Source: Nostoc sp. PCC 7120 = FACHB-418 (GTDB lineage: Bacteria; Cyanobacteriota; Cyanobacteriia; Cyanobacteriales; Nostocaceae). From it: 32,000 bases of DNA. Of the stretch, positions 1 to 32,000 are shown piece by piece. Positions within the stretch are counted from its first letter, which is position 1. Every line of letters starts with the position of its first letter. Under the pieces are notes generated by a model that did no database searches, was not told where the DNA came from, and worked only from the letters and a program-made list of their open reading frames with translations. The stretch is taken from assembly GCF_000009705.1 (NCBI RefSeq), contig NC_003272.1, positions 1,920,001 through 1,952,000 of the forward strand, read 5' to 3'. The translations under genes were made by a program, and so were the position numbers.

Positions 1-1223
1 GCATCCATGTTAGTGATGTTGTTGCTTTTTAGTCCTTGGACTTGGAAAACAACGTCGTTGTAATCTATGTAAGAATTACTAGAGCCAACGATCATATCTT
101 CAAATGCCAGGGTTCCCTTATTATCGACAGCAACGATCTGATTTTTGTCGGTCGAGAAAATGACTTGTTTTCCCCATACGTAGCTATTTTGCGGCTGGCG
201 ATAAATCTCCTCAATGCTAGTATCTTGTACCAGCATGAATGCCACTTCGTCGCCAGCATTCATCGTGAAAGAATCAATTCCTTGGTAGCTGCCCTGATTA
301 AAGTTACTTTCCCAGCTAACATTACCATCAAACCGCGCTCCTTCTTGGCGATCGCTGATCAGAATGCGACCTTGTGTAGAGTTACTTAAAGCACGGGTGG
401 CCGCTTCTTTGATAAATGCTAAGGAACCTGGCTGGTATTTTTCCATACCTTTGAGGCTAAATACAGCTAATTGTCCCTGATAGGCACCGCCATCATAGAG
501 ATAGTCTAATTTAACTTGACCAGTGCCATTGACGATAAAAGTACCTGTTTCAAACAGAGGGCGGTTGGCGTAGTCTGATAATTCTTGTCCGACTCCGGTA
601 TTTAACCAGTTGCGGTTGCTGTAGGTGGAGTCTTTGAGAGAGGGCGCATTGGCTGTTGCACCCAACACTTGCACTACCATATCGTTAAAGTCACGATCAT
701 TAGACTTTAAGGTATTGTTATCTTCCCAACCGAAGGTATTGCCCTTACCAGTGATGTCTGCAATTTGGGGAGAAACTTTTCCGGTTGCGCTATCTACTGA
801 ACCAAAAGAAAACAGGATATTGTTGCTAGATGTGGGATATTGAGCAATCTTAGAGACGGTACTATCTGCAATTAACATCATTGCAAATTTACTACCCGCT
901 TTCATCTGAAAGGTTTGTGGCCCATTGTAAACGCCACTGTTAAAGTCCTTTTCCCAGGATAATTCTTGATTCAGGTCGGTGAAACGAGCGCGTTCAGTTT
1001 GATCTCGAACAACTACATAACCAGATTGAGAATTGCTGAGAGCGCGTCTACTTGCTTCTCGGATGAATTCTATAGAACCCACCGCCATATTTTCCATGCC
1101 TTCCAGGCTGAAAATTGCTAATTCTCCCTTATTCATCCCGCCGTCATAGAGAAAATCAACGCTGACGTTGCCTGCTGCGCTAACAGTAAAAATGCCGTTA
1201 TTTAAGTTAGAAATGGTCGTCAT
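1..1223 (-). CDS. DUF4114-repeat protein (two tandem DUF4114-like domains); 3-prime end runs off the left edge of the window
   Basis: Not in the supplied ORF track because it has no stop in the window. ATG at 1223-1221 (minus strand) opens a stop-free frame down to position 3 (407 codons, hand-translated): MTTISNLNNGIFTVSAAGNVSVDFLYDGGMNKGELAIFSLEGMEN...NDRDFNDMVVQVLG...GTGQVKLDYLYDGGAYQGQLAVFSLKGMEK...NSYIDYNDVVFQVQG. The two halves are internal duplicates. Each ends in the D-(F/Y)-ND-x-V-x-QV motif I associate with DUF4114. Track ORFs 36..389(+) and 625..843(+) are antisense to it. Confidence 0.75.
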   Translation of the reverse strand, partial: MTTISNLNNGIFTVSAAGNVSVDFLYDGGMNKGELAIFSLEGMENMAVGSIEFIREASRRALSNSQSGYVVVRDQTERARFTDLNQELSWEKDFNSGVYNGPQTFQMKAGSKFAMMLIADSTVSKIAQYPTSSNNILFSFGSVDSATGKVSPQIADITGKGNTFGWEDNNTLKSNDRDFNDMVVQVLGATANAPSLKDSTYSNRNWLNTGVGQELSDYANRPLFETGTFIVNGTGQVKLDYLYDGGAYQGQLAVFSLKGMEKYQPGSLAFIKEAATRALSNSTQGRILISDRQEGARFDGNVSWESNFNQGSYQGIDSFTMNAGDEVAFMLVQDTSIEEIYRQPQNSYVWGKQVIFSTDKNQIVAVDNKGTLAFEDMIVGSSNSYIDYNDVVFQVQGLKSNNITNMD

Positions 1224-2075
1224 ATTTCTTTGTCTTCAGTTATTATCAATTAATTCTGAACAGTGACAGGATGCCTATTTGATTTCTGAAAAACTAATAC
1301 CAATTCAAGATTAAGCAAGGCAGATATAACAAGGATTAAAATTTCCTTATCTGTCTCTTTCTTTTTTCAAATTGGTATAACAATTGAAGAGATGCTTTTT
1401 GCGTGTACCCTGCAAATTAATACCCTTTATCCTGTACCCTGTTCTTCGTCTACACAAGTAAGATCAAAAATCAAAGTGGGTTGCTATATATAAGTTTTAA
1501 CTTTCGTTAACCAAATAAAAAAACTGTAGTAATACGTTTTCTTGTATAAAGCTTTAATCAAGAAAATGTTTCGTTTCACTTCAAATTAAGTGGTTGGGTG
1601 TGGATATGTATCGTTATGGTCAGGTAAAAGCCGTGAGTGATTTTGCGGAGTCTGCTGTATAAAAGTTAGGCAGGAAGAGGGTTTCAGATTTATGTATTTT
1701 TATTCACATAGTTTGATTTTATTGTGGCGACTTACTTGTTAAATTTAGTCAGTGGGTGAATAATAAAATAATTATAATGCTCATGGAATTTTAGTAGTTA
1801 TTCAGTTTTGCGATCGCTACCCGATGGAAACCCTTCATGAACATCTTTCCTCATCTCTATTGAGACAATAGGCGATCGCAGGCTGATATAGGTTTTTTAC
1901 ACTTCACCCTCAAAATACGGGTTTAGAGTGTAGGGATTGATAAAACTATTATTCTTTCGTTAGTGTGAGAGTGGGGACTCATCACTTGATTAAAAACCTA
2001 CACCTGTGAAACTCCCTGCTCTTGGCTCTTAAAAAAGGACTTTTTGCGTAGTTCCAATTCTTTTCCTCTACCCTC

Positions 2076-2107
2076 TTGACACTCCAGTTCACTGGAGGAT
2101 TCAAGAT
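2076..2107 (+). promoter_or_regulatory. MerR-type promoter/operator upstream of the copper ATPase gene
   Basis: TTGACA (2076-2081) is followed immediately by the dyad CTCCAGT-TC-ACTGGAG (2082-2097). A -10 candidate CAAGAT (2102-2107) follows a 20-bp spacer. An over-long spacer with a dyad between -35 and -10 is the classic MerR-family architecture. The same dyad recurs at 5061-5076. Confidence 0.55.
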
Positions 2108-2148
2108 GAAATCAGTCTTGAACATGACTTGATAATTGGAGTCCGCAA

Positions 2149-4410
2149 ATGAAGAATGCGACACTTAAGCTACGCGGTATGAGTTGCGCTTCCTGCGCTA
2201 AAAGTATTGAAGATACTATCAGTTCTGTCCCAGGTGTAAATGAATGTAGTGTGAACTTTGGGGCAGAACAAGCAACAGTTAATTATGACCCCAGAAAAAC
2301 AGATTTACAAGCCATCCAAAATGCGGTGGATGCCGCAGGTTATTCTGCATCTCCCCTCCAAGAACAAAACTTGATGGCAGGAGAAGATGATGAAGAAAAA
2401 AGATATCGCCTGCAAGAATCCCGTGATTTGATGCGAAAGCTCACAGTAGGGGGCATCATAGGCATCGTGCTGGTGATTGGCTCACTACCAATGATGACAG
2501 GGTTAGACTTACCTTTGATTCCCATATGGCTGCATAACCCTTGGCTGCAATTAGTCCTGACCACTCCTGTACAGTTTTGGTGTGGTTACTCCTTCTACAT
2601 CAACACTTGGAAAGCTTTCCAGCGCCATGCGGCCACAATGGATACCCTAATTACTTTAGGTACGAGTGCAGCATATTTCTATTCTTTATTTGCAACTTTA
2701 TTTCCTAGTTTTTTCATCGCCCAGGGATTGATGCCAGATGTGTATTATGAAACTGCGGCAATTGTAATTACCTTGATTTTGTTGGGGCGGCTATTTGAGA
2801 ATCGCGCCAAAGGACAAACCTCAGAAGCTATTCGCAAGCTGATCGGTTTACAAGTGAAAACAGCCAGGTTGATTCGCAACGGGCGAGAAGTAGATGTACC
2901 GATTGAGGAAGTAGAAATTGGTGATGTGGTGCTGGTTCGTCCTGGGGAAAAAATTCCTGTTGATGGGGAAGTAGTTGACGGGACATCCACAGTTGATGAA
3001 GCGATGGTAACTGGGGAAAGTATACCTGTGAAAAAACAACCAGGGGATGAAGTGATAGGCGCAACCATCAATAAAACTGGCAGTTTTAAGTTTCGAGCCA
3101 CAAGAGTTGGTAAAGACACCGTATTGGCGCAAATTGTCCAACTAGTGCAGCAAGCCCAAGGCTCAAAAGCACCCATTCAAAGATTAGCAGACCAAGTTAC
3201 GGGGTGGTTTGTGCCGGCGGTAATTGCGATCGCTATTCTCACCTTTATTATTTGGTATAACTTTATGGGTAATGTCACCCTGGCATTGATTACCACGGTC
3301 GGGGTGTTAATTATTGCTTGTCCTTGTGCTTTGGGTTTAGCCACGCCAACCTCGGTGATGGTAGGTACTGGTAAAGGTGCAGAAAACGGAATTTTAATTA
3401 AAGGAGCTGAAAGCCTAGAATTAGCGCACCAAATTCAAACAATTGTTTTAGATAAAACCGGCACAATTACCCAAGGTAAACCAACAGTTACAGATTTTGT
3501 CACAGTTGACGGTACTGCTAACAGCAACGAAATCAAGCTGATACAATTAGCCGCATCCTTAGAACGCAATTCTGAACATCCCCTAGCAGAAGCAGTTGTG
3601 AGATATGCTCAATCTCAGGAGGTAACTTTAGCAGATGTCACAGACTTTGCAGCCGTGGTAGGTAGTGGTGTACAAGGTATTGTTACTCACCATCTTGTGC
3701 AGATTGGTACACAACGCTGGATGGAAGAATTAAGTATCAGCACTCAAGCCTTGCAGCAAGACAAAGAACGCTTAGAATATCTGGGTAAAACAGCCGTGTG
3801 GTTGGCAGTTGACGGGGAAATCGCCGGATTAATGGGGATTGCTGATGCGATTAAACCCACTTCCACCCAAGCTATCAGAGCATTGCAAAAACTCGGTTTA
3901 GAAGTTGTCATGCTCACAGGCGACAATCGCCGCACCGCCGAAAGTATTGCCCGTGAGGTGGGGATTAAAAGAGTCTTAGCAGAAGTCCGTCCCGACCAAA
4001 AAGCCGCTACAGTGCAAGCAATACAAGCAGAAGGCAAAATTGTCGCCATGGTTGGTGATGGGATTAATGATGCACCAGCCTTAGCTCAAGCCGATGTGGG
4101 AATTGCGATTGGTACAGGTACAGATGTGGCGATCGCTGCGAGTGACATCACCCTAATTTCCGGCGATCTGCAAGCCATAGTTACAGCCATTCAACTCAGC
4201 CGCGCCACCATTCACAACATCCGCCAAAACCTATTTTTCGCCTTCATTTATAACGTTGCGGGTATTCCCATCGCCGCCGGGATTCTCTTCCCCATCTTTG
4301 GTTGGTTACTTAATCCCATCATCGCCGGTGCAGCAATGGCTTTTAGCTCGGTTTCCGTCGTCACAAATGCTCTGCGTTTACGTAAATTCCAACCTAAAAC
4401 ACTTGTATAG
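2149..4410 (+). CDS. copA: Copper(I)-translocating P1B-1-type ATPase (CopA/PacS/CtaA-like)
   Basis: 753-aa ORF with GGAG 9 nt upstream of the ATG. Motifs: N-terminal HMA domain [12 protein letters not shown] (CxxC), actuator TGES (VTGESIP), CPC in [11 protein letters not shown], phosphorylation site DKTGTIT, hinge [10 protein letters not shown]. Cu(I) selectivity residues YN (FIYNVAGIP) and MxxSS (MAFSSVS) are in the last two TM helices. Confidence 0.95.
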
Positions 4411-4421
4411 GAGGTTTTTCA

Positions 4422-4985
4422 ATGGTGAACAAAACAGCACTCATCGGTAGTATAGCCAGTTTAGGAATTGTCTTCGGAATTGCATCTGGTCAAGCAGCAG
4501 CACAAACATCACATGAGGCGCACTCAGTCCAAACCAATCAATTTCAACCCATTAACCAGCCATTAGGAAACAAGTTAGCCATTACCCTCGGCGGATTGGG
4601 GCTAATTGGCTTAGAACTCTGGTGGTTCTTGCTGAGTAAACCCAAATCACAAACAGCAGTTGCAACAGTTGAGAATATTCAGGAAGTAACCATCACCGTT
4701 GATGGAGGCTATGATCCAAGTCGGATTGTAGTACAAGTTGGGAAACCAGTACGACTGAAATTTGAACGCAAAGATCCCAGTAGTTGTTTAGAAAAGGTTT
4801 TGATTCCAGACTTTCACATTGCCGCAGATTTACCACTCAATCAAGTAATAACTGTGGAATTTACCCCTAAAGCTATAGGTGAATATGCTTTCACCTGCGG
4901 GATGAATATGTTTCGTGGTGCGATCGCCGTCGAATCAGCAAACGCGAGTGAAGAAATAGCTGCTACTCACATTAGTTTCTCATGA
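4422..4985 (+). CDS. Membrane-anchored cupredoxin-like (plastocyanin-domain) protein, copper-ATPase associated
   Basis: 187-aa ORF starting 12 nt after the copA stop, with AGGAGG 7 nt upstream. Two N-terminal hydrophobic segments. The C-terminal beta-type domain carries candidate Cu ligands (SSCLEKVLIPDFH ... FTCGMNMFRG), as in cupredoxin-like proteins often encoded next to Cu ATPases. Confidence 0.8.
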   Translation: MVNKTALIGSIASLGIVFGIASGQAAAQTSHEAHSVQTNQFQPINQPLGNKLAITLGGLGLIGLELWWFLLSKPKSQTAVATVENIQEVTITVDGGYDPSRIVVQVGKPVRLKFERKDPSSCLEKVLIPDFHIAADLPLNQVITVEFTPKAIGEYAFTCGMNMFRGAIAVESANASEEIAATHISFS

Positions 4986-5054
4986 GATTACACCTTGGAA
5001 TTATCTTACAGTCAGGAGATTGGTCTCACGGTGCATCAGGAGAATCTTTGAAAC

Positions 5055-5086
5055 TTGACTCTCTAGTTAACTGGAGAGTTTAGTAT
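5055..5086 (+). promoter_or_regulatory. MerR-type promoter/operator upstream of the regulator gene (probable autoregulation)
   Basis: TTGACT (5055-5060) is followed immediately by CTCTAGT-TA-ACTGGAG (5061-5076). This lies within a 22-bp palindrome ACTCTCTAGTTAACTGGAGAGT (5058-5079) with one mismatched pair. The -10 candidate TAGTAT (5081-5086) follows a 20-bp spacer. The layout is the same as at 2076-2107. Confidence 0.55.
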
Positions 5087-5124
5087 AAGATTAGTAATCA
5101 TATCTCACTGAAGGTTTGGTAAGT

Positions 5125-5535
5125 ATGTTAGCCCAAACAGAAGCAAAACAAATTGGTGTAGTTGCCAAAGAAAGCGGCGTACCCATTAAAACCATTCGCT
5201 ACTATGAAGAACTTGGTCTACTCACATCATCAGGCAGAACCGAGGGAGGATTTAGATTATTTAATTCTGATGTTTTGGCACGACTGCACTTTATTAAGCG
5301 CGCTCAAAGTTTAGGATTAAGCTTGTCAGAAATCAAGGAATTTTTAAATGTCCACGATGGAGGAGAATTACCTTGTGAACATATCAAAATTAAACTAGAA
5401 GATAAGGTAAAAGCTATTGATGAGCAAATTCAGCAATTACTAATTTTGAGGCAAGAATTATCAGGATTACTTTCTGGGTGGGAAATAAAGCCTGATAATT
5501 CTCATAAAACCATTTGCCCCATTATTGAACATTAA
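5125..5535 (+). CDS. MerR-family heavy-metal-responsive transcriptional regulator (CueR-like)
   Basis: N-terminal winged-HTH IGVVAKESGVPIKTIRYYEELGLL...GGFRLF, a coiled-coil dimerisation helix, and the C-terminal metal-loop remnant TICPIIEH (compare the DCPIIE of CueR, from memory). The track starts the ORF at a TTG (5116); the ATG at 5125 (MLAQTE...) is the more likely start. Confidence 0.9.
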   Translation: MLAQTEAKQIGVVAKESGVPIKTIRYYEELGLLTSSGRTEGGFRLFNSDVLARLHFIKRAQSLGLSLSEIKEFLNVHDGGELPCEHIKIKLEDKVKAIDEQIQQLLILRQELSGLLSGWEIKPDNSHKTICPIIEH

Positions 5536-5547
5536 TTAGATCATGTT

Positions 5548-5615
5548 TGACTGTTCGCAAGCACCAATACTTACCCAAGTGCTAGAACCATCTTGCTAAT
5601 GTTCTTTTTTCCAAA
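5548..5615 (-). pseudogene. Displaced duplicate of the moaE 3-prime end (68 bp)
   Basis: 5548-5615 matches 17549-17616 (the last ~22 codons of moaE) at 66 of 68 positions, in the same orientation. One of the two differences turns the Trp codon of ...KKEHWQDG... into TAG, so this copy is dead. Confidence 0.85.
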
Positions 5616-5874
5616 AAAGTGAGCAATTATGTGCTTAATACCAACGAAATGAGATGTTGAAATTTTTGAATTCTGTTGGTTTAAGACTTTTTTACATGAA
5701 ATTAATCAGAGGATTTGATTTATGAACGGATTTTAAGATAAGAGCCTTGTTAAATATGGATTTAAGTTTCAGTATGTTTTCAAAATCAAAAATTAGTTCC
5801 TGACTTCCGATTTCTGTCACAATCCTTCCTTCTTATTTATTATTTTTGAAAGCATAAAAAGTGGGATGCACTCT

Positions 5875-6261
5875 CTAACTAGTCTCAATTATCAGCCGTT
5901 GGAGTGTAATTTGAATTAATCCAATGGCAATCTGTACAATTAGCCAACCACTTAAACAAATTAAAATCGCCCTAACCAATTTGATATTCAACCAACCTTT
6001 TAAAACTACAATTATTGCTAATAAACTCCAGACTGATAGTCCAATTTCAATCGGTCTTCCCAAAAGCGGAATCACTGTAAAAAAGTTGAAGATTTGGGGA
6101 GTATGAGCAAAGCCAATTGGAATCAGCAGTTTTCTATAGGTAGGAATAGATAATCGCAACTGTTTTCCGGTTTTCCAAATGGTAAATATCCAAAAATAGT
6201 AACCTGCTATTACACTGAAAGCGTTGATTACAAATATAAAAATTAGCAGTGATAATTTCAC
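5875..6261 (-). CDS. Multi-pass membrane protein, YIP1-like, apparently 5-prime truncated
   Basis: 128-aa ORF from a GTG, with four to five hydrophobic helices. The frame stays open without a start codon up to 6390 (RLSAETAILQTLRASSIRSVNVIVILAAIAHASGSVIIPLLAQ...), where it collides with the oppositely oriented ORF at 6368. This suggests a truncated gene. Confidence 0.4.
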   Translation of the reverse strand: MKLSLLIFIFVINAFSVIAGYYFWIFTIWKTGKQLRLSIPTYRKLLIPIGFAHTPQIFNFFTVIPLLGRPIEIGLSVWSLLAIIVVLKGWLNIKLVRAILICLSGWLIVQIAIGLIQITLQRLIIETS

Positions 6262-6367
6262 CTGAGCCAGTAATGGAATAATTACACTGCCTGAAGCATG
6301 GGCGATCGCTGCTAAAATTACAATTACATTAACCGAACGTATACTAGAAGCACGTAATGTCTGGAGA

Positions 6368-6907
6368 ATGGCTGTTTCCGCCGATAATCGCTACGGGCCT
6401 ATCTACAACCAAGCGATCGCTCTAACAATTGTCGAGCAAATGGAGAAACAGCAACCAATTCCCACATCTCCAAAAGAACCAATTCAGCTAATTTTAATGG
6501 GTACAAGTGGCGGCGCTCAGGTGGCTTTAGGTGCTGCTCCCTATTTAGACGAATGGCTTCCCGTGGAAATTACTGTAGTTTCCTTCGGAGGTGTATTTGA
6601 TGGTAATGAAGGCTTTGATGTCGCAAAGCACGTTTACCATTTTCGGGGAGAGCAAGATTGGATTGAAAACATTGGCGGAATAGTTTTTCCGTCCCGATGG
6701 CGATGGACTATAGGTTCTCCTTATAATCGCGCTCGTCGTGAGAATCGCTATACAGTTTACAGTAGCGGCCCCCATCAACATCAGGGAGATGAAAGCTATT
6801 TTAGTCAAGAAGTCGCCCAAAATGATGGTACAACCTACGCAGAATTAACGGTACAACAAGTAAATCGGCTACCCATTTGGTCTTCATCAAAAGTCAGTAG
6901 TCAGTAA
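6368..6907 (+). CDS. Hypothetical protein with alpha/beta-hydrolase-like nucleophile elbow (possibly a truncated gene)
   Basis: 179-aa ORF. LILMGTSGGAQVALGAA resembles a GxSxG elbow following a beta strand. No recognisable N-terminal half. It abuts the truncated membrane-protein gene on the other strand. Confidence 0.4.
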   Translation: MAVSADNRYGPIYNQAIALTIVEQMEKQQPIPTSPKEPIQLILMGTSGGAQVALGAAPYLDEWLPVEITVVSFGGVFDGNEGFDVAKHVYHFRGEQDWIENIGGIVFPSRWRWTIGSPYNRARRENRYTVYSSGPHQHQGDESYFSQEVAQNDGTTYAELTVQQVNRLPIWSSSKVSSQ

Positions 6908-7013
6908 TTGTTCTTCCCTGCTCTTTATCTTTGTATACCCGCATTTTTGCCTCCCCTCATTTTTTCTGCTCCCCTCCTTGCATCTCTTTAATTTCAAACA
7001 AACTAATTAACAC

Positions 7014-7256
7014 TCATGCTAAGGGAATTGATAAGAAAACTCCCACTAATCCTGCAACCTTAGCTCCTACTAGTAAAGCAAAGAACATAAAAACTGGATT
7101 CATGTTAATTGAGCCTTGCATAATGCGCGGCATGAGTAAATTTTCTTCTACTTGCTGGAGAAGGACACAAGCAATTAACGAAACTAGGGTAATGCCAATT
7201 GTCGCTCCAATGCCAGGAGTTAAATCAAAGACACCGGCGATCTCTGCCAAGAGCAA
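7014..7256 (-). pseudogene. Remnant of an AI-2E family (PerM/UPF0118) transporter gene
   Basis: An 80-codon open frame, with a stop three codons upstream of its TTG. It encodes ...IGATIGITLVSLIACVLLQQVEENLLMPRIMQGSINMNPVFMFFALLVGAKVAGLVGVFLSIPLA. This matches the conserved C-terminal block (Q-x-hE-x-N-hh-x-P-x-IM-G ... P) of ~350-aa AI-2E transporters; the rest of the gene is absent. Confidence 0.6.
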
Positions 7257-7861
7257 AGAGTAATATCATAGCGAAGCTGCTTTGCGATTGTAACGACGCT
7301 GTGATATGCTGACGTTACGAAATAAATGTCCTAGTATTGATTCAATATTCAGCAGGTTTAGTTCATGTCGCAGGCAACTATCTCTTCAGTAGCTTTAAAT
7401 AGTTGGTATTGTCCACCTTAAAGGACAAACTGAGCCTTGCAATTATCAAAAGTATTTGTAATTAACTATGCTTGCATAAAAACAGGCTATTTTATCGGTC
7501 TGTAGATTAGTCTGCATATAGTTTATCGTTCACATACTAAGCTTTTTACATACTGTTTGATACCAAAATAAGATTCAAAATCTTGATTCAAGAGATTATT
7601 CCAACAGTTTGAAACAAGACAAATTATCCATATATGATATCACTCTTCAATCAGTCTTCAATCAGTATGAAATAACTACAAGTTAGTAGTTTTTAATTAT
7701 TAAGATATAAAGAAAGTATTGATTGTAATTATGTATATCATGAACAACTTGCAGCAAGGTAATAGGAATTATTAATTACAAAATTTTATTGCCAATCGAT
7801 ATATTTTTAATCTGAATTAAGCACTGGCAATTTTATTTTAATTGAGACGCTAGGAGGAAAC

Positions 7862-9334
7862 TTGAACGGAACAATTTTGAGGCGAGAGTGGTTTTTTAAC
7901 ACTCAGCGAGACATTATGGCAGGTGCGGTTGTGGGACTAGCATTGATTCCAGAGGCGATCGCCTTTTCGATTATTGCTGGGGTTGATCCCAAAGTGGGGC
8001 TATATGCCTCATTTATTATTGCCGTCATGACAGCCTTTTTAGGGGGGAGGCCGGGTTCAATTTCTGCCGCTACAGGGGCGATGGCTCTGTTAATGATTGA
8101 TTTAGTCAAAGATCATGGGTTGCAGTATTTATTCGCAGCCACTTTGTTAACAGGGGTCTTTCAAGTTGTATTTGGATTCCTGCAACTAGGCCGTCAAATG
8201 AGATTTGTACCTAGGGCGGTGATGATTGGTTATATTAATGCCCTAGCGGTGTTAATTTTCCTCGCCCAGTTACCACAACTGACGAATGTACCACCCACCG
8301 TATATATATTGACTCTCCTTTCCTTGGGGATTATTTATATTCTGCCGCGTTTTACTAAAGCCGTCCCCTCTCCCTTGGTGGCGTTGGCGGTGATGACTAT
8401 AGCCGCGATCGCACTCAAACTTAAAGTTCCCAGAGTGGGGGATATGGGAGAGTTACCGACTGCATTACCAAGTTTTGCTTTGCCCCAAGTGCCGTTAACT
8501 CTAGAAACATTCAAGATTATTCTGCCTTATTCTTTAACATTGGCGATCGTGGGTTTGTTGGCTTCATTCTTAACCGCTTCACTAGTAGATGAACTCACAG
8601 ATACCCCCAGCGATAAAAACCAAGAAGCCAAAGGACAAGGGATTGCAAATATAGTTACGGCATTTTTTGGGGGCATGGCCGGATGTGGGATGATTGGGCA
8701 ATCGGTGATTAATGTCCAGTCTGGCGGAAGGGGGAGATTATCAACCCTGGCGGCTGGAGTGTTCCTATTAATTGCCATTTTATTTTTACAGGATTGGGTG
8801 AAACAAATGCCAATGGCGGCACTAGTAGCCGTGATGATTATGGTGTCAATTGGGACATTTCGCTGGACATCCTTTAAAAATATCTCCCGCATTCCCCGCA
8901 CGGAAACGGCTGTGATGTTAACGACGATGTTTGTGACAATCTTCACCCGTAATTTTGCCCTGGGTGTTGTGACAGGTATCGTTATGAGTACAGTATTTTT
9001 CTCTAACAAGATTGCTCAATTGGTATTTGTCGATAAAGTGCTAAGTGAAGATGGTACGCATCGCATCTATAAAGTAGTGGGACAAATTTTCTTTTTATCT
9101 AGAGATGAATTTCTCGGATTTTTTGATTTTACCGAATTGCTGGAGCGTGTCACCATTGATTTAACTCATGCTCACCTGTGGGATCAAGGGGCAGTGGAGG
9201 TACTTGATAGAGCAGTATTGAAATTTCGCCGCAATGGGGCAGAAGTTGAACTAATCGGGCTGAATCAAGCTAGTGCTACGTTGTTGAATAAATTAGCAAC
9301 TCATCAAAAATCCGATGCTGTGAATAAGCAGTAG
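7862..9334 (+). CDS. SulP-family inorganic anion transporter with C-terminal STAS domain
   Basis: 490-aa ORF with AGGAGG 4 nt upstream of a TTG start (alternative ATG at 7916). Polytopic core with [17 protein letters not shown] and [31 protein letters not shown] (SulP signature region). STAS-like tail ([16 protein letters not shown]...). Confidence 0.9.
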
Positions 9335-9375
9335 ATTGCCTTTACACCCTTTGATTAACAAGGGATAAAACTACC

Positions 9376-10239
9376 ATGAAAAATATTTTACTTTGTACCG
9401 ATGGGTCAGCTTATGCTGAAAATGTATATCGATATGGAGCTTGGTTTGCTAGTCAATTTCACGCCAAAATTAATGTTTTGTTTGTCACCGATATTCGCAG
9501 TCAAAAGGTAGTTTCTACGGGTAACTTAAGCGGTAGTATTGGGCTGGGAGCTTCAGAACAATTGCTGAATGAATTAGTTAACTTAGAACATGAAAAAGCC
9601 AAGTTGAATAATCAACGGGCAAAATTGATTTTACAAAATGCTGCTGCAACTCTTAAAGCTGAGGGTATAGAAGATTTTAAGTTAACGAATAAAACAGGAT
9701 TTTTAGTAGATTGTTTCCATGAATTTGCAGAAAATCATGACTTAATTGTTTTAGGTAAACGGGGAGAAGCCGCAGATTTTGCATCGGGACATTTAGGCGC
9801 GAATTTAGATCGGATTATTCGTAGTAGTAGTAAACCATGCTTAGTTACTCCCCGCGAATTTAAAATAATTGATCGCATTTTAGTAACGTATGATGCTAGT
9901 TTAACTGGGAAAAAAATACTAGAATTTTTAGTAGATTATCCTGTATTTCAAAGTTTAGAAGTACATTTACTGACAGTAGCTAAAAGTAACTCAGATCAAA
10001 CAGCATCTACAAGACTGAATGAAGCTAAACAATTGTTGCAAAAAGCTAGATTTGAGCCGATTTGTAGCCTCCTAGAAGGTGAACCAGAAAAAGCGATCGC
10101 TCGATATGTGCAAGAAAACAAGATTAATTTACTGATGATGGGGGCTTACGGACATAGCCGTATTCGTCATCTGATTATTGGTAGCACCACAACTCAAATT
10201 CTTCGCAGCAGCAATATTCCCGTACTGGTCTTTCGTTGA
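9376..10239 (+). CDS. Universal stress protein, tandem USP domains
   Basis: 287-aa ORF with two USP-like halves, each ending in the ATP-binding-type motif (DLIVLGKRGEA... and NLLMMGAYGHSRIRHLIIGSTTTQILRSSNIPVLVFR). Confidence 0.85.
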   Translation: MKNILLCTDGSAYAENVYRYGAWFASQFHAKINVLFVTDIRSQKVVSTGNLSGSIGLGASEQLLNELVNLEHEKAKLNNQRAKLILQNAAATLKAEGIEDFKLTNKTGFLVDCFHEFAENHDLIVLGKRGEAADFASGHLGANLDRIIRSSSKPCLVTPREFKIIDRILVTYDASLTGKKILEFLVDYPVFQSLEVHLLTVAKSNSDQTASTRLNEAKQLLQKARFEPICSLLEGEPEKAIARYVQENKINLLMMGAYGHSRIRHLIIGSTTTQILRSSNIPVLVFR

Positions 10240-10269
10240 TCAAGTCTTCTAATTGAGAGTAATAATACG

Positions 10270-11973
10270 GTGTCCATTAATCCTATCAACAAAATTCACT
10301 TTCGCAATTGGCGAGGCGACCTATTTGGGGGCTTAACTGCGGCGATTGTCGCTTTACCCTTAGCCCTAGCCTTTGGTGTCGCTTCCCGTGCAGGTGCGAT
10401 CGCAGGACTTTATGGTGCGATCATCGTCGGCTTTTTTGCGGCTTTGTTTGGGGGAACACCAGCCCAAGTTTCTGGCCCTACAGGGCCGATGACTGTGGTA
10501 GTGACAACCGTGATTACTACCTTGATGGCGCGTTATCCCGATACGGGGTTAGAAATTGCATTTACCGTTGTCATGTTGGGCGGACTAATGCAAATCCTGT
10601 TTGGGGTGATGCGTCTGGGACAATATATCACCCTCCTGCCCTACACCGTCATCTCTGGCTTTATGTCAGGGATTGGCGTAATTATCATTTTGCTGCAATT
10701 ACCCCCCTTATTGGGTCATGCCGGCACGGGTGGCGTAGTCACAACTCTACAAAAACTGCCCGCCTATCTAAGTAATCCTAACTGGGTGGCTGTCGGGCTG
10801 GGGTTACTGACGTTGATTATTGTCTTTGCTGCTCCACCCAAACTAAATCGGGTTATACCTTCCCCTCTATTAGCTTTGGTGGCGGTAACAATTATTTCAG
10901 TGGTGGTATTCAAAGATGCCGATATAGCGCGCATTGGTAAGATTCCTAGCGGATTCCCCACTTTCCACAAGCCCACCTTTAATCTCCGCGAGTTAGCAGA
11001 TATGCTCAGGTATGGGCTGATGTTAGGGGTGTTGGGATCGATAGATTCGCTGTTAACTTCCTTGGTGGCTGATAATATTTCCCGTACTCAGCATGATTCT
11101 GACAAGGAATTAATAGGGCAAGGAATTGGCAATATGTTGGCGGGGTTATTTGGCGGATTACCCGGTGCAGGCGCAACCATGCGGACAGTTGTAAATGTCC
11201 AAGCTGGGGGGAAAACGCCCTTATCTGGGATGATTCATGCTTTGGTACTGCTGTTAGTTGTGTTTTGGGCAAGTCCATTAACAGCGCAGATTCCTAATGC
11301 AGTGCTGGCGGGACTTTTATTCAAGGTAGGTATTGATATTCTCGATTGGGGATTTATCAAACGTGCGCCCCGTCTTTCTTTGAAGGGTACGGGATTAATG
11401 TATTTGGTGTTGTTTCTCACCGTATTTGTAGATTTAATTACGGCGGTACTAGTAGGAGCGTTTATTGCCAATGTCCTGACAATTAAACGGTTAAGCGATG
11501 TCCAAAGTGATAATATTCAAGTCATTACTGACCCCACAGGAAATCAAAATCTTACTCCCACCGAGCAAGAAATTCTCACCCAAGCCGGAGGGGATATTTT
11601 ACTGCTGAAATTAGGGGGGCCAATGAGCTTTGGTGCAGCTAAAAGCATCTCTCGCCGGATGTCATTCGTGCAGAACTATCAAGCAATAGTATTAGATTTT
11701 AGTGAAGTCCCTAGTATTGGGATAACAGCTGCCCTCGCCATTGAATCTATAGTAGAAGATGCGATCGCACATCATCGCCACGTTTGGATAGTTGTTACCC
11801 GTGGACAAGTACAGCGACGCATTACCCACCTTGACTTGCAGCGATTCTGTCAGCCTCAGAAAACACAGGATGCGTCTTCTGGCAAGTTGTCAGCCCAAAT
11901 TAATCAGGTAGAAAGCCGCATACAGGCGTTAGAATCAGCGTTTGCGGTGATTCAGTTAGAAAGTCTTGCTTGA
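10270..11973 (+). CDS. bicA: SulP-family transporter, BicA-like (candidate Na+-dependent bicarbonate transporter) with STAS domain
   Basis: 567-aa ORF with a GTG start. The N-terminal block INKIHFRNWRGDLFGGLTAAIVALPLALAFGVASRAGAIAGLYGAIIVGFFAALFGGTP, and DKELIGQGIGNMLAGLFGGLPGAGATMRTVVNVQAGG, closely resemble the cyanobacterial BicA sequence as I remember it. Size and STAS tail also fit. The substrate assignment is by similarity only. Confidence 0.85.
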   Translation: MSINPINKIHFRNWRGDLFGGLTAAIVALPLALAFGVASRAGAIAGLYGAIIVGFFAALFGGTPAQVSGPTGPMTVVVTTVITTLMARYPDTGLEIAFTVVMLGGLMQILFGVMRLGQYITLLPYTVISGFMSGIGVIIILLQLPPLLGHAGTGGVVTTLQKLPAYLSNPNWVAVGLGLLTLIIVFAAPPKLNRVIPSPLLALVAVTIISVVVFKDADIARIGKIPSGFPTFHKPTFNLRELADMLRYGLMLGVLGSIDSLLTSLVADNISRTQHDSDKELIGQGIGNMLAGLFGGLPGAGATMRTVVNVQAGGKTPLSGMIHALVLLLVVFWASPLTAQIPNAVLAGLLFKVGIDILDWGFIKRAPRLSLKGTGLMYLVLFLTVFVDLITAVLVGAFIANVLTIKRLSDVQSDNIQVITDPTGNQNLTPTEQEILTQAGGDILLLKLGGPMSFGAAKSISRRMSFVQNYQAIVLDFSEVPSIGITAALAIESIVEDAIAHHRHVWIVVTRGQVQRRITHLDLQRFCQPQKTQDASSGKLSAQINQVESRIQALESAFAVIQLESLA

Positions 11974-12187
11974 AAAGTTTAATGGGTGGCAATTGGTGTG
12001 GATCATTAGCTTTATCAGACGCGATAAATCGCGCCTCTAAATGAGGATTTTGGGTTTATTTGAAGCATATTAAGTAACTGCCCAGGTAGGAAAGTCAGGG
12101 ATATTCCGGTGAGGGAAGAAAGATGGTAATGTTCAAGGATAAGTCCAGAAGAAAAAGATCAAAAAATAGAAAGGCTAGAGCAAGAGG

Positions 12188-12328
12188 TTAAAGCTCTGCT
12201 ATCCTTTCCAGCAGTGCTTTAACCTCATCTGCTTGTTTCTGAGCGATTGCGTGAACTATTTCTTTTTGACAACCCATTGCATCAATCGTAACAATACAAC
12301 CCGCGATGTCCAAGACTTTTATCAATCG
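12188..12328 (-). mobile_element. ISAs1-family (H-repeat) transposase remnant
   Basis: A minus-strand 46-codon frame bounded by stops reads RLIKVLDIAGCIVTIDAMGCQKEIVHAIAQKQADEVKALLERIAEL. The block GCIVTIDAMGCQK-x-I is the conserved core of ISAs1-type transposases. No full gene or IS ends are visible. Confidence 0.55.
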
Positions 12329-12369
12329 TTATATTTACGTATGTTGACTCAAAGAGCGATTTTTAAATT

Positions 12370-15300
12370 TTATTGCCACCACCGTGAAACATCTTGGATA
12401 GCAGAAGCTGTATCTCTCAATGCTTGTTCGCCACCTAAAGTATCTATAATTGGAGTTAGTATATTTATATCACTAAGTAAGCCTGGGCGAGTGTAAACAG
12501 ATAAGATGTGAAGAGTTTTTCCCCAGAGACAAAAAAGTTGAGTTTTTTGTATTTGTAAAAGTTTATCCACCAAACTACTCAGGACTTGGGCGCGATGCTT
12601 CTCATCCTGAATCCCCCTGGCAGCAGCCACAGCCTCTGGTAACAATTCTGGCAATTTATCAGCCAAATTACTTAGAACATCAGCACGATACTCTTCATCC
12701 TGAATCTTCCTAGCAGCAGCCACAGCCTCTGGTAACAATTCTGGCAATTTATCAGCCAAATTACTTAGAACATCAGCACGATACTCTTCATCCTGAATCT
12801 TCCTAGCAGCAGCCACAGCCTCTGGTAACAATTCTGGCAATTTATCAGCCAAATTACTTAGAACATCAGCACGATACTCTTCATCCTGAATCTCCCTAGC
12901 AGCAGCCAGAGCCTCTGGTAACAATTCTGGTGGCAATTTATCAGCCAAACTACTTAAGGCATTGGCGCGATAGTACTCATCCTGAATTTCCCTGGCTGCT
13001 GCCAGAGCCTTTGGTAACAATTCTGGTGGCAATTTATCAGCCAAATCACTTAGATTATAGGCGCGATTATGCCCGTCATCCTGAATCTCCCTGGTAGCAG
13101 CGAGAGCCTCTGGTAATAATTCTGGCAATTTATCAGCCAAACTTCTTAGGGCTAAGGAACGAGGATACTCATCCTGAATCCCCCTGGCAGCAGCTACCGC
13201 CTCTGGTAATAATTCTGGGAATTTATCAGCTAGACTTATTAGAACATAGGCGCGATAGTACTCATCCTCAGTCTCCCTGGCAGCAGCCACAGCCTCTGGT
13301 AATAATTCAGGTGGCAATTTATCAGCCAAACTACTTAAGCTATCGGCGCGACAATGCTCACTCAGAATCTCCCTGGCAGCAGCCAGAGCCTCTGGTAGCA
13401 CTTCTGGGAATTTATTAGCCAAATTACTTAGAGCATCGGAATGAAACGCATCATACTCGATCTCCCTAGCAGCAGCTACAGCCTCTGGTAACAATTCTGG
13501 CAACTGAACAGCCAAACTACCCAGAATAGAGGCGCGAAACTCTCCATATTCAATCTCCCTAGTAGCAGCCACAACTTCTGGTAGCAATTCTGGTGGCAAT
13601 TTATCAGCCAAACTTCTTAAGGCTTGGGCGCGATACTCCTCATCCTGAATCTCTATGGCAGCAGCTAGAGCCTCTGGTAACAATTCTGGAAATTTATCAG
13701 CCAAACTTCTTAAGGCTTGGGCGCGACTTGACTCAAACTGAATCTCCCTGGCAGCAGCTAGAGCCTCTGGTAACAATTCCGGCAATTTCGCAGCCAAACT
13801 ACTGAGAATATAGGCGCGATACTTCTCATCCTTAATCTCTCTGACAGCCACAGCCTCTGATAACAATTCTGGTGGTAATTTATTTGCTAAACTACTTAGA
13901 GCATCGTTGCGATACTTTTCATCCTCAATCTCCCTGGCAGCAGCGAGAGCCTCTGGTAATAATTCTGGTAATTTATCAGCCAAACTACTTAAGGCTTCGG
14001 CGCGATACTTTTCATCCTCAATTTCCCTGGCAACAGCGAGAGCCTCTGATAACAATTCTGGTGGCAATTTATCAGCCAAACTACTTAGAATATCAGCGCG
14101 ATTATAACCATTCTGAATCTCCCTGGTAGCAGCGAGAGCCTCTGGTAATAATTCTGGCAATTTATCAGCCAAACTACTTAGAATATAGGCGCGACTTGAT
14201 TCAAACTCAATCTCCCTGGCAGCAGCCAACGCCTCTGGTAACAGTTCTGGCAATTTATCACTCAAACTTCCCAGTACTTCGGCGCGATTCGCCTCATCCT
14301 GAATTTCCCTGGCAGCAGCCACAGCCTCTGGTAACAATTCTGGTGGTAATTTATTAGCCAAACTAATTAGAGCATCGCGGCGATTGTAGCTATTCTCAAT
14401 CTCCCTGGCAGCAGCCAACGCCTCTGGTAATAATTCTGGCAATTTATCAACCAAAATACTTAGAACAAAGACACGAGAATCCTCATCCTGAATCTCCCTG
14501 GCAGCAGCCACAGCCTCTGGTAACAATTCTGGTGGCAATTTAACAGCCAAACTACTTAGAATTCGAGCACGCCTAGACTCATCCTCAGTCTTTCTGGCAG
14601 TAGCTAGAGCCTCTGGTAACAATTCTGGCAATTTATCAGCCAAACTACCTAGTACCTGGGCGCGAAACTCCTCATCCTGAATCTCCCTGGCAGCAACCAG
14701 AGCCTCTGGTAACAATTCTGGCGGTAATTTGTCAGCCAAACTACCTAGTACCTGGGCGCGATAGCTCTCATACTCAATCTGCCTGGCAACAGCCAGAGCC
14801 TCTGGTAATAATTCTGGTGGCAGTTTAACAGCCAAACTACTTAGTACCTGGACGCGAAACTTTTCATCCTCAGCCTCCCTGGTATCAATCTTCCTAGTAG
14901 CAGCCAGAGCTTTCGACAGTGCTAATTCTTTTAACTTTGATGGCAAATGATTGGCTAGCTGTGTAAGCAAGTTTGCTTTCTGTGATGGATTCGAGCTTTG
15001 TATTGCGTAACTGAGTCCTTGCTCAGGAGTCCACATATTTTTTTCAACTAACGCAACCAACAGCCCTACTGGTAAATCCACTGTTAAACTATTAAGGGAT
15101 GCAATAATTAAAGCATAGCGACACTGCAACCCAATAACTTGAGCCAAGGTTGTTTCAGTCCAGGAGTTTTCTGCCAATTCCCAAGCACGAAAAACATCAG
15201 TTACAAAATTGGCAGTTTGTGATAGGCGCGCGCAAGCTTCGTACCAACCATTACCTCCTGTTTCTGAATCTTCTCGTAATAATTCGTGAATTTCTTCTAC

Positions 15301-16515
15301 CTTTTGAGCCTTGGACAAATGCCAAACTAAATGCTGATGGATATACCCGTCATTGGGTAAGGTATGCCAAAGATTTTCAGAGGTTTTATTTCGGTATGTC
15401 TCCAAAAAAGTAGCGTGAGCAGAGGCTAAAGTTATACCCAACCCCGATAGATTATCTTCATCCTCTGGGTTTGGTGGAGCAGTCAACAAATTACGTGCTA
15501 AGTCATGAAATAAGTCATGTAAACGGTACGTTGGTGTCCCATCTTTTAAAGGAACTCCAGGCGATAAAACTGCTTTATTTTCTAAGTATTCCAATGTCTT
15601 AGCAGCATCATATATATCCATTTTCCATAGAGTCGCTGCCATCATCTTAGTGATGGTAACATTTTTCGGTAATACCCCCAACCAAGAAAAATGCTCCTGC
15701 TTTTCTTTAGGCATTCGCTTGAGACTCAAATTTAATGATGCTGTTAAGCGCAAGCGTTTTAAAATGGTTTCATCAGTAATTTCTTCTGCTTTTGGTCGAG
15801 TAAGATTTTTTAATCGCGCTACCTCTTGCTGAAAATCCTCTAATAATTGAGTCCAAGTTGTACAACTGGCGATTTCAGCAGCTACCAATGACAACGCCAG
15901 AGGGAAATAACCAACGGATGAAGCTAAATCTTGCGCTGGCTGATATTCTATAGCAGTAATCGAGCGTCCTAATTTTTTAGTCAGCAGTTCCATTGCTTGG
16001 GATGGTTCCATCACATCCAAACAACATGGGGGGTTAGCTCCGAGAGCTTCGGCGATTTCTGCATCGCGGGTTGTTACCAAAACTTGACAGCTAGCTCCAC
16101 CAACATTAAATGCTTGTGCATCCTCTATATTCCAAACGTCGTCTATTATTAGCAGCACAGCTTTTTCATACAACAATGTACGCAGTTGATTGGAAGTTGC
16201 TTCCACACTGATGGGTTTAAAGTTGTAGTCCCCCAATGCTTGTACCCAAGCACTAAGCAGCGATAAAAGATTAGGCTGTTGACCTAAAGTTACCCAGAGA
16301 ATCCCGTCACAAAAATGAGCTTGCACCTCTTGGTCATATGCCAAAGCCATTGCCAGGGTAGATTTACCAACCGAAGCCAAGCCATCAATAGCTGTCACGA
16401 CCAAAGCACCTACATCTGATGAATTTTTCAGCAGACGAGTTTTTAACTCTCGGCTGTATTCGAGACGTTCTACATAATAATTTGGTAGAGATGGTGCGAG
16501 TAAGGTATCAATCAT
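12370..16515 (-). CDS. STAND NTPase of the APAF-1/NB-ARC type with a C-terminal array of ~24 HEAT/TPR-like 31-32-aa helical repeats (bacterial NLR-like protein)
   Basis: 1381-aa ORF. The NB-ARC motifs appear in order: Walker A GLASVGKST, Walker B LLIIDDVW, VLVTTR, GLPL-like GYFPLAL, MHD-like RLHDLFHDLA, then an APAF-1-like helical domain (YIHQHLVWHLSKA...). From about aa 564 to 1317 come repeats of consensus KLP(P)ELLPEALAAAREIQDEEYRAxVLSSLAD, then a 64-aa non-repeat cap ending QDVSRWWQ. Only ~25 aa precede the NTPase, so there is no effector domain. Confidence 0.9.
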   Translation of the reverse strand: MIDTLLAPSLPNYYVERLEYSRELKTRLLKNSSDVGALVVTAIDGLASVGKSTLAMALAYDQEVQAHFCDGILWVTLGQQPNLLSLLSAWVQALGDYNFKPISVEATSNQLRTLLYEKAVLLIIDDVWNIEDAQAFNVGGASCQVLVTTRDAEIAEALGANPPCCLDVMEPSQAMELLTKKLGRSITAIEYQPAQDLASSVGYFPLALSLVAAEIASCTTWTQLLEDFQQEVARLKNLTRPKAEEITDETILKRLRLTASLNLSLKRMPKEKQEHFSWLGVLPKNVTITKMMAATLWKMDIYDAAKTLEYLENKAVLSPGVPLKDGTPTYRLHDLFHDLARNLLTAPPNPEDEDNLSGLGITLASAHATFLETYRNKTSENLWHTLPNDGYIHQHLVWHLSKAQKVEEIHELLREDSETGGNGWYEACARLSQTANFVTDVFRAWELAENSWTETTLAQVIGLQCRYALIIASLNSLTVDLPVGLLVALVEKNMWTPEQGLSYAIQSSNPSQKANLLTQLANHLPSKLKELALSKALAATRKIDTREAEDEKFRVQVLSSLAVKLPPELLPEALAVARQIEYESYRAQVLGSLADKLPPELLPEALVAAREIQDEEFRAQVLGSLADKLPELLPEALATARKTEDESRRARILSSLAVKLPPELLPEAVAAAREIQDEDSRVFVLSILVDKLPELLPEALAAAREIENSYNRRDALISLANKLPPELLPEAVAAAREIQDEANRAEVLGSLSDKLPELLPEALAAAREIEFESSRAYILSSLADKLPELLPEALAATREIQNGYNRADILSSLADKLPPELLSEALAVAREIEDEKYRAEALSSLADKLPELLPEALAAAREIEDEKYRNDALSSLANKLPPELLSEAVAVREIKDEKYRAYILSSLAAKLPELLPEALAAAREIQFESSRAQALRSLADKFPELLPEALAAAIEIQDEEYRAQALRSLADKLPPELLPEVVAATREIEYGEFRASILGSLAVQLPELLPEAVAAAREIEYDAFHSDALSNLANKFPEVLPEALAAAREILSEHCRADSLSSLADKLPPELLPEAVAAARETEDEYYRAYVLISLADKFPELLPEAVAAARGIQDEYPRSLALRSLADKLPELLPEALAATREIQDDGHNRAYNLSDLADKLPPELLPKALAAAREIQDEYYRANALSSLADKLPPELLPEALAAAREIQDEEYRADVLSNLADKLPELLPEAVAAARKIQDEEYRADVLSNLADKLPELLPEAVAAARKIQDEEYRADVLSNLADKLPELLPEAVAAARGIQDEKHRAQVLSSLVDKLLQIQKTQLFCLWGKTLHILSVYTRPGLLSDINILTPIIDTLGGEQALRDTASAIQDVSRWWQ
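12566..14827 (-). repeat. Intragenic tandem repeat array, period 93/96 nt, ~24 units
   Basis: The motif ctctggtaacaattctgg(tgg)caatttatcagccaaa... recurs throughout. Units 12638-12730 and 12731-12823 are identical. Unit 12824-12916 differs from them at 2 positions. More 5-prime units (higher coordinates) are progressively more diverged. Confidence 0.9.
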
Positions 16516-16533
16516 CTTGTATATTACTGGCTT

Positions 16534-17097
16534 TTACAGCTTTTGATTGACTAGATATCTCCGAAAACGCTCAAAGCCTTTATGTTCTTCTAAAACTAAT
16601 TTTACTTTAAGCAGATCATAAGTTATGCTCTCATCATCTTCTATACCATCATCGCTTGGAGCATCTATGTATTCCCCGTCCCAGCGACGCTTAAAAGCGC
16701 TGTCTAAATAATAAATAGATTCATCTGATGTATTAATAGTGGCAATTATAAATAAGTTAGGGGGATTGTTAATTTTGCGATTTTCTAAATTTTTAAGTAG
16801 TCTCAATCAATTACTGTTTGAATCTCTTTCCAATTGAGATTTTAAGTTGCCAGTAAAAATACCAAAATTACTGCCGTTAATTTTTATTAAACCCTCAAGG
16901 TAAATATTAGCTTTATGTCCCATTACATTAAATAAACCAACCAATTACATTTCCGAGACATCAACCTCATAACTCGACCAATCGTCTTCTTACCTGTCCA
17001 GCAATTGAAAAACTGAACCAAATATAGCAGCAGCATTTCCTCGGTTTAATTCATCAATAACCAGGAGACAATTATCACTTAGAAGTAGTAGCCATAG
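16534..17097 (-). pseudogene. Decayed McrB-like AAA+ (AAA_5 / restriction GTPase subunit) gene lacking its Walker A half
   Basis: A single minus-strand frame reads ...CLLVIDELNRGNAAAIFGSVFQLLDR*EDDWSSYEVDVSEM*LVGLFNVMGHKANIYLEGLIKINGSNFGIFTGNLKSQLERDSNSN*LRLLKNLENRKINNPPNLFIIATINTSDESIYYLDSAFKRRWDGEYI.... That gives a McrB-type Walker B (IDE-x-NR), an NhhIIaTxNtxDxS block and an arginine-finger block (AFKRRW). The frame has three in-frame stops (16990-16992, 16945-16947, 16807-16809). The N-terminal P-loop region is missing and is replaced by the opposite-strand ORF at 17098. Track ORF 16534..16806 is the last open piece and ends 18 nt before the NB-ARC start. Confidence 0.7.
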
Positions 17098-17418
17098 ATG
17101 GCAAAACTCACTACAATTGAGTCATTAATTGGAGCAGTTGTTATTGAAGAATTTGGTGCTTTTACTTGGATTGGAAGACAATGGTACTTCACAAACTTCA
17201 CGGGTAAACCTTTTACTCGTAATGATTTTATTGAATGGTATTCCTGCCCAAGAGGAATGATATTACCTAATTGTCAGTACACTGATTTTCAAAATTGGGG
17301 TGGTAGTGCTGAATTAATTAACAAGAAAATCAAGTGGTATTTTATTGGACGAGATGAAAGTGGTAGACGTGTTAAGGGTGAAGCTGAAATTGAAGAATTT
17401 GGTGAGCTTATTGAGTAA
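17098..17418 (+). CDS. Hypothetical protein (orphan, 106 aa)
   Basis: The ORF has a protein-like composition (MAKLTTIESLIGAVVIEEFGAFTWIGRQWYF...). I recognise no family motif, and its reverse complement shows no McrB-like sequence. It sits at the breakpoint of the McrB-like remnant. Confidence 0.4.
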   Translation: MAKLTTIESLIGAVVIEEFGAFTWIGRQWYFTNFTGKPFTRNDFIEWYSCPRGMILPNCQYTDFQNWGGSAELINKKIKWYFIGRDESGRRVKGEAEIEEFGELIE

Positions 17419-17533
17419 ATTCTGAGGTGCGCTCACTCTCCTCAACTCCTGCTCTTATTACTTTACTTGGACTTGTGTGTACACCGTAGGTTCTCTAGAC
17501 GAAACACGGGCATAGGCAACTAATTCGGGAATT

Positions 17534-18031
17534 TTAGCAATTTTGTCCTGACTGTTCACAAGCACCAATACTTACCCAAGTGCTAGAACCATCTTGCCAA
17601 TGTTCTTTTTTCCAAATGGGGGCGTTATGTTTCAGGGTATCAATTGCATAGCGACAGGCTGCAAATGCCTCACTACGATGGGGACAACCTATGGCTACTA
17701 AAACGCTGATTTGTCCTACCTGCAAACGCCCAATACGATGATGAATCACTACCCGATTGACAGCAGGCCAAGCCGAGCGAATGTCTGCCGCTATTTGATA
17801 AAATACACGCAATGCCATTGGTTCATAAGCTTGATATTCTAAGGAAACTACAGGTTTTCCATCGGTTTGATTGCGAACCATCCCACTCATTACTACCACC
17901 GCACCATTAGCCGAGTCATCGGCTAGAGCATGAATTTCTTCTAGAGATAAAGGTGCGAAAGTGATAGCAAAACTATCTTCAATTTTGGGTTTGAGCGTAA
18001 CAATGGGTGTAGATGGCAGCACTGATTTCAT
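17534..18031 (-). CDS. moaE: Molybdopterin synthase catalytic subunit MoaE
   Basis: MoaE hallmarks are present: GAVVVMSGMVRN..., LEYQAYEPMA, HHRIGRLQVGQISVLVAIGCPHRSEAFAACRYAIDTLKHNAPIWKKEHW. The track starts at a TTG (18046); the ATG at 18031 (MKSVLPST...) is the more likely start. Confidence 0.92.
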   Translation of the reverse strand: MKSVLPSTPIVTLKPKIEDSFAITFAPLSLEEIHALADDSANGAVVVMSGMVRNQTDGKPVVSLEYQAYEPMALRVFYQIAADIRSAWPAVNRVVIHHRIGRLQVGQISVLVAIGCPHRSEAFAACRYAIDTLKHNAPIWKKEHWQDGSSTWVSIGACEQSGQNC

Positions 18032-18086
18032 AGTCCTAGATATCAACTGAATATATAATTATTTATTACTATTATTAATTAACATA

Positions 18087-18204
18087 GGACTTACGCACTG
18101 AGGTTGTCTGTTGAGACTGGGTGTAAGGGTGTAAGGGTTTTAAACATTTATACCCCTATACCCTTGTCCAAACCCTTAATTTTTCGTTTTCATGCGTCAA
18201 GTCC
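18087..18204. repeat. MITE-like palindromic dispersed element, copy A
   Basis: Terminal inverted repeats GGACTTACGCA ... TGCGTCAAGTCC. The left arm has the 8-mer GTAAGGGT x2 and the right arm has complementary ATACCCCT/ATACCCTT units. Collinear with 23929-24060 (shared core AGGTTGTCTGTTGAGACTGGGTGTA... and ...TTCGTTTTCATGCGT). Confidence 0.7.
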
Positions 18205-18253
18205 AATTAGCAATTACCCAACTCTACAAATAATATAAGCCTAGCAACAAGAA

Positions 18254-19762
18254 TTAATTCTTATGCTGGACTGCATTAATTGTTTGTAATAATTGGTAAG
18301 CGGTGTATGGCTTCGATAAAAATGCTTGGATACCCATATTATAAGCTGTGTTGACTTTATCATGAGCCGCCAAGCCACTGACAGCAATGATTTTTACATG
18401 AGGATTAATTTTTTGCAATGTCCGAATAGTTGTTAAGCCATCCATAGAGGGCATTACCATATCTGTCAACACCAAAGATATTTCGTCTCGGTGTTCTGCA
18501 TATAAGGCGATCGCTTCAATTCCATCACTAGCTGTAATTGCTTTATAATTATGAGACTCTAGAGATGTTTTCGTAATATCTCTAATAGCAGCTTCATCAT
18601 CGACAACTAAGATTAACTCTCCATTTCCTGGAGGTAATTCCAACTCTGCTTCTTCTAAAAGCTCTTTGGTATCCTGAGCAGGTAAATACACTTTAAACTG
18701 GCTGCCTTCGCCCTCTTCCGTATATACATTAATAAAACCCCCGTGACTTTTAATAATGCCGAGTACGGTTGAAAGTCCTAATCCCGTGCCTTTACCCAAT
18801 TCTTTCGTGGTAAAGAATGGCTCAAATATCCGATCTAATATGTCTGAAGGAATACCAATTCCCGTATCAGTAACTGTAACTACTACATAGGGGCCGACTT
18901 TGGCATCTATATTCATTTTGGCATAATTTTCATCTATCGAGAAGTTTTCCGCCGTGATTTTCAACGTACCGCCCTTGGGCATCGCATCACGGGCATTAAC
19001 ACACAAATTCATCAGTACTTGATGTAACTGGGTAGCATCACCAGAAACAGTCCAAAGATTCTGAGAAATGTGCGCCACCAAATCAATTGATTTGGGAAAT
19101 GTTTCTTTAATAATTTGCTGAATTTCTCCCACTAGGTGCTTCAATTGCAATAAGGTGCGTTCACCTTCAAGACCGCGAGTAAATGATAATACTTGTTTAA
19201 CTAAGTTAGCCCCGCGTTTAGCGTTAGTAATCAATATTGGCAATAGTCGCCGAGAACGTTCATCTTTGATTTGTGATTCTAAAAGTTGTGCTGTCATCAA
19301 AATAGGAGCCAGAACATTATTGAGATCATGGGCAATACCACTTGCAAGAGTGCCAATACTCTCTAATCGTTGAGCGCGAAGAAATTGAGCTTCTAATTGC
19401 TTTTTTTGGGTGATTTCTGTGTTGACGATGAGTATACATTGGGATTTATTCCCAAACTCATGTACTAATGTCCAACGGCTTTCAACAATAATTTCTTTAC
19501 CAGATTTTGTGGTTTGATGTAATTCTCCCTTCCATGAACCTTTTTGCTGTAGAGTCTCCAGTGCTTTTTGCAATAAGGCTAAGTTTTTGTCTTGCCAGAG
19601 ATTTTGAGTTTTGTTGTCAATTGCTTCTGCTTTTTGCCAACCGTAAAGCCTTGCTGCTGCTTCGTTCCAAAATAAAACTTGCCCATCTAAATCTTGTACA
19701 AAAATGGCATCATTGGCAATATCCAGCAGCGCTGCTTGTTCACGGATTTTTTTTCTGTTTGT
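18254..19762 (-). CDS. Hybrid sensor histidine kinase, PAS-HisKA-HATPase_c-REC portion (downstream part of a frameshifted REC-PAS-HK-REC gene)
   Basis: H-box SGIAHDLNNVLAPI, N-box LMNLCVNARDAMP, G-boxes DTGIGIP and GKGTGLGLS, C-terminal receiver LILVVDDEAAIRD...VLTDMVMPSMDG. The frame is open upstream of the track start (TTG 19573) up to 19762. That extension encodes a PAS N-terminus: IREQAALLDIANDAIFVQDLDGQVLFWNEAAARLYGW. Confidence 0.85.
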   Translation of the reverse strand, partial: TNRKKIREQAALLDIANDAIFVQDLDGQVLFWNEAAARLYGWQKAEAIDNKTQNLWQDKNLALLQKALETLQQKGSWKGELHQTTKSGKEIIVESRWTLVHEFGNKSQCILIVNTEITQKKQLEAQFLRAQRLESIGTLASGIAHDLNNVLAPILMTAQLLESQIKDERSRRLLPILITNAKRGANLVKQVLSFTRGLEGERTLLQLKHLVGEIQQIIKETFPKSIDLVAHISQNLWTVSGDATQLHQVLMNLCVNARDAMPKGGTLKITAENFSIDENYAKMNIDAKVGPYVVVTVTDTGIGIPSDILDRIFEPFFTTKELGKGTGLGLSTVLGIIKSHGGFINVYTEEGEGSQFKVYLPAQDTKELLEEAELELPPGNGELILVVDDEAAIRDITKTSLESHNYKAITASDGIEAIALYAEHRDEISLVLTDMVMPSMDGLTTIRTLQKINPHVKIIAVSGLAAHDKVNTAYNMGIQAFLSKPYTAYQLLQTINAVQHKN

Positions 19763-20145
19763 TTACGCTCAATGGCATAGAGAATAGAACGTTCTAGGAG
19801 AGGTGCATTCAGTTGGTTCTTTTCTAGATAATCTACCGCTCCGGCTTTCATGGCTTCTATATCTATTTCTCCGTCTCCTTGACCTGTGAGCAAAATTATC
19901 GGAGAGGTGCAGCCATCGGCAATTGCTTCGCGTAACAGTTCTAGTCCACTGCGGGAGCCTAAACGATAGTCTACTAAATATATATCATGCTGATTTTTGG
20001 CGATCGCTACTTTTGCCGCTTCATAATTATCTACCCATTCTAACTTGCAGTTAGCTACCCGAAATTCACTGAACCAATTACAAGTTAAGATGTAATCACT
20101 TTCGCCATCATCAACCAACAGCACTCTGACTAAACTTTGGCTCAT
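19687..20145 (-). CDS. N-terminal receiver (REC) domain of the same hybrid kinase, separated by a frameshift at an A8 run
   Basis: VRVLLVDDGESDY...DIYLVDYRLGSRSGLELL...ILLTGQGDGEIDIEAMKAGAVDYLEK is a complete CheY-like receiver. After the A8 tract (19747-19754) the ORF ends in 22 codons of out-of-frame sequence. Confidence 0.8.
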   Translation of the reverse strand: MSQSLVRVLLVDDGESDYILTCNWFSEFRVANCKLEWVDNYEAAKVAIAKNQHDIYLVDYRLGSRSGLELLREAIADGCTSPIILLTGQGDGEIDIEAMKAGAVDYLEKNQLNAPLLERSILYAIERKQTEKKSVNKQRCWILPMMPFLYKI

Positions 20146-21107
20146 CCCTGACTCCTGCGTCTCTTATTAGCAGTTACACAACTCCAAACCAGTATTTTCT
20201 ATTGCCTTCGTAGCTGTAACTAAAAAACCAAAAGTAACTGGCTAGATGAAGGCGTTTATACCTAAATATTAGGAATGATATATATATTCTTCTCTACTTA
20301 GATATGCTCAGGAAAATCATCCGGATTAGGTTTTTCGCAAAAATTGACCAGCCATACCTCGTTATTTTGATTATCATTATTACTAATAAACTCGGTCACG
20401 GTTCTTTGCCACACCTCCACTGCAAGGGATTTTATTGTATTTTTTATGACTCAGGATAAGATAATTAACCTCAACAAATTAATGTGTATAGTTTTACTAT
20501 AAAGCTTATTTTTAGGTCTGTTAGTAATCCCTCTCTAGAAATAGAATTTCCAAATAATAATCAAGCAATACTATAACAATTAAAGCTTTCAGCTACTTTT
20601 AATACTCATTTGTAGATAAACTCTTATCTAAACGCTAGGCAGTAGCTATGAAAAACGAAGGGATGCCTGTAAGAACAAGCACCCCAATCGTGGAAGATGA
20701 AATAAGTAGTACCAACCCTCATCTAAAACTAGCGAATTATAGCTGTTGACTGTTGACAGACTGGAAAGCTTTTTATTGTCAGGGTTTTACCTTAGCTTGG
20801 TGTCCTAATATATCTGGCTACAGCCATATCATGAGAAAATCTCTGCGTGCCTTGGCGCTAACCCCAGCGTTACTCTGCGTTAAAAAGCTAAATATTTTAA
20901 GTAAGTCGGTGCAATAAAACCAAACTATGTGAAGAAAAGTAAATAAGGCTCAAATTCTTTCTCCCCCTGCTCCCTGCCTTATTCCAACAATAATTATTTA
21001 CACTGACCTACTTAGATCCCCCTAAATCCACGCCACTCGCTACAAGGGGGAGCTAGAGGGATTAGTAAGTGCTTAAAATGACAACCAAAAACTTTTCAAG
21101 CAATCTC

Positions 21108-22274
21108 TTAACGTTCAACGCTTAGAAGTGAACGGTTATATTTATTCTGTTTGCTTAAACTCAGGAAAAATAAAACAAAAATAACCATCATTAGCATAAA
21201 AATATATTGCGTTCCGAGCAACGTCATCACTATTGCCGATAAAATTGGCCCAGCCGTACATCCCGCACTATAAATGGAGGTAAATAAAGCACTGCCAGAG
21301 GATAATTCATCAACTGCCAGTCTTGACCCAATTAAAGCCAAGGACAAGGGAAAAACAGGACTCATTCCTACACCAGAAATAAAAGCGAAGAAAGGTGTGA
21401 TATTAGGATCGTCTATAAAAGATAGACCAATAACCGAAACAATCACGACAATCACACTACACCTCAACGCTTTAACTTTACCTATGCGATCAGCTAAATG
21501 AGTTACCGGAATTGTTGATATTAATCCTCCTAAAATAAACAACCCAAAAATATAACCAATGCGCTCAACGCCATAATTTTGTTCTAGTAAATAGAGAGGA
21601 TAAAGAGATACTAATGTAGCGACACTAAACCCATAGGCAAAGGAACCATGCAATGGAAGCCTAAGCTTTTTAATAATCTGAAAGCGGGGGATTTGAAACT
21701 TAATCTCTTTTTCTGGTAGTCCTAAATATACGACAATAATGCCACTCAAAATTAATCCACTACCTAAGAGGAATGTTGTTTTAGGGGAAGCATTGTAAAA
21801 AGCTGCTCCCATGACTGGCCCAATTCCAAATCCTAAGCTAAAACATAAAGCATCTAACCCATTAACAATGCCCCGATTTTTATCATTACAGAAATAGTTG
21901 ATAGCAGTTTGTCCAGAGATGAGATATAAACAACAAGCTAAACCCATCACGGCACGTATCAAAAACCAAGCAGACAATTGGGTTGTGAAGGGAAATAAAG
22001 GTGCAGTTATTCCCATGAGCAAAAACCCTAACATCATGGTTTTACGCAAACCTATCTGACGGAGAATTTTGGTAACTAATGGGGTGCCAATAGCAATGAT
22101 AAAAAAGTAGAGTGTAGAGTTAGCACCAATGACAATATCATTGATGTTATTTTGTTTCATTAGGGTGGAAATAAATGGATTAAATAACCCTAAAGAGATT
22201 CCTGATAAAAATGCCACAATATAAAGGGCTGGCAGTCCAGGAGCAAAAGGAGAATCGATTGTTTTATTAGTCAT
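21108..22274 (-). CDS. MFS transporter
   Basis: 388-aa ORF with ~12 hydrophobic helices. MFS-type loop motif between TM2 and TM3 (KILRQIGLRKTMMLG). Located immediately downstream of the PfaD-like gene on the same strand (39-bp gap). Confidence 0.85.
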   Translation of the reverse strand: MTNKTIDSPFAPGLPALYIVAFLSGISLGLFNPFISTLMKQNNINDIVIGANSTLYFFIIAIGTPLVTKILRQIGLRKTMMLGFLLMGITAPLFPFTTQLSAWFLIRAVMGLACCLYLISGQTAINYFCNDKNRGIVNGLDALCFSLGFGIGPVMGAAFYNASPKTTFLLGSGLILSGIIVVYLGLPEKEIKFQIPRFQIIKKLRLPLHGSFAYGFSVATLVSLYPLYLLEQNYGVERIGYIFGLFILGGLISTIPVTHLADRIGKVKALRCSVIVVIVSVIGLSFIDDPNITPFFAFISGVGMSPVFPLSLALIGSRLAVDELSSGSALFTSIYSAGCTAGPILSAIVMTLLGTQYIFMLMMVIFVLFFLSLSKQNKYNRSLLSVER

Positions 22275-22313
22275 AAATCCCTTGTTAATATGTGTGCATT
22301 ATTGAGCTAGAAG

Positions 22314-23891
22314 CTAAATATTGAATGGACTGTAATAACAGTATTGAGATGGCAGATTAAGACCTTGTAATTTCAAATTTTGTAGACGATATAAATAGGC
22401 AGCACCTTGCATAATATGTGTGGCTACGTCAACAACTGTGCGATTTTCAGGCAATTCTAAATAGGAACCTTTCACCCATTCATTAAAGGAACCCATTGCG
22501 GGGCCGCACCAGATTTGATAATCCATTTTGCGCTGCTCATCTCCACTAGTTGACCAACGAGAAGATAATCCTAAATACCAGCGAAAAATCAGAGCCATTT
22601 TCCGTTTAGGGTTGTTATTAGCTCGTGCAATTTGTTCAGGATCTCGTTGGGAAAAATAAGCAACGGTCTCATCCCAAACTTGATCTAAATTTTTGCGGAA
22701 AATTTGTGTTTCTAGAGTTTGACGTATCTCTGGGGGAATCTCTTCAATTCCTCCATAAGTTTTATAAAGGTCATACAATTTTTGCGCGCGCATGGGGAAC
22801 AAACTACCCCGTTTAAGTAGTTGTACCTTCACCCCCATTTCAAACATATCAGCGCAGGGTGCCATCACCATATCAGCCATGCTTGCTTGGGCTAATAATT
22901 GTTTGGTATGGTCAGAGGTTCCAGCTTCTATGCAACTATGGTTGATCGAACCTGTGACAATATAACTAGCCCCCATCATAAAGGCAGCTAAAGCCGCTTC
23001 CGGTGTGCCAATTCCGCCAGCCGCACCTACTCTTACGGGATGGTCATAATGGTATTGGTGTTGAATTTCATCTCGTAAGGCGATAATGCTGGGTAGCAGA
23101 CATACCAAAGAACGGTTATCAGTGTGACCCCCTGAATCAGCCTCAACGGTAATATCATCCGCCAAGGGGACTTTTTCGGCTAAAGCAGCTTGTAACGGTG
23201 TAATATATCCCCGTTCTACTAAGGATTTGAGGAATTTTAGCGGTGCAGGTTGCAGAAATTTTTGAGCTACTTCAGAGCGGGAAATTTTGGCAATGACTTT
23301 ATTGTGGGTTTGAATTTCCCCTTGAGAATTTAGGTGTAGCCCGGCTGCACGATAGCGGACAATATGAGGGGTTAAATCCATGTAAGCTGAGGCTTCTACT
23401 GTCCTCACCCCATGTTTGAGGTAAAGTTCCACAGCCCCTTGCTCTAGGGCTTCTTCTGAGGGGCTATGAATCAAATTGAAGGCATAAGGGCCAGTAGGCA
23501 GGGCTTGTTGAATTTGGAAAATAGCTTTTTCTACCCGTTGCGGTACTAATCCTGCTGACCCGAAACTGGCTAAAAATCCGGCTTTTCCCAAGGCAATGAC
23601 TAGGGTTTCCGAGGCAATACCCCCCGCCATCGCGCCAGCCGCATAGGCGTAGTTAACTCCATGAAAATCAAGAAAACTGCGATCGCCCAATTTTTGGGGT
23701 AAGATGGCATTCACCATCATTTGTGCTTGTATGCCTTCAATAGGTTGATGGGATACTCCTACTTGATTATTTTTCAGAAATACATAACAAGGTTGATGTA
23801 AGTTCAGCAATTTTTGTTGAATACTTTCATGATCGAAAGCAATAGAATCTGGAGGATTCAGGGTGGCGATGGATGTACCTTGAGTGAGCAT
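22314..23891 (-). CDS. pfaD: PfaD-family enoyl reductase (FMN-dependent, 2-nitropropane-dioxygenase-like) of a PUFA-synthase-like system
   Basis: Blocks match PfaD/trans-ER proteins: FLDFHGVNYAYAAGAMAGGIASETLVIALGKAGFLASFGSAGL, VEASAYMDLTP, ITVEADSGGHTDN, VGAAGGIGTPEAALAAFMMGASYIVTGSINHSC. The likely start is the ATG at 23891 (MLTQGTS...). The 38 extra N-terminal codons in the track ORF (to 24005) are read out of the MITE-like element. Confidence 0.9.
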   Translation of the reverse strand: MLTQGTSIATLNPPDSIAFDHESIQQKLLNLHQPCYVFLKNNQVGVSHQPIEGIQAQMMVNAILPQKLGDRSFLDFHGVNYAYAAGAMAGGIASETLVIALGKAGFLASFGSAGLVPQRVEKAIFQIQQALPTGPYAFNLIHSPSEEALEQGAVELYLKHGVRTVEASAYMDLTPHIVRYRAAGLHLNSQGEIQTHNKVIAKISRSEVAQKFLQPAPLKFLKSLVERGYITPLQAALAEKVPLADDITVEADSGGHTDNRSLVCLLPSIIALRDEIQHQYHYDHPVRVGAAGGIGTPEAALAAFMMGASYIVTGSINHSCIEAGTSDHTKQLLAQASMADMVMAPCADMFEMGVKVQLLKRGSLFPMRAQKLYDLYKTYGGIEEIPPEIRQTLETQIFRKNLDQVWDETVAYFSQRDPEQIARANNNPKRKMALIFRWYLGLSSRWSTSGDEQRKMDYQIWCGPAMGSFNEWVKGSYLELPENRTVVDVATHIMQGAAYLYRLQNLKLQGLNLPSQYCYYSPFNI

Positions 23892-23928
23892 TTTTGGTAA
23901 CCTCAAATAATAATTGAATGGGTATTGC

Positions 23929-24060
23929 GGACTTACGTATCCAGGTTGTCTGTTGAGACTGGGTGTAGGGGTGTGAGGGTGTAAGGGTGTGATGGTTGCA
24001 AACATTTATTTATACCCCTGTACCCCTATACCCTTAATCTTTCGTTTTCATGCGTAAATC
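23929..24060. repeat. MITE-like palindromic dispersed element, copy B (between two Pfa-like genes)
   Basis: Same element and orientation as 18087-18204: GGACTTACGTA...AGGTTGTCTGTTGAGACTGGGTGTAGGGGTGTGAGGGTGTAAGGGTGTGATGG...TATACCCCTGTACCCCTATACCCTTAATCTTTCGTTTTCATGCGTAAATC. It has four left-arm 8-mer units instead of two and three right-arm units. Its last bases overlap the stop codon at 24059-24061. Confidence 0.7.
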
Positions 24061-27000
24061 ATGCTTCTACTAAGCACAAAGCAATATCTTTAATTTCATA
24101 AATTCTTAAGTCTTCTTTCCAGAGGCTGGCATCAGCAATAATTGTGATGCGCTCAGATTCGACTTCAATCTTAGAAATATGAACCTCTAAAGACATTAAG
24201 TGATTTTCTGGCGTAATTTGTCCCCGATATTTCCAAGTTATTTCATGATTAATAGCTTGACCAAATCGAGGATTTCTGAATGATTTGCCTAAGTCTAACT
24301 GCAAAGCATAGGCCTGCATAGCTTGGATAATTGATTCGACTCCCAAGGCTCCAGGCATGACCGGGTCTTGATAAAAATGGAAGGGGAAATACCAATCTTG
24401 AGGGGTAATTGATTTTCTGGCATATATGTACCCTTTTTGATAGTTTCCACCACCTTCAATTATGAGCATTTCATCCAGAAAATCTAAATATTTTTCCGAG
24501 AGGCGATAATGGGGTTTATTCGGATTAATTTGATAGAGTTTCTGCCGCCAATTGGGGTCTTTTAAGAGAATTGTTGTTAAATTCAAAGCGGAGGTTTCAT
24601 GTTCTTGATACCAAGGTTTCAGGCGTTTTCCTCCGTCTAACCCCACTTGATTGGCTAAGACGGCAGTGCTAAAGTCACCAAAGACCATATTGCCGCGATA
24701 AAATGGTTCTCCCTCACAGGATAATTCAAACTCATATTTTTGAATTATTGCCCCTTTAATGGCAGTCGTAGATAGAAGACGGACTTTATCAGTAATAGTT
24801 TTATTTCTGAGGTCAATTTCTTTAAGAATTTTTCCCTGCCCATCTAAATTGCGAAAATGCAGATCGTCATCAGGAGATAATAAGGTTGCCCCCATATAAA
24901 CCCCTAAAAAAATGCAAGGTTGTCCAGCAATTTCAATGTAGGTGCAGTAGGGTAAATTGGGGTAAGCATTATGTTCGTAAAACCAAGCATCAGGTTTTAC
25001 GTCATATTCTGTAATTATTTGTGAATTTTTTTGCAGTTCATGACGCTTGCCTTCTACTTCTAAAACCCGACTAACTAACTGAAACTCTCCATTAGGTAGG
25101 CGAACAGATTGGCGATTTTCATATATATCAAATTCTGAACCAAGACAAGCAGAAACTGAGCCTTTGGCGAATTGTTTTAGTTGTTCTTCATTGAATAAAA
25201 CGGGTTGATGATTAAGCTCAGTGATAGAATTTTTGATGGCAAGTGGTTTTTCAACAAGCTGAACACCAATATTTTTAATAGTAGCAATGGTTTTTCCGCC
25301 AAAAATAACATCCACATTAGCCACAGCATATGGTTGAGGAGAGAGTCCAAGTTCTAATACCTCCATTTGATACATTAATGTGCCTGTTTGGGGGGTAACT
25401 TGTCCTCGAAAACGTGCTGCTTGAGTTTTGCCAGGAATGATTTGAAAACGAGCATCTTTGGTTCGAGTTTGTAACCCTAAAAATAAACAATAAAACTGCA
25501 CTAATTGGATACATCCTTCAATCATTAAATTCCCTGGCATGGTGGGATCATTCCGAAAATGACAGAAGTAATACCAATCTTCCGGTGTGACTTCTTTTGA
25601 CCCAATGGCTAATCCTAGTCCGGCTACTCCTCCCTGTGGATTAACCATCATCACGTTATCTAACATGAGTAGTTTTGCTGGTGGTAATCTTAAGGATGGA
25701 TTTATGGAATTTTGTTGGTATCTTTCCCCAAAACACTTGACTAAATCACCCAGAGTTAAAGCAAGAATATCTTCTGATGTGAAATTTGATTTAGAACAAG
25801 TTAGTAGAGGTGTAAACTGTTGTTTTGTAATTCGCTGACGTTCTCTTGCTTCACTTTCGGAAACAACAATTCCTTGTCCTTGTTCTAATTCTTCATCAGA
25901 AAAGAGTCCTGCACAGCCGTCATGGAGTTTCATCCACACTTGATCACCAATTAAGGCTTCTCCTTGGAAAAAGATGAGTAAACTTTTTTCAGTTTTCACA
26001 GAAGAAGTAATCTTGACTCGACACTTCAATGTTTTTATGGCTTCTGGCTGTTCAAAGAGGAAGGTTGCTGATAAATCTAATAAGCGGAAAGAGCGTTTAC
26101 CTTGATTTTCAAAATCCGTCCCTAAATAACTTAATAACATCAACAGTCCGTGACCAGTTTCTTTACAGATGCCAACAGTTAATTGACCATCAATTGTATA
26201 CCAAGCATCTGGGGGAATATCATATTCTGTTTCAATAAATCCTGATTTATAATTTCCTAGTTTTCCTTCTAATTGAGTTACACGGCTGACAAATAAAAAG
26301 GGAGGCGAAGGCATTCTTACACGTCTAGTATAGCTGTCAATTTCTTGATAGTTTTCGCCAAAAACCTTTGATACTTTTCCTTCAATAAACTCTAAAATAT
26401 CATCTTCATTAAATAGACAAGGAAGAGAAGCTACCGAAGTTGGAACTGTTTCCTTGAGGGTTGTAATTTGGGTTGGTGTTTCCTGGGGAAGATAGAGGGG
26501 TGATAAATCCAGGTCTACTTTATGGCTCACCAATTGGGCTAACATTTTGACAATGGTAGCCAAATCATCTGCACCTCGACGATTAACGCACATAGCGAGG
26601 TGATCTTGTGTCTGGAGAGTTTCTGTAATCCAACGGGAACAGCTACCGCCTGATCCTAACTCTAGGAAAATTCTGACCCCATCTTGATAAGCACGATCGA
26701 TTAAACGTGGAAATTCCAAGGGTTGACAGACTCCTTGTGATAAGTTTTGAGCGATCGCCAACTGTTCTAGAGGAATTGGTTGATAATTAGCAGAGGAGTA
26801 AAATACTGTGTCCGGTGGTGTTCCCATATTGACAGTGTTCAGCTGCATAAATGCGGCAAATTCCGACTGCATAGCTTCACAGTGCAGCACCATATCCGAC
26901 GGAGAACGAAAAGCATCACATTGTAAGCGTTCAATCACCCGTAAACAGCCTTGGGGGTCGCCAGCAATCACCACTTCTTGGGGTGCATTAACATGGGTAA

Positions 27001-28864
27001 GATAAACTCGTGGTTCTTGTTCTAAGCATTGTTTGACTGCTGCTGGTGAAGCCATTAACACATGACTACTCCATAAATTTTCCCCAGTCGGTTCGCCCCA
27101 ATATTCTGCTACTGTTTGTTTTGTCCCAATTAAGCGATCGCGAAACAGTGGGGAAGAATGGATATATTGACTTCCTGCATCAGCATTAGGCCAAACTCCC
27201 AAACTATACATCATGGTACTTTCCCCCATGCTGTAACCAAAAGCTGCCTGGGGTTGAATCTGGAAATATTGCTGCATAATGTCCGTGAACATCACCGCAA
27301 AACCAGTTCCGGTTTCTAGTAGGGATAAAGGCTTGGCGATAAACTCAGTTTCTAAGGCTTCTAAATCTCGCTGTGATAGGGAATATTGGCTTCTGGGGTA
27401 GAGTTGTTTTGCTTGTAAGAATTGATTTGGATCATTAACTAAGCTGGCGATGCGGTTCCACAATTGGGGAAACAATTGGAACAGATTGCGTCCCATACCT
27501 AAATAGGAATTAAAAGCCCCTGGATAAACAAAAGCGATTTTTCCCTGTTTACCGAGGGGTTTGGGAGTAAAATAGCTTCCTTTAGGGCTTTTCCAAGATT
27601 TTCCTTCCCTAAATGCTTTCTCAATACCTTTTTTCGCTTGTTTAATTTCCCGTTGTAGGGTTTCTTTGTTGTCGCCAACAATCGCCACAACATAAGGGGA
27701 CTGGGAATTACGTTGAAACTGGCTAAAATTTTCTTGGGCAGTCTGAGGTAAAGATAAACTAGTTTCAATTCTGGCAGCTAAATCATCTAGTTGTGTCTGC
27801 AAAGATGAAGCGTCATCAGCCGCGATGGGGAAAAGGTAAAAGGAAGCGTAGGGTAAATAGCTAAGACTACGACTGGTTTGGGTCGGATCTTCCGAGAGAA
27901 GAATATGACCATAAATGCCATCTTCTGCAACCATATTCACAGCAGCTTGGCGCTTTTCCTGATTTTTTGACAAAAACCAAGGATAAGAACTTGTAGGCAC
28001 ATAAAAAGGGCTATTTTGCCAGATTTCCGGGTGTTGGGGTTGCTGCCATTGGGGGTATGCTGGCAAATAGCGATTATAAACACATAGGGCTGTTTTAATT
28101 AAGCTAATGATTCCCGCCGCAATACCCAAATCACCCAAATTTGCCTTGACGCTACCTACAGCGCAGGTTAGGTCATGTTGATGGGTAGCGTAAGCATTAA
28201 TTAAGCCGGTAAATTCTGGGCTATTTTCTTCTACAAGGCTTTGGTGGCAAACTTCAATATAGCCAACCTCTGAAGGGCTGATGTTGGCTTGTTGCAAAGC
28301 TTTTTGACAACTTTGTTGAATTGCTACAGATGAAGGAGAGAGGGTATCTGCAATGCGGGTAAAGCTTTCTAGTACCGCATAGATGCGATCGCCATCTTTT
28401 TGAGCCACTGCATAATCTTTTACAATAATGGCTCCACCATGAACGCTATGAGTATTAAGCTCAGAATTGACTACACTAATAATGACGGTATCAACTTCTT
28501 TCGCAGTTAACAGCAGTTGGGCGATTTCTAAAGCTTTAAGTAAACAATCTTTCTGTCCATCTAAATTAAATGTAATCGCTGAAAAATTCCATAAATTAGA
28601 TAGATGTTTTCCCAAATTCTCTGCCGTTACGGTTTGATTGTTGGCGGTAATGACAGCAACATTTTTATAACAATTAACTTGGCAGTCTTGCAGGGCTTGA
28701 TGAGATATTTTCGATAAAACAGTGAAAGATTCTACCCCGGTATCAAGATGATTAATGTCTTTGATGGTCTTGCCATCATAAATTAAGGCTGAGAATATTT
28801 CCGAATTTAAATGCTGATTTAAAAAGCAATCTAAGCCAACAATAGCAAGTCGAGAATGTGCCAT
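24059..28864 (-). CDS. PUFA-synthase-like multidomain protein: KS-like chain-length-factor domain, acyltransferase, two FabA-type dehydratase domains (PfaB/PfaC-like)
   Basis: The KS-like N-terminus lacks the Cys-His-His triad (see findings). AT domain: FVYPGAFNSYLGMGRNL and GYSMGES. Two FabA-type motifs: EDWYYFCHFRNDPTMPGNLMIEGCIQL and QDWYFPFHFYQDPVMPGALGVESIIQA, each preceded by a pseudo-hotdog half. The likely start is the ATG at 28864 (MAHSRLAIVGLD), with GGAG 8 nt upstream. The track start at 28945 overlaps the upstream gene. Confidence 0.9.
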   Translation of the reverse strand: MAHSRLAIVGLDCFLNQHLNSEIFSALIYDGKTIKDINHLDTGVESFTVLSKISHQALQDCQVNCYKNVAVITANNQTVTAENLGKHLSNLWNFSAITFNLDGQKDCLLKALEIAQLLLTAKEVDTVIISVVNSELNTHSVHGGAIIVKDYAVAQKDGDRIYAVLESFTRIADTLSPSSVAIQQSCQKALQQANISPSEVGYIEVCHQSLVEENSPEFTGLINAYATHQHDLTCAVGSVKANLGDLGIAAGIISLIKTALCVYNRYLPAYPQWQQPQHPEIWQNSPFYVPTSSYPWFLSKNQEKRQAAVNMVAEDGIYGHILLSEDPTQTSRSLSYLPYASFYLFPIAADDASSLQTQLDDLAARIETSLSLPQTAQENFSQFQRNSQSPYVVAIVGDNKETLQREIKQAKKGIEKAFREGKSWKSPKGSYFTPKPLGKQGKIAFVYPGAFNSYLGMGRNLFQLFPQLWNRIASLVNDPNQFLQAKQLYPRSQYSLSQRDLEALETEFIAKPLSLLETGTGFAVMFTDIMQQYFQIQPQAAFGYSMGESTMMYSLGVWPNADAGSQYIHSSPLFRDRLIGTKQTVAEYWGEPTGENLWSSHVLMASPAAVKQCLEQEPRVYLTHVNAPQEVVIAGDPQGCLRVIERLQCDAFRSPSDMVLHCEAMQSEFAAFMQLNTVNMGTPPDTVFYSSANYQPIPLEQLAIAQNLSQGVCQPLEFPRLIDRAYQDGVRIFLELGSGGSCSRWITETLQTQDHLAMCVNRRGADDLATIVKMLAQLVSHKVDLDLSPLYLPQETPTQITTLKETVPTSVASLPCLFNEDDILEFIEGKVSKVFGENYQEIDSYTRRVRMPSPPFLFVSRVTQLEGKLGNYKSGFIETEYDIPPDAWYTIDGQLTVGICKETGHGLLMLLSYLGTDFENQGKRSFRLLDLSATFLFEQPEAIKTLKCRVKITSSVKTEKSLLIFFQGEALIGDQVWMKLHDGCAGLFSDEELEQGQGIVVSESEARERQRITKQQFTPLLTCSKSNFTSEDILALTLGDLVKCFGERYQQNSINPSLRLPPAKLLMLDNVMMVNPQGGVAGLGLAIGSKEVTPEDWYYFCHFRNDPTMPGNLMIEGCIQLVQFYCLFLGLQTRTKDARFQIIPGKTQAARFRGQVTPQTGTLMYQMEVLELGLSPQPYAVANVDVIFGGKTIATIKNIGVQLVEKPLAIKNSITELNHQPVLFNEEQLKQFAKGSVSACLGSEFDIYENRQSVRLPNGEFQLVSRVLEVEGKRHELQKNSQIITEYDVKPDAWFYEHNAYPNLPYCTYIEIAGQPCIFLGVYMGATLLSPDDDLHFRNLDGQGKILKEIDLRNKTITDKVRLLSTTAIKGAIIQKYEFELSCEGEPFYRGNMVFGDFSTAVLANQVGLDGGKRLKPWYQEHETSALNLTTILLKDPNWRQKLYQINPNKPHYRLSEKYLDFLDEMLIIEGGGNYQKGYIYARKSITPQDWYFPFHFYQDPVMPGALGVESIIQAMQAYALQLDLGKSFRNPRFGQAINHEITWKYRGQITPENHLMSLEVHISKIEVESERITIIADASLWKEDLRIYEIKDIALCLVEA

Positions 28865-28916
28865 AGATACTCCAAGAAGACGAATACATGATTGGGTTTG
28901 TAGAGAAAGACAACAA

Positions 28917-30674
28917 TTACATACAAACAGTATTTTTAGAAGCAACCGTATTATTTAGAAATAATTGATTCAAACGCGCACTTGAAGTTACCTGCATATT
29001 AGTAGCTTCTAGATATACTTTTCCTTGAATATCATGGGCGATCGCACTGGCAACTACTTTAGTTTCACTCTGCTCTTCAATAGATAAATTAATCAAAAAT
29101 TCCTGGTTAAAAGGAAGAGTATAAAACTGTTTCAATGCCGTTAATTCTAGCGGTAAACTACCTAAGCCATAGGTTTGTCTTACCCAGATTAATAAACATT
29201 GAAAAAACATATCGGCTGTGTAAGGGTTAAAAGACTGCGTTAAAAATTGCCCTTGTTCAGCAGGAGATATTTCTGGTAAAAAACATGAAGCAATTAATTT
29301 ATTAGCAGTGATTTCGAGAATCTTTTGAATACCTCTAAATCTCTGATGATGAAATAAAATCCCCTCCTGATAAGGGTTTAAACTCAAAGAAGATTCATAA
29401 TAGTTAAAATCTTCAAAAGTTAAAGCTTGTTGAGCATGGGATTTTTGACTAATATTGATTAATGCCCGATAATGATATAAAGGAATGCCTTTAGGGGTTT
29501 CACTCCAAATCAACGCTTCTAACTGAATTTCTTCCTCGGATTTTTCTACTTCGGTTAAATCAAGACAGTATAAATTAGCTAAGTTATCATCAAAAACAAT
29601 ACCCTTAAGCACCTTATATTTTTGACAACTCAAAAAATGATAACCAGGATAAAATTGCTCGCAAATATTTGTCATCCAAGCTAAGGCACAGACGGCAGGT
29701 AAAACAGCATTACCGCCGATTACATGATCGTAAACAAAAGGATTACCCTGTAAGGTTAAGCGCCGATATAAACGATAACTATGTTTTTCTGGGCTAAAAG
29801 CTTTTGGTAAGACGGAAATTCCTTGACTCATAATAATAAGTTGGGGAACTTTTGTGTGGTCTTGGGTTAACTCTTCCGCCAAAATTTCTGCCCCTACCCT
29901 GAGAGGAATTAGTTTAATATTTTTTTGTGTAAATAATTGTTTCAGTTGCGGTGTTACCATACCTCCATCCCAAGGCCCCCATCCAAAAGAAACCACATGG
30001 CACTCTGGATATTTTCTTTGCAACAAATAAGCGTATTTATTTAAAATTTCATTAGCTAATGAGTAGTCAGATTGACCGACATTGCCATAAAAAGAAACAA
30101 AAGAAGAAAATAAAGCAATAAACTTTAATTGTGCGATATCGACACAATTTATTAAACTGTGTAAACCTTCTATTTTTACATTATAAACAGTTTGAAAATC
30201 CTGTTCTGTTTTATGCTCAATTAACTTGTCTGCCAGATTTCCTGCCCCATGAATAATACCTGTAATTCTTCCCAAGCGTGCGACGACAGGAGCTAATGCA
30301 GATTTTAAAGCAGAGGTATCTGTCACATCAATACTTAAATATTCTGCTTCACCGCCTCCTTGTTTAATATCAGCTAGGGTTTGATAAATTTCCCGACTTT
30401 GGCATATTTTTTTATAAAGATTCTGCACTTTTATGGGCGTTGGTTTTTCTTGCTGCTCTATTAAATGTTGCATAATTCGTTTTTTTAACTCCGACTCATC
30501 AACACAACCAATGCTCCATTCCGGTTCTGTTGCTAAAATTGCAGAACGACCCAACAGAATAAATTTGCACTGATATTTTCGAGCCAAATAAATAATACAT
30601 TCCGATGTGATTCCTCTGCCACCACCACTGACAACAACGACAGATGATGAATTTAGTTTAGTATGAGTATTCAT
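28917..30674 (-). CDS. Ketoreductase (catalytic subdomain) plus PKS-type dehydratase didomain protein of the Pfa/Hgl-like system
   Basis: Rossmann motif VVVVSGGGRGITSECIIYLA...ILLGRS. SDR catalytic region SSFVSFYGNVGQSDYSLANE. Then a PS-DH hotdog with FVYDHVIGGNAVLPAVCAL (HxxxGxxxxP). Confidence 0.88.
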   Translation of the reverse strand: MNTHTKLNSSSVVVVSGGGRGITSECIIYLARKYQCKFILLGRSAILATEPEWSIGCVDESELKKRIMQHLIEQQEKPTPIKVQNLYKKICQSREIYQTLADIKQGGGEAEYLSIDVTDTSALKSALAPVVARLGRITGIIHGAGNLADKLIEHKTEQDFQTVYNVKIEGLHSLINCVDIAQLKFIALFSSFVSFYGNVGQSDYSLANEILNKYAYLLQRKYPECHVVSFGWGPWDGGMVTPQLKQLFTQKNIKLIPLRVGAEILAEELTQDHTKVPQLIIMSQGISVLPKAFSPEKHSYRLYRRLTLQGNPFVYDHVIGGNAVLPAVCALAWMTNICEQFYPGYHFLSCQKYKVLKGIVFDDNLANLYCLDLTEVEKSEEEIQLEALIWSETPKGIPLYHYRALINISQKSHAQQALTFEDFNYYESSLSLNPYQEGILFHHQRFRGIQKILEITANKLIASCFLPEISPAEQGQFLTQSFNPYTADMFFQCLLIWVRQTYGLGSLPLELTALKQFYTLPFNQEFLINLSIEEQSETKVVASAIAHDIQGKVYLEATNMQVTSSARLNQLFLNNTVASKNTVCM

Positions 30675-30898
30675 GATGAGAATTAAGTAATTGCCAGTTT
30701 TTATTTATCGACTACAACTGTTAAATGAAACGAGTAATAATATCATGTTCGTCCAAATTCAAATAATATCTGTGGCGCTTGGTAGTTGGTAATGGGTAAT
30801 AGTGAAAAATACCTGTTAGCTATTACCCCACATCAAACCAAATTATATGTAATTAGCCGAACTTGATATAATCTATTGCTAATGGACAAAATTTAACT

Positions 30899-30930
30899 GG
30901 AGTTTAGTTGAGATTATTTTCCTAAACTCC
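30899..30930 (-). terminator. Stem-loop immediately downstream of the stop at 30938 (candidate intrinsic terminator or attenuator inside the cluster)
   Basis: Perfect 9-bp inverted repeat GGAGTTTAG (30899-30907) / CTAAACTCC (30922-30930) with a 14-nt loop. On the minus strand it is followed by AGTTAAATTTTG. The T-tract is weak and the stem is AT-rich, hence the low confidence. Confidence 0.3.
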
Positions 30931-30937
30931 TGACAAT

Positions 30938-31825
30938 TTAAACTCCTAAATCAGCCAATTCACAAGTCAAAGTAACACGACCTTTTGTGGTATAGCCCAC
31001 TTCTTGAATTAAGGCATTGGGATCATGTAGTTCTGCCAGAATAATTTGAGCAGTAGTAGCTGCATCTAAATCAGGGCTAATATCAAGGGAACGACAAAAT
31101 ACAGCAGGCCACTCTAAATTTAAGGTTTTGGTTAATCCAAATAATCCGCCACTAACTGCACTAAAATCCTGTTGTCCACTTAATCCAAACTCTCCATCTA
31201 AATGAGCCAAAGTCAGAAAACTGCTCCTTCCTTGGTTTGCCGCTTGAGTGAGGCTAGATTTGAGATGTTTGGCTAATAAAAATACTTGCTTAAGAATTGC
31301 CTTATCAGGATTTACTAGAGTATCTGGTTGATTGTAAAGGTACTGGCTGATAGGGTGTAAATGGATAAAAGTGCCAATCAAACCGTAGGTCTGGAAAATC
31401 CCTGCTAATTGATCTTGTAAATGTTCTTCGCTCAAATTGGTCAGAATTACTCGGTGAACTGTAGCAGGAAGGATAGGACGCTTAGGAACTAAAGAATTTG
31501 GGAAACTGAGAACTATAACCTGCCATCCGCGATCGCTTAAACATTGAGCCACTTCAGTCGTGGTTGATGAACCATCGTCGGTTAATAAACAAGTTTGGTA
31601 AGGAGTGTTAGGAACATTCCAAAAATCAGGGGCGGGTAAAGACATCAGTTTCACCTGGTAACGTCCAATCTCTCCATGACTCCGAGGATTCGGAGCCACA
31701 TTAACTAAGCTATTTTTTTTCTGCCACCATGATTTGTCCTGCCAAATATTGGACAATTTGTGCCAGGGTACGCTTTTCCGCCAGTTCTTCGGGGCTAAGT
31801 TTGGGTAACTGAGGAAAAGATTCAT
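30938..31825 (-). CDS. KR structural (pseudo-KR) subdomain segment as found inside PfaA/HglE-type proteins; true 5-prime end uncertain
   Basis: QTCLLTDDGSSTTTEVAQCLSDRGWQVIVL ... FLTLAHLDGEFGLSG...GGLFGLTKTLNLEWPAVFCRSLDISPDLD matches the region that lies between the ACPs and the catalytic KR in PfaA (GLTKTL-x-EWP-x-VFCR block, from memory). The first ~38 codons of the track ORF overlap the ACP frame and are probably not coding in this frame. The real entry is either a frameshift at 31713-31720 or an internal start (GTG 31654 / ATG 31645). Confidence 0.7.
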   Translation of the reverse strand: MNLFLSYPNLAPKNWRKSVPWHKLSNIWQDKSWWQKKNSLVNVAPNPRSHGEIGRYQVKLMSLPAPDFWNVPNTPYQTCLLTDDGSSTTTEVAQCLSDRGWQVIVLSFPNSLVPKRPILPATVHRVILTNLSEEHLQDQLAGIFQTYGLIGTFIHLHPISQYLYNQPDTLVNPDKAILKQVFLLAKHLKSSLTQAANQGRSSFLTLAHLDGEFGLSGQQDFSAVSGGLFGLTKTLNLEWPAVFCRSLDISPDLDAATTAQIILAELHDPNALIQEVGYTTKGRVTLTCELADLGV

Positions 31826-32000
31826 GTAGAGTTCCCATAATTTCTACACGCTTGATGGAGTCCACGCCTAAATCCGCTTCTAAATCCATCTCTAATTCCA
31901 ACATTTCTGTAGGATAACCAGTTTTATCACTGACAACCTCCATTAATGCTCGGCTAATGTAACTTTCACTAGCCGCAGGAGAAGCAGTTTCAGTGACAAC
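31710..32000 (-). CDS. C-terminal ACP domain of a PfaA/HglE-like synthase (5-prime end beyond the right edge of the window)
   Basis: The frame is open from the window edge: VVTETASPAASESYISRALMEVVSDKTGYPTEMLELEMDLEADLGVDSIKRVEIMGTL.... It contains the phosphopantetheine attachment motif LGVDSIKRVE. It ends at a TAG directly after an A8 run. Confidence 0.85.
   Translation of the reverse strand, partial: VVTETASPAASESYISRALMEVVSDKTGYPTEMLELEMDLEADLGVDSIKRVEIMGTLHESFPQLPKLSPEELAEKRTLAQIVQYLAGQIMVAEKK

Follow-up and report, generated by a model that had tools for sequence, protein, structure and literature searches.

An inactivated copy of the moaE 3′ end beside a copper-resistance cassette in Nostoc sp. 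PCC 7120: probably a deletion substrate and not an island border

In the 32,000-nt stretch of Nostoc sp. PCC 7120 DNA analysed here (the window; NC_003272.1:1920001-1952000), a 68-bp piece of the moaE 3′ end is present twice in direct orientation, with starts 12,001 bp apart (Table 1). An earlier note on this DNA had interpreted the two copies as att-site-like borders of a genomic island integrated in moaE, an interpretation that is not borne out, given that the native moaE tail lies inside the segment, that the segment ends at an inversion breakpoint, and that our scans identified no integrase. On balance, and with modest confidence, we favour a reading in which the left copy is a defunct relic that now acts as a deletion substrate, rather than the far end of a moaE-integrated island. 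The left copy would then sit at the seam between a plasmid-type copper cassette and decayed ordinary chromosome; moaE, its tail and a 40-nt trailer are native, whereas the DNA to their left would have been placed there by a ~286-kb inversion (versus Trichormus variabilis). Since relic and gene repeat each other in direct orientation and share a perfect core of 39 bp, they may serve as a recombination substrate: a crossover between the two mismatches would remove 12,001 bp, including two SulP permeases, a Usp protein, an NLR-like gene and pseudogenes, and would at the same time fuse moaE to the spacer, yielding a MoaE that ends in ...EQSNMI. We infer that the change ran from this filled form to the empty one, through RecA-type homologous recombination or replication slippage and not a site-specific enzyme, and that the resulting MoaE-NMI still works.

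Table 1 Features of the window in and around the bracketed segment. Coordinates count from the first nucleotide of the window.
Feature	Coordinates	Strand	Basis
Plasmid-type copper-resistance cassette	2033-5536	+	Pfam; plasmid identity
P-type ATPase	2149-4410	+	Pfam
Cupredoxin	4422-4985	+	Pfam
MerR/CueR-like regulator	5125-5535	+	Pfam
Spacer between merR stop and left repeat, 12 nt	5536-5547		Sequence, in-register comparison
Left copy, orphan moaE 3′ fragment corresponding to W140-S161	5548-5615	-	Repeat search, alignments
Left-copy flank, ~25 nt, unlike native moaE	5616-5640	-	blastn to L122
Stretch without ORF or assigned origin	5641-5864		Scans of fetched loci
Three gene remnants	5865-7262		tblastn/blastn versus L113, L111/L112
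3′ part of 189-aa membrane-protein gene	5878-6348	-	tblastn/blastn
C-terminal 194 codons of 339-aa alpha/beta-hydrolase gene	6323-6904	+	tblastn/blastn
C-terminal 115 codons of AI-2E transporter gene	6960-7262	-	Pfam AI-2E_transport
SulP permease	7862-9334	+	Pfam
Tandem-Usp protein	9376-10239	+	Pfam
Second SulP/STAS permease	10270-11973	+	Pfam
Presumed ISAs1-like transposase scrap (...TIDAMGCQKEI...), 41 codons	12194-12316	-	Motif recognition
NB-ARC (STAND/NLR-like) gene with long 93/96-nt repeat array	12370-16515	-	Pfam NB-ARC 5.6e-23
McrB/restriction-type AAA remnant	16534-16806	-	PADLOC REase_II fragments; weak AAA_5
Orphan ORF, 106 aa	17098-17418	+	ORF call
Synteny breakpoint versus T. variabilis	17494/17495		Alignment; mapping to CP183817.1
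Native moaE tail (GQNC; stop 17534-17536) and ~40-nt trailer	17495-17548	-	Relatives, T. variabilis, CCY 9910
Right copy, functional moaE part coding W140-S161	17549-17616	-	Repeat search, alignments
moaE, encoding the large subunit of molybdopterin synthase (165 aa)	17534-18031	-	Pfam MoaE 2.5e-39

A repeat search of the whole window and an in-register comparison both recovered the repeat as first described, with 66 of 68 bases alike (97%), a sharp loss of likeness at both edges and no third copy in the window. Judged from the alignment, a match of this order cannot be chance. The two mismatches, which enclose the perfect 39-bp stretch, are 5557 G versus 17558 A (TGC versus TGT on the coding strand, synonymous for Cys) and 5597 T versus 17598 C, the latter being the TGG to TAG change already reported in the earlier note. 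Both changes are derived in the left copy, since the core in T. variabilis and in Anabaena sp. CCY 9910 does not differ from the right copy, which has the ancestral state at both positions. The right copy had been taken for the functional end of moaE; it does lie near the 3′ end (WKKEHWQDGSSTWVSIGACEQS), but the last four codons and the stop (17534-17548) fall outside it. Read in the moaE frame, the left copy gives FWKKEH, a stop, QDGSSTWVSIGACEQSNMI and another stop, and lacks the native GQNC tail and trailer; its distance from the merR-like stop (5533-5535), previously put at 13 bp, is 12 nt. A dispersed repeat was rejected as an explanation: across 123 fetched loci the 68-mer was found solely as moaE or moaE-derived relics, and no copy was detected in PLSDB plasmids, GenBank phages or IMG/VR. 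The filled contigs (18/18) are clonal and have the same two mismatches in each; on this basis, and with 0 differences in 2.6 kb between filled and empty forms, the repeat (3% diverged) predates their separation.

Beyond the left copy, the 25-nt flank matches the flank of a moaE relic in CCY 9910 at 19/24 positions (blastn of window 5548-5640 against this locus, L122: 93 nt at 92.5%; anchored alignment of the shared flank, P ~0.0025), and among the fetched loci this pattern is restricted to PCC 7120-type loci and L122. The junction between copy and flank (5615/5616) falls in an A-run, and the adjoining 5641-5864 yielded no ORF, no Pfam match and no homologue in any fetched locus. The left copy is much better preserved (2/68 changes) than the flank (~5/24 versus CCY 9910), which weighs against the relic reading; either it has been kept moaE-like, by gene conversion or a recombination-site function, or it is young. 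On its other side, the spacer encodes NMI and a stop on the minus strand, such that the MoaE reading frame stays open for three codons before terminating in the replacement tail of the deletion form. In our preferred interpretation, the left copy is what remains of a moaE 3′ part that has been inactivated.

At the right border, moaE of the filled form is a complete ORF whose exact 165-aa product is present on 23 contigs, and its tail and trailer directly adjoin the right copy and fall within the bracketed segment. A G-x-N-C-like C-terminal tail was observed in 79/80 Nostocales MoaE sequences, the remaining one (L081) being cut by a contig end, and an NMI ending in none of the 80. Approximately 45 nt past the moaE stop recur in eight loci (L014, L015, L016, L042, L061, L071, L074, and L087), and the ~40-nt trailer is conserved across Nostocales. 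Beyond this, almost all relatives have a different region downstream of moaE, with synteny kept upstream. The window follows T. variabilis ATCC 29413 colinearly from 28365 down to 17495 (91-94%), tail and trailer included (~93%), and the T. variabilis sequence from 10546 onward maps to ~2,221,978 of CP183817.1, on the opposite relative strand and 286 kb from moaE, with breakpoints reciprocal to within 2 nt in the source genome. Because the T. variabilis continuation is ~286 kb away and inverted, 17494/17495 is an inversion breakpoint and not an island end; the inversion is defined relative to T. variabilis, and either arrangement may be the older one. In a classical attL/attR pair the native 3′ end is expected at the far repeat; here the tail and trailer adjoin moaE instead, and their contiguity with the right copy and colinearity with T. 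variabilis to 17495 place native sequence inside the supposed island.

The mosaic of gene remnants noted earlier between the repeats was confirmed by Pfam, homologue alignments and PADLOC. Window 5865-10240 is syntenic, with internal deletions, with a chromosomal block of Nostoc sp. UHCC 0252 (L113), and is a decayed copy of it: 644 nt are gone at 6327/6328 and ~3 kb between ~7178 and 7287, while the first sulP and usp are syntenic at 81-94% identity, in a comparison limited to these two genes as the L113 locus ends after usp, before the second permease. Further right, the transposase scrap is too short for Pfam significance and is one that we take, from its motif, to be of the ISAs1 family, and the orphan ORF had no match in profile or PADLOC searches. 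The NLR-like gene contains four repeat families (D1-D4), and its repeat number differs among otherwise clonal assemblies (products of 1318, 1319, 1350, and 1381 aa). A compositional boundary, which the earlier note had proposed looking for, is absent, as GC, HIP1 and tetranucleotide profiles have no step at the repeats; HIP1 density in the left half is 1.04/kb versus 1.08/kb in the left flank, as normal as previously described. Equally in agreement with that description, Pfam and NCBIfam searches of the called ORFs and six-frame Pfam scans of 5536-7861 and other non-genic stretches identified no integrase or recombinase. There was likewise no transposase domain in called ORFs or six-frame scans, and no tRNA at the locus.

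These observations bear on the possibility that the 12 kb are a degraded integrative element in the moaE 3′ end, with the copies as attL and attR, the integrase lost or acting in trans, and the merR-moaE contigs described below as its unoccupied or excised attB. As in islands and prophages inserted in gene 3′ ends, gene-derived repeats surround ~12 kb of accessory or decayed genes, among them the NLR-like gene, the McrB/restriction-type remnant and the ISAs1-like scrap, and a form without exactly the bracketed DNA exists; a similarly built insertion is found at moaE in cyanobacterium FACHB-471, and in CCY 9910 the native 3′ end is displaced and the functional MoaE has a foreign 3′ end. We nevertheless consider such an element unlikely. 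Integrase and mobility genes are absent in and near the segment, an integrase is also missing from the FACHB-471 insertion, and no attP-like copy was found in plasmids, phages or IMG/VR contigs. Moreover, the native gene end is on the wrong side, beside the gene and not at the far repeat, and stops at an inversion breakpoint, the left half is a vertically syntenic chromosomal block with host-like composition and HIP1 density, and the NMI tail of the empty form is present in 0/80 relatives.

Left of the relic lies the plasmid-type copper cassette. Over window 2033-5536, identity to conjugative Nostocales plasmids amounts to 84-87%, and this homology stops at 5536, where merR ends in GAACATGAATAA in the plasmids versus GAACATTAATTAG in the window, leaving the cassette's right edge 12 nt from the left repeat. 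Cassette copies with 99.5% identity but another merR 3′ end lie beside NikA and relaxase genes in two loci (L096/L097), and the 68-bp core was not found beside merR in any PLSDB plasmid. Another possibility is that the left copy travels with the cassette as an intact attP-like site, in this chromosome yet unrecombined with moaE (attB), laid out as a 25-nt arm, a 68-bp moaE-like core, a spacer with a replacement tail, and merR. Recombination in cis would generate the merR-moaE junction (attL-type), and the CCY 9910 relic would be attR-type. Each of the four junction types is observed: moaE5′-core-tail (window, T. variabilis), arm-core-spacer-merR (left copy of the window), moaE5′-core-spacer-merR (L101-L103), and arm-core-tail-native downstream (L122). 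The shared arm (P ~0.0025), the much better conservation of the core than of the arm, the spacer that leaves the MoaE frame open for three codons, and a cassette typical of conjugative plasmids with NikA and relaxase neighbours would all suit such a site. We still judge it fairly unlikely: scans over 11 kb towards the cassette and 12 kb in the opposite direction revealed no recombinase, the PLSDB plasmids lack the core beside merR and their homology ends at 5536, the functional MoaE of CCY 9910 does not end in NMI, and for an att site that is to restore moaE a stop codon in the left copy would be pointless unless crossover always occurred 3′ of it. The ~25-nt arm, for its part, is confined to two closely related strains, for which common descent is an equally good explanation.

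The deletion itself is represented by contigs of other samples, in which merR is joined to moaE via one hybrid copy, with exactly 12,001 bp absent (L102, L103, L101/L114, and L116). The hybrid core has G at the first mismatch and C at the second, i.e., left-type and then right-type, and the encoded MoaE (P0032, 164 aa) ends in ...EQSNMI instead of ...EQSGQNC. Both flanks of L102 match the window perfectly (100%; 4357-5615 and 17549-18946), as do the corresponding flanks of L103 (seen in 5 runs); in L101, L114 and L116 the identity begins at 5194 and continues across the core and on into moaE. Left of 5193, L101/L114 have a diverged copper cassette (copA 77%), so that one or more of the empty-form lineages must be something other than a mere substrain of PCC 7120. 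Flanks 100% identical to the window, set against copies that differ at 2/68 positions, favour a recent deletion out of the filled form over a recent insertion into an empty one, and on sequence comparison the contigs are likewise better explained by secondary deletion than as an ancestral attB. Given the L101/L114 cassette, an older empty arrangement of independent origin may also exist. The empty site anticipated in the earlier note is found in the sense that merR-core-moaE contigs exist, but the assemblies are short, their flanks nearly identical and the MoaE tail non-canonical; merR was beside moaE in none of 80 species-level relatives, and exact-pattern scans of metagenome and viral collections gave no match to a circular excision junction.

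Alternatively, the repeat could be a scar without activity, in which case the merR-moaE contigs would be de Bruijn graph chimeras across the 39-bp identical stretch. Every junction contig is short (935-4317 nt), and a mis-join in the graph would produce precisely this left-type-then-right-type hybrid. In addition, L102 came from a mock-community DNA stock of which other libraries give the filled form (64-kb contigs), and could be a low-coverage chimera. However, the junction was found by two assemblers in at least 8 runs from different projects (L103 five times; L101, L116 and L102 once each), and several junction contigs have a diverged cassette missing from filled genomes; in a further project, L115 has the variant cassette and its contig ends within the core. 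Logan contigs (k=31), which stop at branches, cross the core, from which we infer that segment-side branches are absent in those samples, and the final k used by MEGAHIT (127) is longer than the repeat. An artefact of this kind therefore seems quite improbable.

The empty form might also have come first, in a genome where the copper cassette had already taken the place of the moaE tail (moaE ending ...EQSNMI next to merR) and that took up a relative's moaE-tail-trailer-segment DNA, joined homologously in moaE at one end and illegitimately at the WKKE A-run at the other, with the recipient's former moaE 3′ piece remaining as the left copy. In naturally transformable bacteria, homology-facilitated illegitimate recombination combines a one-sided homologous anchor with an illegitimate joint, and a conserved gene followed by lineage-specific DNA and leftover 3′ fragments, as in the window, FACHB-471, CCY 9910 and A. 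azotica, resembles its products. This order of events would explain a moaE fragment against merR without extra events, and is consistent with the 5615/5616 junction in an A-run, a variable downstream and syntenic upstream side as expected of a homology anchor in moaE, the existence of an empty-form lineage whose cassette is diverged, and the FACHB-471 structure. For the window, though, it would require several coincidences: the re-imported tail and trailer must happen to be T. variabilis-colinear, and donor and recipient must be identical across 1.39 kb or more of moaE and its upstream region but different inside the 68 bp, with a TAG change in 68 nt and none in 2.6 kb of flank (~1 in 40 under even mutation). 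Furthermore, breakpoints reciprocal within 2 nt imply that the segment's right end and the native trailer stem from a single event, and we give this scenario a slim chance.

A relic serving as deletion substrate can be compared with better-known systems. The likeness to deletion between short direct repeats is close, with direct copies, a 39-bp perfect stretch, one hybrid copy kept, exactly one repeat period lost and a crossover between mismatches; there is no known difference, the unusual element being the repeat itself, an orphaned piece of a gene with a flank that is also found in another strain. Anabaena/Nostoc PCC 7120 also has heterocyst elements in nifD (XisA), fdxN (XisF) and hupL (XisC), which span 10-55 kb, are bounded by direct repeats of 5-16 bp inside the gene, and are precisely removed by their own border recombinase. 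The type of organism, the direct-repeat bounds and the precise removal are shared; however, heterocyst elements interrupt their gene whereas moaE is intact before any excision, the repeat here is 68 bp with no Xis-type recombinase at the border, and target sequences of nifD, fdxN and hupL were found in the 68-bp repeat in 0/3 cases.

Relics of moaE also occur in two other cyanobacteria, Anabaena azotica and FACHB-471, the loci concerned showing a tandem copy (L012) and a copy 7 kb downstream (L084). The 7-kb insertion at moaE in FACHB-471 encodes a Roco-type NTPase and a toxin-antitoxin pair, its relic has a canonical tail, and no integrase was found in the complete insertion. In CCY 9910, the relic is the native moaE 3′ end, displaced beside the native downstream gene, and the functional MoaE has acquired a foreign 3′ end (WKKE-WYSELDGKL..., not NMI). 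Based on these similar relics, recombination may repeatedly target the 3′ end of moaE as a hotspot, and the relic in the window likely originated from an older recombination at this recurrent Nostocales breakpoint. All four att-type junction combinations are seen among relatives, which a site-specific system would likewise predict.

A repeat search of the window recovered the 68-nt sequence in exactly two copies (5548-5615 and 17549-17616), confirming the direct repeats described in the earlier note, which are identical at 66 of 68 positions and spaced 12,001 bp start to start. Read in register, identity between the copies begins and ends abruptly, and their longest shared perfect stretch is 39 bp. 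The right copy, previously taken for the functional end of moaE, does lie in the 3' part of the gene, where it encodes W140-S161 of MoaE (WKKEHWQDGSSTWVSIGACEQS), but it stops 12 nt before the stop codon, leaving the GQNC codons and the stop outside the repeat. Similarly, the left copy adjoins merR as claimed, although it starts 12 nt, rather than 13 bp, past the merR stop codon (5533-5535); its translation in the moaE frame is FWKKEH*QDGSSTWVSIGACEQSNMI*. The right copy is ancestral at both mismatches, as the equivalent 68-nt sequences (hereafter, cores) of T. variabilis and Anabaena sp. CCY 9910 are identical to it, and the left copy carries two derived changes, one of them a stop-codon change. 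That the left copy is part of a longer decayed moaE pseudogene was rejected, scores further upstream being equal to those of shuffled controls. Constraint on the core at the DNA level was likewise rejected: across Nostocales, its synonymous-site identity (0.73) was not significantly above that of the rest of moaE (0.67, p = 0.17), and there is thus no sign of DNA-level selection on the core across this order. A search for an attP-like core on PLSDB plasmids and GenBank phages returned only a chance 35-nt match in a Staphylococcus phage, exact-pattern scans for the hybrid, circular, and plain core gave no matches in IMG/VR or in JGI metagenome contigs, the latter an uninformative outcome since that collection evidently lacks the contigs covered by the exact-product look-ups, and a literature search for a moaE-linked element or deletion in PCC 7120 found nothing relevant.

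The window is identical to CP183817.1, and all 18 contigs of this type, which carry the bracketed segment ("filled" form), are clonal except for repeat number in the NLR-like gene, all with both copies and the same two mismatches. Features between the copper-resistance genes and moaE are listed below; past moaE lie genes for a hybrid histidine kinase and an MFS transporter, and PfaD/PKS genes, and no tRNA was found in the window.

Features of the window around the two repeat copies
Feature	Coordinates	Strand	Remark
Copper P-type ATPase (copA)	2149-4410	+	
Cupredoxin	4422-4985	+	
MerR-type regulator (merR)	5125-5535	+	
Left repeat copy	5548-5615	-	
Stretch of unknown origin	5616-5864		~250 nt
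Three gene remnants	5865-7262		
SulP permease	7862-9334	+	
Usp protein	9376-10239	+	
Second SulP permease	10270-11973	+	
ISAs1-like scrap	12194-12316	-	
NB-ARC (NLR-like) gene	12370-16515	-	93/96-nt repeats
McrB/restriction-type remnant	16534-16806	-	
Orphan ORF	17098-17418	+	106 aa
moaE	17534-18031	-	165 aa; Pfam MoaE

The earlier note had tentatively read the 12 kb as a genomic island integrated into moaE, an interpretation contradicted by the native gene tail, an inversion breakpoint, synteny, and the lack of both a recombinase and a compositional step. MoaE of Nostocales canonically ends as it does beside the right copy (…EQSGQNC*), and an alternative NMI ending was seen in none of 80 relatives (one of which, L081, is cut by a contig end). 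In the closest complete relative, T. variabilis ATCC 29413, colinearity with the window runs from 28365 down to 17495 at 91-94% identity and takes in this tail and the ~45-nt trailer beyond the moaE stop codon, so that native sequence reaches 54 nt into the supposed island. Synteny with close relatives thus places the real moaE end inside the bracketed DNA. Past the trailer, the next gene in T. variabilis is a convergent peptidoglycan-binding gene, the PCC 7120 orthologue of which is found at ~2.222 Mb in CP183817.1, 286 kb from moaE (~1.936 Mb), on the same strand as moaE and on its upstream side. Position 10543 of the T. variabilis locus (L106) corresponds to window position 17495 and position 10546 to the far locus, making the break reciprocal to within 2 nt. 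Judging from this alignment, one ~286-kb inversion relative to T. variabilis, with a breakpoint at 17494|17495 and an extent of about 1,936,142-2,221,977 in CP183817.1, would explain the distant orthologue, and the segment is simply whatever lies across the breakpoint. IS630-type transposase genes occur ~1 kb from the far inversion junction (L119 11775-12720).

The trailer (17490-17533, minus strand; AATTCCCGAA..TTGCCTATGCCCGTGTTTCGTCTAGAG) is kept in scattered Nostocales, recurring in eight relatives (L014, L015, L016, L042, L061, L071, L074, and L087) as well as in T. variabilis, and the genes beyond it differ in each carrier. A known or structured RNA was rejected at this position, given no Rfam match anywhere in the window and a fold z-score of +1.0. 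Where relatives carry the conserved trailer or a WYSELDGKL variant, a search for an integrase beside moaE found only unrelated housekeeping-type genes.

Within the segment itself, neither the called ORFs nor six-frame scans covering 5536-7861 and the other non-genic stretches yielded a recombinase domain, which bears out a caveat already attached to the island proposal. Nor did the suggested compositional profiling single out the segment: GC, HIP1 density, and tetranucleotide distance showed no step at either repeat, the sole outlier being the repeat array inside the NLR-like gene. Positions 5865-10240 align at 81-95% identity to a block of the Nostoc sp. UHCC 0252 chromosome, in which genes for a 189-aa membrane protein, a 339-aa hydrolase, an AI-2E transporter, SulP, and Usp follow one another. 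Relative to this block, the window has internal deletions of 644 nt (at 6327|6328) and ~3 kb (at 7178-7287), and the ORFs of 128 and 179 aa annotated in it are therefore remnants of genes. Among the sequence lost, the smaller deletion took the starts of two divergent genes with their shared promoter region, and the larger most of the AI-2E transporter gene and a VanA_C-type gene. Taken together, the 12 kb is not an island integrated into moaE, but resident, partly decayed DNA lying between moaE and an orphan copy of its 3' part, and a repeat of a gene's 3' end combined with an "empty site" is insufficient to call an integrated island. The NLR-like gene within it contains ~24 tandem 93/96-nt units, and its products measure 1318, 1319, 1350, and 1381 aa among otherwise identical PCC 7120-type assemblies, indicating that the array grows and shrinks on the time-scale of strains.

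An empty site in related genomes, as the island proposal had anticipated, was absent at the species level: in the best 80 MoaE loci from a scan of 185,579 species genomes, no merR, copA, or segment gene lay downstream of moaE. At the strain level, however, we identified contigs in which convergent merR, cupredoxin, and copA directly follow a moaE encoding a 164-aa variant (P0032) that ends in EQSNMI. These merR-moaE junction contigs, all of them short assemblies, comprise L102 (ENA ERZ926327, 2589 nt), L103 (Logan SRR32280519 and four other runs), L101/L114 (SRR32280515, 4317 nt), and L116 (SRR32280521). Each has a single hybrid core at the junction, with the left-type G at the first mismatch and the right-type C at the second. 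Outside the core, L102 and L103 match the window at 100% on either side. L101 is likewise identical to it from 5194 rightward, across the core and into moaE, but its sequence left of 5193 is a diverged cassette in which the cupredoxin has 303 aa and copA is at 77%. The variant cassette is also carried by L115, a contig of a third project that ends inside the core.

The same hybrid would result from assembly graphs mis-joined within the 39 identical bp, and the contigs are indeed short; moreover, the source of L102 is a 59-genome mock community (PMC4787001) whose other libraries yield the filled form. Against such mis-joins, the junction was recovered by two assemblers from at least eight runs (five for L103 alone), and several junction contigs bear a cassette variant not seen in filled genomes. 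In addition, k=31 contigs run through the core, suggesting that the segment-side branch is absent from those samples.

The filled and empty forms match throughout 2.6 kb of flanking sequence, while the two copies differ at 2 of 68 positions, a pattern that a recent crossover between old repeats explains without coincidence. Recent insertion of the segment into an empty site is harder to fit, because it needs a stop-codon change to have arisen in 68 nt with none in 2.6 kb (~1 in 40 if mutations fall evenly), and a donor whose tail and trailer were colinear with T. variabilis. From this combination of flank identity and copy divergence, we take the empty form to have arisen by deletion. At 39 bp, the perfect stretch is long enough for homologous recombination, which we infer to be the deletion mechanism, and as our main explanation we lean, by a modest degree, towards the pair of copies making the 12-kb interval deletion-prone. 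Among heterocyst-forming cyanobacteria, PCC 7120 serves as the principal laboratory model, and a genuine deletion would mean that some of its stocks or subpopulations lack the 12 kb, including two SulP-type permeases, the Usp protein, and the NLR-like gene, and make MoaE with an altered C-terminus; unnoticed differences between "wild-type" strains could result.

On the other side of the left copy, the copA-cupredoxin-merR cassette (2033-5536) has its right edge 12 nt from the repeat and shares 84-87% identity with its counterparts on conjugative Nostocales plasmids. The plasmid merR has one additional codon, and a methyltransferase and an HMA gene come after it. Among the variants seen, merR is mosaic, with breakpoints near 5194 and near 5470. 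No second cassette copy was found on a PCC 7120 plasmid. On two JGI contigs, a 99.5% identical cassette with another merR 3' end adjoins HMA, NikA-like, and relaxase genes (loci associated with this observation: L096, L097, L117, and L118).

Secondary pieces of the moaE 3' end were also found in three other genomes, bringing such relics to four cyanobacterial lineages, a recurrence that hints at a rearrangement hotspot at moaE. In Anabaena azotica FACHB-119, a degenerate tandem copy lies ~20 nt past moaE, part of a ~118-nt tandem duplication (L012 10399-10630) of the last 33 moaE codons, the stop, and a HIP1 site, with the second copy at 84% identity. In cyanobacterium FACHB-471, the last 80 nt of a canonical moaE lie 7 kb downstream from the strain's own gene, and the interval between them contains a Roco-type NTPase, a toxin-antitoxin pair, and three further genes but no recombinase. 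This block (L084 10499-17613) encodes a UPF0175/DUF3368 pair matching PADLOC candidate PDC-S70, a 1166-aa LRR-Roc-COR protein, a 325-aa unknown protein, a SnoaL-like protein, and a DUF1838 protein, and the tail of the strain's own moaE (…LPQGC) is atypical, as if derived from the inserted block. PADLOC assigned neither the Roco gene nor the PCC 7120 NLR-like gene to a known defence system. Finally, in Anabaena sp. CCY 9910, core, tail, and trailer are still joined to the native downstream gene, next to WP_414753170, while the functional MoaE WP_414753197, ~27 genes from this relic, has a foreign 3' end after WKKE.

The left copy and the CCY 9910 relic share ~25 nt past the core (the arm) that are unlike native moaE (19/24, P ~0.0025; arm pattern TAATTGCTNNCTNTTTTGGAAAAAAGAA), with no further extension into moaE, and the arm-core junction must therefore derive from a common ancestor or have been carried on the same piece of DNA. 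The FACHB-471 relic flank was compared with this arm and showed no resemblance. Arm divergence resembles that of neutral intergenic DNA between PCC 7120 and CCY 9910, whereas the core is not so diverged, and this difference suggests possible gene conversion against moaE, or functional constraint. All four att-type junction combinations are present among the compared genomes, a distribution compatible with a site-specific system whose enzyme escaped our searches, or with simple homologous exchange of the gene with a dispersed copy. A bolder reading, which we consider improbable, is that the invariant moaE 3' coding stretch (WKKEHW...WVSIGACE) is a recurrent integrase-less docking site, with the left copy both functional and portable. 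Accessory blocks would then be gained, swapped, and lost in heterocystous cyanobacteria with no linked integrase, with STAND/NLR or Roco NTPases, toxin-antitoxin pairs, restriction remnants, and plasmid-type metal-resistance cassettes as putative cargo. Under such a scheme, the left copy would stay near-identical to moaE as its flank decays, recombination with moaE could capture and release either the 12-kb block or the copper cassette, and a ready-made replacement C-terminus would leave MoaE intact. Beyond this proposal, the PCC 7120 case is a fresh instance of an already known type of structure, with practical interest for the model strain.

Several smaller features were observed elsewhere in the window. 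Near 19755, one A is missing relative to L001, L002, and L004, so that a hybrid histidine kinase of 630 aa (receiver-PAS-HisKA-HATPase-receiver) is split between a 152-aa and a 439-aa ORF; the cause is a sequencing error or else a frameshift specific to the substrain. Two intergenic blocks ~5.85 kb apart (18087-18243 and 23929-24058) share stretches of 52, 29, and 27 nt at 81-93% identity and are built on tandem 8-nt units (GGGTGTAA), a short dispersed repeat of a kind common in Nostoc. Inverted 67-nt copies at 1682-1748 and 20888-20954 are 79% complementary, and the 20.9-kb arm, which also matches short stretches in the unrelated loci L017, L025, L045, and L122, is probably a small dispersed repeat element.

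What the first reader, a model, noticed from the sequence alone, without database searches (positions are those of the whole stretch)
12370..16515. Effector-less NB-ARC (APAF-1-type) STAND NTPase with ~24 homogenised repeats carrying a hypervariable patch: a bacterial NLR-like sensor
Seen in the sequence:
- A complete NB-ARC motif series (GLASVGKST, LLIIDDVW, VLVTTR, GYFPLAL, RLHDLFHDLA) starts only ~25 aa from the N-terminus, so there is no fused effector domain.
- More than half of the protein is ~24 tandem 31/32-aa units.
- The scaffold positions are almost invariant (KLP(P)ELLPEA-hAAAREI ... L-x-x-LAD).
- Variation is concentrated in about 10 contiguous positions after REI. Examples: QDEEYRADVLSN, EYESYRAQVLGS, ENSYNRRDALIS, QNGYNRADILSS, EFESSRAYILSS, LSEHCRADSLSS, TEDEYYRAYVLIS, QDDGHNRAYNLSD.

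Established knowledge: high inter-repeat identity combined with a focused variable surface is the pattern described for fungal NLRs with WD40/ANK/TPR arrays, and it is expected for a diversifying ligand sensor. STAND NTPases with repeat sensors include known antiphage Avs/bNACHT systems.

Inference: this is a candidate innate-immunity-type sensor. Its output partner is unknown, or was lost with the adjacent McrB-like gene. The repeat type is not a textbook TPR or HEAT consensus.
Basis: partly seen in the sequence, partly recalled or inferred. Interest (0 to 1): 0.8.

Follow-up and report, generated by a model that had tools for sequence, protein, structure and literature searches.

The report
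Headless cyanobacterial NLR-like repeat sensor
This gene encodes a bacterial relative of the animal cell-death protein Apaf-1 that carries a long, fast-changing array of helical repeats but no built-in output domain; it is a well-preserved example of a protein class already described in filamentous cyanobacteria and fungi.

Summary
Window 12370..16515 (-) is an intact 1381-aa ORF. It has a canonical NB-ARC/Apaf-1-type module starting about 8-25 aa from the N-terminus, then 24 tandem 31/32-aa units, then a conserved C-terminal cap. Variation is concentrated on one face of the second helix of each unit.

The protein belongs to a large cyanobacterial family. Most relatives carry an N-terminal EAD4, CHAT, TIR, caspase or trypsin module; this copy lacks one.

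Two close alleles share the same headless start: one on a Calothrix sp. 336/3 plasmid (26 units) and one on a MAG contig (23 units). Homology among the three stops within about 40 bp of the gene. The adjacent McrB-like pseudogene is therefore not a lost partner.

Between alleles the nucleotide-binding module is under purifying selection (dN/dS 0.32-0.44). The repeat array is mosaic and diverges much faster. dN/dS is about 1 at variable positions and 0.31 at scaffold positions.

By predicted fold the repeats are a HEAT-like alpha-solenoid.

Highly internally conserved NLR repeats are already described in cyanobacteria and fungi. This is a new member of a known kind. Immune function and output are inferred, not shown.

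The parts
12370..16515 (-). Complete CDS of the headless NB-ARC/HEAT-like repeat protein (1381 aa plus stop)
   Evidence: ORF; the identical protein is called on 6 contigs, including AP018216.1 and CP183817.1.
15496..16494 (-). NBD-HD1-WHD core of the NB-ARC module (aa 8-340). It includes the degenerate family linker APSLPNYYVERLEYS at its start.
   Evidence: Pfam NB-ARC aa 23-237. phmmer against PDB: Apaf-1 residues 120-443 align to aa 8-338, E = 8e-17; AfsR E = 4e-20. Linker motif comparison.
16357..16383 (-). Walker A / P-loop, GLASVGKST (aa 45-53)
   Evidence: Read from the sequence. G45, G50 and K51 are invariant in 54 family members.
16132..16155 (-). Walker B, LLIIDDVW (aa 121-128)
   Evidence: D125, D126 and W128 are invariant in the family.
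16066..16083 (-). Sensor-1 / RNBS-B motif, VLVTTR (aa 145-150)
   Evidence: T148 and R150 are invariant.
15892..15912 (-). GLPL-type motif, GYFPLAL (aa 202-208). F204 replaces a family-invariant L.
15496..15525 (-). MHD-equivalent motif of the winged-helix domain, RLHDLFHDLA (aa 331-340)
   Evidence: H333, D334 and H337 are invariant.
14950..15495 (-). HD2-like helical domain linking the NOD to the repeats (aa 341-522)
   Evidence: Weak Pfam APAF1_C hit, aa 365-413. The model of aa 1-570 has pLDDT 87.2. It aligns over about 490 columns with ADP-bound Apaf-1 (1z6t), TM 0.57.
14827..14949 (-). Degenerate first repeat unit / N-cap of the solenoid (aa 523-563)
   Evidence: sequence. Helix pairs in the model.
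12565..14826 (-). 24 tandem 31/32-aa HEAT-like units (aa 564-1317). Hypervariable columns are 22, 23, 26 and 27 of each unit. Units 22 and 23 are identical at DNA level.
   Evidence: Model pLDDT 84.9 with two 12-residue helices per unit. Top fold matches are Cand1, mTOR, SF3B1 and karyopherins. Unit identities.
12373..12564 (-). Family-conserved C-terminal cap (aa 1318-1381, ...LFCLWGKTLHILSVYTRP...DVSRWWQ)
   Evidence: Consensus of alignment A1. 98% identical to the plasmid allele.
12330..16551 (-). Largest stretch shared with the two other alleles. This is the gene plus at most about 40 bp on each side, so it behaves like a cassette.
   Evidence: blastn against the Calothrix plasmid covers 12361..16544. 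blastn against the MAG contig L089 covers 12330..16551. Border alignments.
16534..17072 (-). Neighbour, not part of the system: a 5'-truncated McrB/AAA_5-like pseudogene. It lies in one frame with internal stops at 16990-16992, 16945-16947 and 16807-16809.
   Evidence: It is absent next to the other two alleles.
16745..16772 (-). Promoter-like site, TTAACA-16-TATAAT (11 of 12 matches), about 230 bp upstream of the ATG. This is a consensus match only.
   Evidence: The number of sites in the region does not exceed the shuffled expectation.

Best explanation
The gene encodes a functional, horizontally mobile, 'headless' member of a large family found in (mostly filamentous) cyanobacteria: Apaf-1-type (AP-ATPase/NB-ARC) STAND NTPases with a C-terminal HEAT-like alpha-solenoid sensor.

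Shown:
- The architecture is NBD-HD1-WHD-HD2, then 1 degenerate and 24 regular two-helix units, then a cap.
- The array turns over by unit duplication, deletion and gene conversion. The nucleotide-binding module meanwhile stays under purifying selection.
- Variation is focused on one face of the second helix of each unit.
- The gene occurs as a tight cassette in three unrelated contexts, including a plasmid.

Inferred from what is established for Apaf-1, plant and fungal NLRs and bacterial Avs:
- The variable stripe along the solenoid binds a non-self or danger ligand, probably a protein.
- Binding releases the ADP-locked closed state.
- ATP-dependent oligomerisation follows.

The protein has no N-terminal EAD4, TIR, CHAT or caspase module. 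Its output must therefore be delivered in trans, most plausibly by co-assembly with effector-bearing paralogues or an unlinked partner. Alternatively it acts as a sensor-only modulator. The biological role is most likely in conflict (phage, mobile elements or non-self recognition), as proposed for the family.
For: NB-ARC identity:
- Pfam E = 5.6e-23.
- Sequence hits to PDB: Apaf-1 8e-17, AfsR 4e-20 and plant NRC4 1e-8.
- The model of aa 1-570 (pLDDT 87.2) matches ADP-bound Apaf-1 best, TM 0.57.

Family:
- 764 homologs were found, and all of the best 120 are NB-ARC proteins.
- By my count of the precomputed Pfam lists, about 47 carry EAD4 (PF19959, named), 10 CHAT, 4 TIR_2, 3 caspase, 3 trypsin and 3 EAD1.
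- All share the linker FQAPPLPxYYVDRPEYS. The query starts exactly there.

Repeat variability:
- Entropy is focused on unit columns 22, 23, 26 and 27.
- The same positions are hypervariable in 11 other arrays. Within-protein unit identity is 0.79 against 0.65 between proteins.

Comparison with the Calothrix 336/3 plasmid allele (1444 aa, 26 units, same MIDTL(F/L)APSLPNYY start):
- NOD: 98.6% nucleotide identity, dS 0.029, dN/dS 0.32. The binomial test against neutrality gives p = 0.007.
- Colinear units 1-19: dS 0.16, which is 5.9 times the NOD value (p = 1.5e-9).
- Variable positions: dN 0.22, about 26 times the NOD value, dN/dS 1.23.
- Scaffold positions: dN/dS 0.31.
- Amino-acid differences are 4.8-fold enriched in variable columns (p = 2e-12).

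Comparison with the MAG allele L089 (1344 aa, 23 units, same start):
- NOD dS 0.16, dN/dS 0.41, p = 2e-6.

Mosaicism and recent duplication:
- Several window units match the NOD-distant MAG allele better than the NOD-close plasmid allele. For example unit 8 is 0.98 against 0.89, and unit 18 is 0.94 against 0.83.
- Units identical at DNA level exist in both arrays: Q22 = Q23, C20 = C21 = C22 and C24 = C25.

Fold:
- The repeat model has pLDDT 84.9 and two 12-residue helices per unit.
- Top PDB matches are HEAT solenoids.
- The engineered alphaRep binders are built on HEAT-like repeats. They use an analogous set of variable positions (18, 19, 22, 23, 26, 30) on the concave face to bind arbitrary proteins (PMC3754942). 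The 31-residue unit length is from my own memory of the alphaRep design; it was not retrieved.

Accessory behaviour:
- The gene is absent downstream of the conserved SulP-Usp-SulP cluster in other Nostocales. DNA synteny ends at about 11978.

Literature:
- Highly internally conserved NLR repeats and their reshuffling are described in bioRxiv 2020.01.06.895854 and PMC13449251.
- Effector-associated domains and STAND conflict systems are described in PMC7159879.
Against: - There is no experimental evidence of any function.
- No PADLOC defence model matches.
- No effector or EAD lies in cis or anywhere in the 32-kb window, so the output step is pure inference.
- dN/dS at variable positions is not significantly above 1 (p = 0.57). 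Relaxed constraint combined with conversion could produce the pattern.
- The query deviates from the family at 15 of 187 highly conserved NOD columns, ranking 94th of 111. This includes the linker prolines and the L to F change in GLPL.
- I could not test whether the host genome has effector-bearing paralogues.
- I could not read model coordinates, so the placement of the variable residues on the concave face rests on helical periodicity only.
Confidence: 0.6

Rival explanations
1. The gene is a decaying relic: an N-terminally truncated NLR gene that lost its effector module and no longer functions. Its repeat variation would then be neutral slippage and gene conversion.
For: - There is no N-terminal module, whereas most relatives have one.
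- The linker motif is degenerate: Q6L, P9S, P18L.
- It sits next to a pseudogene in a strain-specific segment.
- dN/dS is about 1 at variable positions.
- No defence-model hit.
Against: - The 4.1-kb ORF is intact in three lineages that differ by up to 12% in NOD amino acids.
- All repeat indels are in frame.
- The NOD is under significant purifying selection after the headless state arose: dN/dS 0.32-0.44, p = 0.007 and 2e-6.
- Scaffold positions of the repeats have dN/dS 0.31 (p = 4e-7).
- The catalytic motifs are intact.
- Headless starts at the same linker recur in other lineages (Okeania, Trichodesmium, Moorena, Oscillatoriales).
Confidence: 0.12
2. The protein is a non-immune STAND switch or scaffold. 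It would be an ATP-dependent signalling or regulatory protein, in the manner of AfsR, MalT or other bacterial STAND regulators. Its HEAT-like array would bind an endogenous partner, for example in development or stress signalling.
For: - The best sequence matches among curated and solved proteins include the regulator AfsR (NCBIfam E = 1e-26, well below its cut-off; PDB E = 4e-20).
- No PADLOC match.
- No toxic effector.
- HEAT solenoids in the PDB are generic scaffolds.
Against: - No DNA-binding or other output domain is present.
- Relatives of the same family carry TIR, CHAT, caspase, trypsin and EAD modules typical of cell-death and conflict systems (PMC7159879).
- The gene is accessory, plasmid-borne in one lineage and non-syntenic.
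- An endogenous, conserved partner would not be expected to tolerate 35% amino-acid change in the variable columns (66 of 190 cells) between alleles whose NOD differs by 2%.
Confidence: 0.13
3. The protein is a decoy or dominant-negative regulator. The headless protein would co-assemble with effector-bearing paralogues and dampen or tune them, rather than sensing on its own behalf.
For: - The NOD is intact and selectively maintained without an output domain.
- Several family copies can occur in one genome: two on one Calothrix NIES-2100 chromosome (P0041 and P0067).
- In the MAG contig L089 the allele lies directly downstream of another NLR gene.
Against: - A pure dampener would not need a 24-unit, rapidly diversifying sensor array.
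- The pairing with another NLR is seen in only one of three contexts.
- The presence of family paralogues in the host was not tested.
Confidence: 0.15

Closest known systems
Cyanobacterial EAD4/TIR/CHAT/caspase-NB-ARC-repeat proteins (AP-ATPase STAND components of the conflict systems of Kaur, Burroughs, Iyer and Aravind 2020, PMC7159879)
   Same: It belongs to the same protein family. The NOD is 45-71% identical. The linker motif, the 31/32-aa repeat type and the C-terminal cap are the same.
   Different: It lacks any N-terminal effector or effector-associated domain. The linker is partly degenerate. No cognate EAD partner is possible.
Fungal NLRs with highly internally conserved (HIC) WD40, ANK, TPR or HEAT repeats (HET-E/HET-D/NWD family; Paoletti 2007 and Dyrka 2014 as cited in bioRxiv 2020.01.06.895854; PMC13449251)
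   Same: - A NOD followed by near-identical tandem units.
- A few hypervariable positions on one surface.
- Repeat-number polymorphism between alleles.
- Unit reshuffling and conversion.
   Different: - It is bacterial.
- The unit is a 31/32-aa HEAT-like repeat with no curated model.
- It has no N-terminal death or effector domain.
- dN/dS above 1 is not demonstrated.
- HEAT repeats were explicitly left out of the cross-kingdom HIC survey (PMC13449251).
Apaf-1 / CED-4 / Dark (AP-ATPases)
   Same: NBD-HD1-WHD-HD2 core. This is the best structural match (1z6t TM 0.57, 21% identity). Sequence E = 8e-17.
   Different: It has no CARD. The sensor is a HEAT-like solenoid instead of WD40 propellers.
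Bacterial antiviral STANDs (Avs families; bNACHT)
   Same: The general logic is the same: a STAND NTPase with a C-terminal repeat sensor. For Avs this logic is shown to recognise phage proteins (PMC13581612).
   Different: There is no PADLOC model hit. It has no N-terminal effector. The NOD is the NB-ARC clade rather than NACHT or Avs. It has not been tested against phage.
alphaRep artificial binders built on natural HEAT-like repeats (PMC3754942)
   Same: A two-helix HEAT-like unit with paired variable positions on one helix (alphaRep positions 18, 19, 22, 23, 26, 30). These form the concave binding surface in alphaRep. The 31-residue unit length and the alignment of the R-containing helix between the two are from my own reading of the consensus, not from a tool test.
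   Different: One is a natural protein fused to a STAND NTPase, the other is engineered. Sequence similarity to HEAT_2 is only marginal (E = 0.013).
Sensor/helper NLR pairs and truncated NLRs (plant NRC network, NAIP-NLRC4)
   Same: These offer a conceptual analogy for a sensor without its own executioner domain. NRC helpers are among the structural matches of the NOD.
   Different: No helper has been identified here. The analogy is untested.

Membership tests
AP-ATPase / NB-ARC STAND NTPases | Pfam NB-ARC (PF00931) above its gathering score | tested here: met
   81.9 bits against a cut-off of 23.5, E = 5.6e-23, aa 23-237.
AP-ATPase / NB-ARC STAND NTPases | Walker A GxxxxGK[ST], Walker B hhhhDD, sensor-1 Arg (TTR), GxP/GLPL motif and MHD-type His-Asp in the winged helix | tested here: met
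   GLASVGKST, LLIIDDVW, VLVTTR, GYFPLAL and RLHDLFHDLA are all present. The key residues are invariant in 54 family members.
AP-ATPase / NB-ARC STAND NTPases | NBD-HD1-WHD(-HD2) fold as in Apaf-1 | tested here: met
   The model has pLDDT 87.2 and pTM 0.78. The best PDB match is ADP-bound Apaf-1 (1z6t), TM 0.57 over about 490 columns. Plant NRCs and CED-4 follow.
NLRs with highly internally conserved (HIC) repeats | Superstructure-forming repeats C-terminal to a NOD, with unit similarity of about 0.7 or more | tested here: met
   24 units. Mean pairwise amino-acid identity is 0.71 and nucleotide matches are 78%. This is borderline against the Psim >= 0.7 criterion quoted in PMC13449251. Psim itself was not computed.
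NLRs with highly internally conserved (HIC) repeats | Repeat-number polymorphism between alleles | tested here: met
   24, 26 and 23 units in three alleles whose NODs are 88-98% identical. The syntenic pair P0010/P0012 also differs in repeat number.
NLRs with highly internally conserved (HIC) repeats | Diversifying (positive) selection at a few surface positions | tested here: inconclusive
   Variation is strongly focused. Amino-acid differences are 4.8-fold enriched in variable columns, p = 2e-12. dN/dS is 1.07-1.23 there against 0.31 for the scaffold, but it is not significantly above 1 (p = 0.57). The estimate is confounded by gene conversion.
EAD-linked conflict systems (Kaur et al. 2020) | An effector-associated domain on the core protein, matched by a cognate EAD on an effector | tested here: not met
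   Relatives carry EAD4 or EAD1. The query starts at the linker. No EAD-like sequence is found anywhere in the window by tblastn with 90+ N-termini.
Avs / bNACHT antiphage STANDs | Match to a defence-system model (PADLOC) | tested here: not met
   0 PADLOC families at E <= 0.1.
Avs / bNACHT antiphage STANDs | A fused N-terminal effector domain whose removal abolishes activity | tested here: not met
   Only about 7 residues precede the region that aligns with Apaf-1 and family NODs.
Avs / bNACHT antiphage STANDs | Protection against phage, or activation by a phage protein | not testable with these tools
   This needs an experiment.
HEAT repeats | Two antiparallel helices per unit, stacked into an alpha-solenoid | tested here: met
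   The secondary-structure (DSSP) assignment of the model shows pairs of 12-residue helices per 31/32-aa unit. The top 50 PDB matches are dominated by HEAT solenoids: Cand1, mTOR, SF3B1 and importins.
HEAT repeats | Sequence match to curated HEAT models (Pfam HEAT, HEAT_2, HEAT_PBS) | tested here: not met
   HEAT_2 reaches only 16.2 bits against a cut-off of 27.7 (E = 0.013). Other hits are repeat-summation artefacts.
TPR | A 34-aa (or 42-aa) unit matching TPR models | tested here: not met
   The unit is 31/32 aa. There is no TPR Pfam hit. The structural matches listed are HEAT-type solenoids.
McrBC restriction system (as a partner) | Intact McrB GTPase and McrC genes linked to the gene across alleles | tested here: not met
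   The McrB-like ORF has 3 internal stops and lacks its 5' half. It is absent from the plasmid and MAG contexts.

The most novel reading that the evidence does not exclude
The gene is a mobile, sensor-only NLR cassette. It would be a 4.2-kb unit that moves between plasmids and chromosomes of filamentous cyanobacteria. It would plug a new, rapidly diversifying HEAT-like recognition surface into resident effector-bearing paralogues by hetero-oligomerisation of the shared NOD. That would make it a bacterial counterpart of plant sensor/helper NLR networks or of NAIP-NLRC4.
Probability: 0.15. Interest if true: 0.75.

Novelty: new member of a known kind. Interest (0 to 1): 0.4.

Why it matters
NLR-like STAND proteins with near-identical, reshuffling repeats are thought to give fungi, and possibly multicellular bacteria, a fast-evolving recognition repertoire. 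The evidence in bacteria is mostly architectural.

This locus offers a clean natural comparison. Three alleles share the nucleotide-binding module at 88-98% identity, while the repeat array has changed unit number and recognition residues in a mosaic way. One allele is plasmid-borne.

The locus also raises a concrete question: how does a sensor with no output domain, kept under purifying selection, signal? Anabaena/Nostoc PCC 7120 is genetically tractable, so the question can be tested directly.

Tried and rejected
1. A lost N-terminal domain just upstream. tblastn of 90+ homolog N-termini against the whole window found only the linker at 16429..16560. An in-frame TAA lies 7 codons (21 nt) upstream of the ATG (its last base 18 nt before it) and is shared with the plasmid allele. 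Rejected.

2. McrB-like gene as partner. It is a pseudogene and is not shared by the other alleles. Rejected.

3. orf106 (17098..17418) as partner. It has no family hit in Pfam, PADLOC, NCBIfam or PHROGs. It is absent from the other contexts. Not supported.

4. Housekeeping or syntenic gene. The SulP2 anchor scan shows the gene is absent at this position in other Nostocales. Rejected.

5. Diversity-generating retroelement. I saw no reverse transcriptase in the window, though I did not run a family search on the other window ORFs. Differences include many synonymous changes and whole-unit mosaics. Rejected.

6. Phage origin. A viral-contig scan found nothing. PHROG hits are repeat artefacts.

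7. Exact look-ups that failed: the MoaE neighbour, P0043 and P0024, and the cluster look-up of the query.

8. Locus-tag guesses for PCC 7120 in the literature gave nothing useful.

9. Pfam hits to Nterm_IS4, RhoGAP, DUF496, DUF1804 and others are summed weak matches over repeats, not domains.

10. Sequence search of the repeats against PDB gave no meaningful hit.

11. I could not map variable residues on the 3D model because coordinates are not exposed.

Full report
**1. What is in the sequence**

Window 12370..16515 on the minus strand is one uninterrupted ATG-started ORF of 1381 codons. Pfam places an NB-ARC domain at aa 23-237 (E = 5.6e-23, 81.9 bits, cut-off 23.5) and a weak APAF1_C match at aa 365-413.

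Tandem Repeats Finder reports a 93-bp period, 24.6 copies and 78% matches at 12562..14882. At protein level there are 24 units of 31 or 32 aa (aa 564-1317, 55% of the protein). One degenerate unit precedes them and a 64-aa tail follows.

In the 33-column unit alignment, columns 22, 23, 26 and 27 carry 1.9-2.7 bits with 5-9 residue types. Columns 18-20, 25, 29 and 30 carry 1.1-1.6 bits. Most other columns carry at most 0.8 bits, and 5 (P4, E5, L7, L28, L31) are invariant. The variable window (columns 18-30) is interrupted by near-invariant R24 and invariant L28, so it is one face of a helix rather than a contiguous stretch.

A Nei-Gojobori count over all unit pairs gives dN/dS of 1.18 for the four hypervariable codons, 0.88 for the ten variable codons and 0.21 for the scaffold.

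**2. Source and neighbourhood**

The identical protein is called on six contigs. These include Trichormus variabilis NIES-23 (AP018216.1; I recall the organism from the accession) and CP183817.1. The window differs from those records by a single homopolymer indel elsewhere, plus one mismatch in the case of CP183817.1. The array is therefore assembled identically in independent assemblies.

On one side lies a SulP-Usp-SulP cluster that is conserved across Nostocales. DNA synteny with six relatives stops at about 11978, the end of the second SulP gene. None of five relatives with 10 kb of downstream sequence has this gene or the MoaE gene there.

On the other side lies a McrB/AAA_5-like pseudogene (16534..17072). 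It sits in one frame with three internal stops and its 5' half is missing. Next comes a 106-aa ORF with no family match. The gene thus sits in a strain-specific segment.

**3. The family**

A search of 5.8 billion proteins gave 764 relatives. The best 120 are all NB-ARC proteins of filamentous or colonial cyanobacteria.

The precomputed domain lists show an N-terminal module in most of them. By my count, about 47 have EAD4 (PF19959, named), 10 CHAT, 4 TIR_2, 3 caspase, 3 trypsin-like and 3 EAD1. The Walker A motif lies about 190-250 or about 475 residues from the start.

All members share a linker, FQAPPLPxYYVDRPEYSxxLK, directly before the NB-ARC domain. The query begins exactly there, in a degenerate form (MIDTLLAPSLPNYYVERLEYS). 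A minority of relatives from Okeania, Trichodesmium, Moorena, Oscillatoriales and Nostoc are headless in the same way. Their contexts differ:
- One (P0012) has its EAD4 as a separate 178-aa ORF just upstream. It is syntenic with a fused EAD4 version (P0010) that has a different repeat number.
- Another (P0117) has an alpha/beta-hydrolase gene 30 bp upstream.
- Another (P0082) has nothing adjacent.

Against 110 relatives the query deviates at 15 of 187 highly conserved NOD columns, ranking 94th of 111. It keeps every catalytic residue.

The same unit positions are hypervariable in 11 other arrays. Units are more alike within a protein (0.79) than between proteins (0.65), which is the signature of concerted evolution or recent expansion.

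The repeat type itself is common. It is found in 3489 clusters at E <= 1e-3 among 1.84 billion representatives. It is not exclusive to NB-ARC, since one example is fused to a KAP NTPase.

**4. Close alleles: the most informative result**

A tblastn search of PLSDB found a 97.9%-identical NOD on the 23.8-kb plasmid 'unnamed2' of Calothrix sp. 336/3. That gene (L085 19186..23520, 1444 aa) starts MIDTLFAPSLPNYY and has 26 units.

A metagenome scan found a third allele on a 175-kb MAG contig (L089 6001..10035, 1344 aa). It has the same start and 23 units.

DNA homology among the three stops 29-36 bp upstream of the ATG and 12-40 bp after the stop. Upstream are, respectively:
- the McrB-like pseudogene (window);
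- a hairpin, and, if the record is circular, an IS4 transposase (plasmid);
- an unrelated NB-ARC-TPR gene (MAG contig).

The in-frame stop upstream of the ATG lies inside the shared leader. The headless state is therefore ancestral to all three alleles, and the McrB remnant is irrelevant to it.

| Comparison | Region | dS | dN | dN/dS | Test |
|---|---|---|---|---|---|
| Window vs plasmid allele | NOD (98.6% nt identity) | 0.029 | 0.009 | 0.32 | binomial p = 0.007 |
| Window vs MAG allele | NOD | 0.161 | 0.066 | 0.41 | p = 2e-6 |
| Window vs plasmid allele | Units 1-19, all codons | 0.16 | 0.10 | 0.64 | dS 5.9 times NOD, p = 1.5e-9 |
| Window vs plasmid allele | Units 1-19, variable positions | 0.18 | 0.22 | 1.23 | not above 1, p = 0.57 |
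| Window vs plasmid allele | Units 1-19, scaffold | 0.16 | 0.05 | 0.31 | p = 4e-7 |

The headless NOD has therefore been kept under purifying selection. In the 19 colinear units, dN at variable positions is about 26 times the NOD value. Amino-acid differences are 4.8-fold enriched in variable columns (p = 2e-12).

Divergence is patchy. Units 2 and 11-15 are 96-97% identical, while units 1, 3-8, 16 and 18 are 76-89% identical. Some window units match the NOD-distant MAG allele better than the NOD-close plasmid allele (unit 8: 0.98 against 0.89; unit 18: 0.94 against 0.83). Each array also has freshly duplicated identical units (Q22 = Q23; C20 = C21 = C22; C24 = C25; C3 is about 95% identical to C4; C18 is about 94% identical to C22).

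The array therefore evolves by unit duplication, deletion and gene conversion. Change is tolerated or favoured at the variable face. Formal positive selection is not shown.

**5. Structure**

A model of aa 1-570, built with 53 relatives, has pLDDT 87.2 and pTM 0.78. Its best PDB match is ADP-bound Apaf-1 (1z6t, TM 0.57 over about 490 columns, 21% identity). Plant NRC helpers, ZAR1, CED-4 and Dark follow. Sequence search of the PDB agrees: AfsR 4e-20, Apaf-1 8e-17, NRC4 1e-8.

A model of aa 500-1381 has pLDDT 84.9. It is all-helical, with two 12-residue helices and two 4-residue turns per unit. Its matches are dominated by HEAT solenoids (Cand1, mTOR, SF3B1, karyopherins), at 10-15% identity for all but one of the 50 listed hits. 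These carry no specific functional implication.

By sequence the unit fits no curated repeat model. HEAT_2 reaches 16.2 bits against a cut-off of 27.7, and the other hits are repeat-summation artefacts.

Mapping the unit onto the secondary-structure (DSSP) string places the variable columns 22, 23, 26, 27, 29 and 30 on the first two-thirds of the second helix. Columns 18-19 fall in the preceding turn. Conserved R24, L28 and L31 point the other way.

This arrangement resembles the engineered alphaRep binders. These are HEAT-like repeat proteins whose variable positions 18, 19, 22, 23, 26 and 30 form the concave binding face (PMC3754942). The 31-residue unit length and the register comparison are my own reading. 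I could not read model coordinates to verify exposure.

**6. How it most likely works**

Shown:
- An intact Apaf-1-type NOD.
- A long HEAT-like solenoid with a focused, fast-changing stripe.
- Selective maintenance of the NOD.
- An accessory, mobile distribution.

Inferred from Apaf-1, plant and fungal NLRs and bacterial Avs (PMC7159879; PMC13581612):
- The stripe binds a non-self or danger ligand.
- Binding opens the ADP-locked state.
- ATP-dependent oligomerisation follows.

In full-length relatives the N-terminal EAD4, TIR, CHAT or caspase modules would then be clustered. Here there is none, so the output must be in trans. That means hetero-oligomers with effector-bearing paralogues or an unlinked partner, or else a modulatory or decoy role. 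I put 0.6 on 'functional sensor-type NLR of the conflict family with trans output'.

The rivals are a decaying relic (0.12), a non-immune STAND switch (0.13) and a decoy or dampener (0.15). The decoy rival overlaps with the trans-output part of the main explanation, so the four figures are not a strict partition.

**7. Comparison with what is known**

NB-ARC/AP-ATPase proteins with repeat sensors in multicellular bacteria have long been known (Koonin and Aravind 2002 and Leipe 2004, as cited in PMC7159879). EADs and their logic were described in 2020.

High internal conservation of NLR repeats, with unit reshuffling and hypervariable positions, is established in fungi. It has been noted for WD40 and TPR NLRs of Actinobacteria and Cyanobacteria (bioRxiv 2020.01.06.895854; PMC13449251). 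HEAT-type arrays were explicitly left out of the cross-kingdom survey.

PADLOC has no model for this protein.

The finding is therefore a new, nicely documented member of a known kind. Three points go a little beyond what I found in the literature:
- the HEAT-like high-identity unit;
- the conserved headless clade;
- the three-context cassette.

None of these is categorically new.

**8. Verdict**

Novelty: new member of a known kind. Interest: 0.4.

The most novel reading not excluded is a mobile sensor-only NLR cassette that signals through resident helper paralogues (probability about 0.15).

Noticed in passing
window 16534..17072 (-): A McrB/AAA_5-like pseudogene. About 180 codons lie in one frame, from the Walker B region (LLVIDELNRGN) to the end. 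Internal stops are at 16990-16992, 16945-16947 and 16807-16809. The 5' half is missing. Its last codons and stop lie inside the leader that the NB-ARC gene shares with its other alleles.
   Followed up: yes
window 17098..17418 (+): A 106-aa ORF, also called as a gene in the public assemblies. It has no hit in Pfam, NCBIfam, PADLOC or PHROGs. It occupies the place where the 5' half of the McrB-like gene should be.
   Followed up: partly
window 19746..19755: A T8 homopolymer here is T9 in AP018216.1 and CP183817.1. In the window it splits a 630-aa response-regulator-PAS-histidine-kinase-response-regulator gene into ORFs of 439 and 152 aa (18254..19573 and 19687..20145). This is either a strain difference or a sequencing error.
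   Followed up: partly
window 12330..16551; L085 19177..23549; L089 5964..10076: The three alleles share only the gene plus at most about 40 bp of flank, in three unrelated contexts. I saw no recombinase, inverted repeat or clear target-site duplication at the borders. How the gene moves is unexplained.
   Followed up: partly
L003 6400..9090 (-); L089 2955..5354 (+): A different STAND type, NB-ARC plus near-identical 42-aa TPR units, lies directly after SulP2 in a Trichormus MAG. That is where the window has the HEAT-like gene. A 52%-identical relative lies immediately upstream of the headless allele in the MAG contig. NLR-like genes seem to cluster in, or replace each other at, variable spots.
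   Followed up: partly
L086 4060..4971 (+): A headless homolog from an Oscillatoriales genome (P0117) has a 303-aa alpha/beta-hydrolase gene ending 30 bp before its start codon. This may be an effector encoded as a separate gene.
   Followed up: no
L083 5346..5882 (+) and L084 6001..10506 (+): At syntenic loci of two Nostoc genomes the EAD4 domain is either fused to the NB-ARC protein (1501 aa) or encoded as a separate 178-aa ORF upstream of a 1262-aa headless protein. The two proteins have different repeat numbers.
   Followed up: partly
protein P0254 (2205 aa): The same 31-aa repeat type starts about 156 residues from the N-terminus of a protein whose C-terminus is a KAP-family P-loop NTPase. 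The repeat module is therefore not exclusive to NB-ARC proteins.
   Followed up: no
window 12565..14826 (protein aa 564-1317): Summing weak matches over the repeats produces misleading domain hits: Nterm_IS4, RhoGAP, DUF496, DUF1804, Phage-MuB_C and a sactipeptide RiPP model. It also yields odd source names for homologs ('ribosomal protein L17', 'biotin synthase-like enzyme', 'SAM-dependent methyltransferase').
   Followed up: yes
L085 about 23560..23610: A long perfect-looking palindrome (GCAATTCATCCCACGCTCC...GGCGTGGAATGAATTGC) lies just upstream of the plasmid allele, right where homology with the window ends.
   Followed up: no
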